64,000 bases of DNA from a virus: IMG/VR virus record IMGVR_UViG_3300045988_131485. One strand, written 5' to 3'. The notes beneath the pieces were generated by a model. The model was not told where the DNA came from. It ran no database searches and was given only the letters and a program-made list of their open reading frames with translations. Below are positions 1 to 64,000 of the stretch, piece by piece; position 1 is the first letter of the stretch; each line of letters starts with the position of its first letter. Made by a program: the position numbers and the translations under genes.

Positions 1-200
1 ATGTCTTCCAAAAACACCGCATCAATGTCGTGCGTTCGGATCACCTCACTAAGCAAAGCCTCAATGTGCAAAATTGCCTGCTCGAATGTATAGTTCTTGC
101 TATCAAAGCCCCACGTCCCATAGTCCAGCAGCTTCTTTCCCTCATAGTCATAAACCGCCCATGCGCCGTGTCTGGCTTGGTCAACGGCCAAGATTTTCAC
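1..200 (-). CDS. RuvC-like Holliday junction resolvase, N-terminal part (gene runs off window start)
   Basis: GTG start at 200-198 preceded by GAAAGGTGG. Translation is MKILAVDQARHGAWAVYDYEG...DAVFLED. The ILAxDQ..GWAV and FLED motifs resemble phage RuvC-type resolvases. Not in the ORF track because it is truncated. Confidence 0.55.
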   Translation of the reverse strand, partial: MKILAVDQARHGAWAVYDYEGKKLLDYGTWGFDSKNYTFEQAILHIEALLSEVIRTHDIDAVFLED

Positions 201-226
201 CCGTCTCACCACCTTTCTTTATGAGT

Positions 227-251
227 CTGAAAAGGAGGGCCGAAGCCCTCC
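227..251 (-). terminator. rho-independent terminator
   Basis: Minus-strand hairpin GGAGGGC-TTCG-GCCCTCC followed by TTTTCAG, just after the stop of CDS 258..605. Confidence 0.7.
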
Positions 252-257
252 TTCCCA

Positions 258-605
258 TTACTCCTGCTGCGACTCAGCCTCGTTATTCACCTGTTCTTCG
301 GCCTTGGTTTCCTCCGCTTCGACTACTGCTTTCTTTGCCCTACTGTTTTCGTGCGCCAAAGCATAGATTTCCGCCAGCAGTGCTTGCACACTCGGCGTAT
401 ATTCTGCCGTATTACGAAGGTCGATGCCGCGTTTCCGAAGAGCGCTATATGCCTGTTTCGCATCGTGGTTAGCCTGATACCCCATGAGCACCGTCCAAAT
501 GTAGTAGTGCTCAGGGGTGTCAGTATGAAGCCTCCAGCTCCGCTCTTTCTCACAGGAATAGCAGGTTTTGTACGAAGCGCCGCACACCTTGCAATTCCGA
601 ATCAT
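258..605 (-). CDS. hypothetical protein with N-terminal Cys-rich (zinc-ribbon-like) motif
   Basis: ORF-track 258..620. I prefer the ATG at 605 (MIRNCKVCG...) because the GTG at 620 lies inside the GAGGAG RBS. Contains CxxC...CxxC. Confidence 0.6.
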   Translation of the reverse strand: MIRNCKVCGASYKTCYSCEKERSWRLHTDTPEHYYIWTVLMGYQANHDAKQAYSALRKRGIDLRNTAEYTPSVQALLAEIYALAHENSRAKKAVVEAEETKAEEQVNNEAESQQE

Positions 606-616
606 GGTAAACCGCC

Positions 617-1402
617 TCACTCCTCAAAGAGGATGTAGCACAGCTCCGCGTCGTCGGCGCAGTAATCCTTCAGAGCAGTGAAGGAGAAGGGGTGCGTACC
701 TTCCGTGGTCAGGTTGACCGTGAAGTTGTTGTCGATCTTGGCCTTGGGGAAAACAATCTTACCGGCACGCTTGACAGACGGGTTGCACACGTCAGCAGCC
801 AGAATGTCCACGACATACATCGCGGCCTCGGCAAAGCTCTCGGCGCTGTCCACCAGCTTGACGGCAGAATCCGTCTCGTACTCATAGAACACACCAACAG
901 TGGTTCCGACGAAGGAAGCGGGCAGAGTGATAACCTTGCCCTCGATCTTGGCGTTACCCTCATCAACGCCGACCTCGATCATGCCGCTGATGTTCTTGTC
1001 CTCGCTCATGGTGTACACGGCAGCGGGAGCAGAAGTGGGCACGTGCTTCAGCGTAGCGGTCTTGGTGCCCTTGTCGTCCGTCACGGTGAGGATAGCAAAG
1101 TCGGCACCCTTGACCTTCTTGGAGCTATCGGCCACCTGTACCTCAGATCCGAGCTGTGCGCCCATCAGGTTCAGGTTCAGCAGAGACAGCTCACCAGAGA
1201 AGTTCACACCCTTAGCGGTGTCGAAACGGGCGAGCAGGACGCCCTGAGCGTCAGTCTTGTCGGTAGACTCGCCGGTGAACTCGATCTGGGGACTCTCCAC
1301 GCTCGTACCGGTGAAGTCCACCAAACCCGTTGCCAGGTTGATCTGAGTGATCCGACGTACCTTGTCGATGACAAATTGAGTTGCGTTAAACATGGTATTC
1401 AT
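617..1402 (-). CDS. phage structural protein (possible tail tube / major tail protein)
   Basis: 261-aa ORF at the end of the head-neck gene series. The function is a guess from position and size only. Confidence 0.6.
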   Translation of the reverse strand: MNTMFNATQFVIDKVRRITQINLATGLVDFTGTSVESPQIEFTGESTDKTDAQGVLLARFDTAKGVNFSGELSLLNLNLMGAQLGSEVQVADSSKKVKGADFAILTVTDDKGTKTATLKHVPTSAPAAVYTMSEDKNISGMIEVGVDEGNAKIEGKVITLPASFVGTTVGVFYEYETDSAVKLVDSAESFAEAAMYVVDILAADVCNPSVKRAGKIVFPKAKIDNNFTVNLTTEGTHPFSFTALKDYCADDAELCYILFEE

Positions 1403-1426
1403 CGTCCTTTCTGTATTTTTTCGGGA

Positions 1427-2158
1427 TCATTTCAGATCCCCCATCCAATGCAGTTCCTTTTTGTCGAGCTTCTTCATATCCACACAACCGCTGTAAATGC
1501 CTTGCATTACGAAGTTGTAGCTCTTATGCTTCTGAACACGCTCTACGCTGTCCATAAAAACACCGATGGGCAACGTCCATACGTCATCCCATCGGTACTT
1601 AAATTCTGGGCAGTTTGTCAAAGAAGAGATAAGAGGTAGCAGTAATGATTGAAAAGGCTTCTGCATTTGCAGTGCCATTTCATCCCTGTCATCCTCAATC
1701 ATAATTTTTCTCGTGGCGTCATTAAATCCCGTATCCACATTCTTTTTCAGCTTATGGATTTGACGGAGATAGTCAGTCATGAGCTTATGAATAGCTCGGT
1801 CGATCACCACTCGATCTTTATTCTTCAGTACAAGGTCTGGGAGACCTGTTTGTGTACCGAGCTTAAAGGTCGTGAAATCCATATCCCCAAAAAGGATAGA
1901 CACCTCAGATTTTTGAAGCGTCTGAAAAAGGGATATGAAAAGGTCGTATTCGTCTATCTTCTCCCAGAAGACATGAAGTTTATCCCAGATTTCGACTTTT
2001 CGATCAGCGGGTGTCGAACAGATAGTACGTACCAGTCCGAAATACCGCTGCTCGCCAAAATCTACGATTTCCTCCAAGGTGGGCTGCCTGATCAAGATTT
2101 TATCGTTGATCTTGTATCCCTCTCCACGAAATAATTTCAGCTGATCAATCAATGACAC
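1427..2158 (-). CDS. hypothetical phage structural/neck protein
   Basis: 243-aa ORF tiled with its neighbours in the morphogenesis operon. Confidence 0.6.
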   Translation of the reverse strand: MSLIDQLKLFRGEGYKINDKILIRQPTLEEIVDFGEQRYFGLVRTICSTPADRKVEIWDKLHVFWEKIDEYDLFISLFQTLQKSEVSILFGDMDFTTFKLGTQTGLPDLVLKNKDRVVIDRAIHKLMTDYLRQIHKLKKNVDTGFNDATRKIMIEDDRDEMALQMQKPFQSLLLPLISSLTNCPEFKYRWDDVWTLPIGVFMDSVERVQKHKSYNFVMQGIYSGCVDMKKLDKKELHWMGDLK

Positions 2159-2654
2159 CAGCCTCCCTATTCATCTCGTGGGTAACGTACGGGATCGACC
2201 ACCCGGAGTATCCTTCGTTAAACTGAACCTCATCCGCCGTACTGAGCTTGATCCCACCCAGTCCGAACAGGGGCTTGTCCCCGTTGTTCAAAATGCGATC
2301 CACCTCATCTGCCAGCAGATCCGCTCTGGAACCCTGCAGCAAGTCAATCTGGTGCTCGTTACAGATGATATAGACAGTAATCCCTGTCTCCTTAATCACA
2401 TTCGAGTCGGTATAGACCACGCGACTACGCATCGTGATAAAGTTTTTGTCATCTGTTTGTGTACCAGGGACATAAAAGTGGGTTTTGATGAGGGGTTCCG
2501 CAGGGCTTTTACTACCCGTTTTGAAATCCTCAAACTCCGCCACGTTGTTCCCTACGTTACAGAGCAAATTGACCACCGCCTGATTTTGCAGCAGCTTTCG
2601 TTTCAGCAAGATCTTCTGTTGAATCATCGAATCAAAATGCGGCACCCTCATCAC
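2145..2654 (-). CDS. hypothetical phage neck/tail-completion-like protein
   Basis: 169-aa ORF overlapping the next gene by 14 nt, typical of operon coupling. Confidence 0.6.
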   Translation of the reverse strand: MMRVPHFDSMIQQKILLKRKLLQNQAVVNLLCNVGNNVAEFEDFKTGSKSPAEPLIKTHFYVPGTQTDDKNFITMRSRVVYTDSNVIKETGITVYIICNEHQIDLLQGSRADLLADEVDRILNNGDKPLFGLGGIKLSTADEVQFNEGYSGWSIPYVTHEMNREAGVID

Positions 2655-2658
2655 CTCC

Positions 2659-3711
2659 TTACCAGTTCACAATTTGGATTTTCATAACGGCCTCACTGCC
2701 GGAGGCGTCGTGGATTGCTTTGATCTCAATTTGTGTTCCCACAAATACGGGATCATCCGACGCCCGCAGCGTGATAACGCCGTTCATCTCATCGACAATG
2801 CTGGCCGCACCAGCAAAGTCATACTCCAAACGATATTGGAGTGGATCAATAGGAACGCCGCTCTCATCCAAGACTTGGACACAGATTTGCTTTGTCTCTC
2901 CGCCAGCGATCTTGAAATCGCCGTCCAGATCTGTCAATGTGATATGGACGCTCGCTCCCAAGGTTTCCTCCGTCCCACCGGGGACAGAAGTATAGTAATC
3001 TGCCACCATCAACTCGGCGTTATCGGTAGCGGCATTGAATTGGTCTTCCAGTACGGCCCATTGGATCAAGCCATCCTCTGCACGTTCGTCGCCCACTGCA
3101 TACGAGATCGGATCAACTCTGGTGATACGATAGGCTGTTGGATCGACCTTGTTCTTGTCCATCAAGAACCGGGTCTGAGTATCCAACATAATCGTTTCCT
3201 CATTGTACGGCAGATAAATCAGGTGCTGGTCTTCGCCAACCGTCATCTGCGTTTTACCCGCCTCACCCGTGCCATACTGTGTGCTGTTTGTGCTATATAC
3301 GGGGTATTCTACAATCTCACCTGTCAAAGGGGAGACGAATCGGATGGAGTATTTGCACTTCCAGAGTACCGCCTTTTCATAAATGCGGTTGTTATCCGGC
3401 AGCGAACTCACCAGCCAAAACGCCCCGTCGTGTTTCACGTACTGCCCACATCTCAAGATACCGATATTGCAAAGAATCTGTCTAACCGTTGTGCTGTTAT
3501 ACACATCGCTGGTTTTCTGTTGGACAATAGCTCTTACCTGCTGCGGCTCAGTTCCAATCGCCTTATCGTAGATCAAAACATCAGACCCGATAAAGGAATC
3601 GAGCACTTCCTGAAAACCATCTTGGCCGTATGCCCAAAACTCATCATCCTCAAACCCGCTGTTGAAAAGAGGGCGTGTCATTCGATACCAGCTTTTGGAT
3701 TCTTCTGACAT
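2659..3711 (-). CDS. structural protein with C-terminal Ig-like (Big_2-like) domain
   Basis: 350-aa ORF. The C-terminal ~90 aa (ITLTDLDGDFKIAGGETKQICVQVLDESGVPID...IEIKAIHDASG) look like a bacterial Ig-like domain. Confidence 0.6.
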   Translation of the reverse strand: MSEESKSWYRMTRPLFNSGFEDDEFWAYGQDGFQEVLDSFIGSDVLIYDKAIGTEPQQVRAIVQQKTSDVYNSTTVRQILCNIGILRCGQYVKHDGAFWLVSSLPDNNRIYEKAVLWKCKYSIRFVSPLTGEIVEYPVYSTNSTQYGTGEAGKTQMTVGEDQHLIYLPYNEETIMLDTQTRFLMDKNKVDPTAYRITRVDPISYAVGDERAEDGLIQWAVLEDQFNAATDNAELMVADYYTSVPGGTEETLGASVHITLTDLDGDFKIAGGETKQICVQVLDESGVPIDPLQYRLEYDFAGAASIVDEMNGVITLRASDDPVFVGTQIEIKAIHDASGSEAVMKIQIVNW

Positions 3712-3723
3712 ATTGCTACCCCC

Positions 3724-4128
3724 TTATCCATACGCAGGATCTTTCTGACGATGAAGCAAAACTTCAACCTTGGCGATCTGGTCGTCAAGTTCCTGTTTTG
3801 TTACACGTTTGGTCGCATCTTGGCCGGTTAGCTGAACATCCTTTCCATAGATCCCGTTCAGCGCCATTACCCTGCTCAGTTCCCTTTGCAGGTAAGACAC
3901 ATACATCATCTGGGCGAGAGTACGAACGGCAATACTTTTCAACTTGCCAGAAAACTCGCGTGTCTCCTCGTTATACCCGAGGTCACAGCCCAAATTCAGT
4001 TCAAAATCTGCTACCGCTGTGGATAGCCATTCTGCTTCCAATGCCTCCGGGATCTCATATTTAGTCAAAGGCATGGAGTGGAATTTTTGCTCAACGTCCG
4101 CAAAGGTCGTTTTCTTTTCGTCCGCCAT
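3724..4128 (-). CDS. head-tail connector/adaptor-like protein
   Basis: ORF-track 3724..4137. The ATG at 4128 follows AAAGGAAAAGG. Its position after the capsid genes suggests the function. Confidence 0.55.
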   Translation of the reverse strand: MADEKKTTFADVEQKFHSMPLTKYEIPEALEAEWLSTAVADFELNLGCDLGYNEETREFSGKLKSIAVRTLAQMMYVSYLQRELSRVMALNGIYGKDVQLTGQDATKRVTKQELDDQIAKVEVLLHRQKDPAYG

Positions 4129-4153
4129 AATCCACACCTTTTCCTTTCATCGG

Positions 4154-4621
4154 TTAGACCTTGGCAGTCTCAGCCAGCTTGCGCAGAGCGTCCACTTTCC
4201 AGGACTCCGCGTCCTCAGCGCCCACACTAAACGCCAGCTCCACAAGCATTCTCTTTTCGGCGTCGGTTTTCACCATAGCTTCCAGCTGCTCGTTGAACTT
4301 GGCTTTGGAGCGAATAGCCAACAGTTCCTTAACACTTTCCTCATTCAAGAGGATAGGCGCGGAAACTTCGGTGTCACCCAGGCCGAACAGCTCCTTACGC
4401 TTTGCCTCGTCCACGATCTGAATACGGGCATGATTGCCCATACCATCAGTGCCGGTAAACATCACGTTGCCGGTTTGGATCTGAGCCAGAACCTCCTCTT
4501 CGGAGAGGAGGGGAAAATTCCGAGCTTTGCCCGGAATTGCGATATCGCCCTGCCCCGCCAGACGCCGGAAGCCCAGAGGCCAGGAGCAAAGGTTGTTTAC
4601 CAGAACATTATTCGTTTTCAT
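4154..4621 (-). CDS. hypothetical phage protein
   Basis: ORF-track 4154..4684. The longer N-terminus overlaps a strong hairpin, and the ATG at 4621 is preceded by AGGGGAA. Confidence 0.6.
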   Translation of the reverse strand: MKTNNVLVNNLCSWPLGFRRLAGQGDIAIPGKARNFPLLSEEEVLAQIQTGNVMFTGTDGMGNHARIQIVDEAKRKELFGLGDTEVSAPILLNEESVKELLAIRSKAKFNEQLEAMVKTDAEKRMLVELAFSVGAEDAESWKVDALRKLAETAKV

Positions 4622-4640
4622 AACGATTCCCCTTTGATTG

Positions 4641-4670
4641 AAATTAGGGGAGGGGTTTGTGCCCCTCCCC
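4641..4670 (-). terminator. terminator/attenuator-like hairpin after capsid gene
   Basis: Minus strand GGGGAGGGG-CACAAA-CCCCTCCCC followed by TAATTTC. The T-run is weak, so it may only attenuate. Confidence 0.45.
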
Positions 4671-4710
4671 GTTTGCGCCGTCATTCAGGCATAAAAAAAA
4701 GACCTCTCAC

Positions 4711-5817
4711 TTAAAAAGTGGGAGCATCAAAGTTCGTATCGGAGATCAGACCGATCTGATCTTCCATGCCCTCGGCAACGCCTGCGCCGAACTCCATATC
4801 GAAGCGGGTCAGGTGCTGACGGGTTACGATGTCGTCGCCAGTCATGGTGGTCAGTCCGCCACGCAGGAAGACCTGCAGAGGAGACACAGAACCACGAGGC
4901 AGGAAGAACAGCAGACCCTGGGGCATATACAGGTCATAATCGGTACCGTCCTTGTTCAACTGAGTCCAGTTGATCGCGTTGGGCAGCTCGGTTACGAAAG
5001 CACCGTTGTACATACTTACCAGACCAGTCTGGCGGATTTCCTCGGCAACAATGTTGTTGGCGTAGCGGATCTCATCGGCGGAGAACTGCTTGAAGCCAGC
5101 GAAGTCGTTGAACTGAGACACTACGCTGTAATCGCCGGCAATGTTGACCTTACCATAGCGACGCATGGACTTGAGCATATTGTCAACGGCGGTCTTGGTG
5201 ATGCCGTTGTCCTCAGCGAAATGCTTCACACCCTTGGCGTTTTTCAGGGCGTTGTACAGAACGGTCATGACGTAGTAGGTCATCTTGTTCTGCATATCAA
5301 TCTGCACTTGGTTCATACCCTCACGGATATTGCCGTCGAAGTTACCGTTCTGAAGCTCGCGGTAGTCAACAGCAAAACCGGCAGAGATGGTCTGGGTGCC
5401 GATCGGATACTCACGCCAATTCACAGCGGCGAAGGGTACGTCGCTGCTGGATGCCTGGAATCGAGAATCGATGCTCTCGTATCCGTAGGTCTTCATCATG
5501 GGAGCCTCGTTGTAACCGATCCGGCGATATGTGCCCATGAAGTCGAACAGGCGAACAACCTCCAACAGCTTCGGCTCAATAGAGAACCGGATGATGGAGT
5601 TGATTTCGCTACGGGCGGCATTATCGCCGTCGATAGCCTTGCTGGACAGCTCTTTGATGGTTGCCACGCTCTTGTCCAGACTCTTGTCGTCAACCTCGGG
5701 GCGCTTACCGGCGCTCAGAGCAGAAAATACCTCCACGATCTTGGAGTTCTGCTTGACACGACCAGTATTCACATCAGCCTGAGCGTTGCTCATGTTGATT
5801 TCATAAATCGTGCTCAT
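4711..5817 (-). CDS. major capsid protein
   Basis: 368-aa ORF directly downstream of the scaffold and decoration-like genes. Size and gene order are typical of a major capsid protein. Confidence 0.65.
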   Translation of the reverse strand: MSTIYEINMSNAQADVNTGRVKQNSKIVEVFSALSAGKRPEVDDKSLDKSVATIKELSSKAIDGDNAARSEINSIIRFSIEPKLLEVVRLFDFMGTYRRIGYNEAPMMKTYGYESIDSRFQASSSDVPFAAVNWREYPIGTQTISAGFAVDYRELQNGNFDGNIREGMNQVQIDMQNKMTYYVMTVLYNALKNAKGVKHFAEDNGITKTAVDNMLKSMRRYGKVNIAGDYSVVSQFNDFAGFKQFSADEIRYANNIVAEEIRQTGLVSMYNGAFVTELPNAINWTQLNKDGTDYDLYMPQGLLFFLPRGSVSPLQVFLRGGLTTMTGDDIVTRQHLTRFDMEFGAGVAEGMEDQIGLISDTNFDAPTF

Positions 5818-5840
5818 CGTTTATCCCTCTCTTTCTCTTC

Positions 5841-6302
5841 TTACTGCACGCGGACAACGACGAGGACGCCCTTGCCCATGTATGCGGTCTTCTTCGTAAC
5901 CTCGAAGTACACCTTGTAACCGGTTACGTTGGCGCTCTTAGCGAGCAGGCCATCCGTACCAAAGACCAGCTTATCGCCAACAGAGATGCCGGCATAGTCG
6001 GTGCTGATCTCATAGCTGGCAAACTCCATCTCCAGATTTGCCACAGTGGTCAGGTCGTCGGCGCGTACCTTCTCGCCGGCCTTGACCGTCAACGTCTCCT
6101 CGAAATTACGCATTTCGGGCTTGTCGTTGATATTGCTCACGATGCGGAAGCAAGCCTTAGCCTCCTCCTCAGAGGCGGGCAGGTTGGCAGTACGAGCGGC
6201 GCGATTCAGCACCACACCCATGCCGACCTTCAGATCGACGGCGGCATTAACGTCGCCAACGTTCTGCACGTTCTTGTAGTAACCAATCGTCTTAGCCTTC
6301 AT
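5841..6302 (-). CDS. hypothetical head protein (decoration/cement-like)
   Basis: 153-aa ORF between the scaffold and the capsid gene. Confidence 0.55.
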   Translation of the reverse strand: MKAKTIGYYKNVQNVGDVNAAVDLKVGMGVVLNRAARTANLPASEEEAKACFRIVSNINDKPEMRNFEETLTVKAGEKVRADDLTTVANLEMEFASYEISTDYAGISVGDKLVFGTDGLLAKSANVTGYKVYFEVTKKTAYMGKGVLVVVRVQ

Positions 6303-6319
6303 TGTTTTTCATCCCTTTC

Positions 6320-7519
6320 TTAAAATACGTCCACGTCGGCGGGGTCGGTGTTCTCCTTCTTGCCGGCGTCATCCGTCATGCCAAATACGTCAATCTGGCT
6401 GGCGGCATTGGTTTCTGCGATTTGACTCTCACGAGCCGCCTGCACCATAGCGGTGCAGATCTTGCCAACGATACTGTTGATCTCTACGCTGCCGGGATTG
6501 GAATTGAAAGCGTCGATATCTTCCTTGGCAACTGCACGTTGCTCCTCGGTGTAGGGGGCCAGTGCAGCATTCAGTTCTGCCACAGCAGCGGCGTTCTGCA
6601 TTTCGGTGATTTTGGCATTAGCCTCAACGAGGCTGGCCTCTGCCGCTTCCTTCGCGGCGTTAGCCTCAGTCAGTCCGGCCTCTGCCGCTTCCTTCGCGGC
6701 GGCTTCCTTGTCGTAATCCGCCTGAAGCTGCTTGATATCAGCCTCCTTCTGTGCGATGTCAGCTTTCAGCTGGCTAATCTCAGCCAGAAGCGTGTCAACT
6801 TTGGCCCAATACTCCTCCCACTTGGAGTTGACCTCAGAGACAGCACCAGTCACAGCCGCCATCAACTCGTTCTTGGTCTTCTCGTCCATTGTTCCATCCT
6901 CCTTGTCCAGTTTTTTATTATTTAGCTCCATTACGATGGCGGCTTCATCAGCCGGCTTAACACTGAGAATCGCATATCCGCTGTAATCGTAATACTGCGG
7001 AACACGACCTTCCTCTTTCCAACCGCCGGAGTAAATAATGTATCCATCGTGCTCGGGCTTACCCACAATTTCCACGGAACCCTTAACAACAGAGTCCGCC
7101 ATATTTTCGCGGAGCCAAGCAACAAACTTGGGATAACGCATTTCATCCAGCGTTCCTTCTGCTACCAAGCAGCGTTTAGTAACGCCTCCGATTTCTACGT
7201 CATCCACATACGCCTTGTCGAAGTGTCCAACCATAGTGGCGTCTTCAAACAAAGGCAGCTTATCCTCCTCCCGTACATCCGTCATACCGTGGTTGTATGG
7301 AACGTCCCGATCTTCGGTCAAAAATTCCGCTACAATCGACATTCCGACAACGGAGTGGAGGTTAGCTTGAACATATTCCTCTTTCCACGAGATTCCGTTT
7401 TCCTGCCAACGAGTGTTATCAGGGAAGATCTCATGCAATACAACCTTGATAGGTCGTCTGCCGGCAATCTTATTTTCACTGGAGATCTCATAGATAGGGG
7501 CAAAAGCTCTCTCAGACAT
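6320..7519 (-). CDS. scaffolding protein (coiled-coil C-terminus; N-terminal globular domain)
   Basis: 399 aa. The C-terminal half is Ala/Glu/Lys-rich coiled coil with the repeat AAKEAAEAGLTEANAAKEAAEASLVEANAKI. Located between portal and capsid. Confidence 0.6.
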   Translation of the reverse strand: MSERAFAPIYEISSENKIAGRRPIKVVLHEIFPDNTRWQENGISWKEEYVQANLHSVVGMSIVAEFLTEDRDVPYNHGMTDVREEDKLPLFEDATMVGHFDKAYVDDVEIGGVTKRCLVAEGTLDEMRYPKFVAWLRENMADSVVKGSVEIVGKPEHDGYIIYSGGWKEEGRVPQYYDYSGYAILSVKPADEAAIVMELNNKKLDKEDGTMDEKTKNELMAAVTGAVSEVNSKWEEYWAKVDTLLAEISQLKADIAQKEADIKQLQADYDKEAAAKEAAEAGLTEANAAKEAAEASLVEANAKITEMQNAAAVAELNAALAPYTEEQRAVAKEDIDAFNSNPGSVEINSIVGKICTAMVQAARESQIAETNAASQIDVFGMTDDAGKKENTDPADVDVF

Positions 7520-7531
7520 ACTCTCACCTCC

Positions 7532-9202
7532 TTATCCTGACGGAGAGGGGCTTGCGTTAGCATTATTAGCCTTTGTAGACTCTGTGCTTGAATTGACCGG
7601 AGGATCGCCACCGGTGCTCTTGTCCACATCACCGTCAGGCGCATCCTTACCGGTAACAGTGAACGAGGTCTTATGCACAGGGTACTTGTTCTCAAAGTCT
7701 TCATCCAACTCAAGATCCATAAGAGAGAGGTAGTCATCCACGTCAAACCCTGTAGATGCAATCCATGCCATCAAGCTGCCCTTTCCACGGGCATACAGGT
7801 CAGAGAAAAACTTCACCTGTTTTTCTCGATTGACAAAAGTAATGGGAAGCACCCGGAACTCCACCCGGTAGCTGCCGTCCCTGATTACGTTGTAATTCAA
7901 GCACTTGTTCAGCTCTTCCACCAAAGCCTCAATCCACGTGAATACGTTATTCGCAACGATTTCCATATTCAGTGTGGCCGTGGCATAGTTACCCGTAGAA
8001 CTGCCACTCAGAGCAGCAGCGGCCACGCCGATGTCCTCATTCACATCCTCTTTGATGGCATTTTCGTTTTCCTCATTCAAAAGGGAGAGATCAACCGGAA
8101 GCCGATCCATCTTTGTGCCAGAAGCCAAAGAGAAGAATGATACACCGTTTGTGTTGCTGCGTTGCGTCAGCGCTTGCTTGACTGTGTTATGCTGGTTTTC
8201 TTGCTGTGACTGAGACAGAGCAGATGTACCCTTGTCCTTTCCCTCGGGGAAAGTCTCATAGTAAATCTGGTTATTGACCGTATCCAACACACGCCGCTTC
8301 GTATTGATGAAGTATTTGGCGTAGTCGATATCGTCCAACGCGGCTACTGCAAAAGGCACACCGTACGGATCGTTCTGTCCGCTCTTGATCTTGGTTACAA
8401 TCGTCTTGCGCCAGTCCAGTCTCTGCCAGCACGCACCATCCGGGAACTCTCCATTGGAATATCTGCGCCATCCTTCTTGAATCTGACGAGGGAAGCCTTG
8501 CAGCTTACGCTTACGATCTCCCTCTGTCATGGCGCTAAAATACCGCAGGTCAAACGCTACTTCGTAACAGTTGTTCCTGCGGCCAATGATTCTTGTATAT
8601 TCTACCGGCAAAGAAATAACAACACAGTTGACGCCGGCTGAGTTAATCTCGGTGATGCCTTGGATATCAAGATCAGTCAGCGCAAGCCGATCGTCTACTG
8701 GTACTGTTCTCGTCTCCATGTACCCCACGTACATACCCTCATTGGCATCGTGGAATAGACCGTCACGAATAACCTCCTTGTAGCGCATCGACCGGAGCAC
8801 GCTGGTCATCTTGTCCATGCTGGCACGATACCCTTTACGGGAGCCTCCCGCTTTCTTGGGCTTAACAACTACCACATAATCAAGGGAGTGAAGACTAACC
8901 AGGCTATCAATAGCTGTCGTCACCGTGCCGTTTGAGTAATACGCCCACTTCGCCCATTGACGCAATTCAGAGATGTACTGCATAGGATCTCTCGCCATTC
9001 GCGTGATTTCTTCCATGGAATACGGTGCCGTACATTTCGTACCGTAGTTGACCACGTTCAAATAAGACGAACCCAAACGCGTGTTGAACTCATAGGTCTT
9101 GTCGTCCTGCGGCGCACTGTTTACTTGCGACATAGGTACTGCGGCCTGCGTTTCAGATTGATTCCGGCCCATAATCCGACCAAAGAATGATTTTCCTGCC
9201 AC
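7532..9202 (-). CDS. portal protein
   Basis: 556-aa ORF immediately downstream of the large terminase. Size and order are typical of a portal protein. Confidence 0.7.
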   Translation of the reverse strand: MAGKSFFGRIMGRNQSETQAAVPMSQVNSAPQDDKTYEFNTRLGSSYLNVVNYGTKCTAPYSMEEITRMARDPMQYISELRQWAKWAYYSNGTVTTAIDSLVSLHSLDYVVVVKPKKAGGSRKGYRASMDKMTSVLRSMRYKEVIRDGLFHDANEGMYVGYMETRTVPVDDRLALTDLDIQGITEINSAGVNCVVISLPVEYTRIIGRRNNCYEVAFDLRYFSAMTEGDRKRKLQGFPRQIQEGWRRYSNGEFPDGACWQRLDWRKTIVTKIKSGQNDPYGVPFAVAALDDIDYAKYFINTKRRVLDTVNNQIYYETFPEGKDKGTSALSQSQQENQHNTVKQALTQRSNTNGVSFFSLASGTKMDRLPVDLSLLNEENENAIKEDVNEDIGVAAAALSGSSTGNYATATLNMEIVANNVFTWIEALVEELNKCLNYNVIRDGSYRVEFRVLPITFVNREKQVKFFSDLYARGKGSLMAWIASTGFDVDDYLSLMDLELDEDFENKYPVHKTSFTVTGKDAPDGDVDKSTGGDPPVNSSTESTKANNANASPSPSG

Positions 9203-9217
9203 TTGTCTTCACCTCCT

Positions 9218-11023
9218 TTAATTACAAAGTGTTACGTATTCATACCCGGAGCTATCCGAGAAAAGATCCGCCTCCAAAAGTGAAACGAAATAGTTGCCAT
9301 AAGATACTGATGTATACCGGTCTTTCCGCGCACCTGGGCGTTCCTCAATCTTAATGAGGTTGGTCTGGTTCTGCACAGTATACTCCAACCCAATCATCTC
9401 ATTGATCAACGCCACTGTCTCAAGGAAAGGACGCTCATAGAAAAGTTGGGTATCTACATCGGCAGAGACATACTCAGGATACAAGCGCTGCAATTCTTCA
9501 ACGCCCTCTTGGTTGCTTACCATGAGTTCGATCATCCGGTTATTCAAACTATCCCGCATAGAGACAGCAATTTTGCTGTTCAGCTCCAAGGACGCCTTAA
9601 CCGAGAATACCGCCTCTTTCTGGCCTGCAATTACGATACGAGCTTTCAGCTTATCATCGTTCATACACGTCCAAGGTTCGTATTCTACGTTCCGATCTAC
9701 GTCATAAAGCACTTTAGCCAAAGCGTCGTAAATAGCGACACCCGCGTTTCGTGTATCCAAAACGCAATAATCCGCCTCAAAGTCAGCGAACAGCTGCTTA
9801 ATGCGAATGGCTTGTTTTGTCGTTTCAAATTCTGCCTGCGGCTCCATATAGACTACCTGCCGACGATATCCCTGCTTGACCTCAATATGATCTCCGCTGG
9901 TATCTGAGACCTTATACTCCTTGCTCTCAGGGAGAGCACGAATGCAAGTAAATACCGAGTTATCGTTGCCGGTACCGCCCTCCGGGGCAATATCGCACGC
10001 GATAATACGGATTTCTCCTGCCTGTTTGGGAATTGTGTGCTTTGCCTTGACCTTTGACAGTACGTCCTCGTTCTTCCTTGGATAAAACGGACGTTTCAAC
10101 ACGCGGTTCTTGTTCAGCATATCGTAGGTGAAGTAAGCATGAGCATTCTCGGCCACCATCTGATTTTCATACTCAATCGTCCAGGCAACCCTATCCAGCT
10201 TCTTTCGCTCCTTCACCAAGAAGTCACGGGTTTTAATCTCGTGCTTCAAAGCGATGCTGTAATCCATACCAATCAGAACAGATTTGCCCTTGCCCAACAT
10301 ATCGCGGGTCACGAGCTTCATGTAGTCCCACATCCAGTGAGATTTGTACCATGCAGAGCTGATATAGATTTCTTTCGGTTCCTCTTTCAGTTCTTTGTAC
10401 TCGTCGGGGTACTTGATTCTGAACGGAATCTGCCGCTGGAACAGCGTAGGAGAAAGAACCGTGTCGATAATGCTTTTCACAATCATACGGAACTCTTCAT
10501 AAATGAAGACTGTAGCACGGTATCCACGCACATTCTCATTGGCAACCAATACAACAATAGAGCTTCCGTTATTAAACTTCACTTCGATATCGTTCTGGTT
10601 GTCCTTGATGGTCTTAATCTCCTGTTGAAGCAACGGAGATCTTGGCAAAATCTCTTTGGCGATTTTTTCTGATACGATCAATCTCGCCTGCTTTTTTGTC
10701 GCCGAAGCTACGACGATCAATGATCCAGGCCGCAAAATTGCTTCTTTACAGGCATAGACCGCAATGATAAATGACTTTGCCGCACTACGAGCGGCCACAA
10801 TGCAGATACTCGGAAAAATATCCATCAGATACAAAATGATGTGCTGATAGAGATACAGTGTGATTCCGAAATACCGCTGCACAAAGCGGCTGGGATTCCT
10901 TCGCCAAAACGTTATCCAATCCAATAGCTTTTTGACAAACTCAGGGTCGTTCAATTTGCTATTGGGTGAGAAATGTTCATGAACGTGTTTTTGCCGCCCA
11001 TCCATCAACGCTTCGTAATCCAT
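9218..11023 (-). CDS. terL: terminase large subunit
   Basis: 601 aa. Has an N-terminal ATPase-like segment (YQHIILYLM...IVAARSAAKS) and C-terminal nuclease-like acidic motifs. Position is upstream of the portal. Confidence 0.8.
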   Translation of the reverse strand: MDYEALMDGRQKHVHEHFSPNSKLNDPEFVKKLLDWITFWRRNPSRFVQRYFGITLYLYQHIILYLMDIFPSICIVAARSAAKSFIIAVYACKEAILRPGSLIVVASATKKQARLIVSEKIAKEILPRSPLLQQEIKTIKDNQNDIEVKFNNGSSIVVLVANENVRGYRATVFIYEEFRMIVKSIIDTVLSPTLFQRQIPFRIKYPDEYKELKEEPKEIYISSAWYKSHWMWDYMKLVTRDMLGKGKSVLIGMDYSIALKHEIKTRDFLVKERKKLDRVAWTIEYENQMVAENAHAYFTYDMLNKNRVLKRPFYPRKNEDVLSKVKAKHTIPKQAGEIRIIACDIAPEGGTGNDNSVFTCIRALPESKEYKVSDTSGDHIEVKQGYRRQVVYMEPQAEFETTKQAIRIKQLFADFEADYCVLDTRNAGVAIYDALAKVLYDVDRNVEYEPWTCMNDDKLKARIVIAGQKEAVFSVKASLELNSKIAVSMRDSLNNRMIELMVSNQEGVEELQRLYPEYVSADVDTQLFYERPFLETVALINEMIGLEYTVQNQTNLIKIEERPGARKDRYTSVSYGNYFVSLLEADLFSDSSGYEYVTLCN

Positions 11024-11026
11024 AAC

Positions 11027-12085
11027 TCACTCCTCCGAATCAGACAGGCTAAATTCCTTGTCCAGTTCCTTAGAGCCGGTCAATAGATTGCGAAGAGGTC
11101 TGGTCATGAACCGCTCAATATACTCCTTCAAATGATCGAAGTCCGCATACAGCTTCTTGTCCTTGTAATATTCAGCCGGACAAAACTCCTCGATATCTCG
11201 AATCATTTCTCCCAAAGGACTCAGCTGCTTTTCAGCCTCAGCCTTTTTCTTCCGGTCTTCGATCTCAGTAGTAGCTGCGTCAATCTGCGACTTGTAGCTA
11301 TTCGCAGCCGTACCAATGTTGGAATCCCCCTTCTGAAGCAGCTTCCGCAGGTTGAGCTTCATAAAGCAGATCGAAACGTACAGCTCCTCCTGCCGCTTAT
11401 CCATCGGCTCGCCGTATCGCTTTACCCAATCCTGATACTCGTACTGCATAGAATCGTAGTCGCCAGCATCAAAACCGACACCAAACCGGCGCACAACCTC
11501 CTCGGGCGTCTGGATGTCGTCATTTTTTGCCACATCCTCCACCGTAGGTGCGTTTTCCACATTGGCTTCCCAGCGCCGCACCAATGTATCAGAGTAGGTC
11601 GTTGCTCCGTCTACCTGGCTCAAATTCAGTCTGGAAATATAGGTACTGATCCGATTGCGACTCTTTCCATTGCGGCTCTCACTGATCTTTCGTGACGACG
11701 CCCAGATATCCAAATCAAAGTACATATCCGTGATCTGGCAAATCCGCTCTGCCGCCGCATCTTCGTCTCCGTCATAGAACTTTACGTACTGTTCGTAAAG
11801 CTCTGCAACGCAGTTCTTACAGATAGAGACAAAGCCGTTGTTGCCCTTATAAATAGGGGACTTTGAACGGCCAAAATTAGTCTCCTGTTTTTTGTACTTG
11901 TGGCCGCAGCAGGTACAGCGATATTCTTCATCGCTGATTACACGCGGCTCAACTTCGGTAGGCTTCGCATCTTTCACTACCTTTTGCGTAGCCGGTTTCA
12001 TCAGCTGTTTCTTTGCCGCCATGTCCGCGACCTCCTTTCTATATGACAAAACCTCGGAGTCTTTGGACTTCCGAGGTTTTGTCAA
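11027..12085 (-). CDS. putative terminase small subunit / DNA-binding protein
   Basis: 352-aa ORF directly upstream of terL with a CxxC...CxxC zinc-ribbon. Function is inferred from position only. Confidence 0.45.
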   Translation of the reverse strand: MTKPRKSKDSEVLSYRKEVADMAAKKQLMKPATQKVVKDAKPTEVEPRVISDEEYRCTCCGHKYKKQETNFGRSKSPIYKGNNGFVSICKNCVAELYEQYVKFYDGDEDAAAERICQITDMYFDLDIWASSRKISESRNGKSRNRISTYISRLNLSQVDGATTYSDTLVRRWEANVENAPTVEDVAKNDDIQTPEEVVRRFGVGFDAGDYDSMQYEYQDWVKRYGEPMDKRQEELYVSICFMKLNLRKLLQKGDSNIGTAANSYKSQIDAATTEIEDRKKKAEAEKQLSPLGEMIRDIEEFCPAEYYKDKKLYADFDHLKEYIERFMTRPLRNLLTGSKELDKEFSLSDSEE

Positions 12086-12101
12086 TCGTTATTATTTCTT
12101 C

Positions 12102-12177
12102 TGGTGCGCCTGAAGGGATTTGAACCCCCGACCCACGCATTAAAAGTGCGCTGCTCTCCCAACTGAGCTACAGGCGC
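12102..12177 (-). tRNA. tRNA-Lys (anticodon TTT)
   Basis: Hand-folded cloverleaf: acceptor GCGCCTG/CAGGCGC, loop CTTTTAA, T-loop GGTTCAAATCC, encoded CCA. Confidence 0.9.
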
Positions 12178-12180
12178 ATA

Positions 12181-12564
12181 TGTTGTATGAAGTGACTCCA
12201 CTCCCGGCCTCACCACACACCTTTACCTTGGATTCCGACCGCCACTCACAGCCGTGATATGTTATCTCAATCAGGCAATAATTCCGATTTGCACGGTTAC
12301 TACACTTATTTATCCTCCATTGCTGACTACCATTAGAGGGGCATACTTTCCCAGGCTCACGAAGTCCCGTTGGGGTATGCCAGCCCGCCGCACTCCTGAT
12401 CGGCTTGCCGCTTTGCTTACAGCGTTTAGGTTGGTCTATCGCGTTTTGCCTGCGCCGGACTTTCACCGGAGGGAGCGACCCCAATCTACCTGCACACGGC
12501 CAATTTTTATTTTACCGACGTGTCAGAGCCGTCACACGTCATCATAGGTAGTATCCTTACGGAC
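12181..12564 (-). other. unassigned ~385-nt non-coding spacer inside tRNA array (candidate structured RNA)
   Basis: No credible ORF on either strand. Minus-sense features include hairpin GACGTGT..ACACGTC, GGUGAAAGUCCGG, and long-range complementarity between CTCCCTCC and GGGAGTGGAG. Confidence 0.3.
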
Positions 12565-12640
12565 TGGTGGGATGAGAAGGAATCGAACCTCCGACGCGCA
12601 GGGCTTCAACCTGCCGCTCTTCCAACTGAGCTATCATCCC
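12565..12640 (-). tRNA. tRNA-Phe (GAA)
   Basis: Acceptor GGGATGA/TCATCCC, anticodon arm GCAGG-TTGAAGC-CCTGC, encoded CCA. Confidence 0.9.
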
Positions 12641-12780
12641 ATAGCGCTACGCATTTTTGTTTATCGGCATTGCACAGGACAGCGTAGCAAAGTCCACCGT
12701 CCCCTATCGCTGGAACCGCGCCGCTTTCGTACCGTTTGTCTTGGGGTCGTTAGAAAGCAGTAAATATCAACACATCCCGT

Positions 12781-12873
12781 TGGCGGCGGAAGTAGGACTC
12801 GAACCCACAAGCCGCTCATCACGACCAACAGTTTTCAAGACTGCTCCCCGCACCTACTGGGGTCAATTCCGCC
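12781..12873 (-). tRNA. tRNA-Ser (TGA), class II
   Basis: Acceptor GGCGGAA/TTCCGCC, discriminator G, loop CTTGAAA, long variable arm, encoded CCA. Confidence 0.85.
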
Positions 12874-12884
12874 ACTTGTAAAAT

Positions 12885-13067
12885 TTAGGCACACATTATT
12901 TTTTCAAGCTGATCGTACCCAACCCGAGCTGCCCATTCTGCGTGCTCAAAGAACACAACAGCCTTTCCATGATCGTCTCGAATGTATAGGCAAAGTGTTT
13001 TTGCTCCATTCACCGGGGACACATAATACATTAAAGATCCAAACGGGAACTTCATTGAATCACCCAC
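12885..13067 (-). CDS. small hypothetical protein embedded in tRNA array
   Basis: 60-aa ORF that exactly fills the tRNA-free gap. Its composition looks protein-like. Confidence 0.45.
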   Translation of the reverse strand: MGDSMKFPFGSLMYYVSPVNGAKTLCLYIRDDHGKAVVFFEHAEWAARVGYDQLEKIMCA

Positions 13068-13126
13068 TCGTCAATTTGAACCCGACCTTATTTCAGTTGC
13101 ATATCGGGTAGCAACAAATATTTGTA

Positions 13127-13213
13127 TGGTAGGGGAGGTGGGAGTCGAACCCACTCAGCTCGAAAGCAACGGTTTTACAGACCGCCCCAGCTCTCCAACT
13201 CTGGCGCTCCCCT
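13127..13213 (-). tRNA. tRNA-Tyr (GTA), class II
   Basis: Loop CTGTAAA, long variable arm, T-loop GGTTCGACTCC, encoded CCA. Confidence 0.85.
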
Positions 13214-13232
13214 ATATTTACTATTCTTATAT

Positions 13233-13308
13233 TGGTGCGGGTAGAGGGGGTTGAACCCACGACCTTCTGATTAAGAGTCAGCTGCTCTACCAACTGAGCT
13301 ATACCCGC
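13233..13308 (-). tRNA. tRNA-Lys (CTT)
   Basis: Acceptor GCGGGTA/TACCCGC, loop CTCTTAA, encoded CCA. Confidence 0.85.
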
Positions 13309-13311
13309 ATA

Positions 13312-13387
13312 TGGAGCTGGTGGACGGACTTGAACCCCCGACCTACTGATTACAAATCAGCCACTCTACCGACTGAGCTACACCAGC
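13312..13387 (-). tRNA. tRNA-Thr (TGT)
   Basis: Acceptor GCTGGTG/CACCAGC, loop TTTGTAA, encoded CCA. Confidence 0.9.
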
Positions 13388-13390
13388 ATA

Positions 13391-13466
13391 TGGAGCTGAC
13401 ACAGAGACTCGAACTCTGAACCTATTGCTTACGAAGCAACCGCTCTACCATTAGAGCTATGTCAGC
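13391..13466 (-). tRNA. tRNA-Thr (CGT)
   Basis: Acceptor GCTGACA/TGTCAGC, anticodon arm GTTGC-TTCGTAA-GCAAT, encoded CCA. Confidence 0.9.
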
Positions 13467-13467
13467 A

Positions 13468-13545
13468 TGGCAGGGGTTGAAGGACTTGAACCCTCACCTA
13501 CATCGGTTTTGGAGACCGGAGTGCTACCAATTACACCAAACCCCT
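13468..13545 (-). tRNA. tRNA-Trp (CCA)
   Basis: Acceptor AGGGGTT/AACCCCT, loop CTCCAAA, encoded CCA. Confidence 0.85.
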
Positions 13546-13552
13546 ATAAAAA

Positions 13553-13629
13553 TGGCGACGTGTACGGGACTTGAACCCGTGACCTCCGACGTGACAGGCC
13601 GGCACTCTACTCTTCTGAGCTAACACGCC
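13553..13629 (-). tRNA. tRNA-Asp (GTC)
   Basis: Anticodon arm CCGGC-CTGTCAC-GTCGG, discriminator G, encoded CCA. Confidence 0.9.
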
Positions 13630-13683
13630 ATATACAGCAACCTTATGGTTGCATTTTTATTTTGCAACCAATTTAGGTTGCTT

Positions 13684-13760
13684 TGGTGATGCGTCCGGGG
13701 ATCGAACCCGGAAATTCCACCTTGAAAGGGTGGTGACTCTACCAATTCGTCCAACGCACC
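13684..13760 (-). tRNA. tRNA-Glu (TTC)
   Basis: Anticodon arm CCACC-CTTTCAA-GGTGG, encoded CCA. Confidence 0.9.
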
Positions 13761-13764
13761 ATGT

Positions 13765-13851
13765 TGGTACTGCTAATGGGACTCGAACCCATACGGGATT
13801 TCTCCCACCAGCACCTGAAGCTGGCGTGTCTGCCTATTCCACCATAGCAGC
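13765..13851 (-). tRNA. tRNA-Leu (CAG), class II
   Basis: Anticodon arm CCAGC-TTCAGGT-GCTGG, long variable arm, encoded CCA. Confidence 0.85.
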
Positions 13852-13861
13852 ATATTTGGAT

Positions 13862-14104
13862 TTATTTGTCCCAATCAATTAAAGGGTATAGATCATAGGG
13901 CGAATCCCCAGTCGCAATTTTCTCATATCCGCCATCCACAATACGCCATAGCGTATGCTTCTTCTTTTCTGGATTTTGGCTGATCTGGTACTGCTTGCCC
14001 GACCTCGTTGTACACAGCACACCGGTACCGCACTCAGAGGCGGAAATCTTTTTAACGATTTTTGATGTTTTTTCTTTCGTTACGCCCGAATCTTTCTTCG
14101 GCAT
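13862..14104 (-). CDS. small hypothetical protein embedded in tRNA array
   Basis: 80-aa Lys-rich ORF filling a tRNA-free gap (MPKKDSGVTKEKTSK...). Confidence 0.5.
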   Translation of the reverse strand: MPKKDSGVTKEKTSKIVKKISASECGTGVLCTTRSGKQYQISQNPEKKKHTLWRIVDGGYEKIATGDSPYDLYPLIDWDK

Positions 14105-14233
14105 GATTGCACCTGCTTTATAAATTATGGCAAGGCGCTTCCAGTTGGAAGCCTTATTGCGGCAAGCAGTTCATGAGACTACTCTTTCTGTTATAACAAC
14201 TTGTGCGCACAAGCCCCTTCACAGATCCACCTC

Positions 14234-14310
14234 TGGTACTCCCAACGAGACTCGAACTCGTATTGCCGACTTGAGAGGCCGGCCTCCTATTCCAGTTAGA
14301 GGATGGGAGC
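14234..14310 (-). tRNA. tRNA-Glu (CTC)
   Basis: Anticodon arm CCGGC-CTCTCAA-GTCGG, G1-U72 wobble, encoded CCA. Confidence 0.8.
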
Positions 14311-14437
14311 ATATATAAAAATGCGGGCAAGGATTTACACCTTGCATGATAGCACCCCTTGCAGAGCAAGATACTTCCACGTCTACCTTCCCAATCGCCC
14401 ACAACGTCTACTTATTCCGCCACCGCATTTATTTTAT

Positions 14438-14528
14438 TGGCTGGGGTAGCAGGACTCGAACCTGCGGTCGAGGGTAAACCTCTTGTCGGAGTCAAAGTCC
14501 GATGCCTTACCAGCTTGGCGATACCCCA
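14438..14528 (-). tRNA. tRNA-Gln (TTG) with atypical long variable arm
   Basis: The 5' half TGGGGTATCGCCAAGCTGGTAAGGCA closely matches bacterial tRNA-Gln. Loop is CTTTGAC. A ~20-nt variable region CAAGAGGTTTACCCTCGACC can form a GAGG/CCTC stem. CCA is encoded. Confidence 0.7.
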
Positions 14529-14531
14529 ATA

Positions 14532-14605
14532 TGGAGATACCGATAGGATTTGAACCTATGATCCTGGGGTTGCAGCCCAGAGCCTTACCACTTGGCTACG
14601 GTATC
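14532..14605 (-). tRNA. tRNA-Cys (GCA)
   Basis: Anticodon arm CTGGG-CTGCAAC-CCCAG, discriminator U, encoded CCA. Confidence 0.9.
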
Positions 14606-14709
14606 ATAAGCTGACTTCAGCGGTAATGGATGTCAGCCCCATTGATTAACGCCCCACTCATAAGGCCACCGCTATTTATAATATCGTTTCGCCCAAAATG
14701 GGAGAGCTG

Positions 14710-14786
14710 TGGTGGCAGTAGCAGGACTCGAACCTGCGTCTTACGACGTATGAGGTCGTGCTGGAGCCACCTCCAGTCATACTGCC
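14710..14786 (-). tRNA. tRNA-Met-type (CAT) with unusual D-arm
   Basis: Anticodon arm ACGAC-CTCATAC-GTCGT. The D region CTGGAG-GTGG-CTCCAG forms a 6-bp stem with a 4-nt loop instead of a canonical D-arm. CCA is encoded. Confidence 0.65.
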
Positions 14787-14919
14787 ATATACGGTTTGCG
14801 TGGCTCACATCACTTGTACTTCGTGATTGCAACCCTCTCATCCCAGTGCTGGCACTGGGTCGAGTGACCATCAAAACCGAAAAAATGGTGCGGGGCTGTG
14901 ATTTAATGCAGATACGCCT

Positions 14920-15006
14920 TGGTGCCGAAGGTGGGACTTGAACCCACACGGTATCGCTACCAGAGGATTTTGAGTCCTCCGCGTCTGCCGATTCCACCAC
15001 TCCGGC
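14920..15006 (-). tRNA. tRNA-Leu (CAA), class II
   Basis: Anticodon arm GAGGA-CTCAAAA-TCCTC, long variable arm, encoded CCA. Confidence 0.85.
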
Positions 15007-15009
15007 ATA

Positions 15010-15084
15010 TGGAGCGAGTGACGGGGATCGAACCCGCATCCCCGGCTTGGAAGGCCGGTGCCCTGGCCGTTGTGCTACACCCGC
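15010..15084 (-). tRNA. tRNA-Gly (TCC)
   Basis: Anticodon arm CCGGC-CTTCCAA-GCCGG, discriminator U, encoded CCA. Confidence 0.9.
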
Positions 15085-15087
15085 ATA

Positions 15088-15163
15088 TGGTGTCCAGTGA
15101 CGGGATCGAACCGCCGACCCTTTGCTTGTAGGGCAAATGCTCTCCCAGCTGAGCTAACCGGAC
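15088..15163 (-). tRNA. tRNA-Val (TAC)
   Basis: Anticodon arm TTTGC-CCTACAA-GCAAA, encoded CCA. Confidence 0.9.
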
Positions 15164-15326
15164 AGATCGGCTTACTCACACCGTAAGCCATGGTGCCGGC
15201 TCGTACTTCGCCTGCCGGATTGCGCCGGTTTTACTCCCAAAACCTTGTAAAAGTCATCACTGCCAGATGTGAAGGTTTCTATTTCCCATTCGGTTTACAG
15301 TCTCCGCTCTGTTCGTGGGACGGGCA

Positions 15327-15401
15327 TGGTTGCGGGGGCAGGACTCGAACCTGCGACCACCAGCTTATGAGGCTGGTAAGCTACCACTGCTACACCCCGC
15401 A
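15327..15401 (-). tRNA. tRNA-Met/Ile2-type (CAT)
   Basis: Anticodon arm CCAGC-CTCATAA-GCTGG, U1-A72, encoded CCA. Met versus lysidine-Ile cannot be decided by eye. Confidence 0.8.
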
Positions 15402-15404
15402 ATA

Positions 15405-15480
15405 TGGCTGACCCGGCAGGACTCGAACCTGCGACCATCTGATTAACAGTCAGACGCTCTACCATCTGAGCTACGGGCCA
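15405..15480 (-). tRNA. tRNA-Asn (GTT)
   Basis: Loop CTGTTAA, U1-A72, discriminator G, encoded CCA. Confidence 0.9.
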
Positions 15481-15492
15481 ATATAGATCTAC

Positions 15493-15598
15493 GAGACGCA
15501 TTCTTAACGACACCACATTTGTTCGGCATATGCTTAGTTAAAGGCGATGATTTTTCTATTTCAAGTAGAATTGTTTTCAAAATTGCTGTTAGCGTCTC
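15493..15598 (-). ncRNA. free-standing helix-TAACAGCAAT element (106 nt) in tRNA precursor
   Basis: Minus sense is GAGACGC-TAACAGCAAT-(~80 nt)-AAT-GCGTCTC. The terminal 7-bp helix closes the domain. It carries the same junction sequences as the tRNA inserts at 53.4-54.9 kb. Confidence 0.55.
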
Positions 15599-15605
15599 AA
15601 AATAC

Positions 15606-15662
15606 GGAACACGGTTGTTCTTTTTCCCATAAAAAGTTTTTGAAAGTTGCTGTACGTGCCCC
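15606..15662 (-). ncRNA. free-standing helix-GTACAGCAAC element (57 nt) in tRNA precursor
   Basis: Minus sense is GGGGCAC-GTACAGCAAC-(~30 nt)-GTGTTCC. The helix includes two G-U pairs. It sits 5 nt after the upstream tRNA and 7 nt before the next element. Confidence 0.5.
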
Positions 15663-15667
15663 AAAAA

Positions 15668-15742
15668 TGGTAGAAGATGCCGGACTCGAACCGTTCTTCC
15701 TGCTCCCTGGGCAGGCGTGCTACCGTTATCACTACATCCTCT
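15668..15742 (-). tRNA. tRNA-like gene with atypical anticodon loop CCAGGGA (formal anticodon AGG, Pro)
   Basis: Good acceptor (AGAGGAT/ATCTTCT), T-loop TTCGAGT and encoded CCA. The anticodon stem CCTGC/GCAGG encloses CCAGGGA, with C at position 33 and A at 34. Confidence 0.55.
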
Positions 15743-15747
15743 ATATA

Positions 15748-16176
15748 TGGTGGAGCCGAGGGGAATCGAACCCCTGTCCGAAATCCCTACATGAATAAAA
15801 CAGTCTTACGCAATAGACAACACTTTATCAATTCGCCTCAAACTGAGACGGGCGGATCAGCAGTTGTCACTCCGCGCCCAGGGCACACCGGTTAGATGCA
15901 CCTCCACCACCTTGTTTCTTTTCACAGTGACAAGGAAAACTGCAATACTCTGACCGAATCTTCGACCTCAGATGTTTACCCGGTCAGTGGGTACATCGTT
16001 TTGGAATCCAGCCGTCATCAGGCGGCAATTCCCTTTGCTGCAAGAGCAGCGGAAAAAGCGGGATGGATCATTACAACAGTCGTATCGTTGTCATTTCATT
16101 TTTGTTTAAGCCTTGAGGCGGTCTTCTACCTGCGAGTCTTACTCTCTCAGAACCCCGTCGAACCCATTACGGCCCC
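15748..16176 (-). ncRNA. ssrA: tmRNA (transfer-messenger RNA)
   Basis: Minus-sense 5' end is GGGGCCGTAATGGGTTCGACGGGG. The 3' end is GGACAGGGGTTCGATTCCCCTCGGCTCCACCA. The acceptor has a G3-U70 pair. An internal tag frame reads ...NDNDTTVVMIHPAFSAALAAKGIAA followed by TGA TGA. Confidence 0.9.
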
Positions 16177-16380
16177 ATATGAAATTGTCAAGGTGTATCG
16201 GTTCGGGCGTAGGCGCTGCCCGACCACGTTCCCCAATCCCTGCATATTCCAGACGGCGAATCTTATCGGCGTGCGGAAGGGGAAGTCTTGCAGTTCATAG
16301 AGAAAGATATGTGCCACAGCCGTATCTCCCGCCTTGTCATCGGCATTCGGTCAAAATACCATTCCTGTGGCGAATGGGAC

Positions 16381-16456
16381 TGGTCGGGACAAAAAGGATC
16401 GAACTTTTGACCTCACGATTATCAATCGTGTGCTCTACCAACTGAGCTATATCCCG
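16381..16456 (-). tRNA. tRNA-Ile (GAT)
   Basis: Anticodon arm CACGA-TTGATAA-TCGTG, encoded CCA. Confidence 0.9.
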
Positions 16457-16593
16457 ATATTACGGCAGACGCATCTGCCGTAATAGCTGTACGTCCGAAA
16501 AACCTCGTCTGCAGCCGATAGGCTTTTGGCTGAGATAGCAGTAAAAGTAATGAGCTGAACCGCACAAACGCCAACTTAGCCAATACAGCATAG

Positions 16594-16669
16594 TGGTGGA
16601 ACCAGGGAGGATCGAACTCCCGACCCCCTGCTTGCAAGGCAGGCGCTCTCCCAGCTGAGCTATGGCCCC
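16594..16669 (-). tRNA. tRNA-Ala (TGC)
   Basis: Acceptor GGGGCCA with G3-U70, loop CTTGCAA, encoded CCA. Confidence 0.9.
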
Positions 16670-16705
16670 ATATGTCCGCCCCCTAATAAGGGGCGGCGCT
16701 GTTTT

Positions 16706-16729
16706 CATTGATTTTCTTTGTTGCTATGG
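16706..16729 (-). promoter_or_regulatory. class-B motif CATAGCAACAAAGAAAATCAATG at head of tRNA array
   Basis: Minus-strand copy of the TAGCAACAAAG(A/T)AAAT motif, 37 nt upstream of the first tRNA (Ala). Confidence 0.45.
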
Positions 16730-16796
16730 TCATATGATACCATAGGCATTTCTGGATGTCAATAGCTACAAAGAAAATTATTTTATATTTTTTGTG

Positions 16797-17087
16797 TCAC
16801 TGCTGCGAGTCTGTACCGGCGCGAACATCCTCTTTCAGGCTGTTACTGGCTCGGAACGTGGGTACCTTGCTATCGCTCGATACCCGCATCTCCCCGGTGG
16901 AGATGTTTTTGCTATTGCGGCCTTTTCTGGTTTTCACCTCAAAGGTTCCGAAACCTCTGAGCTGTACCTGTTCCCCACGAACCAGCGCGTCTCTGATGAT
17001 TTGGAGCACTTCGTCCACCACATCATTGGCCTGATTCTTGTAGTAGCCTTTCTCGCACAGAGCGGACACGATATCGGCCTTAACCAT
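16797..17087 (-). CDS. hup: HU/IHF-family DNA-binding protein
   Basis: 96 aa with GFGTFEVKTRKGRNSKNISTGE, the classic HU beta-arm signature. Confidence 0.9.
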   Translation of the reverse strand: MVKADIVSALCEKGYYKNQANDVVDEVLQIIRDALVRGEQVQLRGFGTFEVKTRKGRNSKNISTGEMRVSSDSKVPTFRASNSLKEDVRAGTDSQQ

Positions 17088-17098
17088 TGTCCCACTCC

Positions 17099-18343
17099 TT
17101 AATTCAATTTGATCTGATAGCAGGCATCCGCACCTACTCCGGGGCGGAAAACCATCATCAGCTGTGCCGGAGTCGAATAGAGCCGTTTTCCGTTAGCATA
17201 ATCATCCGTACCGCACAAGCAGGGTGCGATCATACTCTCGATTCCCAGCTCTTCAAACTCCTCTTTATGGTGTTTATCGGCCAACACCACATAGTCAATA
17301 TCGCTGGAATACTTCTTGGCGAACAGCGTGTGCAGCGTCTTTCCGGCGTTTTTCACGTTGTCCAAGTCACCATGGGCGGCACAAATGTTATACCCGCATA
17401 CGGAGAAGTACAAGAACTCGTAATACTCCGACTCCGGGAAAACGATATCACTGCGATCACGAAGCCGCTGTTCAAGCCACCAAGGGATCAGCCGCTCCAT
17501 GTTATCTGCATGAATGCTGTCGTTTTTATTTTGAACGGTTCTCAAATGATTTCCGTAGGTCGCGTGAACTACTGTCTGCTCAACCTCATCGGCCAAAACA
17601 CTGATCGCCTGTGCCATAATTTCTGACACCTGCATGATCTGGTCGCACGTCAGCTCCTCAGAGGCAACACGCGCACTGGTGTGTATTGAACCATGAGCCG
17701 CGTCGCCCAACAACACGACATGAAGTCTATGGCATTTATTCAGCCTGATACGCTCAACTGCTCGCTCAACCAGCCGTTCCACACGATAACGGCATACCTG
17801 AGTATCATACCGCTCCCAGATATTGTCCGTTACCATACCGTAATGCCAGTCGGCAAACACAAGAACAGCCTCAGCATCGCCAAGGAACATACAAAAGTCG
17901 TCCGGCTTATTAACCGATAGCGGCAAAGACTTATTCAGATCCTGAGCAGCCTTAACGAGCCGATCTTCCAGATTTTCCTCACGACCCATCCGATCGACCA
18001 TCTTATTGAACTCGCGGCGCTGGTCATAGAAGCGTTTGGCCTCTTTACGCATCTCCGCAATTTTGCAGTTTAGCTCGCCCATATAATCATCCTGGCCGGG
18101 ATTACCCTGAGCGGCATACTTTTTCTTGAAATACTGCGCAACAGCATAGCCGGAGTATGGCGTTACAGATGCCGCCTTTCTCAAACTATCCCGATGGCAT
18201 TCGATGCCAGTTGCTTCAACGATGTCTTCCCAGTCCAGATCGTCGGGCTTCTGTTCGACTTTGATTTCGATTAGGCGAAGACCATATTCATATGCATCCT
18301 CACCTTCTCTGCGTTCATACTTTGGATTCACGAATGTCTTCAC
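17099..18343 (-). CDS. calcineurin-like metallophosphoesterase with N-terminal extension
   Basis: Motifs VFADWHYG, LLGDAAHG, GNH and AAHGD fit the metallophosphoesterase signature (Mre11/SbcD-like or phosphatase). Confidence 0.75.
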   Translation of the reverse strand: MKTFVNPKYERREGEDAYEYGLRLIEIKVEQKPDDLDWEDIVEATGIECHRDSLRKAASVTPYSGYAVAQYFKKKYAAQGNPGQDDYMGELNCKIAEMRKEAKRFYDQRREFNKMVDRMGREENLEDRLVKAAQDLNKSLPLSVNKPDDFCMFLGDAEAVLVFADWHYGMVTDNIWERYDTQVCRYRVERLVERAVERIRLNKCHRLHVVLLGDAAHGSIHTSARVASEELTCDQIMQVSEIMAQAISVLADEVEQTVVHATYGNHLRTVQNKNDSIHADNMERLIPWWLEQRLRDRSDIVFPESEYYEFLYFSVCGYNICAAHGDLDNVKNAGKTLHTLFAKKYSSDIDYVVLADKHHKEEFEELGIESMIAPCLCGTDDYANGKRLYSTPAQLMMVFRPGVGADACYQIKLN

Positions 18344-18531
18344 CCCTCTTCTGCTGGCAGAAGCGTGCTCTGCCTGATTTCAATTTCAATGTTTGGTACG
18401 CCGGCCCAACGCTCCAAGATCTCCTTGATATCGTAAGTCCGAGCACCATTCACGTCATACTCCGTCAGCGTCATATCGGAGCAGTCGATCGTCGCGTGAG
18501 AATATACCTCACGCTGCTCCCGCACTGCCAT
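18340..18531 (-). CDS. hypothetical protein
   Basis: 63-aa ORF tiled with its neighbours (4-nt overlap downstream). Confidence 0.5.
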   Translation of the reverse strand: MAVREQREVYSHATIDCSDMTLTEYDVNGARTYDIKEILERWAGVPNIEIEIRQSTLLPAEEG

Positions 18532-18738
18532 TTACTTGTGCTCCTCGATCACGTTCATACGACGAATTTCGTTCAGCTTTGCAAGCAGCTCAGGGGATTC
18601 GACGCAGAAATAATGACCCCTCTTCGAGTCCTGCTTCATCGTCCGAGGATAACAGTAGTAGTGGGGATACTTATGCGGAGGGAACGCTTTGACCAGCAGA
18701 TCTTTCTCTGTCTTGTTAATAGGAACCACGAGAACCAT
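18532..18738 (-). CDS. hypothetical protein
   Basis: 68-aa ORF abutting the next gene. Confidence 0.5.
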   Translation of the reverse strand: MVLVVPINKTEKDLLVKAFPPHKYPHYYCYPRTMKQDSKRGHYFCVESPELLAKLNEIRRMNVIEEHK

Positions 18739-18883
18739 CCTTTTCTAATAAATTTGAGGGTGCTCCCTCAAATTTACACCAAATTTAGGACTTGGGAACT
18801 CCCGACAACAAATGGGAGTTCCCAGCGTGGTTTTAGAATTATTCGACCAACAAACCCGAAAATCTGTATAAAATTGTGAAAAT

Positions 18884-21706
18884 TCAACAGTTATCGGACA
18901 TTGTTTTTGGGCATATCGCCGTTTCTCTACGGAAATGGAACCCATAAATTTCCACGTCCCACAGGCCGTCAGAAACCTCAGTCAACGTTGAAATGGGTGT
19001 CCGACTCTGCTCAATCAAGTCCAAAAAGCACTGATTAGGTGCCGAAAACAACGTATAAAACAAGGTGCGTGAGATATCTTTATTCTGAGGCTCCTCAATG
19101 GCGAGCATCAACCGATATGCAGTATGAGGACTGATCCGCAGTGACTTAATATAGTTGATATACTCCTGCCGAATCTCATGTACCAGGATTGCCTTACCGT
19201 AGTTATCCAGGTTTTCATCTGTTCCATCCCAAACTGCCCGGATCTTAGATCTCATATCTCTGACAAACTCCAAGATCCGCTCGACCTGTGAATAGCTCAC
19301 AGATTTTTGCAGATAGGCGTCGTTTACCAACAGTTCAGAAAACGGGATGAACGACGTATAAGCATAGCTTGTACGGTAAGAGTTCAGGCTGTGCTGCAAA
19401 AAGTCCATCGTCGTATTGTGGAAGCGATAGTTTTTGCCCACACTGTCATAATAGCCCTTCATGCGGGCGATCTTCCCGAAAAAGTTGGGCTTTACTTGCC
19501 GGCCATCATCGTCGCGTATCTCATATTTTTTTCTCAACCGTTTGATTTCCGCAACACTGTCTACGGCATATTCTCGCTTCGCCTTATCAATCTCGATGTT
19601 GCTCAAAACGTCCAGCTGGGCAATCTCGCAGTAAAGCTCCTCATACTCGGAAAAATCTGCTCCGCTGTTCAGCGCGTCCCACAGCTTCGTATTCAGCTCT
19701 TGGGAGAGGTTTACGATCTCACCGATCTTATTGACCGATGTTTTGATATCCAGATCAGACTGATCTGATTTGGTATAATGACGCACGATTTTCTTAGCGT
19801 CTACCATGCTGGTCGGGACGAGGAACTTGTGATAGTTCCGTTCTGCGGCCCGAATAAGGATGGCGTTGTTCGTCAGCAACATAGTATCAGAGTCAAAGTC
19901 TGCACCGGATAGCCGGAAAAGAATATTCTCGCCGATACTGTTGGTACACACGATCTCTCGCGTGGTATTGACGTACTGCCGGATCTCCTCGTTATCCGTA
20001 TTCCTCGCCAGGAGAACATTTCCCATCGTCACATGGGGACTGCGCGATCCGAGAATAGTCTGATCAAAAGCAAACTGTTGGCAAAAAATATTGCCTACTC
20101 CGATTTTACTCTCACCATCAAATTGCCCAATCGCAGAGTAGAGCATTTCGATGGGGTTTCCCAGCAGAGTTGAATAGTTCCCTTCTACAAGAATGTGTCC
20201 ACGGGCCAGCTCTTTTTTGAACGACTTCGATACGTCGGTTTTGAAGTTGTGGTACAGCCTCGTTTGAGAAAACTTATCTGTAACGCCCAACATCTGATAT
20301 ACCACATCGTTCGTCGTCGTAATTCCGTCGCTGTCGATCTCCTCATTCCCGCCCATATATTTGATATGGTACCGCAGCACCGCAGGATCTGTCTGAATCA
20401 TGCGCAGATAATCCAACGACGGTTTTACCAACTGGTCAACATCATCTTGCGAAAGCTGAAGAGTATTCAAAAGCTGGTAATGGATCTGCACCATGCGGCC
20501 ATCAAAGAAATGCGTCGGCTTCTCATGCTTCACGACACCAAAGTTACCGTCTTCGTCCAGCAATCTCAGCCACTGTTCCAGAGTGCCAAACTTCACGTAC
20601 TTAATACTACTGGGCGTAGTAATAACCTTGATATCGCTGATATCCTGCGCCAGCGTGAAACCGGAAAGCTGAGACACATCAGTAATGCCGCGATCGGCGA
20701 AGAACTTCTGGATATTGGTATTAAAGCAGGCTGATTTGAAAAAACGGTTCCGCAGAAGGATCATACCGTAATCCTGCCATTCGCCCATAGCACTTTTGTC
20801 AATGAGAGACTGTCCGTCCCAAATGCTATTCTCGATCTCAACCTCTTCCGGCTTTGAAGTAAGCCAGTTATCGCTGCCAATCCTTGTCGCCACAACGCGA
20901 TCTTTGAACACGCTCTTATAGTCGTCGATTACCAAGAAGTTCTCGGGCCGCAGCGGAATAGTACCGACGATGCTGCTCAGAGTAAGGGCGATATAGGCTT
21001 CCAGAGCGGCCAGATCAATCTCCTGACCCTCTTTTACTTTCAGCCCACAAAGCTCCCACTTGTGCATTCTTGGATACAACTGCTCATCAATGAACAGGCA
21101 CTTTCCAATTCGGCTGCTTCCGCTTGAACGCTTGAACCTACGGAACACAATACCATCACACGTGAATCCGTCTTGATAAAGACGATTCCGAAGCTGGGCT
21201 ACGGTAAGAAGTACCTTCATGGTTTTCCCGAGCCGATACATTCCGTTATCAAAAACGAACAGATCTCCCAGCTCTTGGGGAGAGGCCGGATTTTCGACGG
21301 GAGATCCTACCCGTACAGCAATCAGTTCCCCATCCTTGATACAAATGTTGTCGGTAAGATGCACATCCTGCGGCAGATAACCATACTTGATGTAGGTGTT
21401 GTCAAAGAAGCGATTAAACTCCTTGACGCTATACTTGAACGTGACATTGATCACGCGCCGGCAGTATTCTTTACCCCGCTTACTGAATGTGAAGTCCATG
21501 CGGCGGTATACCTTCTCATAAACTTCCCTCAGCTTTATCAGGTCGAGGCTATAATCCAAAGTGTTGACAAAACGTCTTGTATTGAACTGGTCGTTGTGGT
21601 CTGATCCAGCCAACTTCACAGAATATTCCTTGCTGTTCGGGCTTGAATAGTTCGCCAAAAACAAATCCTTGGCATCCACAGACACGATATAGACCGAATT
21701 ACCCAT
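18884..21706 (-). CDS. YonO / RdRP-like single-subunit two-barrel RNA polymerase (putative)
   Basis: 940 aa. GSRSPHVTMGNVLL followed ~50 aa later by LSGADFDSDTMLL matches the R-[SN]-P-x4-G-[DN] ... SG-D-x-D-x-D pattern of the catalytic double-psi beta-barrel in QDE-1-type RdRPs, SPbeta YonO and the beta-prime NADFDGD motif. Confidence 0.6.
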   Translation of the reverse strand: MGNSVYIVSVDAKDLFLANYSSPNSKEYSVKLAGSDHNDQFNTRRFVNTLDYSLDLIKLREVYEKVYRRMDFTFSKRGKEYCRRVINVTFKYSVKEFNRFFDNTYIKYGYLPQDVHLTDNICIKDGELIAVRVGSPVENPASPQELGDLFVFDNGMYRLGKTMKVLLTVAQLRNRLYQDGFTCDGIVFRRFKRSSGSSRIGKCLFIDEQLYPRMHKWELCGLKVKEGQEIDLAALEAYIALTLSSIVGTIPLRPENFLVIDDYKSVFKDRVVATRIGSDNWLTSKPEEVEIENSIWDGQSLIDKSAMGEWQDYGMILLRNRFFKSACFNTNIQKFFADRGITDVSQLSGFTLAQDISDIKVITTPSSIKYVKFGTLEQWLRLLDEDGNFGVVKHEKPTHFFDGRMVQIHYQLLNTLQLSQDDVDQLVKPSLDYLRMIQTDPAVLRYHIKYMGGNEEIDSDGITTTNDVVYQMLGVTDKFSQTRLYHNFKTDVSKSFKKELARGHILVEGNYSTLLGNPIEMLYSAIGQFDGESKIGVGNIFCQQFAFDQTILGSRSPHVTMGNVLLARNTDNEEIRQYVNTTREIVCTNSIGENILFRLSGADFDSDTMLLTNNAILIRAAERNYHKFLVPTSMVDAKKIVRHYTKSDQSDLDIKTSVNKIGEIVNLSQELNTKLWDALNSGADFSEYEELYCEIAQLDVLSNIEIDKAKREYAVDSVAEIKRLRKKYEIRDDDGRQVKPNFFGKIARMKGYYDSVGKNYRFHNTTMDFLQHSLNSYRTSYAYTSFIPFSELLVNDAYLQKSVSYSQVERILEFVRDMRSKIRAVWDGTDENLDNYGKAILVHEIRQEYINYIKSLRISPHTAYRLMLAIEEPQNKDISRTLFYTLFSAPNQCFLDLIEQSRTPISTLTEVSDGLWDVEIYGFHFRRETAICPKTMSDNC

Positions 21707-21709
21707 GGT

Positions 21710-22072
21710 CTATTCACCTTCCTCAGTTTGAATATTTTCGACTTGAATCAGATCCCCATACCAGAACAACCAGGTCTCTACGCCCTCCAGCTCGATCAGA
21801 GCAGAGAACCCATCGGGTCGTTCACGATGCGGATGCGCAACAAATACCTTATTACGGCTGGACTCCACGAATTGACGGTACTCTCCCTGCATACGTGGAT
21901 AATCCTTCCGAGCTATGATTTGATCCACATTCAGAATGACCAAATCCCCATCACGAATCTTTTTGTCAATCTCGTTTCCGAGGCTTTCCAGGACATCCGC
22001 AGCAAGTGTGCGTGAGCCTTTGTCCCTGAGCTTCTTTTTCAAAGCTCTGCGATTTTCACGGTTCAAACACAT
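21710..22072 (-). CDS. hypothetical protein
   Basis: 120-aa ORF. Its start overlaps the upstream stop (TAATG). Confidence 0.55.
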   Translation of the reverse strand: MCLNRENRRALKKKLRDKGSRTLAADVLESLGNEIDKKIRDGDLVILNVDQIIARKDYPRMQGEYRQFVESSRNKVFVAHPHRERPDGFSALIELEGVETWLFWYGDLIQVENIQTEEGE

Positions 22073-22257
22073 TACCCCCTGTCTGAATATTCCTGAATTA
22101 CCTTTTCGTACTCCCGAGCGTTCTCTTTCAAAACGCCCTGATAGAACAGCACTTCGTTTTCCCCTGCGTCGTCAGCCGGAGAATAGTCATCACACTTCCC
22201 CTGGCACTCCGAGCCACATTGGTCATACCAAATACAATTTTTTCGTGCGGTGTTCAT
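22072..22257 (-). CDS. small Cys-rich hypothetical protein
   Basis: ORF-track 22072..22308. The ATG at 22257 follows GGAGG (MNTARKNCIWYDQCGSECQGKCDD...). Confidence 0.5.
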   Translation of the reverse strand: MNTARKNCIWYDQCGSECQGKCDDYSPADDAGENEVLFYQGVLKENAREYEKVIQEYSDRG

Positions 22258-22344
22258 TGTAAGCCTCCTTCCGCTACACACCGCCGCGTCAGCTCTCTTA
22301 AATTTCAAGTTCCCTATATGATCAAATGAATCGTTGACGCCGCA

Positions 22345-23565
22345 TTAGTCTGTCGTGTTTCCATGAGAGATGCCGTTTAACCAATTCCGAAACAGTTCCC
22401 TCATCCGCCTGCTTGGAATGTAGATCCAGATTTCTTTGCCATCACGAATAGCTGACCGCCATACCCACTGGATCATCTCACTCAACGCATAATCATCCTC
22501 GCGCACCTCAACTCCTTGCTCCTGAAAATAGTTTTTCAGCAAAGGGTTGTAGTACACGTTGACGCAATAGGCCAAGCAGTCCCTGTTCCGATATGCGTTA
22601 GTAGCCCGGACATTGCAGGAAAGGAAACCCTTGGTATATCCTTTGCCTTTCAGGAGGGCTTGGTAATCCTTAAAAACCGTCCACAAGTTACGGTCTGATG
22701 AAGAATTGAGCATATTCTTGAACAAGTTCGTCAAATTGTTTCTCAGCTGTTTGATAAGCGGCTGTCCTTTGGTATCACGCGCTTTCTTATACCAAGAAAC
22801 AGATAGGCTCGACCTCATTTCGCCGATCTTATTCAGTTTCTCATCCTCGATGATATGAATTTTCTTTGGGAGTTCTGCTACGTAATCCGGTATGTGAGGT
22901 GTATCGCTGAAATGATATACCCCGTTCTCACAAACCGTTCCGATCCGCTGGACTTCGATATTATGAATGTCGAAGTAATATTTCTGCACCTGAGCATCGA
23001 ACATATAGGTGAGAATGATCACCTCATCGAAGGACTGAAATACCTCAATCGGGAATTTCCATAGCAAGAGGCAGTCATTATACAAAATGACGTTGCCAGT
23101 CATGCACATATCCCGCAAGTCTTCAAATCTGCCCTCGTAGTCATCATTTACCCACCGCACACGGTACTCAGAGTCAACCTCGATCATATCCCGCTTGAGC
23201 ATTTGCAAATCCTTTGGAGAAATCGGGATTGTCTGAACGGCTTGGAAAACCTCATCCAAAATGAGCTTATAGCCGCCGTCTTGGATCAGCGAAATCGTTT
23301 CATCGTTATACGACTCAAACAGCGCATGAGTGCTGGCAATGTTATCCCTCATAGACAGAAGGTAATGCAGGTTTTCCAACTTACCCTTACCTTTACTTTG
23401 CGGATCTTTGAATTTTCGCCCACTGCAACTCCGTTTGATTCGTTCTACTTCGTCCAGGTATGGCGTGATAAATACGTAGCGGCTTTCCTTATCTTGATTC
23501 ATCAAAGTGATCGCAGACTCGGTTTTACCTGCTCCCATAATCGTGTCACATACCTTAACGATCAC
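22345..23565 (-). CDS. P-loop NTPase (helicase-like)
   Basis: Walker A GAGKTE at residues 11-16 and a Walker B-like ILDEVFQ. No further assignment is possible by eye. Confidence 0.6.
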   Translation of the reverse strand: MIVKVCDTIMGAGKTESAITLMNQDKESRYVFITPYLDEVERIKRSCSGRKFKDPQSKGKGKLENLHYLLSMRDNIASTHALFESYNDETISLIQDGGYKLILDEVFQAVQTIPISPKDLQMLKRDMIEVDSEYRVRWVNDDYEGRFEDLRDMCMTGNVILYNDCLLLWKFPIEVFQSFDEVIILTYMFDAQVQKYYFDIHNIEVQRIGTVCENGVYHFSDTPHIPDYVAELPKKIHIIEDEKLNKIGEMRSSLSVSWYKKARDTKGQPLIKQLRNNLTNLFKNMLNSSSDRNLWTVFKDYQALLKGKGYTKGFLSCNVRATNAYRNRDCLAYCVNVYYNPLLKNYFQEQGVEVREDDYALSEMIQWVWRSAIRDGKEIWIYIPSRRMRELFRNWLNGISHGNTTD

Positions 23566-24413
23566 ACGCTTTCCTCCTTCGCCGTCTTACGGTAATAGAA
23601 GAATTGGAGCTGCTGAACATAGCCGGCAAATCCGGCGTACTGAGAAGGATCGAAATTGCCATGGTAGACATCATCAATCATGCGGTTGATCCACACATCC
23701 CTGGGGTAACTGTCCATACGGTGAAGCCCAAACAGCATCACGCAGTTCGCAACCTTCTCGCCAATGCCCCGCAGAGCAATCAGCGTCTTCCGGGCCGTAT
23801 CGTCATCCTGCTTCTGGAGCTGCACCCAGAAATCTTCGTCATACTCGGCCATCTCTTTCACATAGCTTTCACGATAGCCCAGCGATGCCGGTGACAGATC
23901 CTGACCTCTCAGCTGCGCCGGCGTCGGGAAGGAATAGAACTGCTGGTCGTCGATCTCCCCCAGTGGCGTACCGAATGTCTGGCAGAGAACATCTACCGCT
24001 TTGCGAATGCGCGGGATGTTGTTACGCTGGGAGATAATAAAGGTCACTACCATCTCCCACAAATCCTGTCTCAGGATGCGGATACCGCCACCTGCCGCGA
24101 TCGCCTCCCGCAAAAACGGGTCTCCGGCCATCTTCTGCTGATATGCTTCATAGTCGGCAGACAGGTCAAAATAGGGCATCCATACATCCCGGAACTCATC
24201 ATAGGGGCAGTGAAAAACATACCCGCCATTGGTACTCGGTGTGATTTTCACCAGCTTCATACCGGTGATCGCCACATATCCCCTATCTTGCAGTGCGGTC
24301 AGCCGGAAGCACTGGCCGGAATCTGCAATCTGCTTCAAATCAAACGTATGGGGAATGTTAATGAGCACGCCATCAGAAACCCTCCGGCAAATTACCTTTT
24401 CGCCACTCATCAT
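23562..24413 (-). CDS. ogg: 8-oxoguanine DNA glycosylase / HhH-GPD family
   Basis: N-terminal GQCFRL (OGG_N-like) plus the HhH-GPD segment LRGIGEKVANCVMLFGLHRMDSYPRDVWINR. Confidence 0.8.
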   Translation of the reverse strand: MMSGEKVICRRVSDGVLINIPHTFDLKQIADSGQCFRLTALQDRGYVAITGMKLVKITPSTNGGYVFHCPYDEFRDVWMPYFDLSADYEAYQQKMAGDPFLREAIAAGGGIRILRQDLWEMVVTFIISQRNNIPRIRKAVDVLCQTFGTPLGEIDDQQFYSFPTPAQLRGQDLSPASLGYRESYVKEMAEYDEDFWVQLQKQDDDTARKTLIALRGIGEKVANCVMLFGLHRMDSYPRDVWINRMIDDVYHGNFDPSQYAGFAGYVQQLQFFYYRKTAKEESV

Positions 24414-24786
24414 ACTCGCTCCTTTTCTTCAAATATTTGCGGATTATGCTCAGTCCGCAGTACACCAGATCGCAATACGGCTTGGAGCCGTCGCCATCGT
24501 ATTGGGTAATTGCTGATACAACCTCCTGCTCCGTCAGATTCTCCGGCACATACCGGAACAGCTCAAATACCTCCTGCATTTTCTCAATGAGGCGGATATT
24601 ATCGGCGCAGGTTTTGACTTGACTCTTAGCCAGTGTCAGCATTGTCGCCGGGTCAATTCCATAGAGTCTTGCGGCATTTCTATACGCTTGCACCTCTTCA
24701 AACAGAGCGGCACGCTCCTGATTCATACGCAGGATCGTCGCTTCAGACTCGTTCAGTCTGCGCGTCAACTCTTTAAGATCGTCCAC
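24373..24786 (-). CDS. hypothetical protein
   Basis: 137-aa ORF preceded by AAAGGAG and the class-B motif. It overlaps the ogg start by 41 nt. Confidence 0.55.
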   Translation of the reverse strand: MDDLKELTRRLNESEATILRMNQERAALFEEVQAYRNAARLYGIDPATMLTLAKSQVKTCADNIRLIEKMQEVFELFRYVPENLTEQEVVSAITQYDGDGSKPYCDLVYCGLSIIRKYLKKRSEYDEWRKGNLPEGF

Positions 24787-24800
24787 TGCACGTGCTCCTT

Positions 24801-24830
24801 TCTGATTGATTTACTTTGTTGCTATTTGAA
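24801..24830 (-). promoter_or_regulatory. class-B motif AATAGCAACAAAGTAAATCAATCAGAAAGGAG
   Basis: Minus-strand copy directly fused to the SD of CDS 24373..24786. Confidence 0.5.
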
Positions 24831-24832
24831 GG

Positions 24833-25048
24833 TCAAACTTTCTTCACTATGCAGCCATAGCCTCTGCACGTCCGGCCATATCCCATCTTATCTCCGAATA
24901 GGCCGTCGTCGTCCAGATTGCGAATAGTTGCCTGCTTTTCATTGAGTTTTAAGATCTCACCGTTCCGAAGCTCTTGGTACTTGGAGTCAATGTAGGCCAC
25001 ACGGTCGCCGACCATAAGCTCCCGACCGAAAAAATCATAATGCTTCAT
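24833..25048 (-). CDS. hypothetical protein
   Basis: 71-aa ORF in an operon context. Confidence 0.5.
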   Translation of the reverse strand: MKHYDFFGRELMVGDRVAYIDSKYQELRNGEILKLNEKQATIRNLDDDGLFGDKMGYGRTCRGYGCIVKKV

Positions 25049-25060
25049 ATATCCACCGCC

Positions 25061-25609
25061 TTATCCAAACTCCACACAACCGCATTCGGGCGCTTCTTTG
25101 TGGGAGCTTTGTTCCTTCTCGCCGTCCCACTTCCAGGCGGGAACGAGCTTACGAAGATCAGACACGGCGGCGTCGCGCTCTGCCCGCAGCGTTTTCACTT
25201 TCTCCGCACACTTATACCAGTTTGAGCGCAGCCCGTCGCATTCCACTCTGAGCTTTTTAAGCTCCTCCAACCAGTGGGCGAGCTGTTCATGCTTGGCAGC
25301 GCAGGTATCACAAGGGTTGCTTTTTCTCAGTCTTTCCGCTGTCTCATAGCAATGTTGAATTGCTTCATCCAAAGTAAACATGGTGCTACTTTCCCTGTTT
25401 TCTTCGTAAATCTCTTTGCCGTCTTCGTCGTACAGATCATTTACTTTTTGCACTCTTTTGGCGCGGAGGGCGGAGATCGCCTTATCATACACTGCTAAAA
25501 TAACGGCATCGTCCATGAGCAAATCACAGTGGGCGCAGTCAGAGCAGTTGATTGCCGTCTTCCTCTGTACGCACTGTTTTTCCCGTTCCAAAACTTCAAT
25601 GTCGGTCAT
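25061..25609 (-). CDS. hypothetical Cys-rich protein
   Basis: 182-aa ORF abutting the HNH gene. Confidence 0.55.
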   Translation of the reverse strand: MTDIEVLEREKQCVQRKTAINCSDCAHCDLLMDDAVILAVYDKAISALRAKRVQKVNDLYDEDGKEIYEENRESSTMFTLDEAIQHCYETAERLRKSNPCDTCAAKHEQLAHWLEELKKLRVECDGLRSNWYKCAEKVKTLRAERDAAVSDLRKLVPAWKWDGEKEQSSHKEAPECGCVEFG

Positions 25610-25960
25610 TCAGATGCACCGCCTTTCAAAGTAGAATGTAATTTTCTTTGGCGTTGGCTTAACCATACCAAACCGTACAGCCTGACGGTAAGTATAGCAG
25701 TCACGCTCCAAGGTGGCCGGCATAGCTTCCAGTATTCGCCGCCAGCCCTCCAATGAGTTGCCGCGCTTGTAGTGATTACAGCTCCGACAGGCCGGCAGCA
25801 TATTTGCCAGATCGTCTTCACCCTTACTCCTCAGCGCAACAACGTGATCGACTTGCATATCCTCATAGTTCAGCTGCTCGCCGCAGTATGCACACCGCCC
25901 ACCCATCTTGTCATAAACGGCACGGCGCTCTGCCGGCGTCAGCCTGCGTCTCTTTTCCAT
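25610..25960 (-). CDS. HNH endonuclease
   Basis: CAYCGEQL...DHVVALRSKGEDDLANMLPACRSCNHYK is an HNH motif with zinc-binding Cys pairs. Confidence 0.85.
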   Translation of the reverse strand: MEKRRRLTPAERRAVYDKMGGRCAYCGEQLNYEDMQVDHVVALRSKGEDDLANMLPACRSCNHYKRGNSLEGWRRILEAMPATLERDCYTYRQAVRFGMVKPTPKKITFYFERRCI

Positions 25961-25984
25961 GTAGCTTCTTCACTCCGAGCGTAA

Positions 25985-26299
25985 TTACCAGCAGGCGTAT
26001 TCCACATTGTCTTCAGATGGGGCCAATTTTTCATATTCCTCTTGAACTGCCTTATCAATTTGTTCCTGAGTGCAGTATTCCAAGAATACATTTTTTACGT
26101 ACTCTTTGCGCCCATCTAAATCGAGCACGCGATAATCATAACGATCTCTTATGCTGGCTGCAATGCTAATTTCCTTACGTTTTCTGTACGGCTTTACCAT
26201 GATATCACAGACGCGAAATCTAATAGATTCGTCGCGACCATAGTTATTCACTCGCACAACGATTCTGATTTGATCTTTGTTTTCGTTTATAAATGTCAT
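25985..26299 (-). CDS. hypothetical protein
   Basis: 104-aa ORF. Confidence 0.5.
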   Translation of the reverse strand: MTFINENKDQIRIVVRVNNYGRDESIRFRVCDIMVKPYRKRKEISIAASIRDRYDYRVLDLDGRKEYVKNVFLEYCTQEQIDKAVQEEYEKLAPSEDNVEYACW

Positions 26300-26314
26300 A
26301 TCATCTCACCACCA

Positions 26315-26683
26315 TTATTTGAAGAAATCGCGGTAGACCTTTTCGATGATGGTATGGCTGGAAATGTTGACACTCGGGACTGCCCATCGAGCCGTAGCCT
26401 CGAAGTCCTTCTCGTGCGCCGCAATGTAAGACCTCATGTCATTTCGCAGCCCATCCACCGTACCGATCGCACAGAGCAGAGAGTGTTGCACCGCCTCAAA
26501 GTCCTTGATGGCACGATCTTTGTCGGGGCCGTCCGGGTAAAGGTCAATGACGCCCTTGCGCACAATCGCTACCTTAGCTTTCTCTTCCAGATTTGTTTCG
26601 GCGGCAAAGTAGTCCAACAGCAGCCGTTCTCTTTGCCGGTCAGCCGGCGTCCATTCCGGCTGGGAGTGCTTCTTCAGGAACAT
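26315..26683 (-). CDS. hypothetical protein (first gene of leftward operon)
   Basis: ORF-track 26315..26737. The ATG at 26683 follows GGAGG (MFLKKHSQPEW...). Confidence 0.55.
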   Translation of the reverse strand: MFLKKHSQPEWTPADRQRERLLLDYFAAETNLEEKAKVAIVRKGVIDLYPDGPDKDRAIKDFEAVQHSLLCAIGTVDGLRNDMRSYIAAHEKDFEATARWAVPSVNISSHTIIEKVYRDFFK

Positions 26684-26730
26684 AGTAAAACCTCCAAAAA
26701 TGTTCAAAAGTTCAGAACCCCAAAATCGAA

Positions 26731-26751
26731 TTATCACTTTTGAGGTGATAA
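26731..26751. promoter_or_regulatory. palindromic operator-like site TTATCAC-N7-GTGATAA
   Basis: Perfect 7-bp inverted arms about 50 nt upstream of the first gene of the long leftward operon. Confidence 0.35.
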
Positions 26752-26896
26752 ATTCTAAATTTCGATGCTCAAACGCTCGTCAACAAACGGGGTATTTGAA
26801 AATCGTCCCTTAGAAGGGGAAGGGGTAATATCGCTACGCTCAAAGTAGTCTAAAAAGTTGCAAAAATAGCCAATTTGCAAAGGGGAAGTTTTTGCA

Positions 26897-26949
26897 GTTA
26901 GGCCGCTCGCTTCGCTCGCGGATATACGGAGAGTTGGTAGCGGCCTAAC
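26897..26949. repeat. 11-bp perfect inverted repeat GTTAGGCCGCT ... AGCGGCCTAAC
   Basis: Arms at 26897-26907 and 26939-26949, in the 310-bp non-coding region next to the integrase 3' end. Confidence 0.6.
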
Positions 26950-27049
26950 CCAAAAGGTAGGTGCGGGGTAGACACTTTCGATTTAGTCATCTACCCATCC
27001 CCAGTATCTTGAGTCTTCTGCCAGCTGGCAGCGTGAACACCAGAGAAAA

Positions 27050-27820
27050 TTAAATATCCCCTAACAGGTCGATTGAAACATCGTGGTAGGCTTTCTTCTC
27101 TTCCTCGTCAGCGATACCGATATAACGCATGGTGATGAGAGCGCTGGAATGACCGAAAAGACGCTGGAGGAACACAATGTCGTGGTTACTCTGGTAGTGG
27201 AAGTATCCGAAAGTCTTCCGCAGGGTATGGGTACCGATGTTCTGCTTGATCCCGCAAGCCTTAGCCGCATCCTTCAACTTCTTGCGCAGGGTGTCCACTT
27301 CAATGTGACCACCTTCACGGGAAGCGAAGATATATCCATCAGAGTAGTGGCCGGCATCGTTACCATAGTACCACTGAATAGCGTGGACACAGGATTCATT
27401 CAGATAGAGTCCACGTCGCTTGTCTACCTTCTCCTGAAAGACTGAGATTTTGTCGGTGGTATCGGTGTAGTCTCCAACAATGTAGCGGATCTTGCCGTCA
27501 GGGAAGAAAATATCAGAACACTTCAGTTCCAGAAGCTCGTTGGCTCTGAGGCCGAGGTTGATACCCAAGATGAATGCCAGCAGGTATTTGGGATCAGCAT
27601 TGGCCCGTAGCCAAGAGGCCATAGCGTCAAGCTGCTCACGAGACTTGATCGGGAAAACCGTCTGCTCTTCTCCTTTGCGGTAGTTGACCTTCTTGGGAGG
27701 CTCGACAGCAGAGGTACCGGGGAACTGAATGATTTTACAGCTGGTCGGCGGTACGGTATTGATCTGAGGAGCCGTAGGCTGATCAAAGAGGGTAAGTTGC
27801 GTGTCCATAGTCCACCTCAT
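27050..27820 (-). CDS. tyrosine recombinase / phage integrase
   Basis: C-terminal HTLRKTFG...LFGHSSALITMRYI carries the R..H..R..Y catalytic signature of the XerC/D-integrase family. Confidence 0.9.
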   Translation of the reverse strand: MRWTMDTQLTLFDQPTAPQINTVPPTSCKIIQFPGTSAVEPPKKVNYRKGEEQTVFPIKSREQLDAMASWLRANADPKYLLAFILGINLGLRANELLELKCSDIFFPDGKIRYIVGDYTDTTDKISVFQEKVDKRRGLYLNESCVHAIQWYYGNDAGHYSDGYIFASREGGHIEVDTLRKKLKDAAKACGIKQNIGTHTLRKTFGYFHYQSNHDIVFLQRLFGHSSALITMRYIGIADEEEKKAYHDVSIDLLGDI

Positions 27821-27867
27821 TTTCTTTGTCGCAAAAGACCGTCAGTTGTTGTCTCTTATCTTAATAT

Positions 27868-27896
27868 ATTCTACCATATCTGTGGTCTAAAGTCAA
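27868..27896 (-). promoter_or_regulatory. sigma-A-type promoter for integrase (TTGACT-17-TAGAAT)
   Basis: Minus strand: -35 at 27896-27891 and -10 at 27873-27868, with a 17-nt spacer, about 45 nt upstream of the integrase ATG. Confidence 0.55.
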
Positions 27897-27900
27897 TCAG

Positions 27901-27928
27901 AATATTAGTTTTCTTTGTTGCTATCGAA
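27901..27928 (-). promoter_or_regulatory. class-B motif GATAGCAACAAAGAAAACTAATATT
   Basis: Minus-strand copy immediately upstream of the integrase promoter -35. Confidence 0.45.
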
Positions 27929-28099
27929 GAAGAATACGACTGTAAACGGGGTGAATTATAGAGGGTTGACAGAAAAACCGAGGTTGTAAGGCTAAAAATG
28001 TGATTTTGGAGGTACGGGTTTAATTCATTTACTGTTGGGGAATCGTCGAGATTGTTCCCGAGTGAAAAATGGGGATATGGGGTGTACGTGATAGAGTAG

Positions 28100-28730
28100 A
28101 GGTACTGAGTCGTTTCGTGAGAAACGGGGCGGGCGCGAAAATGTGAAGGCTCCCCCGGTGCCGGTGGCGTCCAGGCAGGCGGGCGGGGTGCCGTTGTTCG
28201 TCTGCTGACGGGCAAAAATAGGCCGGGGTTCTGCAAACTCTCCAAAAGCAGAATTGACAGAGATAGAGACGGGCGGGAGTACGTCGGGAGACTGGGAGCT
28301 TCAGCCGGTGCGGGCTGGGGTGCCTGCTGGCCTGGGGCGGTGCTGGGCTGGCCGTTTTGGGGCGGGGTTCGGTCTATATATGACTTTGACGGCAAAACGG
28401 CAGGCAAGCGGGCGCAAGTCCTCATCTTTTCGCCCTTTCTCCCTTCGTGCTCTTCTTCTCCCTCTTCGGATGTCCTCGCGTTCTCCGGCTGGCTCTGTCT
28501 GTTTGATCTGGGCGGGCAAGCTGGCGGCATAGGGGCGGCGGGCGGCGTGTCCGTCTGGCCGTGGTGCTGGGCGTGTCGTGCGTCTCCTGCGGCAGGCGGC
28601 AGGGCTGGCCGCTCTCGTGCCGTGTCTGCTGGCCGTCTCCCCTGCTGGCCGTGCTGGGGTAGTCTGTGCGGGCGCTGGGGCTGGCGCTGGGCATGGGCGG
28701 TGATCTCAGGCCAAGCGGCTTGCTAATCAG
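28100..28730. other. G-rich, high-GC non-coding island
   Basis: The plus strand is dominated by G and T runs (GGCGGG, GCTGGG, GGGGCGG). All ORFs there are low-complexity Pro/Arg/Gly/Trp strings. Composition contrasts sharply with the flanks. Confidence 0.5.
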
Positions 28731-28854
28731 CAAAATGCACAAAGATTCAATAAGAAATGCAGCATAATGACGAAAACAATGCCTTGTATTTTGTGCTTTT
28801 TACGCTGTAAATATGCCTGTTTTTGTGTAAAATAGGCTGTTTTTCTAACTTTTT

Positions 28855-28906
28855 GGATATAGCAACAAAGTTAATGATTGACGGATGGGATCTTTTATGA
28901 TAAGAT
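28855..28906 (+). promoter_or_regulatory. class-B motif plus sigma-A-type promoter (TTGACG-17-TAAGAT)
   Basis: GGATATAGCAACAAAGTTAATGA at 28855-28877 abuts the -35 TTGACG (28878-28883). The -10 TAAGAT is at 28901-28906. Confidence 0.5.
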
Positions 28907-28984
28907 ATAGACAGTTAAAGAGGGCGGGCGCTGGGGCCGTTGGCCGGGGGTATCCTCTCCGGGCGGCAGGCTCCACCGCTTCCC

Positions 28985-29006
28985 GATAGCAACAAAGTAA
29001 ATCAAC
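28985..29006 (+). promoter_or_regulatory. class-B motif GATAGCAACAAAGTAAATCAAC fused to SD
   Basis: Lies 3 nt upstream of AAAGGAG and 18 nt upstream of the ATG at 29024. Confidence 0.5.
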
Positions 29007-29023
29007 GTAAAGGAGAATGAACA

Positions 29024-29821
29024 ATGAAAAAGACTTACAACATGAGCGAGACCATGACGCGGGCATGGGCCATCCGCAAAGCGGCAGCGGCTGACATGGG
29101 GTGCAAGGTGTCTGAAGTCCTGATGGGCGAATGTCTGAAGATCGCCTGGGCTGAAGCTGAAGGCGCAAACGCTGAGACCAACGCCGCCGCCATCGTGGGT
29201 GAGTGGGCGAACATGGCCGACGCTGACAAAGTGCGCATGATGACCGCTTGCATCCGCAAGGCGGCAAAGAATGAAATCGGCTATTCCACCGAAGACCATT
29301 ACCTGCAGTTCTCTGAAGTGCCCGCGTTCGGTTGCTTCCGCACTCATGACTTTGACGAGTTCGTGTCCGAGACCTGCATCCGGGTTCTTGACAAGCTGGC
29401 CGACCTTGACAAGCTGGCCGCAACAAATGAACGGCGGGCCGCTCAGGGTAAGCGCCCGATGCGCCTGGTGTCCGTTGTCTACAATGCGGCGCGGGCTTCC
29501 ATTGCGGCGGTGTACTACGCCGACAGCAAACACGGCGCGGCGTATGACTGGGAGATCAATGACGGCGAGGGCAACGCGGCGAGCTTCCTTGAAACCTGCT
29601 GCGGAGATGCTACGGTGAACACCGAAACAAGCGCCATCATCCGGGCAGACCTGGACGCGTTCCGGGATGGGCTGGACGAGATCGGGCGGCAGATTTTGGA
29701 AATGGTAGCCGCGCACAAGACAGAGCGCGAGATCGGGAAAGCCGTGGGCATCTCTAATGTTGCCGTACACAAGCGCATTGTGAAAATGCGGGCGGCGCTG
29801 GAAAGCCTGCGGGTTGCCTGA
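29024..29821 (+). CDS. sigma-70-family-like / HTH transcription factor (region-4-like C-terminus)
   Basis: The C-terminus LDEIGRQILEMVAAHKTEREIGKAVGISNVAVHKRIVKMRAALESL looks like sigma region 4 (HTH). The upstream FVSETCIRVLDKL...VYNAARASI may be region-2-like. Confidence 0.5.
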   Translation: MKKTYNMSETMTRAWAIRKAAAADMGCKVSEVLMGECLKIAWAEAEGANAETNAAAIVGEWANMADADKVRMMTACIRKAAKNEIGYSTEDHYLQFSEVPAFGCFRTHDFDEFVSETCIRVLDKLADLDKLAATNERRAAQGKRPMRLVSVVYNAARASIAAVYYADSKHGAAYDWEINDGEGNAASFLETCCGDATVNTETSAIIRADLDAFRDGLDEIGRQILEMVAAHKTEREIGKAVGISNVAVHKRIVKMRAALESLRVA

Positions 29822-29839
29822 AAAGAAATTTTTCCGAAC

Positions 29840-29875
29840 GGTTAGCAACAAAGAAAATCAATCTGTAAATAATAG
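29840..29875 (+). promoter_or_regulatory. class-A promoter-like motif (P1)
   Basis: GGTTAGCAACAAAGAAAATCAATCTGTAAATAATAG. 14 nt separate TTAGCA from TCTGTAA. Upstream of the ATG at 29934. Confidence 0.6.
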
Positions 29876-29933
29876 CGGGGCCGGTAAAACGGAACGCCGG
29901 CCCCCAATAAAAAACGTAAAGGGGAACACAAAA

Positions 29934-30293
29934 ATGACTATCAATAACGCGGTTCTGAAAAATTGCTTGAAACTCTCCAGCAAGATCACGGTTTACGTGC
30001 CCGCCACAAACGGCATTGACCAGGCGGCGGACAATACGGAACAGGTCAAGAAAACGGCGGCGCTCCTCTCCGAGCTTTTCGGCGGCGCGACTTCCACCCC
30101 GGCGCTGGGCTACTGGATGTCTCCGGCGGCTGGCCTGGTGGCAGAGGCTACAACGGTGGTTTTCGCCTACGCTGCGGATGCGGCGCTCCAGGAGCACGTC
30201 GGGCGCGTGGTGGAGCTGTGCGAGGAGCTGAAGCGGGAGATGGGACAAGAGGCCATCGCCCTGGAAATCAACGGTGAGATGTATTTCATCTAA
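29934..30293 (+). CDS. hypothetical protein
   Basis: ORF-track 29814..30293. The ATG at 29934 follows AAAGGGGAA and lies downstream of P1, which the longer ORF would overlap. Confidence 0.6.
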   Translation: MTINNAVLKNCLKLSSKITVYVPATNGIDQAADNTEQVKKTAALLSELFGGATSTPALGYWMSPAAGLVAEATTVVFAYAADAALQEHVGRVVELCEELKREMGQEAIALEINGEMYFI

Positions 30294-30347
30294 CAGCAGG
30301 ACGGCGGGCGAGGGCTACGGCTCCCGTCCGCTTTTCTGTAAAAGAGA

Positions 30348-30377
30348 ACGGCGGGAAAACTCCCGCCGTTTTTTTTA
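30348..30377 (+). terminator. rho-independent terminator
   Basis: ACGGCGGGA-AAAC-TCCCGCCGT followed by T8. A second GC-rich hairpin lies just upstream (30298-30337). Confidence 0.8.
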
Positions 30378-30384
30378 TGGACTT

Positions 30385-30420
30385 GGTTAGCAATCGCTAT
30401 TTTCTTTCTGTAATATAAGT
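30385..30420 (+). promoter_or_regulatory. class-A promoter-like motif (P2), antisense to minus-strand gene
   Basis: GGTTAGCAATCGCTATTTTCTTTCTGTAATATAAGT. It points into the 3' end of minus-strand CDS 30429..30971, and there is no plus-strand ORF before 31198. Confidence 0.55.
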
Positions 30421-30428
30421 AGAACGGG

Positions 30429-30971
30429 TTAAGCTGCGAAGTAAGCCTTCAGCATTTTGGCAGCTATCAACTTTTGTTCTTCGGTCAATTCTGCGGTGAC
30501 TGATTCAAGTGTCAGCGGATGCGCCCATTCCTGGAAGCTGTTAAGGTAGAGTGCGGCGTCTTTCTCACTGTTCACATTTTCAAGCTCTACAAGGAACGGT
30601 TTTACAAGTTGGATAATTTCGGATTTGTCCGCCTCGATCAGAAAAACTCTTTCCTTTTCGATGATGGAACGGCGCTTTAATTCGCCGGACTTCCTGCGCT
30701 CCATTTTTTCTACCTGATAACGGAAAACGAATTGCAAAACGGTTTCCTGGCGCTTGACGGCGGCGCGGATGTAGGATTTCATAAATTTTACGGTTCCATC
30801 TTCATGACCTGCAACAGCCTTTGTCATTTCCTTATATGGGAAACGGAATATCTGAAAATACAGACAATTCTTTTCCGCATGGGAATAACGGAGGTTGTGC
30901 GCGTCGGTAATGAGGGGAAGAAATTCCTGCGTCGGTGTTCCTTTCTGGAATGTAGCAATTTTGATCTCCAT
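30429..30971 (-). CDS. hypothetical protein (opposite-strand island gene)
   Basis: ORF-track 30429..31049. The ATG at 30971 follows AAGGAGAA (MEIKIATFQKG...). Confidence 0.6.
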   Translation of the reverse strand: MEIKIATFQKGTPTQEFLPLITDAHNLRYSHAEKNCLYFQIFRFPYKEMTKAVAGHEDGTVKFMKSYIRAAVKRQETVLQFVFRYQVEKMERRKSGELKRRSIIEKERVFLIEADKSEIIQLVKPFLVELENVNSEKDAALYLNSFQEWAHPLTLESVTAELTEEQKLIAAKMLKAYFAA

Positions 30972-31150
30972 AACGTTTTCTCCTTGTTTTTGGCCTGCGT
31001 CCGTGGTAGAATAGGCAAAGGCGGGTTGATCCCGTGCTTGCCGGTTCATCCTTGGCCGTCAGGCGGGGCGGATGCTGGTATCATCCGCCCTCTTTCTAAT
31101 TCATATTATACACGGTATACCGTGAAAAATCAACTGAAAATTTGTTTTTT

Positions 31151-31186
31151 GGTTAGCATTCACAGAATTTTTTCTGTAATAGTAAT
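31151..31186 (+). promoter_or_regulatory. class-A promoter-like motif (P3)
   Basis: GGTTAGCATTCACAGAATTTTTTCTGTAATAGTAAT, upstream of the ATG at 31198. Confidence 0.6.
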
Positions 31187-31197
31187 GGGGTGATAAT

Positions 31198-31422
31198 ATG
31201 GCGGTTTCTGATGCTCATAGGCGTGGAAATGCAAAGTGGGATAAAGAAAATATGCGGGTTGTCTCCTGCAAAATTAGATCAGAGGAACACGCTGCGTTCA
31301 AGGCGTATGCAGAGGCCAGGGGTAAGACTATTTCCAGTCTGCTACTGGAATATGTGCGCAGTTGCATTGCGGAGGATATGGAACAGAAGAAAAATATAGA
31401 ACAGAATTGCCCGCCGGACTAA
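31198..31422 (+). CDS. ribbon-helix-helix (CopG/Arc-like) protein
   Basis: 74 aa. NMRVVSCKIRSEEHAAFKAYAEARGKTISSLLLEYV fits a beta-strand plus two helices RHH pattern. Confidence 0.55.
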   Translation: MAVSDAHRRGNAKWDKENMRVVSCKIRSEEHAAFKAYAEARGKTISSLLLEYVRSCIAEDMEQKKNIEQNCPPD

Positions 31423-31441
31423 CCGGCGGGCGTTTTTTTTA
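31409..31441. terminator. bidirectional terminator
   Basis: GCCCGCCGG-ACTAA-CCGGCGGGC followed by T8, between convergent CDS 31198..31422 and 31439..31675. Confidence 0.75.
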
Positions 31442-31675
31442 TAATTGTCTATTTTTTCGTTCTTCGTATTTTTTGAGCGTATCATCTAATCTTTCAAGTT
31501 CTTCTTCCAAAGTACCAACGGTACGGGATGGATATGGAGATTCACCCGGTTTATAGTAGTGGACGGCCTGAGCTGCATATTTGTCCGCTTTTCGTTTCTG
31601 GACTGACTCACGGAGAAGGCTACTAACTAAATATGTGATTGCAAAAGGGGTTGGAACACGGCGAAACAGTCTCAT
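31439..31675 (-). CDS. hypothetical protein (opposite-strand)
   Basis: 78-aa ORF with a hydrophobic N-terminus and a charged C-terminus. Coding status is uncertain. Confidence 0.4.
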   Translation of the reverse strand: MRLFRRVPTPFAITYLVSSLLRESVQKRKADKYAAQAVHYYKPGESPYPSRTVGTLEEELERLDDTLKKYEERKNRQL

Positions 31676-31691
31676 AAAAATCTCTCCTATT

Positions 31692-31727
31692 GGTTAGCAA
31701 AACTTGTTTTCTTTCTGTAATTATATC
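31692..31727 (+). promoter_or_regulatory. class-A promoter-like motif (P4)
   Basis: GGTTAGCAAAACTTGTTTTCTTTCTGTAATTATATC, upstream of the ATG at 31770. Confidence 0.6.
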
Positions 31728-31769
31728 AAGAGTTAATAAATTTTCAATCATTGGAACGGAGGAAAGCAA

Positions 31770-32021
31770 ATGGATATTCAGGAAATCAACCAGAGTTCGC
31801 CGGAGTTCCTGTATCAGATGCTGGGACGGCTGGAAGCGGATTGTCTGTATTATCTGGGGAACGGTGGGCGCTTTGCGGGCCATCTCTGGGTGGGCAACGA
31901 GCGCAAGCAGATCAAACTGATGCGGATGATTTACCGCCGCTTGTGTGAGATTGGAGCCGCGCCGGAATGGATGAGCGAGCAGCAGATCAACGACTTTGCG
32001 GAGCAGATGCTGGTGGTATAA
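31770..32021 (+). CDS. hypothetical protein (LPD/polyvalent-protein-associated-domain-like)
   Basis: 83 aa. LGRLEADCLYYLGNGGR..LW resembles small domains seen in conjugative-element polyvalent proteins. This is from memory and is weak. Confidence 0.55.
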   Translation: MDIQEINQSSPEFLYQMLGRLEADCLYYLGNGGRFAGHLWVGNERKQIKLMRMIYRRLCEIGAAPEWMSEQQINDFAEQMLVV

Positions 32022-32034
32022 AAATTTTCAGGGC

Positions 32035-32069
32035 GGTTAGCAAATCGCCGTTTCTGTCTGTAATTATAT
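32035..32069 (+). promoter_or_regulatory. class-A promoter-like motif (P5)
   Basis: GGTTAGCAAATCGCCGTTTCTGTCTGTAATTATAT. Confidence 0.6.
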
Positions 32070-32079
32070 CAGAAAACGA

Positions 32080-32430
32080 ATGGAGGTTCTAACCGTGACA
32101 AAATATTATATTTCTTTGGAGGCTGACGGAAATTTTCATATTATCGAGTACGATACTGGCGAGGGCGTAAGAGTGCTGCGGGACGCTGGCGGACGGGAAA
32201 CGAGTGTTGTAATTTATCACAATAGCTTGATTATTTCCGCTTTGTATGACACTGTGGAGGCTGCTATAAAGCACCTGGGCGGAAGTCGCCGGGAAACGAT
32301 CTTGCCTGATGGTCGAGTGGTAATCCCGGAGTCCGTGAATTATCCTGAGTTAGTCATCCGCAACATATTTGTGCCGTTTAGCGCTGTGCGTGCTGAAGTC
32401 TGGCCTGGGGAGCCTGGATGGGGAAAATAA
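32080..32430 (+). CDS. hypothetical protein
   Basis: 116-aa ORF. The true start may be the GTG at 32095, because the ATG at 32080 lies inside the GGAGG RBS. Confidence 0.55.
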   Translation: MEVLTVTKYYISLEADGNFHIIEYDTGEGVRVLRDAGGRETSVVIYHNSLIISALYDTVEAAIKHLGGSRRETILPDGRVVIPESVNYPELVIRNIFVPFSAVRAEVWPGEPGWGK

Positions 32431-32441
32431 TTTCCCGATTA

Positions 32442-32477
32442 GGTTAGCAAATACGAATTTCATTCTGTAATTATAGT
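32442..32477 (+). promoter_or_regulatory. class-A promoter-like motif (P6)
   Basis: GGTTAGCAAATACGAATTTCATTCTGTAATTATAGT, the consensus copy. Confidence 0.65.
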
Positions 32478-32519
32478 AGATACCTGGAAATCAAATGAAA
32501 ATAACGGAGGCTGACAAAC

Positions 32520-33011
32520 ATGAAGTGGTTCAATAATCCTGAGACGCTGGAAGACCTGAAAAAGCAATACAAGAAGCTGGCTTTTCAAAATCATCCTGAC
32601 CGGGGCGGCAAAACTTCGGATATGCAGGAGATTAACGCTGAGTATGAAGCGCTGTTCTCCCGGCTGAAGGATACCCACAAAAACGCAGAGGGCGAGTTTT
32701 ACACGGCACGGACGGCCACGACCGAGACGGCCACGGAGTTCATGGACATCATCGAAAAGCTGATTCACATGGAGGGCATCGAGATCGAGGTTTGCGGCTC
32801 CTGGGTGTGGGTCACTGGCGACACCAGGCCGCACAAGGAAGAGCTGAAAGCCCTGTCTTTCCGGTGGAGCAGCAACAAATCCGCGTGGTATTTCCACCGC
32901 GACGGATACAAGAAGCGGAGCAAGAAGTCTCTGACACTGGACGAGATCAGGGGCTACTACGGCAGCGAAAAGATTGAAAAAGAGGGCGGCGGGAAAATCG
33001 CGGTTGCATAA
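32520..33011 (+). CDS. J-domain (DnaJ-like) protein
   Basis: N-terminal LEDLKKQYKKLAFQNHPDRGG contains the HPD tripeptide of J domains. Confidence 0.85.
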   Translation: MKWFNNPETLEDLKKQYKKLAFQNHPDRGGKTSDMQEINAEYEALFSRLKDTHKNAEGEFYTARTATTETATEFMDIIEKLIHMEGIEIEVCGSWVWVTGDTRPHKEELKALSFRWSSNKSAWYFHRDGYKKRSKKSLTLDEIRGYYGSEKIEKEGGGKIAVA

Positions 33012-33017
33012 CAGATT

Positions 33018-33055
33018 GGCGGGCTGGGAAAACCTGGCCCGCCTTTTCTTTTTCG
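33018..33055 (+). terminator. rho-independent terminator
   Basis: GGCGGGCTGGG-AAAA-CCTGGCCCGCC followed by TTTTCTTTTTC. Confidence 0.75.
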
Positions 33056-33071
33056 GAAAATTTTACTGAAT

Positions 33072-33107
33072 GGTTAGCAAATGATCGGAACAGTCTGTAA
33101 TTATAGT
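33072..33107 (+). promoter_or_regulatory. class-A promoter-like motif (P7)
   Basis: GGTTAGCAAATGATCGGAACAGTCTGTAATTATAGT. Confidence 0.65.
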
Positions 33108-33125
33108 GGGAGGTGGTCAAGTCCA

Positions 33126-33266
33126 TTGAAGTGCTACTACCTGGGCGATAAGAAAATCACCGAAGCGGAGGCCAAAGAGATCGAGGCCAAAAACCGCGAG
33201 ATTTTAAGAGATGGAACGGTTGAAGAGCTTTTGCAAATTCGGCACGTTATTTGTCGGGAGGAATGA
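33126..33266 (+). CDS. small hypothetical protein
   Basis: ORF-track 33081..33266 starts inside P7. The TTG at 33126 follows GGGAGGTGG by 9 nt. Confidence 0.45.
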   Translation: MKCYYLGDKKITEAEAKEIEAKNREILRDGTVEELLQIRHVICREE

Positions 33267-33269
33267 AAG

Positions 33270-33671
33270 ATGGAACACACATTTAAGATCGAAAAGGAAT
33301 TGAAGATCACAACGGAGAACATCGTGGACTGTGTACTGTCCTGCGAGGCCGGTGGCTTTGACTACTGGGGCGAGTTGTGCAGCGATGAGAAGGACTACGA
33401 GGCGGCGCGGCAGCGGCTGGCAGAGAGAGAAAAGGCCGATATGAAGCCCTGCTATGAGGACGTGCTGGCCGAGATTCTGGAGAGCGGCGGCAAGCTGACC
33501 GTGTACGACCGTGAGGATGACAAAGACCACGAGCTGACGCTGGAAAAACTTCTGAACGGCTGGAAAAAGTACGTGGAAGATCATAACGCGGATGACTTCG
33601 ACGAGTACGACGGAATTTCTGCTGACTGCATTATGCAGTATGCGATTTTCGGCGACGTGATTTACGGCTGA
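33270..33671 (+). CDS. hypothetical acidic protein
   Basis: 133-aa ORF, 3 nt after the previous stop. Confidence 0.6.
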   Translation: MEHTFKIEKELKITTENIVDCVLSCEAGGFDYWGELCSDEKDYEAARQRLAEREKADMKPCYEDVLAEILESGGKLTVYDREDDKDHELTLEKLLNGWKKYVEDHNADDFDEYDGISADCIMQYAIFGDVIYG

Positions 33672-33676
33672 TAAAA

Positions 33677-33712
33677 ACGGGCTGGCCTGGTGGCTGGCCC
33701 GTTATTTTTTTT
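33677..33712 (+). terminator. rho-independent terminator
   Basis: ACGGGCTGGCC..GGCTGGCCCGT followed by a T-run. Confidence 0.75.
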
Positions 33713-33720
33713 GCCGGTCA

Positions 33721-33756
33721 GATTAGCAAGATTGAAAAACCGTCTGTAAATATAGT
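33721..33756 (+). promoter_or_regulatory. class-A promoter-like motif (P8)
   Basis: GATTAGCAAGATTGAAAAACCGTCTGTAAATATAGT. Confidence 0.6.
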
Positions 33757-33773
33757 GTAAGGGGCAATGCTCC

Positions 33774-33798
33774 AAGCAGCAAAGTAAATTAACGGAGG
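33774..33798 (+). promoter_or_regulatory. class-B-like leader AAGCAGCAAAGTAAATTAACGGAGG
   Basis: Fused to the SD of CDS 33807..34010, downstream of P8. Confidence 0.45.
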
Positions 33799-33806
33799 TT
33801 GAAAGA

Positions 33807-34010
33807 ATGAAACGCTATGCAGTTTGTATCACTGATGATGACGGCGGCACGGGCGAAGCGGTTTTTACCGTGAAGAATAAAACAGAGGCACGGGCCAGAG
33901 GTCGCCTTTATATCCGTCAGTGGCAACTCCCCAACGGGAAGATCGAGTATATCCGGGAGTTAGCAGAGGGTGAAGAGGCCGTTAAGTTTGGTCGCGCCGC
34001 TGGTTATTGA
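33807..34010 (+). CDS. hypothetical protein
   Basis: 67-aa ORF with a GGAGG RBS. Confidence 0.55.
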   Translation: MKRYAVCITDDDGGTGEAVFTVKNKTEARARGRLYIRQWQLPNGKIEYIRELAEGEEAVKFGRAAGY

Positions 34011-34025
34011 TAGGAGGAGATCATC

Positions 34026-34457
34026 ATGTATGATGTCGAAAAGTTGGTTTCCATCGTCTGCGATTATCTGGACGCTGAAGCGGACTATATGAAATACAGT
34101 CTGGACGCAAGAAAAGAGCTGGGGCTGGCTCCCGACTCTACCCTGTGGATTCCTTCCCTGAATGGCTCCAAGGCATACCGTCTGGGTGAGCTGTTCGAAA
34201 AGTCAGGAGCGACCGGCAGCATTTTGGCCGACATCTGCGCCATGCTGGACATCAATCAGGAATTGTTGGTGGCCGCTGTCAAATCCATGCAACGCAAGGA
34301 ACGCCATAACGGACGCTGGGACAATCCGAATTATACCTGCTGGATGAACGAGGACGACAAAAAGCGGCTGGCCCGGTTCCTTTCCAATGAGCGCGGAGAG
34401 TCCGGCGTTTATCCCTGGTTCAGCAGTACCGGACGGAAAAAGCCATGGTGTGAATAA
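34026..34457 (+). CDS. hypothetical protein
   Basis: 143-aa ORF with an AGGAGGAG RBS. Confidence 0.6.
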   Translation: MYDVEKLVSIVCDYLDAEADYMKYSLDARKELGLAPDSTLWIPSLNGSKAYRLGELFEKSGATGSILADICAMLDINQELLVAAVKSMQRKERHNGRWDNPNYTCWMNEDDKKRLARFLSNERGESGVYPWFSSTGRKKPWCE

Positions 34458-34473
34458 GGTATAGCTAAACCGA

Positions 34474-34510
34474 AGAGGAAGGGCAAAAAGTCCTTCCTCT
34501 TTTTTTATTT
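34474..34510 (+). terminator. rho-independent terminator
   Basis: AGAGGAAGG..CCTTCCTCT followed by T7. Confidence 0.75.
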
Positions 34511-34513
34511 CAT

Positions 34514-34549
34514 GGTTAGCAAATTTGCCTTTCTTTCTGTAATTAAAGT
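34514..34549 (+). promoter_or_regulatory. class-A promoter-like motif (P9)
   Basis: GGTTAGCAAATTTGCCTTTCTTTCTGTAATTAAAGT. Confidence 0.6.
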
Positions 34550-34578
34550 AGAAAGTCAAAATAATGGAGGAATGACAC

Positions 34579-34905
34579 ATGACAACGAAAACTGATTTTC
34601 ACGCCATCCAGGAGCTGAGGGAGAAATACGCCCCGAAAGTGCGGGGTATCGTCTCCGGCGAGGAGGCCAAGACCATCTACGAAGTGCTGGAAATTGATAA
34701 GCGCAACAACATCGAGCTTCAGAATATCCGGGATATGGTGGTCATGATTTACGGCCAGTGGTTTGATAAATCACGTGACCAGTATCTGGAGGATAAGAAG
34801 AAGGGCGCGCAGGCGGTTGATAAGTCTGCGGAGTATCTGGACGCAATGAGCGCCATCATCTGCGTCATCGACTATGAGAAATTCAAGAGAGGACTGGGAG
34901 TATAA
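34579..34905 (+). CDS. hypothetical protein
   Basis: 108-aa ORF with a GGAGGAA RBS. Confidence 0.6.
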   Translation: MTTKTDFHAIQELREKYAPKVRGIVSGEEAKTIYEVLEIDKRNNIELQNIRDMVVMIYGQWFDKSRDQYLEDKKKGAQAVDKSAEYLDAMSAIICVIDYEKFKRGLGV

Positions 34906-34920
34906 AAATTTGGGGAGGGC

Positions 34921-34956
34921 GGTTAGCAAATCGTTCTCCCCTTCTGTAATTATACC
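34921..34956 (+). promoter_or_regulatory. class-A promoter-like motif (P10)
   Basis: GGTTAGCAAATCGTTCTCCCCTTCTGTAATTATACC. Confidence 0.6.
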
Positions 34957-34969
34957 AGGAGGTGCAGTG

Positions 34970-35143
34970 ATGGAAAACAAATACGTTTCCTTCGAGGTTT
35001 ACCGTCCCGTAAAGTCTCCCACGGAGAAAGGGGAATACATGGGAAAGACACCAAACCTGGAGCAGGCACGGCGGGCCGCTGATGCTGTTGGCGGTGCCTT
35101 GTACGGGATAACATCTGACGGACGCAAAGTCCTGTTGCTGTAA
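34970..35143 (+). CDS. small hypothetical protein
   Basis: ORF-track 34874..35143 overlaps P10. The ATG at 34970 follows AGGAGG (MENKYVSFEVY...). Confidence 0.5.
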   Translation: MENKYVSFEVYRPVKSPTEKGEYMGKTPNLEQARRAADAVGGALYGITSDGRKVLLL

Positions 35144-35170
35144 TTGAGATCAAGTATTAAGGAGAAGATT

Positions 35171-35344
35171 ATGAAATTTTTAATCTGTATGCCCACCGGC
35201 AAGGATGGTATCCAAGATGATGCGGTTATCCGTGACGCCCTGTTGACGGCAGTAAACCGTATTACGCTGATGGATGAGAAGAGCGGCGAGTTTGAGGCTG
35301 GCGACGGCAACCAGAATATGGTTACGTTTGAAGTGTCCGAATGA
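35171..35344 (+). CDS. small hypothetical protein
   Basis: The ATG at 35171 follows AAGGAGAAG (MKFLICMPTGKDG...). Confidence 0.5.
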   Translation: MKFLICMPTGKDGIQDDAVIRDALLTAVNRITLMDEKSGEFEAGDGNQNMVTFEVSE

Positions 35345-35362
35345 ATAAAGGAGGAAGACAAA

Positions 35363-35794
35363 ATGGCACAATGTACGAGAGAGCAGGTTAATCGCTGGAA
35401 CGCAAAACTGAGCAACGGGTTCCGGCTTGATCTGGAGCGCTTCATCGTATGGAATGACAAGGTGGCTACGCGCTCCATCGAATTGCCGGACGGCAAAGTG
35501 CTGAAGGCTGACATCGGATGGACTGAGGTGCGCGAGGAGCCGAGATTGGGTTGTTTCTATCAGAAGACTATTGGCATGATGCCGCGCCTTTCCCTTTCCC
35601 TGTGGACTCCGAGCAGCACGCCGGGTATGTGGTGTAGCCGTGGCCTGGGTGCCGTGGTAAAGATCACCGACAACATCTACCAGAAACGCAACTGGAACGA
35701 GCTGGCAAAGTTCACCGCTGAATGGGACGAAAAGCGCCTGCTGGAAGAGGCTAAAAAGCATATGGCCGAGCTTCAGAATGATGTGGTAGCCTAA
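35363..35794 (+). CDS. hypothetical protein
   Basis: 143-aa ORF with an AAGGAGGAAG RBS. Confidence 0.6.
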   Translation: MAQCTREQVNRWNAKLSNGFRLDLERFIVWNDKVATRSIELPDGKVLKADIGWTEVREEPRLGCFYQKTIGMMPRLSLSLWTPSSTPGMWCSRGLGAVVKITDNIYQKRNWNELAKFTAEWDEKRLLEEAKKHMAELQNDVVA

Positions 35795-35797
35795 AAA

Positions 35798-35831
35798 GAG
35801 GCGGAGGGATTTTTCTCTCCGTCTTTTTTCT
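35798..35831 (+). terminator. rho-independent terminator
   Basis: Imperfect hairpin GAGGCGGAGGGA..TCTCTCCGTC followed by TTTTTTC. Confidence 0.6.
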
Positions 35832-35838
35832 TTCTTTT

Positions 35839-35874
35839 GGTTAGCAACAAAGTAAATCATTCTGTAAATATAAT
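35839..35874 (+). promoter_or_regulatory. class-A promoter-like motif (P11) with embedded class-B core
   Basis: GGTTAGCAACAAAGTAAATCATTCTGTAAATATAAT. Confidence 0.6.
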
Positions 35875-35890
35875 AGGAGGCGATAAAAAA

Positions 35891-36109
35891 ATGAGACAAG
35901 CACAAATGACAAGAAATGAACGGCGGTATTACCGCAAGAAGATAATCGAGCAGCGGCTGATGGGGCTGGGAGTTCTGGCCTGCTGTGCTCTGGTGCTGTG
36001 GATGTGCTCCACCGGCGTAACCGTAGAAGATCGAGACGGCACGGCGGTTGTACTGCTGGCTCCGCTGGGGCTGTGGTTGCTGTTCTCTAAGCAGATTCTG
36101 ATTTACTGA
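35891..36109 (+). CDS. small membrane protein (2 predicted TM segments)
   Basis: The ATG at 35891 follows AGGAGG. Hydrophobic stretches are GLGVLACCALVLWMC and AVVLLAPLGLWLLF. Confidence 0.55.
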   Translation: MRQAQMTRNERRYYRKKIIEQRLMGLGVLACCALVLWMCSTGVTVEDRDGTAVVLLAPLGLWLLFSKQILIY

Positions 36110-36121
36110 GGAGATGCCAAG

Positions 36122-36406
36122 ATGAGCGAGAGAATTTTCAATGTTTCCCGGTCTACGAAGACCGGTAAGACAGTCAATGTTGGCGACTTCCCTACGGTTG
36201 AGCAGGCGCAGGCCGCTATGCTGAGTCACTACAAGGTGACACCTAAGCGTGGGGACTTCCGGTATCGTATCTTTGAGGAGGAGCTGGAAGAGATCAATGG
36301 AGTTACGTTCCGCAAATTCTGTCTGGTTCTCAGCGGCGGAAATAAACCATACAGCAAGAGCTATACACCGGCTGAATTGAAAGCCCTGGTAGAAAGTGAG
36401 GCATAA
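36122..36406 (+). CDS. hypothetical protein
   Basis: 94-aa ORF with a GAGGAG RBS. Confidence 0.55.
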   Translation: MSERIFNVSRSTKTGKTVNVGDFPTVEQAQAAMLSHYKVTPKRGDFRYRIFEEELEEINGVTFRKFCLVLSGGNKPYSKSYTPAELKALVESEA

Positions 36407-36409
36407 TAT

Positions 36410-36652
36410 ATGGAACGGACGGATAAGCTAAATCAACTCAGGCAATTCAATAGACCGTGGGAATATGATTGCTGTGACATAGCGGAAAAGCTGGTTGAGC
36501 TGTCAAATCTGCCGGATGACGGGCAGTTGAAAAACGAGCTGACCGATGCTCTATACTATCTCAAAGCTGTGGCGGAGAATCCTTATAACAGCGACTATCA
36601 TCGTGTGCTATTCAATGTGTTGCTGGTCATCACGGGGTTTGAGTGTTTCTAA
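36410..36652 (+). CDS. hypothetical protein
   Basis: 80-aa ORF tiled after the previous gene. Confidence 0.55.
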   Translation: MERTDKLNQLRQFNRPWEYDCCDIAEKLVELSNLPDDGQLKNELTDALYYLKAVAENPYNSDYHRVLFNVLLVITGFECF

Positions 36653-36656
36653 ATCA

Positions 36657-36690
36657 GGGAGAGGGGCAATCCTCTCCTTTTTTTATTTTT
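36657..36690 (+). terminator. rho-independent terminator
   Basis: GGGAGAGG-GGCAAT-CCTCTCC followed by TTTTTTTATTTTT. Confidence 0.75.
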
Positions 36691-36692
36691 AT

Positions 36693-36728
36693 GGTTAGCA
36701 ATTTTTCAAAACGGTCTGTAAATATAGT
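36693..36728 (+). promoter_or_regulatory. class-A promoter-like motif (P12)
   Basis: GGTTAGCAATTTTTCAAAACGGTCTGTAAATATAGT. Confidence 0.65.
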
Positions 36729-36741
36729 GGAGGTGCTGAAT

Positions 36742-37194
36742 ATGAAAACCTGCAAAATCTGCGGATGTTCTTTCGATGAAGAAAATTTTGAAGGTGTTGT
36801 TGTCAATGAGGGCATAGACAATGAATACCATGTTTGTTGCGATTGTGTCCCGTCCGAGTGTAACAACGGACATATTATTTCCTGTGAAGCCTGCGGTTCA
36901 TATTTTTCGGCGGATAAACTGCACGACGAAGAGATCGAGGGGCATTCCTTTACCGCGTGTCCGGCCTGCGGGAAAGATGTGGTAGAGGGGTTGAGCCGTG
37001 CAGAATTTGAAGATGAATACTTTCGCCCGCGATATTCTGTTGTCGTTCGTCAATTCAGCGGTTCAGTTCGTGGATATATCGTGAGCGCAAATAGTCGCCA
37101 CGAGGTCATGAAGCGGCTGCTGGAAAAGCTGGACTTCAACTATGTCGCAGAGGTATCCATTGGGGAAATCCTTGTGAAGGAGGACGAGTTTTAA
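36742..37194 (+). CDS. Cys-rich zinc-ribbon protein
   Basis: The ATG at 36742 follows GGAGG. There are multiple CxxC pairs (CKICGC, CCDC, CEACG, CPACG). Confidence 0.6.
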   Translation: MKTCKICGCSFDEENFEGVVVNEGIDNEYHVCCDCVPSECNNGHIISCEACGSYFSADKLHDEEIEGHSFTACPACGKDVVEGLSRAEFEDEYFRPRYSVVVRQFSGSVRGYIVSANSRHEVMKRLLEKLDFNYVAEVSIGEILVKEDEF

Positions 37195-37436
37195 TGTACA
37201 TGAGCAAAAAGAAGTTCGATGAGATCAAGGCCAAGCATAGCACCACCATTGTGGTGGATGCTGATGTGGGCGAGGCTCTGGCTTTTGTCCAGGACTTGCT
37301 GGAGGCTGAGGCGGACGCAATCAAAAACCGCGAGCCGCACGCAACTGCATCTATCGGACGCCTGAATGAAGCCGCCTATGAAGTGTTCTCCATCTCCAAC
37401 GAGATCGACGCCGGGGAGTTTGATGACGGCAAATAA
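37194..37436 (+). CDS. hypothetical acidic protein
   Basis: 80-aa ORF with a TAATG overlap with the upstream gene. Confidence 0.55.
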   Translation: MYMSKKKFDEIKAKHSTTIVVDADVGEALAFVQDLLEAEADAIKNREPHATASIGRLNEAAYEVFSISNEIDAGEFDDGK

Positions 37437-37452
37437 AAAAAAGTAGCCTCCC

Positions 37453-37488
37453 GGTTAGCAAAACTGGGAGGCTATCTGTAATTATAGT
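37453..37488 (+). promoter_or_regulatory. class-A promoter-like motif (P13)
   Basis: GGTTAGCAAAACTGGGAGGCTATCTGTAATTATAGT. The upstream half sits in the loop of hairpin AGCCTCCC..GGGAGGCT. Confidence 0.65.
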
Positions 37489-37525
37489 ACAAGCACAAGC
37501 AACCAACTTTAAGGAGGATGACAAA

Positions 37526-38065
37526 ATGAGCGCTGCTAATTTCTGTACCATGAGGGACTTCCCTTTGTTCGCCAAGGACTACTATGAGGACGCCAAGCGC
37601 TGCCCGGAATGCGGCGCAATCCTGAGCGCAGACGATACGGAATGTGAGTTCTGCGAGTGTAACGAGCTGGAAGACTACCAGTATTATGATGAGTGCGCGG
37701 CCTACGACGAGCGCCAGGAGATCGAGGACAAACTGCTGGACTTCAATCGTGGCCTGCTGTTCCATGAAGTTAAGCTCCAAAGCGGATACTATTCTGGTGT
37801 CCAATTCTATGTGGAAATCAATCACGATCTGACCGAAGATCAGGATTATTCCAACGATGACTGCCATTACTATTTTGACTGTTGTCGGAGTGTAGCCTAT
37901 CGGAAGTATGCGTCGGAAGTTCGGAAGATCAACCGGAAGCTGGCCGAGTTTGCCAAGGCATATGGATTCCAGGAATATGTGTGTACTGCCAGATTTTCAA
38001 ATGGTGAGGCGTGGTATCAGCTTGCCTCTAATCCCCGTGCCCGCTTGAAATCTGTCGTGGCCTAA
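37526..38065 (+). CDS. hypothetical protein with N-terminal zinc-ribbon
   Basis: 179-aa ORF with CPECG...CEFCEC. Confidence 0.6.
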   Translation: MSAANFCTMRDFPLFAKDYYEDAKRCPECGAILSADDTECEFCECNELEDYQYYDECAAYDERQEIEDKLLDFNRGLLFHEVKLQSGYYSGVQFYVEINHDLTEDQDYSNDDCHYYFDCCRSVAYRKYASEVRKINRKLAEFAKAYGFQEYVCTARFSNGEAWYQLASNPRARLKSVVA

Positions 38066-38071
38066 TAGATT

Positions 38072-38104
38072 GCCCGCCGTAAAAACGGCGGGCTTTTTAT
38101 TTTA
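38072..38104 (+). terminator. rho-independent terminator
   Basis: GCCCGCCGT-AAAA-ACGGCGGGC followed by TTTTTATTTT. Confidence 0.8.
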
Positions 38105-38106
38105 GA

Positions 38107-38142
38107 GGTTAGCAAAACTCGCCCTGGCTCTGTAATTATAGT
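38107..38142 (+). promoter_or_regulatory. class-A promoter-like motif (P14)
   Basis: GGTTAGCAAAACTCGCCCTGGCTCTGTAATTATAGT. Confidence 0.65.
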
Positions 38143-38181
38143 GAAGCAATTCTAAACAACTTTTTGAAAGGACTTGAAGAG

Positions 38182-38391
38182 ATGAACAACGCCAACGAGC
38201 AGAAGACCTATGTATGCAAGCGGGCCAGAATGTGCAGTTTCTTGATTGAGAAGGGTTTCACCCCTTACAAGGTAGCTCCCGACCGGGACAATCCCATGTA
38301 CGATGTCTTTCTTTTCACCGCGTCGCCTGAGCTGTACCAAGCTGTGATGGAATATATCAACACCAGTTCTGAGAGGAGAGATTTGAAATGA
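38182..38391 (+). CDS. hypothetical protein (DUF5659-like)
   Basis: I prefer the ATG at 38182 over the TTG at 38164. CSFLIEKGFTPYKVAPDRDNP..VFLF resembles DUF5659 proteins. This is from memory. Confidence 0.55.
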   Translation: MNNANEQKTYVCKRARMCSFLIEKGFTPYKVAPDRDNPMYDVFLFTASPELYQAVMEYINTSSERRDLK

Positions 38392-38759
38392 AAATTGATT
38401 TGACTGATGCTCAGGTTTCCTTGATCATCGACGGGCTACGTGCTTTGCAGGAAAATGCTGCATATGAAAACAAATGTACCAGCGACTCGGAAATCCACGA
38501 TAGCAACAACCAAATGGCCGATGAGGTAGACGACCTGTGCGAGTATCTTAACTGTTGCGAAGAGGTTACACCGGAGGTAGCTATCTGTGTCAAGGGCGGT
38601 TTGGTGAGTTCAGTTTATGCCAATGCCAATATGGATGTCGATGTATATGATCTGGATGTTTCCGACTTCCCGGACGAAGGGGAACAGGAAGCGGCAGACC
38701 AGAAAGAGGCCGAGCTGGATGAGCTGGTCAAGTCTCCCGGCTGGCGTGCTGTTTGGTAA
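38388..38759 (+). CDS. hypothetical acidic protein
   Basis: 123-aa ORF with a 4-nt overlap with the upstream gene. Confidence 0.55.
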   Translation: MKIDLTDAQVSLIIDGLRALQENAAYENKCTSDSEIHDSNNQMADEVDDLCEYLNCCEEVTPEVAICVKGGLVSSVYANANMDVDVYDLDVSDFPDEGEQEAADQKEAELDELVKSPGWRAVW

Positions 38760-38786
38760 GAAACCATTTTTTATAAGGAGGAACAT

Positions 38787-38975
38787 ATGAGCATTACTTA
38801 TGATGTGTCCAAGCAGAAGGGCAGTTCCCGCTGGTACCCCCACAAGATCGAGACTCCCAAGGTGCCTGCTGGCCCGTTGGGAGATAAGAAGCAGGCGCTT
38901 CATGCCGCCGCCGAGTTGATGGGGGTGAGTTACCCCGAGTACATGGAGTTGAGGAGGAAGAAAGGATGCGCGTAA
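38787..38975 (+). CDS. hypothetical protein
   Basis: 62-aa ORF with an AAGGAGGAA RBS. Confidence 0.5.
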   Translation: MSITYDVSKQKGSSRWYPHKIETPKVPAGPLGDKKQALHAAAELMGVSYPEYMELRRKKGCA

Positions 38976-39316
38976 ACTACACCCCTGAAGAGATCGCAGA
39001 GATGCACGATCGTAACGAAAACTTCAACGGAACACGTGCTAACTTTTCCAAGATCAAGCTCTACCAGGCCGTCAAAAGCGACCTGGTGGAGTTTATGAAT
39101 ATGTGCGATGACGTGCGGATGATCGACGGGTATGACCCGAACATGAAAGAGAAGCACGCCATTCTCTGGCTGGACTTCTCCCCTGCCGCTACTCTGAACA
39201 AGGAAGAAACAGCGGCTCTCACGGCCATCATGAACAAGGCCGACGGCACGGTGATTTCTGCCGTTGATGGGCACGTCCGCATTTCCTTTGATATCAACGA
39301 TATCTGGGATAATTAA
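38966..39316 (+). CDS. hypothetical protein
   Basis: 116-aa ORF with a GAGGAGGAAG RBS. Confidence 0.55.
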   Translation: MRVNYTPEEIAEMHDRNENFNGTRANFSKIKLYQAVKSDLVEFMNMCDDVRMIDGYDPNMKEKHAILWLDFSPAATLNKEETAALTAIMNKADGTVISAVDGHVRISFDINDIWDN

Positions 39317-39322
39317 ACAGAC

Positions 39323-39358
39323 GGTTAGCAAAACGCAGTTCTTTTCTGTAAGTATAGT
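39323..39358 (+). promoter_or_regulatory. class-A promoter-like motif (P15)
   Basis: GGTTAGCAAAACGCAGTTCTTTTCTGTAAGTATAGT. Confidence 0.65.
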
Positions 39359-39405
39359 GACCGGAGAAAAAACAAACGAGAACAAAATTTAGGAGGTACG
39401 TAAAA

Positions 39406-40350
39406 ATGTCTGCGAATGTTGAGAGTATGTTCTATGCTGGACGCGAGAAACCCTGGCATGGCCTGGGTACTCAGGTTGAGGAAGCGCCGACCAGTGCCGA
39501 TGCACTTCGGCTGGCTGGTCTGGACTGGACTGTGCAGCGCAAGCCCATTCAGGTTTGCGGCGGGCGCAAGGTGGATAACTTCTTCGCTAATGTGCGGAGC
39601 AGCGACGGTGCGGTGCTGGGCGTGGTCAGTGACCGGTATCAGGTGGTGCAGAATGCGGAGGCATTTGCGTTCACCGACGCTCTGATTGGCGGAGAGGGTC
39701 AGGTTCACTATGAGACGGCGGGAAGCCTTATGGGTGGTCGGAAGATTTGGCTGCTGGCAAAACTGCCCGATACGGAGATCGTCGGCGATAAGACCGAGCC
39801 GTATCTGTGCTTCTCCAACACCCACGACGGCAGCGGCGCTATCCGCGTGTGTATGACGCCTATCCGGGTGGTTTGCAACAACACTCTGAACATCGCACTG
39901 AATGGCGCAAAGCGTGCGTGGTCTGTCCGGCATACCGGCGACATTCAGGCCAAGCTCCAGGAGGCGCGGATGTGTCTGGACATGGCGAATAAGTACATGG
40001 ACAAGCTGGCTGTGTACGCCGACCAGATGGCGAACAAGACCGTCACCGATGAGCAGATCGCCAAAATTCTGGACGAGATGTTCCCGGCCACGGAGGATAT
40101 GAGCGAGCGTGAAAAGCGGAACGCGACGAAAGCCCGTGAAGAGTACATGATCTGCTACTTCGCGCCGGACATTCTCAAGTTCAAGGGGACTGCCTGGGGC
40201 GCACTGAACGCAATGAGCGACATGGTTGGACATACCGCTCCCCGCCGCATGACCTCCAACTACCAGGAGAACAACTGGGGCCGGATCATGGACGGCCATG
40301 CCATGATGGACAAGATGGCCTCTCTGCTGGCAGGCGTTGGCGCACGATAA
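39406..40350 (+). CDS. DUF932-family protein
   Basis: 314 aa. MFYAGREKPWHGLG...LDWTV...RVCMTPIRVVCNNTL matches my recollection of the DUF932 (phage/plasmid-like TIGR03299) family. Confidence 0.7.
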   Translation: MSANVESMFYAGREKPWHGLGTQVEEAPTSADALRLAGLDWTVQRKPIQVCGGRKVDNFFANVRSSDGAVLGVVSDRYQVVQNAEAFAFTDALIGGEGQVHYETAGSLMGGRKIWLLAKLPDTEIVGDKTEPYLCFSNTHDGSGAIRVCMTPIRVVCNNTLNIALNGAKRAWSVRHTGDIQAKLQEARMCLDMANKYMDKLAVYADQMANKTVTDEQIAKILDEMFPATEDMSEREKRNATKAREEYMICYFAPDILKFKGTAWGALNAMSDMVGHTAPRRMTSNYQENNWGRIMDGHAMMDKMASLLAGVGAR

Positions 40351-40358
40351 GAACAGAA

Positions 40359-40396
40359 CGAGACGGGATGGAGAAATTTATCCCGTCTCTTTTTTT
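40359..40396 (+). terminator. rho-independent terminator
   Basis: AGACGGGA..TCCCGTCT followed by CTTTTTTT. Confidence 0.75.
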
Positions 40397-40432
40397 GGTT
40401 AGCAAAATTACAGAACGATTTGTAAATACAGT
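40397..40432 (+). promoter_or_regulatory. class-A promoter-like motif (P16)
   Basis: GGTTAGCAAAATTACAGAACGATTTGTAAATACAGT (variant with TTTGTAA and TACAGT). Confidence 0.55.
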
Positions 40433-40446
40433 GTGGAGGTGAGTAT

Positions 40447-40743
40447 ATGAAACGCATAAGCCAAAAGCGACGGCTGATGGTCGTTAAATATCAGAACCAG
40501 AGAGATGTTGACCGGCTGGATACTTGTTTGAAAATGTGCTGTCTCCCTCATGTAATTTTCAAAGAGTATGAATTTGTCGGTGGCGGCGCTCTTTGGAAAA
40601 TCTACATTGATCGTGGGAGCCTCACTTGGGAGCAGGTTATGGCCGAGGTCAATAGAGTCCATGCTACCAAATTCGAGTTCATTAACGATGGCTCATATAT
40701 TCAAGACGGGAGGCTCTATACTCCCTTAGTTATTCAAAAGTGA
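40447..40743 (+). CDS. hypothetical protein
   Basis: 98-aa ORF with a GGAGGTGAG RBS. Confidence 0.55.
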   Translation: MKRISQKRRLMVVKYQNQRDVDRLDTCLKMCCLPHVIFKEYEFVGGGALWKIYIDRGSLTWEQVMAEVNRVHATKFEFINDGSYIQDGRLYTPLVIQK

Positions 40744-40746
40744 GGT

Positions 40747-41046
40747 GTGTTTATGTTACGGCCTGGACGTTACAAATCCGAGCATGATGGCAATGTCTTT
40801 CAAGCCTATCGGTATGTCATGGAAGTCAAGGAAACCACGAAGTCCTATATCTTCAAGCTGCTGGAAGTTGAGAACCGATACGCCGACGATCATATCGAAA
40901 TCATGTTTGGCGGCAAGAAGCGGATTGTTCTTCCCAAGGATAAGCCTTGCCGTCATGCAATGCGAGTGTGGAGTGACCACGACTTTACGATTTACCCCTT
41001 CCAAGCCGGCGTCCCGTTCTATTTCGAGAAGGAGGATGTGGCATGA
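40747..41046 (+). CDS. hypothetical protein
   Basis: 99-aa ORF. I prefer it over the overlapping 40745..41068 frame on composition and on its 4-nt coupling to the next gene. Confidence 0.55.
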   Translation: MFMLRPGRYKSEHDGNVFQAYRYVMEVKETTKSYIFKLLEVENRYADDHIEIMFGGKKRIVLPKDKPCRHAMRVWSDHDFTIYPFQAGVPFYFEKEDVA

Positions 41047-41396
41047 AAATCCCCAAGTATGTTTATGAGCTGGTGGAGCTGGGGCGGTTACGTCCCGCTC
41101 CTTTGGACGAGCAGGCCAATTCGAGTATTGCAGGCCAGGGTGAATATGGATATATGTTCCGAGTCTATCGGAAGAGTAACAGTCAATCCGGCGGAGTGTT
41201 TGTTGCCGAGGTGGAACGTATAACAGCCTGGGCACGACGGGAGTACGCGGAATCCAACATTCATACATACCGCTGGTACACTGATAAAGAGCACCGTAAA
41301 CCTTACTACAAACGGGATTATGCACTGGTGACGATCACTGATCCAGTTGCACAGCAGCTGGAAAAGTTGATTGCTTTGGTTAGCAAGAAACACTAA
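41043..41396 (+). CDS. hypothetical protein
   Basis: 117-aa ORF. Confidence 0.55.
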   Translation: MKIPKYVYELVELGRLRPAPLDEQANSSIAGQGEYGYMFRVYRKSNSQSGGVFVAEVERITAWARREYAESNIHTYRWYTDKEHRKPYYKRDYALVTITDPVAQQLEKLIALVSKKH

Positions 41397-41413
41397 CGGT
41401 CTGTAAATATAGT
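41378..41413 (+). promoter_or_regulatory. class-A promoter-like motif (P17), overlapping a CDS 3' end
   Basis: GGTTAGCAAGAAACACTAACGGTCTGTAAATATAGT. It includes the stop codon of CDS 41043..41396. Confidence 0.6.
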
Positions 41414-41419
41414 GAGGAG

Positions 41420-41782
41420 GTGGTCAATGTGTTTCGAGTTATCATCGCCGGAGGGCGAGACTTTGATGACTACCAGCTTTTGAAAGCGACCATGGATAAA
41501 CTGCTTTGCAATATTACGGATGAGATCATCGTTGTTTGTGGACAGGCTAAGGGCGCTGATACGCTGGGTGAACAGTATGCCATGGAAAAGGGATACACCA
41601 TTGACTACTACCCCGCCCAGTGGAAGCTATACGGCAAGCGAGCTGGATACCTACGCAATGAGCAGATGGCACAGAACGCCGACGCTCTGGCCGCATTCTG
41701 GAACGGTGAAAGTCGTGGCACCAAGCACATGATCGAGCTTGCCAAGAGATACGGTTTGAAAGTGCGGGTCAAGCGATATTAA
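41420..41782 (+). CDS. DUF2493 / SLOG-family (YspA-like) protein
   Basis: VIIAGGRDFDDY...VVCGQAKGADTLGEQYA...YPAQW..YGKRAGYLRNEQM matches the DUF2493 SLOG family. The start could also be the GTG at 41429. Confidence 0.7.
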   Translation: MVNVFRVIIAGGRDFDDYQLLKATMDKLLCNITDEIIVVCGQAKGADTLGEQYAMEKGYTIDYYPAQWKLYGKRAGYLRNEQMAQNADALAAFWNGESRGTKHMIELAKRYGLKVRVKRY

Positions 41783-41794
41783 GGAGACAGAGAT

Positions 41795-42025
41795 ATGTTA
41801 GTCATTAAGAAAATATGCGATTACACAATTCCGATATTTGGGAACAAGAGAGTTCTCCCCTATGCAAAGCTACTTGTTTCTGATGGTATTACAGAAAAGT
41901 TAAGGCCGATCATAGATGATGGCGGAAGACAGTACATCACGTTCAACCGAAAGAGATACTACATCAAGAATGCTGGGAGCCTCTATTCTCCCCACTATGT
42001 TTTTGCCGATGAACGGAACCCCTGA
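41795..42025 (+). CDS. hypothetical protein
   Basis: 76-aa ORF with an AAGGAGA RBS. Confidence 0.5.
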   Translation: MLVIKKICDYTIPIFGNKRVLPYAKLLVSDGITEKLRPIIDDGGRQYITFNRKRYYIKNAGSLYSPHYVFADERNP

Positions 42026-42040
42026 AAGGAGCACCTGGGA

Positions 42041-42241
42041 ATGACAAGAATCGGAAAAGAAACAATCATTCGTGCTCTGGAACAGCACGCGAAATCCCAA
42101 TCTGATATCGAACAGAATGCAAGGGAGCGCGGGGAACCAGACTTTGCTATTAAGGCAGGCCGTGAGAAGAATGTGGCTGTCGGTCTGGTGAGTGTGTTCC
42201 AAGGTATTTTGGATAGCCCGAGTGGAACCGTTAAGATTTAA
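42041..42241 (+). CDS. hypothetical protein
   Basis: 66-aa ORF with an AAAGGAG RBS. Confidence 0.5.
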   Translation: MTRIGKETIIRALEQHAKSQSDIEQNARERGEPDFAIKAGREKNVAVGLVSVFQGILDSPSGTVKI

Positions 42242-42259
42242 GTATAAGGAGGTAGCAGT

Positions 42260-42829
42260 GTGAAGATTACGGTTGCTGTCATAACCCCACAGGATTACGA
42301 AAAATTCAATGCTGTCGGAATGAACGCCGAGGCGTGTCTGGCAGACCGTGTAAAGCTGATATGCCAAGATGACGCCGGACACGTGGCAGAGTCCTTCATG
42401 AAACAGGATGAGTTCGACCGGCTGGGGCTGGCCTATATCGAACAGCACGCAAAGCTGGAACACTCTGAGGTCTGCGACGAGTGGTTTATGAAGTGTTCTC
42501 AAAATTCCTGGTACAACGATCTGGAACGCAATCCTGAGAAAGTCATCAAAGTTATGTTCGTCGGCATCGAAGACGGAACAGGCCGAGAGGTTTACCGAGG
42601 TGTTGAGACACAGCGTTATTATCTGCGTGAGGTACACGCCCACCAGCTTTTTGCCAAGTGGTATTTGTGCGGAGAGCGCCGGGTGCCGGAGGATGGTAGA
42701 GAGCCAAGACCTAACCTGGTTTTCCAACTGGGAGATCAGACGGAGAAGGTTGTGTATGACGACTGGAACGGCGTTGCTGCCTACAAGGATCAGTTCAACA
42801 AAAACTTCCGAGAAAAGGTTAGCAAATAG
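42260..42829 (+). CDS. hypothetical protein
   Basis: 189-aa ORF with a GTG start after AAGGAGG. Confidence 0.55.
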   Translation: MKITVAVITPQDYEKFNAVGMNAEACLADRVKLICQDDAGHVAESFMKQDEFDRLGLAYIEQHAKLEHSEVCDEWFMKCSQNSWYNDLERNPEKVIKVMFVGIEDGTGREVYRGVETQRYYLREVHAHQLFAKWYLCGERRVPEDGREPRPNLVFQLGDQTEKVVYDDWNGVAAYKDQFNKNFREKVSK

Positions 42830-42852
42830 TAGTTTCATCCTGAAAATGTAGT
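42817..42852 (+). promoter_or_regulatory. degenerate class-A motif (P18)
   Basis: GGTTAGCAAATAGTAGTTTCATCCTGAAAATGTAGT. The upstream half is perfect and the downstream half is diverged. Confidence 0.4.
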
Positions 42853-42905
42853 GGTCTGGGAGGCTCCACTATAAAAAGCCTCACCCCATAAAGTGAGGTG
42901 GCGAT

Positions 42906-43040
42906 ATGGAAATCCTCTTTGGGCTTGTCATCGTGGCCGTGAAGCTGATTTTGGAACACGTGGCCGTGAGGCACGCCAACAAATACTCCGATACCGTTGT
43001 TCGTAGATACAACAAAAATGAAAGTGAGGAAGAAAGATGA
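42906..43040 (+). CDS. small hydrophobic peptide (44 aa)
   Basis: MEILFGLVIVAVKLILEHVAVRHANKYSDTVVRRYNKNESEEER. The ATG follows GTGAGGTGG, and the stop overlaps the next start (ATGA). It is below the ORF-track size cut-off. Confidence 0.45.
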   Translation: MEILFGLVIVAVKLILEHVAVRHANKYSDTVVRRYNKNESEEER

Positions 43041-44008
43041 GTTTGATGGAGAAGTTCTCCGCCGTCGAGATCAAGGCGGACAACAGAATTTCCGAGGATG
43101 ACAAGGCGTTTTGTCTCCGCCAGCAGGAAGCCTTTGATAAGGCTGGGCCGGCGCTCCAGAAGGTTGCTGAGGCGATGTCCGCAGCCAAGGCAGAGCAGGC
43201 TGGAATCCTGACCGCAGACGAAGACTTTATCGACCGGTATGTGGGCGATGATTGCGACGTAGATGGTGTTTACGACACCATGAAGAAGAGGAACCGCACA
43301 TTCATTTCAGCTGTCGTCAATTATTTCAGCCGCAAGTACAGTGTTGAGCTGGACAAGCACGAGATTGAGGAGCATCTTATTCCCACCGGCCCGAAGGAGC
43401 CGAATTTGCCCTGGGGTGGATACAGAAGCATGAGCGAGGACGAGATTGCCTCTTATCAGCAGGAGCTGGACGCCTATAAGGTCGAAAAGGATAAGTTTGA
43501 ACAGTCCTTGCGTACTCTCCCTCTCCGGTATGAACAGGTTGTGGATGAGATCTTTGTACAGCTGGGCGGATTCTCATTCCAGGAGCGAGCCATGAATGAG
43601 TTTCTCCGGTTGTGTTGGGACGCATCTCATCACAGAAATTGGAGTTCCGATCAGTATGTGGAAGAGTTCGAGATCAAGAACGATGTGCTCCGCCTGACCG
43701 GATCGTGGGTATATTGTGATGAAAACAAATGGATGAGCAGTCCTGTCCCTGAGTATAAGCCCAGTGAGTCCCTGAAAACCATTCTGAATGCGCTGGCACA
43801 CTATGAGACTGGGAAGTTCAAGGACGGCGCAAATTGGTTCCCGGAGCTTTTCAAGTACGATACCAAGGAAAACCAGTTTGAGATCGCGTACATGAGCAAG
43901 GTCAAAAATATCAAGCTGTTCAAAAATGGCCGTGTGGATATCAAGTTCCGCAGTGCCGCTTTTGTCCAGGAGTTTGTGGGACAGTATTTGAGGAGGAACC
44001 CGGCATGA
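43037..44008 (+). CDS. hypothetical protein
   Basis: 323-aa ORF. Confidence 0.6.
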   Translation: MSLMEKFSAVEIKADNRISEDDKAFCLRQQEAFDKAGPALQKVAEAMSAAKAEQAGILTADEDFIDRYVGDDCDVDGVYDTMKKRNRTFISAVVNYFSRKYSVELDKHEIEEHLIPTGPKEPNLPWGGYRSMSEDEIASYQQELDAYKVEKDKFEQSLRTLPLRYEQVVDEIFVQLGGFSFQERAMNEFLRLCWDASHHRNWSSDQYVEEFEIKNDVLRLTGSWVYCDENKWMSSPVPEYKPSESLKTILNALAHYETGKFKDGANWFPELFKYDTKENQFEIAYMSKVKNIKLFKNGRVDIKFRSAAFVQEFVGQYLRRNPA

Positions 44009-44562
44009 AACTGACAAAGAAGCAGCTCTCCGCCCTACAACGGATTGTAGGGCGGGAGCAGACCCGATATGACGAAACCCAGTCGGAGGCTCTGGCTGGT
44101 GTTCATCCCAGCGAGAAGCATTTTGCCATAACAGATGGAACTATGGTGGTGCTGTTTGCGGAACAGCCCGAGGGAATCCCCGTAGGTGATCGGACGGAAA
44201 CGTATGATAAATACGTTCAGGACTATCTCAAGGACGCGAACGCTTCGTTGGTTGTTTCGCCGCCCACTGTGGATGATTGCAAAAAGATCATCCGTGAGTG
44301 GAGAGGTATGAAGCCTCTTTTCCCGAAGATTACCGTTACCACCGAGGATGAGAACGGCGCTCCTATGACGAGCTATTTCGACGCTTATCGCTATCTGGAT
44401 ATCTTGGAGGCTGTCGGGCCGTATCGTAACATCTATATGGGGAGCAGCGACACAATACGGACGCCGTACCCGTGCCTACTGGTGTATAAGCGGTGTGGAC
44501 GTGACGAGCGAGATAGTGTCAACTGGGACGAGCCGGCATTTCTGCTGCCGTGCCGTCCTTGA
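44005..44562 (+). CDS. hypothetical protein
   Basis: 185-aa ORF with a 4-nt overlap with the upstream gene. Confidence 0.6.
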   Translation: MKLTKKQLSALQRIVGREQTRYDETQSEALAGVHPSEKHFAITDGTMVVLFAEQPEGIPVGDRTETYDKYVQDYLKDANASLVVSPPTVDDCKKIIREWRGMKPLFPKITVTTEDENGAPMTSYFDAYRYLDILEAVGPYRNIYMGSSDTIRTPYPCLLVYKRCGRDERDSVNWDEPAFLLPCRP

Positions 44563-44577
44563 CAGGAGGAGGATGTT

Positions 44578-44802
44578 ATGAGTTTTGAAGACGCGCTTGA
44601 AAAGCTCTTGTCTCTGGGCATCTATAAATGTCTCGCAGAACGAGTTTTGAGAACTGTTTGCAAAACAGGAAGAAGCATGGACGTTATGGTAGGGAACGAG
44701 ATTTATTGTATCAATGCGGTATATTCGGGTGAGAGACGCGAGGATACGAAATTCTGGGGACTTGCTACAAGCAACTATACTTTCGATGTGGGGAGAGTTT
44801 GA
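44578..44802 (+). CDS. hypothetical protein
   Basis: 74-aa ORF with an AGGAGGAGGA RBS. Confidence 0.5.
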   Translation: MSFEDALEKLLSLGIYKCLAERVLRTVCKTGRSMDVMVGNEIYCINAVYSGERREDTKFWGLATSNYTFDVGRV

Positions 44803-44803
44803 C

Positions 44804-45538
44804 ATGACCAGACGGAAAGTGATTTTCTGGAACGATCTGAATGACAGCTATATCGTTTCCGAGGAATATAACGGCGACAAGGCTGAAATGGAACGCTTCG
44901 GCCTTGGAGCCTGCGACCATACTTGGCCTGAGTTTATGGAGGCTATGAGCAGCGTGAGCAACATGGCGGACTTCCTCAAGGTGATCTCCTACATCACTGC
45001 CAGTTACCATGCTACTGTCAATGGCGTGCCTCTCCCGGAGCAGGCCAATAACCTGCCTGGGTCACGGCTGAATGTCGCCCATAGCCATAAGGAGCTGTAT
45101 AACTTAGTTGGCGACATGGATGAGGTGTGGGAGGTCAAGCGGAATATCTCTGGCGCTCATCTGCTGGACGTGTCCACCATCGCTCCCAAGCCCAAGCAGG
45201 TCTGGGACGGAAAGGAAGTCATAGATGAGGATGACTTCGACTACGCCACCGCAAAGCCCGGTGACTTTGTGACTCAGGCCGTAGTGGACAATGCAATGGA
45301 TTGTCTGCCACCTGTTTGTATGAGTGCCCGGTGCTCTCAGATGGGCGAGCCGTACTCCAGCAAGCTGGATGAAAAGACCGGCGAATGGCGGAGCATCTAT
45401 GCCACCTTCCGTAAGGTCGGTGGAGAGTGGCCGAATGGTATTTGGGAATACTGCGGTCACTGCTTCCGGGGTGAAACAGTGGAACGGGGCAAAGAAATGG
45501 CTCATATCCAAAATTTTCTCGCTACTATTGAGAGATGA
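44804..45538 (+). CDS. hypothetical protein
   Basis: ORF-track 44714..45538. The ATG at 44804 follows GGGGAGAG and avoids overlap with the previous gene. Confidence 0.55.
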   Translation: MTRRKVIFWNDLNDSYIVSEEYNGDKAEMERFGLGACDHTWPEFMEAMSSVSNMADFLKVISYITASYHATVNGVPLPEQANNLPGSRLNVAHSHKELYNLVGDMDEVWEVKRNISGAHLLDVSTIAPKPKQVWDGKEVIDEDDFDYATAKPGDFVTQAVVDNAMDCLPPVCMSARCSQMGEPYSSKLDEKTGEWRSIYATFRKVGGEWPNGIWEYCGHCFRGETVERGKEMAHIQNFLATIER

Positions 45539-45573
45539 GGTTAGCATCCGTCGTCTCCCGCCTTAATTACAGA
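45539..45573 (+). promoter_or_regulatory. degenerate class-A motif (P19) embedded in a hairpin
   Basis: GGTTAGCATCCGTCGTCTCCCGCCTTAATTACAGA. The 9-bp hairpin CGTCTCCCG..CGGGAGACG followed by AAAATTTT overlaps it. Confidence 0.4.
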
Positions 45574-45603
45574 CGGGAGACGAAAATTTTGGAGGTGTTA
45601 ATT

Positions 45604-46422
45604 TTGAAACGGTTTAAGGTGCAAACCGCAGACGGCCACACTTTGCTGCTCTACTATCCCACCCAAGAGAAAGCCCAGGAGAGCTACCCGGACGCCACAA
45701 TTACGGAACATACCGACCAATCTCATGTAGAGTACATTGAGCGGATGCTTGCTGCCGCCAACGATTGTAAAACGGCGGAACGCAAAGGTTCTACCGTTTA
45801 TCTTCTCAGGTTTAATACGTCGGCGGGCATCTGTTTGGCGATGCTTTCCCGAGATATCAGCGACGGAATGTGGTACGACTTGTGCCAGTATCAATTCTGG
45901 AAATCCGGGGCACTGGTCGCTCCAATCACTAAGACCCTATCTAATCCGGCTGCGTTTTGTAAACAGTTTCTTTTCCCGAAGTCGGAATACCAAGTGCTTT
46001 GCGCTGGCGGCAAGCTCCCAAAGCCGGAAGAAATCAGAGGCGTTAGGAAATTCGCTTCTGTCCCTTTTGAGGGAATATGTCAGTGCCAGCTATTCCTAAA
46101 AGGTGACGACTTATATATCAAGCATAACGACTACTTTTCAGAAACGCACTCCACCGGAAAGATTGATCCGCGCACCAACATGGAGGAACGGGTGCTATAT
46201 ATTTGCCACGCATGGCTGAGGATTACCAATTTTGTACCATTGGTAAAACTCCTGAACAACGTGGAAATTTCTGCCACAGTTTGGCCTATGCTTCGGGACT
46301 TCCACCAATGGCCGGCAGGTGAATATAATATGGAGTGGAACCGCTTTTTGGAGGGTGTAGCGAGGGCTACAAGAAACTATCTGAGCAAAAAGGAGGTAGG
46401 TTATGGAACAGAGAACTTGTAA
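45604..46422 (+). CDS. hypothetical protein
   Basis: ORF-track 45535..46422 starts inside P19. The TTG at 45604 follows GGAGG by 8 nt. Confidence 0.55.
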   Translation: MKRFKVQTADGHTLLLYYPTQEKAQESYPDATITEHTDQSHVEYIERMLAAANDCKTAERKGSTVYLLRFNTSAGICLAMLSRDISDGMWYDLCQYQFWKSGALVAPITKTLSNPAAFCKQFLFPKSEYQVLCAGGKLPKPEEIRGVRKFASVPFEGICQCQLFLKGDDLYIKHNDYFSETHSTGKIDPRTNMEERVLYICHAWLRITNFVPLVKLLNNVEISATVWPMLRDFHQWPAGEYNMEWNRFLEGVARATRNYLSKKEVGYGTENL

Positions 46423-46891
46423 TATCATCATGTGCTGCAAGGGGCATTGCAAACTCGCGGGCGAAAATGCTCCGCCGTTGGAGGCCATCGCTGCATACAT
46501 GAGCGCTGAGTGCGCTTGTCCGAAGGAAGACTACACCGGAAAGCTGATGGAAATGATTTTGAGAGAGGCGCTGTTTGATTATATGGCGGGCGCGGACAAG
46601 CCCGGATATGAGCTGCGCCAGCTTCTTCAGCAATATGCCACACGTGACCCCAATCTTTCGGAGCGTATCTACACCTTATTCCAGTTAGCCCAAGTGAGAG
46701 ATGATAACAGGTATGTCAATGGGTTTACGGATAAATTGCTCCGGCAAAGTGAGATTGATCTTGGAGCCTCCAGAGACAGTATGCCCTGTCTTTTGGATGA
46801 AAAGAAGATCGTCAATTATCCTTGTTCTCGCGCCTGCCCGCTTTTTGGAGACTGCGTTACAAAGTGGTATCAGGTAAGAAAAAGAGCTTGA
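46403..46891 (+). CDS. hypothetical Cys-rich protein
   Basis: 162-aa ORF. Confidence 0.55.
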   Translation: MEQRTCNIIMCCKGHCKLAGENAPPLEAIAAYMSAECACPKEDYTGKLMEMILREALFDYMAGADKPGYELRQLLQQYATRDPNLSERIYTLFQLAQVRDDNRYVNGFTDKLLRQSEIDLGASRDSMPCLLDEKKIVNYPCSRACPLFGDCVTKWYQVRKRA

Positions 46892-46893
46892 CC

Positions 46894-46929
46894 GGTTAGC
46901 AATCCCCCTTTTCTTTCTGTAATAGAAGT
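46894..46929 (+). promoter_or_regulatory. class-A promoter-like motif (P20)
   Basis: GGTTAGCAATCCCCCTTTTCTTTCTGTAATAGAAGT, upstream of the methylase-helicase gene. Confidence 0.6.
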
Positions 46930-47002
46930 GAGGGGCGCGGTTCTGAGAGGACTCCGCATAAAAGCCTCTCTCCAGAAAAAGAAAGATAGAGCAGGTGAAA
47001 GA

Positions 47003-50000
47003 ATGAAGTATCAATACCTTAATGAACCGATTCCCCAGGAAGCCCGACATGAGTTGAACGACAAGATCCTCTATTTGGTAGACCAGGATTTGGCCGAACA
47101 GTCTGGGATCTCCCGTGAGGATATCTATAATGCCTATACCGGAGACGGTGGATTGCATGGCCTGAAACGCTCTGACTTTGCCAACTATCATGAGTATGCG
47201 GAGGCTAAGAAGGAGATCGAGAACGGTCAGTTCTTTACACCTCCCGCTCTTTGCCAGTTTATCATGGAGGCGCTGTCCCCTGCTATGGACGAAACGGTAG
47301 CAGACCTCACCTCTGGCATCGCCAACTTCTGTAACTTCATGCCGCTGGAGGCAAACTTCTACGGCTGTGAGTTGGACATCAAGTCCCACAAAGTAGCGCA
47401 CTATCTTTACCCCGCCGCTAATCTGGAACACCGTGATATCCGTTTCTATCAGCCGAATATGCGGTTTGACTATGTAGTGGGCAACCCTCCGTTCAATCTG
47501 AAATGGGAGACGGAGGGTGGCGAGATCATCTCTCAGATGTACTACTGCCTGAAAGCGGCGAAGCTGCTGAAGCCTCTGGGCATTATGGCGATTGTGGTGC
47601 CGGCGTCTTTCCTGGCCGACGAATATTTGGACGGTGCGAAAATTTCCGAACTGGCAAAAGATTTCTCTTTCCTGGGTCAGGTCTCCATTCAGAAGGATGC
47701 GTTCAAATCTCTTGGCGTGGATAGCTACGCTACCAAGATACTCTTTTGGCAGAAGAAGCTGGACGTTGCCGACAAGGGAGAACCTTATGCTCTGAACAGT
47801 GCCAACTGGTTCAATCTGACCGACATGAATAACGCGGCAGAGCTGCTTGAGATCGTCCGTAAGGAAGTCGTTGCCCCGGCCAGAGAGCGGATGCGGAGCA
47901 ACAGTGCCCGCGTTAAGCTGGTGTCGATGGGTGGGAGCGACAATGCGTTCGAGTATGAAGTGCGGAAGCTGATGTTCCATATCAAGTCCAACCCCAAACT
48001 GATAGACAAATATGCCAAGTGTCAGGAATATCTCTACAAGTTCCGCCATCAGGAACAGCCCAAGGATATGAAGTATGAGGAATGGGCAAAAATCCGTATT
48101 ACGGAAGCTAAGGTATTGGCCTATCTTCGTCGTGTTATCAAGTCTCAGCATAAGAAGCCCAGCCAGGATGTGGTACGACTGGTCAAGCAGGATGGAGGGC
48201 TGATTTACAAAGGGTACAGCAAAAAGGCACAGAACAGCATGAGCGACGGCATGAAACAGCTCGTTCCCTTCTATGCCCTTGCCTCTGGACAAGCGGATGA
48301 TACAGGTCTTGAGCAGTATGCCCGCCTTATTCGTCGTAAGCAGCGCGACTATGAGCGAGAGACAAAACCTTTTACCGAGATGGAACAGGACGCCGAGATC
48401 GCTCAGTTCCTGGATGACTTTACCGTTTATGACAATGAGAACGAGGAGTGGATTCACCTCAATAACACCCAGAAGCACGACCTGAACCTCGTTCTTCAGA
48501 AGCATTATCATCTGTTACAGTGGGAACAGGGTGGTGGCAAGACGCTGGCCGGCATCTCCACAGGCCGGTATCGGATGGAGCGTCAGGGCGCTCGTAACGT
48601 GTGGGTGGTATCCACTGCTATCTCCATCAAGAACAACTGGGATCTGGTGTTCAAAAACTATGGCATGACCAACTACCGGATGATAAAGTGCCTCGCCGAC
48701 CTCGACAAAGTACAGGATGGGGAGTTCGTTATCATCACCCTGAATATGCTTACCAAGTACCGTAAGCAGATCAAGCGCCATATCAAAATGCGGGACCAGA
48801 ACGTGTGCTTGGTGTTCGATGAGTCCGACGAGATGACCAACCCGGATAGCAAGCGCACAAAGGCTGTGTTGGATTGTTTTCGGAGAGTACGGTTTAAGCT
48901 GGAAATGACTGGCACTGTCACCCGGAACAACATCTCGGAATGTGCGCCTCAGCTTGAGCTGCTTTATAACAACTCTTACAATATGCTCTCCTGGGCAGAA
49001 GATCTATATTGCTATGAGAAGGATGACTGTGAGGAATATCTGAACTGTTCAAGTAATCCTTACTACGGCCAGCCCTTCCCTGCTTATAAAGCTGGATACA
49101 ATCTGTTCGCTGAATCCCATCTGCCTGAGCGGATCACCGTTTTCGGAGTGGGTAAGAAAACCCAAGACATTTACAATGCGGATGTCCTGAACAAGCTCCT
49201 CTCCTACTCGGTCATCACCCGGACTTTCGCGGAGATCACCGGCAAAGAGATACGTAGACTTCATCAAACCCCAGTTTCATTCGCTCCTGCAGAGCGTGAA
49301 GTCTATCAAAAGGCCATGGAAGAGTTTTTCTCCATGCGCCAGCGGTACTTCGCCCTTACCGGGAATAGCCGCAAGGATAGCATGATGGCGCTGATCCAGC
49401 AGATTACTTTGTTGCTCCGTATCTCTGCTGCACCCAACACTGTGGAGGAATACGACAGCCCGAATACGCCGGTCAAAATTCGGAAGGTTTGTGACATGGT
49501 GGGCGAATGGAAGGATGAGATTGTAGTTATTGGTGTCCGCCATAAGAACGTGGTGGAAGCATACGCTAATGAAATCCGCAGGAGATTCCCGGATCGGAAG
49601 CTGTTTGTCGTGACCGGCTCTACCACCACTCTGGCCGGACGTCGGAAGCTGAAAAATACTCTGAAAGAAAGCGGAAACGGCATTCTCCTTTGTACCCAGC
49701 AGTGCCTCCCCTCCTCTGTCAACTTTGAGTTCGTCAACAAAGTTATCATCCCGGAGCTGCATTACAACAATGCGCGGATGAGCCAGTTCTATATGCGGTT
49801 TGTTCGCTTTACCTCTACGGACTGGAAAGACATCTACTTTGTTACTTACTCTGGAAGCATTGAGTCCAACCAGATGCAAATGGTGCTCGCCAAAGAGAAA
49901 CTGAACCTTTTCATGAAGGGGCAGGACGTAGATCTGGATGAGGTGTATGACCGCTTTGGCGTGGATTATGACCTGATGAGCCTGTTGATGTCTCGTGAGG

Positions 50001-50053
50001 CAGACGAGGACGGAAACTTCAAAATCTCTTGGGGAGAGCAGAAGATCAGCTAA
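47003..50053 (+). CDS. N6-adenine DNA methyltransferase fused to SNF2/SF2 helicase
   Basis: Motif IV is VVGNPPFNL in the N-terminal third. Helicase motifs are QGGGKTLAG (I), VFDESDEMTN (II) and a C-terminal helicase-C-like region. The ATG at 47003 lies downstream of P20. Confidence 0.8.
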   Translation: MKYQYLNEPIPQEARHELNDKILYLVDQDLAEQSGISREDIYNAYTGDGGLHGLKRSDFANYHEYAEAKKEIENGQFFTPPALCQFIMEALSPAMDETVADLTSGIANFCNFMPLEANFYGCELDIKSHKVAHYLYPAANLEHRDIRFYQPNMRFDYVVGNPPFNLKWETEGGEIISQMYYCLKAAKLLKPLGIMAIVVPASFLADEYLDGAKISELAKDFSFLGQVSIQKDAFKSLGVDSYATKILFWQKKLDVADKGEPYALNSANWFNLTDMNNAAELLEIVRKEVVAPARERMRSNSARVKLVSMGGSDNAFEYEVRKLMFHIKSNPKLIDKYAKCQEYLYKFRHQEQPKDMKYEEWAKIRITEAKVLAYLRRVIKSQHKKPSQDVVRLVKQDGGLIYKGYSKKAQNSMSDGMKQLVPFYALASGQADDTGLEQYARLIRRKQRDYERETKPFTEMEQDAEIAQFLDDFTVYDNENEEWIHLNNTQKHDLNLVLQKHYHLLQWEQGGGKTLAGISTGRYRMERQGARNVWVVSTAISIKNNWDLVFKNYGMTNYRMIKCLADLDKVQDGEFVIITLNMLTKYRKQIKRHIKMRDQNVCLVFDESDEMTNPDSKRTKAVLDCFRRVRFKLEMTGTVTRNNISECAPQLELLYNNSYNMLSWAEDLYCYEKDDCEEYLNCSSNPYYGQPFPAYKAGYNLFAESHLPERITVFGVGKKTQDIYNADVLNKLLSYSVITRTFAEITGKEIRRLHQTPVSFAPAEREVYQKAMEEFFSMRQRYFALTGNSRKDSMMALIQQITLLLRISAAPNTVEEYDSPNTPVKIRKVCDMVGEWKDEIVVIGVRHKNVVEAYANEIRRRFPDRKLFVVTGSTTTLAGRRKLKNTLKESGNGILLCTQQCLPSSVNFEFVNKVIIPELHYNNARMSQFYMRFVRFTSTDWKDIYFVTYSGSIESNQMQMVLAKEKLNLFMKGQDVDLDEVYDRFGVDYDLMSLLMSREADEDGNFKISWGEQKIS

Positions 50054-50059
50054 TAATAA

Positions 50060-50083
50060 AACCGCCCTCTTCGGAGGGCGGTT
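50060..50083. terminator. bidirectional terminator
   Basis: AACCGCCCTC-TTCG-GAGGGCGGTT between convergent genes. T/A-rich runs lie on both sides. Confidence 0.75.
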
Positions 50084-50086
50084 CAT

Positions 50087-50683
50087 TTAGGCCATGTACT
50101 TATTGCGGAATATACGAAGCATTCCGTTTTCCCATGCCGTTTTGACATGGCCTCTGCACCATTTTGTGTATCGGTCGAATTGAAGTGCTGCCGCTTGATT
50201 GGACAACCCGTATGTTGCCTTGATCTCAGAAGCGGAACGGATACCCATTTCACGCAGGATAGGAAGCGGAGCAAGTAAATTCCAGGCGAAGTAGTCTGCC
50301 TCGCTCTCGAACTGGTCATAGAAGCCCCTTTGCTCATTGTAGGCGATTTCGGCTCCCTCTATGACTTCCAGATGGCCTATATAGATATGGCCGATCTCAT
50401 GCGCCAAAGTCCACCGGATACGGCCAGCGTTCATTTCAGCATTGTAGAGAATAAGATAACGGTTTGTATCTGGATCGTAGTGCGTCGCTCCAGAATTGCT
50501 TTTGCATAGAACGGCAACGTCTTGGACAGTGCATCCAGTGACTTCGGCCATTTCCTGATACGACAAAATACGACAGCTTTTGGGGATGCACTGCAAGAGC
50601 AATTCAGGTTGGATAGGATAGGATACAGAATCCATGTCCTGGTAAAGCTCCAAGACCTTACGCTGTACAAAAACACTCCTCAC
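50087..50683 (-). CDS. ImmA/IrrE-family metallopeptidase
   Basis: HEIGHIYIGH (HExxH) in a 198-aa protein directly downstream of an XRE repressor gene. Confidence 0.85.
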   Translation of the reverse strand: MRSVFVQRKVLELYQDMDSVSYPIQPELLLQCIPKSCRILSYQEMAEVTGCTVQDVAVLCKSNSGATHYDPDTNRYLILYNAEMNAGRIRWTLAHEIGHIYIGHLEVIEGAEIAYNEQRGFYDQFESEADYFAWNLLAPLPILREMGIRSASEIKATYGLSNQAAALQFDRYTKWCRGHVKTAWENGMLRIFRNKYMA

Positions 50684-50734
50684 TATTTTGCCCTCCTTTC
50701 GCTACACGGAGACATCATAAGTGCATATTATAAT

Positions 50735-51121
50735 TTATTCCGTGTCCAATAAAACGGACTTCTTCTGCTGCGGATTATTCTCATCGGAAAAAGCGTAGTC
50801 AAATCCGATTTTCAGAATACCCATCATGCGGTTTCTATCCTGCTCAGTCATGCGCTCTCTGGCTCGCTGGAGGGTAATATAGTCGGGGTCGCCAAGCATG
50901 GTATCGGCAGTAGAGCGCACATTAGAAGCGCCTACCAGGTAGTCAATGGAGACATGGAAATACTCGGCGATCTTGGAGATTTTATCAATGGTTGGAGAGG
51001 TAGCGCTTTTCCACCTTCCAATAGAATATTGGCTCATACCAAGTTCGGATTCCAGTTTGTTGATTGTGATGTTATTTTCAGCACACAATTCTTTAATCCT
51101 TGTAAAAATGACAGAGTCCAT
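50735..51121 (-). CDS. XRE-family HTH repressor (CI-like)
   Basis: N-terminal IKELCAENNITINKLESELGMSQYSIGRWKSATSPTIDKISKIAEYFHVSIDYL is a typical HTH_3 domain. Confidence 0.9.
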   Translation of the reverse strand: MDSVIFTRIKELCAENNITINKLESELGMSQYSIGRWKSATSPTIDKISKIAEYFHVSIDYLVGASNVRSTADTMLGDPDYITLQRARERMTEQDRNRMMGILKIGFDYAFSDENNPQQKKSVLLDTE

Positions 51122-51151
51122 AACACAACCTCCAAACAGAGAATTTGAATG

Positions 51152-51169
51152 TCACGAATTTTTTCGTGA
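51152..51169. promoter_or_regulatory. operator O1 (TCACGAA-N4-TTCGTGA)
   Basis: Perfect palindrome just upstream of the -35 of the rightward promoter. Confidence 0.6.
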
Positions 51170-51176
51170 AAAGCAC

Positions 51177-51205
51177 TTGACAGCATGAAAGTAAGCTGGT
51201 ATAGT
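51177..51205 (+). promoter_or_regulatory. sigma-A promoter TTGACA-17-TATAGT (rightward, PR-like)
   Basis: -35 at 51177-51182 and -10 at 51200-51205, with TGG upstream (extended -10-like). Confidence 0.7.
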
Positions 51206-51215
51206 AAATACCAGA

Positions 51216-51231
51216 CACGAACTTATTCGTG
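51216..51231. promoter_or_regulatory. operator O2 (CACGAA-N4-TTCGTG)
   Basis: Second copy of the same palindrome, 10 nt downstream of the -10. Confidence 0.6.
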
Positions 51232-51299
51232 AAGTTGATTATATCATATCACACGTTTTCAGTTTAGTCAACCTAATACTTATTTGGAGGCGCGTAAAA

Positions 51300-51761
51300 A
51301 TGCACATCGTAAACAGTATGGCAGCAAACTTCGGCAAATATGATTTAGATGTCAGCGCCGTGGGGATGCGGAGTATCAGCGAGACGGACATTAAGCTCCC
51401 GTACACTGGTGTCCTCCCCGTACAGATGTCAGCGTCCTCTGGTGCCTATGTCTACCTCAACGTCCAGCTGGCTCAAGGCGCACGCCTGGTTCTGGTTGCG
51501 CATGGGAAGGGCAAGGATATCAAGCGTCCTCTCGAAGCGTCCAGTGAAGAGATTATCGCTTTGCTGGATGGGTTTTTCAAGCAAAACCAAGACGCTACCG
51601 GCCTTGCTCAGTATTGGCTCGGTGTGTGGCAAGCTCATTATACGGAATGGAGAAAGATCGTGACCGGCCCGGATCGGCTGTTGACAATCCTCTCTTCCCT
51701 GTCCGTAACGGATCGTGAGTTCCTGTGTAAGCATATGATGGACGTGCCGGCGACAGAGTGA
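51300..51761 (+). CDS. hypothetical protein (first rightward gene after switch)
   Basis: 153-aa ORF with a GGAGG RBS. Confidence 0.6.
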   Translation: MHIVNSMAANFGKYDLDVSAVGMRSISETDIKLPYTGVLPVQMSASSGAYVYLNVQLAQGARLVLVAHGKGKDIKRPLEASSEEIIALLDGFFKQNQDATGLAQYWLGVWQAHYTEWRKIVTGPDRLLTILSSLSVTDREFLCKHMMDVPATE

Positions 51762-51793
51762 GGTGAAGCGGATGTCCCCGAAAAATTTCGCAA

Positions 51794-51858
51794 ATAATTT
51801 TCTTGTTTGCTATTGACAATCTCACCTACGTATGGTAAGATAGCAACATAGAAAATGA
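51794..51858. promoter_or_regulatory. sigma-A promoter (TTGACA-17-TAAGAT) bracketed by inverted class-B motifs
   Basis: Minus-sense AATAGCAAACAAGAAAATTATT (51794-51814) and plus-sense GATAGCAACATAGAAAATGA (51839-51858) flank the -35 (51813-51818) and -10 (51836-51841). Confidence 0.55.
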
Positions 51859-51882
51859 TTTGAACGGATTGGAGAGGGGAAT

Positions 51883-52800
51883 ATGATCCGTAACAAATTC
51901 TTTGAAGACCCGGACGGCGGCTATGCTAAGGTAGGCGTCAAGAAAAACTTTGATATCGCCTGGAAAAAGGTTCTGGCCTATGAAGAGCAGACAGGCCAAT
52001 CGCTGGACAATGGCTTTACTAAGGAACAGTATGTGTCCATGTTCAACTCCATGAGGGTTCGTCACACCAGCATTTTCTTCAACTATAAAAGCCATGTGAT
52101 GAGCTATGTGCGATATCTGATTGCCAATGGCGTGCTGCCGGCAGAACAGGAAAGCATTTTGGCCTCCGTCACTGTGGACGACCTGAAAATCAACGAGACC
52201 AGCGGAGTGCAATACTACAAGAACTTGGGTATGCTCCACCAGGCAATCCAGGATTCCATCAAAGTGTCCGAGTGCTACGATGAAACCTTGTTTGACCTGC
52301 CCGCTGTAATTCTTTTCCTGGCTTGGTTTGGATTGACCGAAGAGCAGATCATCAATTTCCCCAAGGAAGATGTGCTTGATGACGGCGTGATGATAAACGG
52401 TGAGAAGACCGAGATGCCGTTTGAAATCTTGCAGATATTCAAGCGTCTGAGGGATGCAGAGGGATACTACCAGCAGGCCAGAGGCGTAATCTTCCGTGCC
52501 TATGTCTATTCAGATAACCTGATTCGGACGGAGCGGAACAGCAAGATCAACGTCTCTAAGATGCAGGGTCTGGTAAATCGTCTGAATACCCTGATGGACG
52601 GTGCCTACTCGCTACGGTACAACGTAATACACCAGTCCGGTATATTCTACCGTGCTCATCTGCTGGAATGCGAGAGTACCCAGTTCAATCTGGAAGACCC
52701 GGAGTTTGCGTCTAAGGTGTTTTGCGAGGATCTGTCCAGCAAGGTCAAGCACACAGCCCGGATCAGAGACTACAAGCTCTACAAGCAACTATTCTACTAA
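51883..52800 (+). CDS. hypothetical protein (weak resemblance to tyrosine-recombinase fold, catalytic residues not evident)
   Basis: 305 aa. The LAWFGLTEEQIINF segment resembles the box-I region of integrases, but I see no RHRY signature. Confidence 0.5.
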   Translation: MIRNKFFEDPDGGYAKVGVKKNFDIAWKKVLAYEEQTGQSLDNGFTKEQYVSMFNSMRVRHTSIFFNYKSHVMSYVRYLIANGVLPAEQESILASVTVDDLKINETSGVQYYKNLGMLHQAIQDSIKVSECYDETLFDLPAVILFLAWFGLTEEQIINFPKEDVLDDGVMINGEKTEMPFEILQIFKRLRDAEGYYQQARGVIFRAYVYSDNLIRTERNSKINVSKMQGLVNRLNTLMDGAYSLRYNVIHQSGIFYRAHLLECESTQFNLEDPEFASKVFCEDLSSKVKHTARIRDYKLYKQLFY

Positions 52801-52823
52801 ATGGCTTCGGCCATTTAGTTCTT

Positions 52824-52852
52824 GGATAGCAACAAAGAAAATTATTCTGTAA
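52824..52852 (+). promoter_or_regulatory. class-A/B hybrid motif (P21)
   Basis: GGATAGCAACAAAGAAAATTATTCTGTAAGAGGAG. TCTGTAA keeps the canonical 14-nt spacing, but the downstream part is replaced by the SD. Confidence 0.5.
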
Positions 52853-52866
52853 GAGGAGTGAAAGCA

Positions 52867-53172
52867 ATGAGATTCCGTAAAAACGCCGTCCCCGTACCTG
52901 TTACCCGCGATCTCCTGCAGGAAAAGCAGACTGAGATTGCTCGTCTGGCTCGTCAGGCAAGCGAGGCGGTAGACATCGTTACCAGAACAATGAATGAGCT
53001 GGAGGGTATCAACCAGCAGATCGACAACGACCTGGCTGAGATCGACACCTATTCCAAGGAACTGGCCGCGACACGCGCCGCCATGTCCCAGCAGCGGAAG
53101 AACAATACCGCTATCATCGCCAACTTCGCAAAGCTCCTGGATACCAGTCCCGCAGAGAGCGTGAGTGAGTAA
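52867..53172 (+). CDS. hypothetical coiled-coil protein
   Basis: ORF-track 52822..53172 starts inside P21. The ATG at 52867 follows GAGGAG. Confidence 0.55.
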   Translation: MRFRKNAVPVPVTRDLLQEKQTEIARLARQASEAVDIVTRTMNELEGINQQIDNDLAEIDTYSKELAATRAAMSQQRKNNTAIIANFAKLLDTSPAESVSE

Positions 53173-53198
53173 TTCATTCGGTTGACCAACCGGAGTAT

Positions 53199-53255
53199 GA
53201 GGCGCTAACAGCAATTTTACAACTATCAAACTTTTACTTTGACTCAATGCGTCTC
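53199..53255 (+). ncRNA. free-standing helix-TAACAGCAAT element (57 nt)
   Basis: GAGGCGC-TAACAGCAAT-(~30 nt)-CAAT-GCGTCTC. The 7-bp closing helix has one G-U pair. It lies 12 nt upstream of tRNA-Ser. Confidence 0.5.
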
Positions 53256-53267
53256 GTTGAAAAGCGT

Positions 53268-53358
53268 GGAGGGGTAATCCTAACTGGTAAGGAAGCAGTT
53301 TGCTAAACTGTTAGTAATCCGAAAGGGTGTGTGGGTTCGAGTCCCATCCCCTCCGCCA
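53268..53358 (+). tRNA. tRNA-Ser (GCT), class II
   Basis: Acceptor GGAGGGG/CCCCTCC, discriminator G, loop TTGCTAA, long variable arm, encoded CCA. Confidence 0.85.
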
Positions 53359-53441
53359 AGCCGCAATAGCGGCGAACTCTTTATCACCTCCTCTCTCTGA
53401 CGGCGGGAAAGACCGCTGACGGCCCGGAAAGACGGGCGGCA

Positions 53442-53553
53442 TGGGAGCGTCCGGTGGCAGCTCATAACGTGTAATCGACGGTGGACACGCACAGCAATTT
53501 TACCTTGAAAGTCTGCAAAACTTTTGCTTACGGTTCGACTCCGTAGCTCCTAA
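53442..53553 (+). tRNA. tRNA-like gene (Cys-GCA-type anticodon arm) carrying the conserved helix insert
   Basis: Acceptor TGGGAGC/GCTCCTA, T-arm TACGG-TTCGACT-CCGTA, intact anticodon arm AAAGT-CTGCAAA-ACTTT. Between the D region and the anticodon arm lies CATAA-CGTGT-(12 nt)-ACACG-CACAGCAAT. No CCA is encoded. Confidence 0.55.
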
Positions 53554-53758
53554 AAAACCGTCATCAATCTATAAGAAGGGTCGTGTGTGTCATGAAGAAG
53601 TTCCTGGCTATCGTTCTGTGATTCAAAGTGATCAGCGGCAGCGGCGTCCAGCGCCGGGTATGTGGAGAAAGCCATGAATAGAATACGAGACAAGCCCTAA
53701 GTCATCTTCGGATGACAGTACAGTAATGAATGCGACGATGAATGAACAGTAACGAATT

Positions 53759-53813
53759 GGGGCACTAACAGCAACCATCAACATTACCTGCTTTGGAAAT
53801 GAGAATGTGTCCC
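53759..53813 (+). ncRNA. free-standing helix-TAACAGCAAC element (55 nt)
   Basis: GGGGCAC-TAACAGCAAC-(~28 nt)-AAT-GTGTCCC. The 7-bp closing helix has one G-U pair. Confidence 0.5.
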
Positions 53814-53824
53814 GTACACGTGGC

Positions 53825-53836
53825 AAAGAGCCATTT
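53825..53836. repeat. left 12-bp inverted repeat AAAGAGCCATTT
   Basis: Exact reverse complement of 54973-54984. It encodes KWLF on the minus strand. Confidence 0.8.
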
Positions 53837-54043
53837 CATTGCCATCAACTTGTCCTCGAAGAACGCCTTAGTGAAGCGCTGAGAGATGTCGTGCTCGCTG
53901 GCGCTACGGAGAGATGCCACAGCGAAATTGAGATCCAGGAGAGCCTTGCCGGTAGTGCGGAAGCCGACTGCACCGTTCTCGGTGACAGAGACATTGCACT
54001 CGTTATTCAGCGTGCTCTTGATCCCATCCATAAAGTTACTCAT
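53825..54043 (-). pseudogene. N-terminal 73-codon fragment of DUF2828/vWA gene (detached by inversion)
   Basis: MSNFMDGIKSTLNNECNVSVTENGAVGFRTTGKALLDLNF...DKLMAMKWLF, with an AGGAGG RBS. After KWLF the frame runs into unrelated sequence. Confidence 0.65.
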
Positions 54044-54073
54044 TATCTCTTACCTCCTATATTGAGATACCCA

Positions 54074-54109
54074 GGACACACTTTTTATTTACTGTTGCTG
54101 TTTATGCCC
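54074..54109 (-). ncRNA. short helix-TAAACAGCAAC element (36 nt, weak)
   Basis: Minus sense is GGGCA-TAAACAGCAAC-(15 nt)-TGTCC. The helix is only 5 bp. Confidence 0.3.
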
Positions 54110-54116
54110 AGAGAAA

Positions 54117-54240
54117 TGGAGCGGCAGGTAGGACTCGAACCTACGAATGGCAGCTTGGCTTCCTTGAACATTGCTGTTAGCGGAACTCCTCGTTTCGCAT
54201 TGTAATAGGGCTGCTGTGTTGACCACTTCACCACTGCCGC
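54117..54240 (-). tRNA. tRNA-like gene (Gly-like acceptor/discriminator) carrying the conserved helix insert
   Basis: Acceptor GCGGCAG/CTGCCGC, discriminator U, CCA encoded, T-arm GTAGG-TTCGAGT-CCTAC. The stem GCAGC/GCTGC encloses 57 nt including AAT-GCGAAAC-GAGGA-GTTCCGC-TAACAGCAAT. Confidence 0.55.
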
Positions 54241-54379
54241 ATGAAGCTCGTCTTTCCGAGCCGTCACAACCCAGTTCAAGATATTTGGGTTGAATATCTG
54301 GCGTTTACCGTCAGCATAGACATAAACGATCCCAAAGCCCTATGCCTATCCGCCCATTAGCAGGGACGGCTTCTGCTTG

Positions 54380-54496
54380 TGCCAGGGGTGGGACTCGAAC
54401 CCACGACCACGGGATTAACAGTCCATAGAAAGTTGCTGTAAGCGTCTCAACAAGACACGCATTAGTACGCGCTCTGTCCGACTGAGCTACCCTGGC
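54380..54496 (-). tRNA. tRNA-like gene (Asn-GTT-type anticodon loop) carrying the conserved helix insert
   Basis: Acceptor GCCAGGG/CCCTGGC, canonical D-arm GCTCAGTCGGACAGAGC, and GGA-CTGTTAA-TCCCG. The 43-nt insert TACTAAT-GCGTGTC-TTGTT-GAGACGC-TTACAGCAAC-TTTCTAT splits the 5' strand of the anticodon stem (CG / GGA). No CCA is encoded. Confidence 0.6.
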
Positions 54497-54764
54497 GTAC
54501 GCCCCGCCGTAGCGGGGCTATTTTGCATGACCCCTCTTATGTGCATTTTCTACTCAAACCCAGCCGTATAATACGGCAAACAGTTATACCGATCGGTTCG
54601 GCTTCCCGCACTATTATGGCTGGCGGCGAACCAGGTTTTCACCGTACTGTAAATTATCGGGGTCGAGATAATGACATACGGCAAGGAACAACAGACAAGC
54701 AAACCCATATTCAACATTAGTCTGTCGCACCTCCTTTTTTTTGTAACTACACTAAGTAGCTTGT

Positions 54765-54888
54765 TGCAAGGAGTGGGACTCGAACCCACGACAATCAGTT
54801 CCCTTTTTACATAGCTGTTAGCGCAACTGGGGGAGGGGAACGTTACGCATTTTTTATACTGGTGCTCTACCAACTGAGCTACCCTTGC
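54765..54888 (-). tRNA. tRNA-like gene (identity unclear) carrying the conserved helix insert
   Basis: Acceptor GCAAGGG/TCCTTGC, canonical D-arm and T-arm. The anticodon region is replaced by ...AAAAAAT-GCGTAAC-(14 nt)-GTTGCGC-TAACAGCTAT.... No CCA is encoded. Confidence 0.55.
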
Positions 54889-54972
54889 ATGGTGGGAGGC
54901 TTTTTCATTGCTGTCTGCGTTGCTCTGTACGCATACGAATACGGAAACCTCCCAGAAACCGCTATATCCGTA

Positions 54973-54984
54973 AAATGGCTCTTT
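54973..54984. repeat. right 12-bp inverted repeat AAATGGCTCTTT
   Basis: Exact reverse complement of 53825-53836. It encodes KWLF on the plus strand. Confidence 0.8.
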
Positions 54985-56322
54985 TATGCTCGTGATGTCC
55001 GTGGTGGCCTGGGCGAGCGCCGGCTGTTCCGCGCCTGTATGGTGCCTCTGGCGAAGGAGTTTTCCGAGTACGTCGCCCCTGTGGTGGCACTGGTACCTGA
55101 GTACGGTCGCTGGGACGATCTGTGGTGCCTGCTGGATACGCCCGTGTGTGACTGTGTGACCGGGCTGGTCAAAGAGCAGCTTTATGACGACGCCCAAAAT
55201 GCGGCAGAGGGCAAACCCATTTCTCTTTTGGCAAAGTGGATGCCCCGCTGCAAGACTTCTTCCAAGCAAACTCGGCATTATGCCCAGATTTTGCGGAAGG
55301 CTGTCGGCATGACTGAGCGCCAGTATCAGCACACCCTCGCCAATCTCTCCCGTTATCTGCTCGTTGTGGAGCAGCAGATGACCGCCAAGCAGTGGGAGGA
55401 AATCGACTATCAGCGTGTCCCCTCTCGTGCCAACCTGCAGTACAACAGCGCTTTCCTCCGTCACGACGAGGATCGCCGACGTGCATTCCTGGGTGCTGTG
55501 GAGAAAGGCGAGGCCAAGATCAACGCTTCTGTTCTCTTCCCGCATGACATCGTACATCGGTACGGTTATGCCGGCAGCACCGACGCCAATCTGGAAGTGC
55601 TGTGGAAGAACCTCCCCGATACGGTGCAGGGCTGTGGTAACACCATCGTGGTGGCCGACGGTTCTGGTAGTATGAGAGTGAGAGTCGGCAATACTGATGT
55701 GTCTGCGCTGGAAGTAGCAAACTCTCTGGCGATCTACTTCGCCGAGCGTTCTTCTGGTCAGTTCAAGGATCAGTACATCACCTTCTCTGAACATCCTCAG
55801 CTGGTCGATTTGAGCAGAGGCAAGAACCTTCGTGAGAAACTGCGGATCGCTGCTACCCATAACGAGGTTGCCAACACCAACATCGAGGCCGTATTCGACC
55901 TGATCCTCACTACGGCGATCAACAAGCACATGGATCAGAGCGATCTTCCCGCGAACATCCTTATCATCTCTGATATGGAGTTCGATGGTTGTGCAACCAC
56001 CGGCGCAATCTCCCATGATAGGTGGGGATATAGCAGACGGGTCGCACCTACTCCCCGCCTGTTTGAGGTAATCGCCCAGCGGTATGCGGAAGCCGGATAT
56101 CAGATTCCTCGTCTGGTATTCTGGAATGTCAACTCCCGTAGCGGCACCATTCCTGTTAAGGAGAACGATTTGGGTGTTGCGTTGGTCAGCGGTTTCTCTC
56201 CCAATATCGCCAAGATGGTAATGAGCGGCCAGACTGATCCTTATGACTGCCTGTTGGAGGCCATCAACGCAGAGCGGTATCAGCAGGTGGACGATGCCCT
56301 TCGTCCTATTATCTCCGCATAA
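54973..56322 (+). pseudogene. C-terminal 449-codon part of DUF2828/vWA (Ro60-like architecture) gene
   Basis: KWLFYARDVRGGLGERRLF... with a vWA MIDAS motif VVADGSGSM. The ORF-track N-terminus (MLYQLSYP...) is a read-through of the antisense tRNA-like gene, and there is no start or RBS at the true junction. Confidence 0.65.
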
Positions 56323-56347
56323 GCAACAAAGTAAACCATTAAGGAGG
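56319..56347 (+). promoter_or_regulatory. class-B-like motif ATAAGCAACAAAGTAAACCATTAAGGAGG
   Basis: Overlaps the stop codon of the vWA gene. Confidence 0.4.
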
Positions 56348-56396
56348 CTCAGAACGATAGAGTAGCAAGTAGCTGTCTACGCTCTGAGCCTCTTTT
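56343..56396 (+). terminator. terminator-like long hairpin
   Basis: GGCTCAGA...TCTGAGCC followed by TCTTTT. Confidence 0.5.
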
Positions 56397-56414
56397 ATCA
56401 AAGGAGTGAAATAC

Positions 56415-57572
56415 GTGGTATATCTCGACAATGCTGCCAACGCTCCGGTCTTCCCGGAGGTTCTGGAAGCTATGCTCCCCTGGCTCCGGCCCGATCATGT
56501 AGGCAATCCCGGAAGCCTCCATACCCAAGGGGTCAATGCTCGTGAAGCTGTTGAAAATGCCCGCCGCCAGGTAGCTAAAATGATTGGTGCCGATCCCTCA
56601 GAGGTGTTCTTTACCTCTGGTGGCACAGAGTCGAACAATGCGTGGTTGCAAAACTTTGGCGGCGATTTGATTTTAACAACTGCTCTGGAACACGATTCGG
56701 TTCTGGAACCTATGTCTGCACACTGTCATCGCCATTATATCAAAGTCCACAAAGATGGTAGCGTAGACCTAAATGATCTGGAGCGTTTTTTATCGGATGC
56801 CCATACTGCTGAGTCTAACTATTTACCTCGTGATGGACGTTCGACAGCTGTTTCTATCATGTGGGTAAATAATGAGCTGGGCACTGTCAATCCTATGAAA
56901 GAAATCGGAACCCTTTGCAAAAGGTATCATGCCGTATTCCATGCCGATGCTGTGCAGGCGGCAGGCCATGTGAATATGAACGTGAAGGACTGCGGAATTG
57001 ACTTCTGCTCTATGTCCGGTCATAAGTTCGGTGCTCCTCTGGGTGTTGGTGTGCTTTATATCAGCAATTCTATCCGTAAATCCCCGTGGATTATCGGTGG
57101 AGGCCAGGAAAACGGAATGCGTGGTGGTACCGAGAACGTTCCGGGAATTGTAGGAATCGGCAAAGCAGCAGAAATCGTTACTGAACGCCTCCAGAACTGG
57201 AAGCTACGGTGGGGATTGCTCAGAGATACATTCTTAACTGATTTGGGGCTAAGAATGCCTGGGGAGTTCTATATCAACGGTGATAGCGAGAACTATTCTT
57301 CTAACATCATCAGCCTGACCATCCCTGGCGTCAACAGCGAATCTCTGCTTCTTCTGTTGGATCAGTTGGATATCTACCTTTCTGCTGGTTCTGCGTGCAG
57401 CGCTGCCAGTGCTAAATCCTCTCACGTTTTGCGTGGTATTGGAATGTCTGATGAAGATGCGGCCTGTACTGTGCGTATTTCAATGGGGTTCAATACCACT
57501 GTTAATGAGATGCACGAAGCGGCAGAGGCTATCGTGACTGCCTCTCATAAGCTGAAATCCATGTATTCTTGA
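56415..57572 (+). CDS. cysteine desulfurase (class V aminotransferase, NifS/IscS-like)
   Basis: YLDNAA...TSGGTESNN...HADAVQA...SGHKFGAPLGVGVLY (PLP-Lys)...LSAGSACS (active-site Cys). The GTG at 56415 has better spacing from AAGGAG than the GTG at 56406. Confidence 0.85.
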   Translation: MVYLDNAANAPVFPEVLEAMLPWLRPDHVGNPGSLHTQGVNAREAVENARRQVAKMIGADPSEVFFTSGGTESNNAWLQNFGGDLILTTALEHDSVLEPMSAHCHRHYIKVHKDGSVDLNDLERFLSDAHTAESNYLPRDGRSTAVSIMWVNNELGTVNPMKEIGTLCKRYHAVFHADAVQAAGHVNMNVKDCGIDFCSMSGHKFGAPLGVGVLYISNSIRKSPWIIGGGQENGMRGGTENVPGIVGIGKAAEIVTERLQNWKLRWGLLRDTFLTDLGLRMPGEFYINGDSENYSSNIISLTIPGVNSESLLLLLDQLDIYLSAGSACSAASAKSSHVLRGIGMSDEDAACTVRISMGFNTTVNEMHEAAEAIVTASHKLKSMYS

Positions 57573-57598
57573 TTAGTGGCAAAGTAAATTAACAAGGA
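57573..57598 (+). promoter_or_regulatory. class-B-like leader TTAGTGGCAAAGTAAATTAACAAGGAG
   Basis: Fused to the SD of the RNA ligase gene. Confidence 0.4.
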
Positions 57599-57607
57599 GT
57601 GAATATA

Positions 57608-59007
57608 ATGTATTGTGCCTATGTTACCAGGATTCACAATCTGAGGAAGCATACCAATGCCGACCGGCTGCTCTGTGGCGAATGTTTCGGTAATACGGTG
57701 ATTGTGGATCTCGGCACCGACCCTGATCAGCTGGGCGTGTACTTCCCTACCGATGGCAAACTCGGTTTGGAGTTCGCACAGAAGAATGACTTGCTGCGGC
57801 GCAAGGATGAGAACGGCGCTCCGGCTGGCGGATACCTTGACCCGGAGAAGCGGAATATTAAGGCTCTCAAGCTCCGGGGCGAGAAGAGCGACGGTCTGTT
57901 CCTCCCTCTCTCCTGTTTAGCTTCTTTTACCGATATCAAGAAGCTCCAAGAGGGCGATACGATCTCTGTGTTGAACGGTATCACTATCTGCGAGAAGTAC
58001 GTACCCGCCGTCAAACGCGCCTCCGGTAGTGGGGGGGTGGCAATCATGTTCGTAAGCGTTCTGATCCTATCTCCCCGCTCTTCCAAGAACACGCTGACAC
58101 GGAGCAGTTGGCCTACAACCTCTCCGCATTCCATGCTGGGGATCTGGTAGAAGTTACCCTGAAAATGCACGGAACTTCTCAGCGTACCGGCTATCTGCCT
58201 GTGTTGCAGGGCTATAAATATCGGAACCGTATGGAAAAGCGGCTCTATGAGAGTCGTAAGACCCCGAATGTGATTCGTTCCAAAATCAAGCGGGCACCCA
58301 TCTATGATTGGGGCTATGTTACCGGAACCCGCCGCGTGGTTCTGGATACCTTCGATGAGGGAGGCTTCTACGGTAATAACGCTTTCCGCGAAAAACACGC
58401 CAACGTCTTTGAAGGAAAGCTCCACAAGGGAGAGACGGTCTACTACGAGGTTGTTGGCTTCACTGACGATGGTACGCCCATCATGAATCCCGGAAACAAC
58501 TCTAAGCTGAACGACAAGGAGTTTACTAAACAGTACGGTAAAACCACCACATTCAGCTATGGCTGCGCTCCCGATGGTAAGGAACATCCCAAGTCCGATC
58601 TTTTCGTTTACCGCATGACAATGACCAACGAAGACGGTGATGTGGTGGAGTATCCGCCCGACTTTATGCGCTATCGTTGCGAACAGATGGGCGTCAAATG
58701 CGTCCAAGTGTTCTGCCGCACTATCATCCCGGACTTCTACCAGCTCCCCGACGATGTTGGATCTCCGCAGGCAGTGAACGCCGGCGAGTATGTGAAGAAG
58801 CTGGCTGAGAATTTCTACGACGGCCCCGATCCTGTCGGCCATACCCATGTTCGGGAAGGTGTCGTGTGCCGTATTGTCAACCGTCCCAAGTTCGCCGCCT
58901 ATAAGCATAAAAACTTTGCGTTCAAGGCGCTGGAGGGACTGATCAAAGACACCGCCGCCGCGCCTGATATGGAAGAAGCTCAGGATGTTGGAGAACAGAA
59001 TGGATGA
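57608..59007 (+). CDS. ATP-dependent RNA ligase (DraRnl/Rnl5-like), reading frame broken at a G7 run
   Basis: The N-terminal OB-like domain (57608-58036) is in one frame. The nucleotidyltransferase part, with motif I EVTLKMHGTS, is in the -1 frame (open from 58036). GGGGGGG at 58031-58037 is the junction. Confidence 0.65.
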
Positions 59008-59116
59008 AAAAGTCGTTTTTGGCTTTATCAACAACTTCAAAGCTGGGCAGATATGGAGCAGCTTGACTCAAGCCTATACCGGAGAATGATCCGGGATTGT
59101 ATCAAAAAGGAGCGAT

Positions 59117-59950
59117 ATGACGATGACGACTTTGATCCAGAATGAGCAGAAGCGCCAGAAGATTATGGCGCGGATGCGGGAACATCTGGTGCCCGTCTTG
59201 GAGCATTGCAGGGGAGGCTGGGTCGGCCTCTTCCTGCAAGGTTCTCAGAATTATAACCTTGACTATGAGGGTAGCGATATTGACACCAAGGCAATCATGT
59301 TGCCCAGCTTTTCCGATTTCGTGTTGAACGCCAAACCTCTCAGCACTACCCACATTATGGAGAATAACGAACACGTGGATTTCAAAGACATCCGCCTCAT
59401 GTTTGACTGTATCAAGAAGCAGAATGTCAACTTTGTTGAGATCCTGTTCACCCCTTACTCCATCATCAACCCGGAGTATGCCGATCTTTTCCAGCCTGTT
59501 CTGGACGCTCGTGAAGAGATTGCCCGATACAACAACTACGCCGGGATGAACTGCATTATGGGTATGGCTCTGGAAAAGCAAAAGGCAATGGAGCACCCCT
59601 ACCCTGCCACAATGGACAAGATTGAGGCATTTGGGTATGACCCGAAGCAGCTTCACCATGCTCTGCGGCTGCGGGAGTTTATGACCCGTTACGAAGCCGG
59701 CGAGCCTTACGCTGACTGTCTTATCAGTAACCAGTGTGATTATCTCAAAGAGGTGAAGCGCGGTTGCTACTCTTTGAAAGAAGCACGGGCACTGATGAGC
59801 ACTGCAATTCAATCTATGACCGAAGACAAAAAGCGCTATATGGATACGGTGTCTGTTTCGATCAACCAGCACGCCAATGAGGTACTGCAAAAGGCTACCG
59901 TTGAAATTCTCAAACGATCCTTCTTAAAGGAAATCCAAGGAGGAGAATGA
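59117..59950 (+). CDS. Pol-beta-superfamily nucleotidyltransferase
   Basis: LQGSQNYNLDYEGSDIDTK fits the G[SG]-x9-13-DxD signature of minimal nucleotidyltransferases. Confidence 0.65.
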   Translation: MTMTTLIQNEQKRQKIMARMREHLVPVLEHCRGGWVGLFLQGSQNYNLDYEGSDIDTKAIMLPSFSDFVLNAKPLSTTHIMENNEHVDFKDIRLMFDCIKKQNVNFVEILFTPYSIINPEYADLFQPVLDAREEIARYNNYAGMNCIMGMALEKQKAMEHPYPATMDKIEAFGYDPKQLHHALRLREFMTRYEAGEPYADCLISNQCDYLKEVKRGCYSLKEARALMSTAIQSMTEDKKRYMDTVSVSINQHANEVLQKATVEILKRSFLKEIQGGE

Positions 59951-59951
59951 G

Positions 59952-60866
59952 ATGCCGATGTTTTACATGATGGTTGGCCTCCCTGGTAGCGGGAAGTCAT
60001 TCACTGCCGAAAGCATCCCTAACGCCGTCGTCCACTCCAGCGATGCGATCCGTGCCGAAGTTCTTGGTGACGAGAACGACCAAACCCAACAGGACTTGGT
60101 TTTCCAAACCCTTCACAAAAGGGTTTTGCAGGATCTGGTGGATGGCAAGGATGTGGTGTACGACGCAACCAATATCAACTACAAGCGCCGTATCGGATTC
60201 CTTGATCGTATCCGAGCGCTCCACAAACATGATTTGCGTACAGTATGTCTTTTCATGGCGACGCCCTATGAGGTGTGTTTGGAGCGCAACAATAATCGGG
60301 AACGTTCTGTCCCGGAGTCTGTAATCCAAAAGATGTACTTCAAATTCGATGTTCCTATGATGGCAGAGGGTTGGGATGAAATCAGGATCGTGGGTGACGA
60401 AGATCGCCACGACCAGATTGATACCCTTATGCTTCGTCTCTCCAAGCTGGAACATGATAACCCGCACCATGAGTACACGGTTGGTCAGCACTCTATGACG
60501 GCATGGCAGTATCTGATCAGCCACTATAAAGGTGCCGATGCTGCTCTGCTCCGCGCCACGCTGTTGCACGATATTGGCAAAGAAAAGACTAAAGTATTTC
60601 ATAACATCAAAGGCAACCCCACTGAGATCGCCCACTTCTATCATCATGAGCGTGTAGGAGCTTATGACAGCTTCTGCTATACCGGCGATCTCAGTCCTAA
60701 CCAGCGCCTTACTGTGGCGCTGCTGATCCGCTGGCATATGTGGCCGTATGCGGTTGAAAAGTCAGATAATCCGAGTAAGACGGTTAGCAAAATCAAACGT
60801 CTGCTTGGTAATGATATCTGGAACCAGGTCATGGTGTTGAACGCCTGTGACCGCAATGCACACTGA
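59952..60866 (+). CDS. P-loop kinase fused to HD-domain phosphohydrolase (polynucleotide kinase/phosphatase-like)
   Basis: N-terminal MVGLPGSGKSF Walker A plus DATN. C-terminal HEYTVGQH...LLHDIGK...HHERVGAY are HD-domain motifs. Confidence 0.7.
   Translation: MPMFYMMVGLPGSGKSFTAESIPNAVVHSSDAIRAEVLGDENDQTQQDLVFQTLHKRVLQDLVDGKDVVYDATNINYKRRIGFLDRIRALHKHDLRTVCLFMATPYEVCLERNNNRERSVPESVIQKMYFKFDVPMMAEGWDEIRIVGDEDRHDQIDTLMLRLSKLEHDNPHHEYTVGQHSMTAWQYLISHYKGADAALLRATLLHDIGKEKTKVFHNIKGNPTEIAHFYHHERVGAYDSFCYTGDLSPNQRLTVALLIRWHMWPYAVEKSDNPSKTVSKIKRLLGNDIWNQVMVLNACDRNAH
60782..60817 (+). promoter_or_regulatory. degenerate class-A motif (P22) inside CDS 3' end
   Basis: GGTTAGCAAAATCAAACGTCTGCTTGGTAATGATAT, about 65 nt upstream of the ATG at 60883. 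Confidence 0.35.
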
Positions 60867-60882
60867 ATAGGAGGAAATAACT

Positions 60883-61341
60883 ATGATTCCCGACATGATC
60901 CACACTCCCTACATCGCTCCCCGCATCTCTGTTATGGCACCCCCCCCGGTAACTGCTGAACGGTTCGTTGATGAGCTTCTGAGCGGCCTGTGTATGCCGG
61001 ACGGCGGCTTTGTTGCCCATCTCGCTCCCAGCGGAGATCCTTTCTCCAACGGTTGGAATGCGGCAATGAAGCTCCAAGCCAGTCAGCCTACTTCTCGCTG
61101 TTTGCCGATGCCCGTCAATGTGATCTTTCACAACCCGGCCACCATCGTGTTCTGGGATGACGGTGATAAGACGGTTGTGAAGTGCCAGCCCGGTGATACA
61201 TTCAGCGCCGAAGCCGGCCTGACTGCTGCCATGCTGAAGAAGTACATGGGCAACGACAATACTTTCAACAAGGTCATCAACGAGTGGCTGGCTCGTGCCA
61301 GCTATGCCAGCGTCCCCGCTCTGCCGGAGGCCACAGAGTAA
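60883..61341 (+). CDS. hypothetical protein
   Basis: 152-aa ORF with an AGGAGGAAA RBS. Confidence 0.55.
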   Translation: MIPDMIHTPYIAPRISVMAPPPVTAERFVDELLSGLCMPDGGFVAHLAPSGDPFSNGWNAAMKLQASQPTSRCLPMPVNVIFHNPATIVFWDDGDKTVVKCQPGDTFSAEAGLTAAMLKKYMGNDNTFNKVINEWLARASYASVPALPEATE

Positions 61342-61408
61342 CCAATGGACGGTATCATCCTACTGCTTTTGGCTCTGGTGCTGATTTATACGGTAGGATC
61401 GGGCGGCG

Positions 61409-62383
61409 ATGACGACAATCATTGGAACCGGGGAGGTGGGTGCTTTGCATAGCAGAGAAGAGTTGGAAGAGATGCAGCACCTGCCTCTCCAACGCAAAAT
61501 CCAGATCACTACTGCTCGTATCATCGAGTGGTATCAGCACTACGACGGGAAGGTCTATGTGGCATTTAGCGGTGGTAAGGATTCTACCGTACTACTCGAT
61601 ATTGTGCGGCGGATCTACCCCGATGTGCCTGCTGTTTTCTCTGATACCGGGCTTGAGTTCCCGGAAGTCAGAGAATTTGTTAAGAGCTGTGAAAACGTTA
61701 CGATTGTCCGGCCTGAGATGAACTTCCGTAAAGTTATTGAGGTGTACGGATATCCCGTTGTCTCGAAGCGTGTAGCTGACACTGTGGAATATGGGCATAA
61801 GCCTGGTTCTTTCAGATGGAAAGAGCTACATGGAGAGATCATGCGGAGCAACGGAACGCCGTCAGAGTTCAACTGTGAAAAATGGTGCTATCTATTGGAT
61901 GCCCCATTCAAGGTTTCTTCTCGGTGCTGTACAATCATGAAGAAGCAGCCTATGAAGAAATACTCCAAGGAAACTGGTCGAGTGCCTATTATTGCAACTA
62001 TGGCAAACGAGAGCAGATCTCGGCGTGCCACATGGTTACGTATGGGATGCAATGCTTTTTCCGGTAAGAAGCCCAGCTCCCAACCCATGTCTTTTTGGAC
62101 TGAGGAAGATGTGCTGGAATACCTCTATACCTATCAAGTCCCCTACGCTTCGGTTTATGGCGAGATCGTCAGAACTGATAGGGGGGGGTGGACGACGACA
62201 GGCGAAAAGCGTACTGGCTGTGTCTTTTGTGCCTTTGGCGCTCACCTTGAAAAAGCTCCAAACCGTTTCCAGCGTCTAAAAATCACGCACCCAAAGCTCT
62301 GGGATTACTGCATGAGGCCGTGGGAAGAACATGGTTTGGGTATGCGGCAAGTCCTTGAGTATATTGGTATTCCGGTAGAATAA
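61409..62383 (+). CDS. PP-loop ATPase of the PAPS-reductase family (Cys-rich, possible Fe-S)
   Basis: VAFSGGKDSTVLLD is the PP-loop. There are Cys clusters CEKWC..RCC and GCVFCAFG. The start may instead be the TTG at 61445 after GGGGAGGTGG. A 35-codon hydrophobic ORF (61345-61452) overlaps the 5' region. Confidence 0.75.
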   Translation: MTTIIGTGEVGALHSREELEEMQHLPLQRKIQITTARIIEWYQHYDGKVYVAFSGGKDSTVLLDIVRRIYPDVPAVFSDTGLEFPEVREFVKSCENVTIVRPEMNFRKVIEVYGYPVVSKRVADTVEYGHKPGSFRWKELHGEIMRSNGTPSEFNCEKWCYLLDAPFKVSSRCCTIMKKQPMKKYSKETGRVPIIATMANESRSRRATWLRMGCNAFSGKKPSSQPMSFWTEEDVLEYLYTYQVPYASVYGEIVRTDRGGWTTTGEKRTGCVFCAFGAHLEKAPNRFQRLKITHPKLWDYCMRPWEEHGLGMRQVLEYIGIPVE

Positions 62384-62406
62384 TACAAATAAAAAAGGAG
62401 CGCCTT

Positions 62407-63063
62407 ATGATTGATGTAATGGAAAACATCAAAAAACTCTCCGCCGCTTTGGATGCGGAAACTGCAAGCCTACATCCTTCCGGCAAGCTGCTTCTGCTTG
62501 GTTCTCAGGATAGCGTGTTCCTGAAAGCCATCAAGCGTAAGGCAGACCAGCTTGGTATCAACTGTGATCATACGTCCAACCCTCTCCCTCCCTATCGAGG
62601 GATTGTTGTGGATAGTGAAACAGTGTCGTTCAACTCTATTCTCGATCCTGATGTGGATATTGACCACTCTTATTCTCCCGGAATGTCGGCGGTCTCTCAA
62701 GCAGTCATGGATTTGCTAATTGAGTCTGGATTGGTATGGGAGAAGGATATTACCATCGTAGGCCGAGGGCACGCCGTTAAAGAACTGGCGAAGTATTTGG
62801 ACTTTAACAACGCGACGGTTACAGTAGCACATTCCAAAACAAAAAGCCTGTTGCAAGCTACGCAGAACCGGGATGTGGTGATTTACGCAACTCCGATTAT
62901 CACGCAGGATATTTCCTACAATACCCGCGATCTGGTTATTGATCTGGGAAACAGCGTCCCGCATCCTGACCGGCTTAATTGCCCCTATGTAAATCGGATC
63001 GGACAGCTTACCGTAAGTATATTGCTGAACCGTTTTGCAAAGAAGGAGTCGGTATGGATCTGA
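62407..63063 (+). CDS. FolD-like (methylene-THF dehydrogenase/cyclohydrolase) NAD(P)-binding-domain protein
   Basis: ITIVGRGHAVKELAKYLDFNNATVTVAHSKTKSLLQATQNRDVVIYATP parallels the FolD C-terminal Rossmann segment (vvGrs..vG.P...lL...naTVt.cHs.T). Confidence 0.55.
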   Translation: MIDVMENIKKLSAALDAETASLHPSGKLLLLGSQDSVFLKAIKRKADQLGINCDHTSNPLPPYRGIVVDSETVSFNSILDPDVDIDHSYSPGMSAVSQAVMDLLIESGLVWEKDITIVGRGHAVKELAKYLDFNNATVTVAHSKTKSLLQATQNRDVVIYATPIITQDISYNTRDLVIDLGNSVPHPDRLNCPYVNRIGQLTVSILLNRFAKKESVWI

Positions 63064-63264
63064 AATTCAACACAGTATATTTTACCCAAAAACCTATTCC
63101 GCTGCCCCATGCGATTTTTAAGGGCGGCGAAAATAATTCAAATTTAGAAAGGAGCTAATACCAATCCCGGTAAACCGGGTTTCTACAAGATTGATAAGTG
63201 TAGAGTAAAGCCGTCTGTTACAGCGTGAAAGCCATCTGGCCGGTAGCAAGGGAGGATTAGACGG

Positions 63265-64000
63265 TTGACCTCAGCCGAGATGGTTGTGGTCGGTATGAAG
63301 CACATCGTTTGTTTTTCTGGCGGTCATTCCTCTGCGATTGCCGCCGTGGAAGTAGTTAGAAAGTTCGGAGCAGAGGACACGATCTTGCTCAATCATGATT
63401 TGTGTCCTCGAACCGAAGACGCTGATATCAAGCGTTTCAAAAAACAGGTTTCGGATTATCTGGGCGTTCCCATTACTTACGCCAATATGCCCGGATGGTA
63501 TGTTAAGGATCAGTTCGACGTGTGTATGGAAATCAAGGCGTTTAAGGCTGGCGCTCAGTCCACCGCCTTTTGCACCAACAGACTGAAAACCGAACCTTTT
63601 CATAAATGGCTGTCCGAGCACTATCCCGCAAATCCTCCCGAAGTAAGGGACGATATCTCATTAGTCTATGGCTTTGACGCCAATGAACAGCACCGTATTC
63701 GGCGCAGAGTTGGCATTATGGCCGCGATGGGGTACCAAACAGAGTACCCTTTGACATGGGAGGTACGTACTATCCATGACATCGAGGAGGTTGGGATTGA
63801 GCGTCCGAAGACCTACAGCATTTTCAATCATGCAAATTGTACCGGGTGTCTGAAAGCCGGCAAACAACATTGGTTTGTTGTTTATTGCCTCTATCCTAAA
63901 ATATGGGAAAAGGCGAAGCTGGCCGAAGACACAATCGGGTACAGTATTCTCAAACAAGGCTATCTTTCAGACTTTGAGGCGGAATTTGCCAAGCTCAAAG
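63265..64000 (+). CDS. second PP-loop ATPase (PAPS-reductase/QueC-like), runs off window end
   Basis: An open frame runs from TTG 63265 (after GGGAGG), or ATG 63295, to the window end. Contains MKHIVCFSGGHSSAIAA (SGGxxS PP-loop) and NHANCTGCLKAG. It is absent from the ORF track because it is truncated. Confidence 0.65.
   Translation, partial: MTSAEMVVVGMKHIVCFSGGHSSAIAAVEVVRKFGAEDTILLNHDLCPRTEDADIKRFKKQVSDYLGVPITYANMPGWYVKDQFDVCMEIKAFKAGAQSTAFCTNRLKTEPFHKWLSEHYPANPPEVRDDISLVYGFDANEQHRIRRRVGIMAAMGYQTEYPLTWEVRTIHDIEEVGIERPKTYSIFNHANCTGCLKAGKQHWFVVYCLYPKIWEKAKLAEDTIGYSILKQGYLSDFEAEFAKLK

Follow-up and report, generated by a model that had tools for sequence, protein, structure and literature searches.

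A DUF2828-vWA gene split by an inversion

In the 64,000-nucleotide stretch of viral DNA analysed here (IMG/VR record IMGVR_UViG_3300045988_131485; hereafter the window), a gene encoding a Ro60-like protein with DUF2828 and vWA domains lies beside tRNAs that carry a conserved inserted module and upstream of genes for RNA end-repair enzymes. In the window, this DUF2828-vWA gene is split by an inverted segment (53825-54984), which is bounded by a 12-bp inverted repeat, AAAGAGCCATTT, with its left copy at 53825..53836 and its right copy at 54973..54984, within the codons for KWLF. The 5' piece is found on the minus strand (53765..54043), where codons 1-73 are genuine (54043 to 53825) and where, after KWLF (53825), the reading frame enters unrelated sequence to give a 92-aa ORF. 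The remainder lies on the plus strand (54973..56322; residues 70-518, with the gene past its first 73 codons occupying 54985-56322) and includes the RDVRGGLGER motif and the vWA domain with its MIDAS. Joining the two pieces at the shared KWLF codons yields a protein of 518 aa. The same protein is encoded without interruption at a related locus (L001, 100% identity) and in more than ten other IMG/VR contigs (93-99% identity), bearing out the reconstituted gene of about 518 aa proposed in a preliminary description of this DNA.

The joined protein contains TENGA, RDVRGGLGER and DGSGS (55657-55671) motifs and matches Pfam DUF2828 (9e-34) and DUF7788 (1.5e-42), in agreement with the earlier assignment to DUF2828 and with the C-terminal vWA domain and DGSGS-type MIDAS recognised at that stage. 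It also matches the PHROG family phrog_850, ‘RNA-binding protein’ (3.7e-139). The MIDAS is complete, with D298, S300, S302, T371 and D403 invariant across 96 diverse DUF2828 homologues. When an AlphaFold model of the 518-aa protein (pLDDT 94.2, pTM 0.93) was compared with the PDB using Foldseek, the top seven matches were full-length Ro60/TROVE proteins, below which came isolated vWA domains. The only full-length matches were Ro60/TROVE rings (9kop, 1yvr, 2i91, 1yvp, 9nep, 9nf8; E 4e-7 to 1e-5, TM 0.49-0.55, rmsd 8-10 Å), in keeping with the Ro60-like architecture first suggested for the protein. Since TM values are close to 0.5 and the rmsd is 8-10 Å, the relationship to Ro60 is only a distant one. 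Pfam TROVE gave no match to the DUF2828-vWA protein; in a sequence-profile search its best match was Ro60, at a marginal score and with the alignment at the MIDAS region; and in the BFVD library the fold was connected with a ‘TROVE domain-containing protein’ of a crAss-like phage. By its predicted structure, the DUF2828-vWA protein is a structural homologue of the Ro60/TROVE ring, though a divergent one.

Transfer RNAs carrying a conserved helix-junction module

Three RNAs on the minus strand, described at first simply as tRNA-like, proved to have complete tRNA bodies into which a module has been grafted. Each scores 46-50 bits against the Rfam tRNA model and carries a 54-56-nt insert in the anticodon region, and their sequences show them to be Gly-, Asn- and Pro-type tRNAs. 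T1 (54120..54240) is a Gly-type tRNA with anticodon GCC, U73 and an encoded CCA, and has its module (54170-54201) within the anticodon loop. T2 (54380..54496) has a canonical CUGUUAA anticodon loop, and its module (54432-54463) interrupts the 5' strand of the anticodon stem between nucleotides 28 and 29. T3 (54765..54888), a Pro-type tRNA with anticodon AGG and G37, has its module (54811-54851) 5' of the anticodon. On the plus strand, a further tRNA-like RNA, T0 (53437..53565; module at 53466-53498), possesses an acceptor stem, a T arm and a canonical CUGCAAA anticodon stem-loop, and the loop of its hairpin (GACGGU) pairs with the 3' trailer (ACCGUC). The Rfam Y RNA and YrlA models gave no match. 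Among related loci the insertion site varies between anticodon stem position 28/29, the 5' side of the loop and the D loop (L022, 7659-7778), and in L069 and L154 one gene each carries the anticodon stem's 5' strand twice, once before and once after the insert.

The module spans 30-40 nt, has the form AAUGYG-[7-bp covarying hairpin]-CRC-UAACAGCAAY and lies 5' of the anticodon; its core is the 7-bp helix, with AAU flanking one strand and UAACAGCAAY the other. There are four exact copies of TAACAGCAA in the window, compared with 0.49 expected, and further copies with one mismatch within the same 1.8 kb. Compensatory changes were found in every helix of the cloverleaf and in the inner hairpin. 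In 56 distinct module hairpins, pair 2 is invariably C-G or U-A, and at hairpin depths 4-7 pairing is seen at 162 of 221 positions, as against 103 +/- 7 in shuffles.

The helix and junction also recur in circularly permuted form outside tRNAs: free-standing, ahead of normal tRNAs, and in the DUF2828 5' UTR. The 5' UTR holds a short permuted unit, GGGCA-UAAACAGCAAC...UGUCC (54074..54109, minus strand), with analogous units in the 5' UTRs of L039 and L040. Just upstream of T3 is a hairpin-type unit, AUGCGU-loop-ACGC-AGACAGCAAUG (54906..54935, minus strand), flanked by GGGAGG/CCUCCC pairing. Two free-standing units lie on the plus strand: GGGGCAC-UAACAGCAAC-(28 nt)-AAU-GUGUCCC (53759..53813) and GAGGCGC-UAACAGCAAU-...-AAU-GCGUCUC (53199..53255), the latter enclosing a hairpin resembling an anticodon stem-loop and ending 12 nt before tRNA-Ser(GCU) (53268-53358). 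Two more, GGGGCAC-GUACAGCAAC...GUGUUCC and GAGACGC-UAACAGCAAU...AAU-GCGUCUC, stand free within a tRNA array (15500..15665, minus strand), just upstream of tRNA-Asn. The free-standing units precede normal tRNAs by 7-12 nt, and all units share the orientation of the genes that follow them.

Scans with the motif alone showed that every module-bearing tRNA with enough downstream flank is followed by a DUF2828 gene, with protein identities of 35-41%, 59-62% and 66-100%. In bacterial genomes the same arrangement was found at 15 of 15 testable loci, so that the co-occurrence anticipated in the preliminary description extends far beyond this phage. At 35%-identity loci that lack tRNA-borne modules, a helix-ACAGCAA unit still lies upstream of the DUF2828 gene; the DUF2828 loci L035 and L036 had no clear unit. 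Linkage of this sort cannot by itself separate a partnership from a shared operon history.

RNA end-repair enzymes and neighbouring genes

Downstream of the DUF2828-vWA gene, all on the plus strand, are the ligase, nucleotidyltransferase and kinase-HD genes named in the preliminary description. The ligase is not immediately adjacent, as had been stated: a gene overlooked at that point, encoding a NifS/IscS/DndA-type cysteine desulfurase of the class-V aminotransferase family (56406..57572), intervenes. The ligase (57599..59007) is of the Rnl5 (DraRnl/NgrRnl) type, with an N-terminal OB fold and an adenylyltransferase domain containing motifs I (KMHGTS, 58162-58179), Ia (GTRRV), III (YYEVVG), IIIa (FVYRM), IV (REGVVCRI) and V (AYKHKN). 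With motifs III-V present and a family-profile match to the Rnl5 ligase NgrRnl of 1e-16, its identification as a DraRnl-type enzyme stands. In the window this gene is broken into two ORFs (57599-58150 and 58108-59007) by a frameshift, a G7 tract (58031-58037) replacing the G8 of L001 and L009, where the intact gene encodes 467 and 469 aa. The inversion in the Ro60-like gene and the frameshift in the ligase gene imply that the window's copy is off or decaying; on this evidence the copy appears to be inactivated or switched off.

The supposed minimal nucleotidyltransferase (59117..59950) is indeed a Pol-beta-type enzyme, with its GS...DID signature at 59240-59284, and can be refined to RlaP-like. 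Next comes a polynucleotide-kinase-type P-loop kinase fused to an HD phosphohydrolase (59952..60866; P-loop GLPGSGKS, HD motif LLHDIGK), the kinase domain of which is nearest to that of Clostridium thermocellum Pnkp (3e-13; TIGR04075). A protein of the PAPS-reductase/PP-loop ATPase family (61409..62383, plus strand) is a possible sulfur-transfer partner of the desulfurase, and its membership of the system is uncertain. Gene order is kept within this clade at identities of at least 66%, and tight linkage of ligase and kinase is confined to the 66-100% identity clade; in the L023-type clade, with a DUF2828 protein about 66% identical, and at more distant loci, the genes for ligase, transferase and kinase do not occupy adjacent positions. 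In L154 and L028, ligase and kinase are again found near the DUF2828 gene. A Cas6 candidate upstream (51883-52800) was rejected, as a profile search did not bear out the hint and the protein has the fold of a YopR-type repressor.

A proposed Ro60/Y-RNA-like particle coupled to RNA repair

We favour, with a probability of about 0.5, a phage Ro60/Y-RNA-like particle that would use tRNAs bearing a grafted binding module as its RNAs and would be linked to RNA repair of the heal-and-seal kind. The fold, the co-occurrence and the ligase lend partial support to the overall interpretation given in the preliminary description, which had to be corrected for the tRNA bodies, the extra genes and the disrupted copy. 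In the uninverted state the RNAs lie directly upstream of the DUF2828-vWA gene and on the same strand. The conserved module is grafted beside the anticodon stem-loop of a tRNA body or small hairpin, and the helix with its UAACAGCAAY junction (UAACAGCAA) would serve as the docking site of the Ro60-like protein. In the tRNA-borne form, which has the circularly permuted topology, the helix is capped and the acceptor end open; in the free-standing, Y-RNA-like form, the helix is built from the two RNA ends. By homology, the kinase-HD protein may convert 5'-OH and 2',3'-cyclic or 3'-phosphate ends to 5'-phosphate and 3'-OH, the RlaP-like transferase may restore lost 3' nucleotides, and the Rnl5-type ligase may seal the nick. 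The system could thereby maintain tRNA anticodon arms against host anticodon nucleases, with the particle acting as a platform, decoy or substrate holder. The module is unlike the known bulged helix bound by Ro60, which counts against a particle. So do the missing Rfam Y RNA, YrlA and Pfam TROVE matches, the distance from Ro60 in fold, the loci where the repair genes are not adjacent, and those (L035, L036) that have no clear unit.

A rather unlikely alternative is that the modules are protein-dependent tRNA introns and the locus a phage-encoded tRNA splicing system, in which the pre-tRNA would be cut on both sides of the insert by a nuclease or by the RNA itself, the kinase-HD protein would heal the ends, the Rnl5-type nick-sealing ligase would join them, and the Ro60-like protein would serve as a holder or chaperone for the precursor. 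Once the insert is deleted in silico, ARAGORN in its default mode recognises the resulting tRNAs as Asn(GUU), Pro(AGG), Gly(GCC), Tyr(GUA) and an amber suppressor. T2-type genes keep a perfectly paired 5-bp anticodon stem after excision, one that shows compensatory changes among relatives, and the break would form a nick within a duplex; Rnl5 ligases (DraRnl, NgrRnl) prefer nick-in-duplex substrates. The variable insertion site (stem 28/29, loop 5' side, D loop in L022) and the duplicated stem strand in L069 and L154 also suit introns. Furthermore, anticodon loops, Gly identity elements in T1 and an encoded CCA are all kept, which suggests that these RNAs have to function as tRNAs, and an intron accounts for this better than a permanent scaffold does. 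However, no endonuclease candidate for excision was found, the Cas6 hint (51883-52800) having dissolved; no bulge-helix-bulge pairing was seen by eye at the insert junctions, and no Rfam ribozyme or intron family matched at E up to 1. T1-type genes give a 7-nt loop with U33 only under an ad hoc junction, the natural 5' flank, Y-N-U, giving 8 nt, and a module-free T2 allele was not found in IMG/VR. The permuted helix and junction lie outside tRNAs, where they cannot be introns.

The helix-UAACAGCAAY units could instead act in cis on a long tRNA/DUF2828 transcript, as signals for its processing or regulation (sites of nuclease entry, leader structures or autoregulatory elements in a 5' UTR, for example), with the linkage to DUF2828 reflecting a shared operon rather than a stable particle. 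Their position 7-12 nt before normal tRNAs, the 5' UTR unit that immediately precedes the DUF2828 ribosome-binding site in the window as well as in L039 and L040, and the orientation of every unit with its following genes all point this way. We nevertheless think this unlikely: it leaves unexplained both a unit inside tRNA anticodon arms with the cloverleaf preserved and a linkage to one protein family that persists to 35% identity despite changing neighbours, and if a site in the 5' UTR were autoregulatory, that alone would imply that the DUF2828 protein binds it. It is very improbable that the module is a small mobile DNA element targeting tRNA genes (MITE-like, or of the IS200/IS605 hairpin-end type), its co-occurrence with DUF2828 being due to the common descent of one phage group. 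Differing insertion positions, many copies per genome, and target-site-like duplications together with TnpB genes at L069 and L154 would fit such an element, but orthologous copies persist at protein identities of 35-100% and show compensatory changes in the helix, which argues for selection on RNA or single-strand structure and not for recent spread. Moreover, no empty sites were found in IMG/VR, there are no terminal inverted repeats, and changes in the hairpin loop of T0 are matched by changes in a trailer some distance away, as is typical of functional RNA.

Comparison with known systems

The particle reading has a close parallel in bacterial Ro60 (Rsr) and its Y RNAs such as YrlA, where a helical-repeat ring protein is capped by a vWA/MIDAS domain and the small RNAs adjoining the gene join a protein-binding helix to a tRNA-like domain (PMC4201824, PMC7790460). 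Y RNAs with tRNA-like domains adjoin Ro60 genes in both bacteria and phages (PMC4201824), and the Salmonella rsr-yrlBA-rtcBA RNA repair operon shows the same genomic coupling to an RNA ligase (PMC4201824, PMC7790460). The module would likewise correspond to the Ro60-binding stem that YrlA joins to its tRNA-like domain. However, the phage protein belongs to DUF2828/DUF7788 and not to Pfam TROVE; each of its RNAs is a full tRNA that keeps its anticodon and has an open acceptor end; the conserved helix and UAACAGCAAY junction share no sequence relationship with the helix that Ro60 binds; and in place of RtcB/RtcA there is an ATP-dependent Rnl5-type ligase with kinase-HD and RlaP partners. Ro60 of Thermus phage phiLo, the best structural match of the DUF2828-vWA model, binds Y-like RNAs (Yrl1/Yrl2; PDB 9KOP, 9L5Y) encoded just upstream of its own gene (PMC12135203). 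It differs in being a canonical TROVE protein with a proposed role in hijacking host PNPase, in having stem-bulge-stem RNAs with a CGAA motif and without a tRNA body, and in that no repair enzymes are described beside its gene (PMC12135203).

Among tRNA introns, the archaeal/eukaryotic protein-spliced and bacterial group I types resemble the phage inserts in being short and placed within or close to the anticodon arm, non-canonical positions included, in that removal restores the cloverleaf, and in having healing and sealing enzymes nearby, as with yeast Trl1. Unlike the former, the phage inserts come without a bulge-helix-bulge motif or a splicing endonuclease; they are far too small for group I introns, and their conserved core also exists outside tRNAs. 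The kinase domain recalls bacterial Pnkp/Hen1 (closest to C. thermocellum Pnkp), but the phage set lacks a Hen1 methyltransferase and a metallophosphoesterase domain, and no ligase domain shares a chain with the kinase.

Heal-and-seal repair against anticodon nucleases is shared with T4 Pnkp/Rnl1 and with jumbo-phage sets of ligase, RlaP and kinase-phosphatase, occasionally with a ROT/TROVE protein, as is the ligase-associated Pol-beta transferase (PMC7824862, PMC12776372). Here, by contrast, the ligase is a non-orthologous Rnl5-type enzyme rather than Rnl1 or Rnl2, an HD phosphoesterase takes the place of the HAD phosphatase, and there are dedicated module-bearing tRNAs; such tRNAs are not described for T4 or jumbo-phage cassettes in the cited literature (PMC7824862, PMC12776372). 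ROT/TROVE proteins, ligases, RlaP and kinases occur together as phage RNA-repair systems, and the general idea of joining a phage ROT/TROVE protein and tRNA-like RNA to ligase, RlaP and kinase is already published (PMC7824862). Against this background, the locus of this gut-bacterial phage seems to represent a new version of the established pairing of Ro60/Y-RNA with RNA repair.

A temperate phage of gut Clostridia with relatives in cultured Oscillospiraceae

The window belongs to a large temperate gut-Clostridia phage or prophage, with 22 tRNA genes and one tmRNA located at 12-16.7 kb. No close relatives were found among GenBank phages by blastn, which returned tRNA-Ser matches only, but IMG/VR holds dozens. 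A 185 kb contig from a human-associated metagenome has an arrangement identical to that of the window, and near-identical copies are present in the cultured Oscillospiraceae Dysosmobacter segnis BX15 and Hominicoprocola fusiformis CLA-AA-H269, whose DUF2828 proteins are 96% identical to the one studied here. The near-identical prophages in these cultured strains make experiments feasible.

The region 50087-52800 forms a lysogeny-control module, comprising an ImmA/IrrE-type metalloprotease (50087-50683, minus strand), an HTH repressor-like protein (50735-51121, minus strand) and a 305-aa protein with a recombinase fold (51883-52800). The structures nearest to the last of these are YopR/MrpR and SroF, master repressors of SPbeta and phi3T. 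A weak single-sequence match of this last protein to a Cas6-like nuclease (0.03) disappeared when a family profile was used. In addition, 46928-50053 encodes a 1041-aa protein which, because its counterpart in a related contig bears N6_Mtase and ResIII domains, we interpret as a fused methyltransferase-helicase.

The Ro60-like gene is split by a natural inversion

In the window, the gene for the Ro60-like protein (DUF2828 plus vWA) lies in two pieces: a minus-strand ORF at 53765-54043 starts MSNF...TENGA...FEDKLMAMKWLF, and a plus-strand ORF ending at 56322 carries on with KWLFYARDVRGGLGERR. A BLAST comparison with 11 related contigs revealed that 53825-54984 is inverted in the window relative to all 11, with a 12-bp overlap at each junction (AAAGAGCCATTT at 53825-53836 and its complement at 54973-54984). 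Since these contigs show the uninverted order with one 518-aa ORF (for example, at 8001-9557 of contig L001, with 100% identity), the joined gene of about 518 aa proposed in the preliminary description was correctly reconstructed.

This 1.16-kb segment, which spans codons 1-73 of the Ro60-like gene as well as three tRNAs, exists in nature in both orientations, the uninverted one being the commoner. An assembly artefact can be rejected, because the 12-bp repeat is too short to fool an assembler and because a 92-aa product diagnostic of the inverted state occurs in at least eight independent samples; cluster members related to this product were found on up to 168 contigs. We also rejected a conserved programmed or ancient switch, as the repeat is confined to the clade with at least 81% protein identity. 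The 305-aa protein at 51883-52800 was considered as the segment invertase, given its tyrosine-recombinase fold, but the inversion was not assigned to it because its closest structures are the repressors YopR/MrpR and SroF. Judging from the inversion of the Ro60-like gene and a frameshift in a G7 run of the ligase gene, the system in the window is probably off or decaying. A further allele was noted in protein P0002 (785 aa, on contigs of up to 193 kb), which has a tyrosine integrase frame in place of the final 32 codons of the Ro60-like gene; this indicates a putative element integrated at the 3' end of the gene.

The DUF2828 protein is predicted to share the fold of Ro60

The only Pfam domains in the Ro60-like protein are DUF2828 (9e-34) and DUF7788 (1.5e-42), and there was no Pfam match to the TROVE domain (PF05731). 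The family and the C-terminal vWA domain had been recognised beforehand from motifs, and both were recovered here. The vWA MIDAS motif, DGSGS, occupies residues 298-302 (pattern DxSxS...T...D); D298, S300, S302, T371 and D403 are invariant across 96 diverse homologues, as are several basic and aromatic residues in the helical domain. Used as a single sequence, the protein had no useful match in the PDB, and with a profile of the 96 homologues Ro60 chains ranked first, at marginal E values of 0.03-0.9 and over the MIDAS region only.

An AlphaFold2 model built on the alignment of the 96 homologues (pLDDT 94.2, pTM 0.93) was then compared with the PDB using Foldseek. The top seven matches were all Ro60/TROVE structures, namely the Ro60 of phage phiLo (9KOP), Xenopus Ro60 with Y RNA or misfolded RNA, and human Ro60, each aligned over its full length (536-592 aligned columns, E 4e-7 to 1e-5, TM 0.49-0.55); below them came isolated vWA domains alone. 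The Ro60 architecture of helical N-domain plus vWA, previously suggested from the domain order, is thus recovered in the predicted model. Because this fold matches Ro60 over its full length while the sequence profile is marginal, we regard the protein, on the strength of the model, as a distant structural relative of Ro60 outside Pfam TROVE, in which helical repeats precede the vWA domain. In Ro60/TROVE proteins, the outer surface binds the Y RNA helix, and the central hole takes up single-stranded ends of RNA.

The family, which PHROGs labels ‘RNA-binding protein’, comprises 6,856 clusters at 50% identity (E up to 0.001). A search of predicted viral structures showed the fold to be frequent in phages and giant viruses, with a connection to a ‘TROVE domain-containing protein’ of a crAss-like phage; papers mentioning DUF2828 place it also in plants. 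DUF2828/DUF7788 is therefore a large, uncharacterised group for which the structural tie to Ro60 and a genomic tie to an RNA element provide a testable function.

A conserved helix and junction inserted 5' of the anticodon

The three minus-strand RNAs T1 (54120-54240), T2 (54380-54496) and T3 (54765-54888) are tRNAs in all respects but for an insert with the core AAUGYG-hairpin-CRC-UAACAGCAAY, referred to here as the module. An alignment of ten T1 orthologues supported the acceptor, D, anticodon and T helices together with the inner 7-bp hairpin, with compensatory changes in each helix. In a set of 56 distinct hairpins, only C-G and U-A occur as the second pair, and at depths 4-7 the bases are paired at 162 of 221 positions, compared with 103 +/- 7 in shuffles. 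The junction variants recorded were UAACAGCAA, UUACAGCAA and CAUCAGCAA.

The insert invariably lies 5' of the anticodon, at a position that differs between tRNAs: in the anticodon stem between nt 28 and 29 in T2, within the anticodon loop in T1 and T3, ahead of a complete anticodon stem-loop in the plus-strand RNA T0 (53437-53565) and in the D loop in one relative. With the insert removed in silico, ARAGORN called Asn(GUU), Pro(AGG) and Gly(GCC), using excision junctions that were picked by hand and, in T1, not forced; T1 retains Gly identity elements and an encoded CCA. A search of IMG/VR for a module-free T2 allele found none, the sole match being an unrelated tRNA-Lys. T0 is itself a conserved tRNA-like RNA that, besides the module, possesses an acceptor stem, a canonical anticodon stem-loop and a T arm. 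Its module hairpin loop base-pairs through six nucleotides (53476-53481) with positions 53557-53562 of the 3' trailer, and five or six compensatory variants of this pairing across relatives point to a pseudoknot. RNAalifold suggested 2 bp of pairing between the ACAGC core and the anticodon, a possibility that was rejected because variation between tRNA types does not track the anticodon.

Several relatives carry 8-nt anticodon loops (CUUUUUAA) or four-base anticodons according to ARAGORN (L015 7463-7581 and 7086-7162; L022 7292-7409; L039 7286-7364), and one module-bearing tRNA of locus L069 is an amber suppressor (CUA). L069 and L154 also harbour TnpB (IS605 OrfB) genes (at 1678-2787 and 1984-3087, respectively), and in the module-bearing tRNAs of these two loci the 5' strand of the anticodon stem is duplicated on either side of the insert.

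The same helix and junction also occur outside tRNAs in circularly permuted form, with the CRC-UAACAGCAAY strand first and the AAU-GYG strand 40-90 nt further on. As the strand order is reversed, the helix of these free-standing units is formed by their two ends. They lie before tRNA-Ser (53199-53255), before tRNA-Asn (about 15500-15600), at 53759-53813 and in the 5' UTR of the Ro60-like gene (54074-54109); the gap between a unit and the normal tRNA that it precedes is 7-12 nt. Permuted units were likewise found in loci whose DUF2828 proteins have 44% (L039) and 35% (L040) identity to that of the window. Between the tmRNA and two helix-ACAGCAA units there is, in addition, a weak tRNA match (15672-15741, minus strand, 35 bits) that ARAGORN missed.

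Searched with the Rfam covariance models for Y RNA and YrlA, 53000-55100 gave no hit, whether the threshold was the gathering score or E up to 1, and models of ribozymes, introns and riboswitches gave none in the region at E up to 1. The module is absent from Rfam and no published description was found in the searchable literature. As far as checked, it is a new RNA element, in which a helix and junction are grafted 5' of the anticodon in otherwise normal tRNAs.

The module is linked to DUF2828 genes across phages and bacteria

A motif-only scan of IMG/VR returned about 120 stretches, of which roughly two thirds were chance occurrences inside genes and about 39 lay in tRNAs. In essentially all tRNA-borne cases with enough flank, a DUF2828 gene follows just 3' on the same strand, a linkage that reaches loci with 59-62% (L047, L069, L154) and 35-41% (L113, L143, L150) protein identity. 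Scanning 185,579 bacterial and archaeal genomes with a stricter pattern yielded 19 loci, 15 with a DUF2828 gene 3' and four that end at the edge of a stretch or contig; 18 of the 19 are labelled Clostridia-type or unclassified gut bacteria, the exception being a Paludibacteraceae fecal MAG. The co-occurrence that the preliminary description had proposed as a check was seen at 15 of 15 testable bacterial loci and in IMG/VR down to 35% identity. The converse is not strict, as no clear unit was seen at DUF2828 loci L035 and L036.

A predicted RNA end-healing and sealing cassette

A NifS/IscS/DndA-type cysteine desulfurase (56406-57572) lies directly 3' of the Ro60-like gene. It had gone unmentioned, so that the RNA ligase (57599-59007), earlier placed immediately downstream, is in fact one gene further on. 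The ligase is a single 467-aa ORF in L001 and is broken in two in the window by a G7 run at 58031-58037, which is G8 in L001 and L009. The truncated state is also common, since its 299-aa product was found on 48 contigs; the G7/G8 difference could reflect slipped-strand variation or a recurrent sequencing error.

The ligase family profile matched NgrRnl (Naegleria Rnl5) at 1e-16, with residues 6-132 aligned to 7-124 across the N-terminal OB fold, and T4 Rnl2 at 5e-6. TIGR02306 (RNA_lig_DRB0094, Deinococcus) scored 9e-11, under the model's cut-off, and Pfam RNA_ligase 5.7e-5 over residues 184-428, while the PHA02142 OB domain matched weakly in the window ligase and strongly in that of L154. Motifs I (KMHGTS), Ia, III (YYEVVG), IIIa (FVYRM), IV (REGVVCRI) and V (AYKHKN) are legible by eye. 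The DraRnl-type assignment first made from KMHGTS therefore holds, and the protein is a predicted ligase of Rnl5 (DraRnl/NgrRnl) type, with an OB fold ahead of the adenylyltransferase domain.

In every locus of the clade, the ligase gene is immediately followed by a nucleotidyltransferase gene (59117-59950 in the window) with a GS...DxD signature. The window protein has no Pfam match, and nine of 33 relatives (55-85% identity) match RlaP (PF10127; best E 9.7e-6), the RNA-ligase-associated Pol-beta family. RlaP adds one or two nucleotides onto damaged RNA 3' ends (PMC12776372). The next gene (59952-60866) encodes AAA_33 and HD domains, in keeping with its original description as a P-loop kinase-HD phosphohydrolase. 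Its kinase domain is closest, among solved structures, to the Clostridium thermocellum Pnkp kinase (CthPnkp, 3e-13), TIGR04075 matches at 2.8e-17, and the HD region is nearest to the HD domain of CCA-adding enzymes. We predict from these similarities a polynucleotide kinase with a phosphoesterase domain, acting in end healing.

The order Ro60-like gene, desulfurase, ligase, transferase, kinase-HD is kept at 66-100% identity (L001-L022 and L033), with a few of these loci lacking one gene of the cassette; the L023-type clade (also about 66%) and more remote relatives have the enzymes displaced or lack them in the flank. The repair genes are flanked by the desulfurase and by a PAPS-reductase/PP-loop protein (61409-62383) with weak BrxP, SspD, DndC and TtcA-like matches, and 3' of the latter is a short FolD-like protein (62407-63063; tetrahydrofolate dehydrogenase/cyclohydrolase NAD(P)-binding domain). 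In defence-system libraries, the desulfurase retrieved DndA/SspA-like proteins only and the PP-loop protein BrxP/SspD-like proteins only. Together, these two proteins could serve in thiolation of tRNA anticodon loops or in DNA modification.

A proposed Ro60/Y-RNA-like particle, or possible tRNA introns

The preliminary description had interpreted the locus as a phage-borne Ro/Y-RNA-like or tRNA-repair module, a view that is supported in part: the fold, domains, RNA structure and linkage are shown by the present analysis, and binding, activities and purpose we retain as inferences. In the reading that we prefer, the Ro60-like protein would dock on the helix and junction, and the locus would be a Ro60/Y-RNA-like particle joined to an end-healing and sealing cassette. 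With enzyme activities as predicted from homology, anticodon arms might then be protected or repaired against host anticodon nucleases.

As the principal alternative, the inserts may be introns that a cut-heal-seal pathway takes out; this would account both for the retained tRNA features and for the duplex-nick geometry of T2. Such a pathway needs a nuclease, however, and none was found among the neighbouring genes; nor does it explain the free-standing units, and inspection of the T2 junctions revealed no bulge-helix-bulge pairing. In its fullest version, the module-bearing RNAs would be intron-containing pre-tRNAs, processed by a phage protein pathway (kinase-HD, RlaP-like and Rnl5-type enzymes) that is organised by a Ro60-like ring reading the intron helix and the UAACAGCAAY junction. 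We consider this version improbable. Were it true, bacterial viruses would carry protein-based tRNA splicing, a protein-dependent system with no earlier example among bacteria or their viruses, and DUF2828, a family reaching giant viruses and eukaryotes, would gain its first function. If the module is instead a docking site, Y-RNA-like particles arose from tRNAs at least twice.

The general type of system is known in phages, which encode ROT/TROVE proteins, ligases, RlaP and kinases (PMC7824862). The docking-site reading draws on the likeness of the RNAs to Y RNAs, in which a helix formed by the ends is followed by a conserved junction and then by a tRNA-like or hairpin domain, the layout of the free-standing units. 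There are precedents in YrlA, which consists of a Ro60-binding stem and a tRNA-like domain (PMC4201824), and in a phage Ro60 that binds Y-like RNAs encoded 5' of its gene (PMC12135203). The module-bearing RNAs, too, combine a conserved helix with a tRNA-like domain and are encoded beside a Ro60-type gene, in an arrangement permuted relative to YrlA: the tRNA-borne form has the same design as a Y RNA, with the break shifted from the helix to the acceptor stem.
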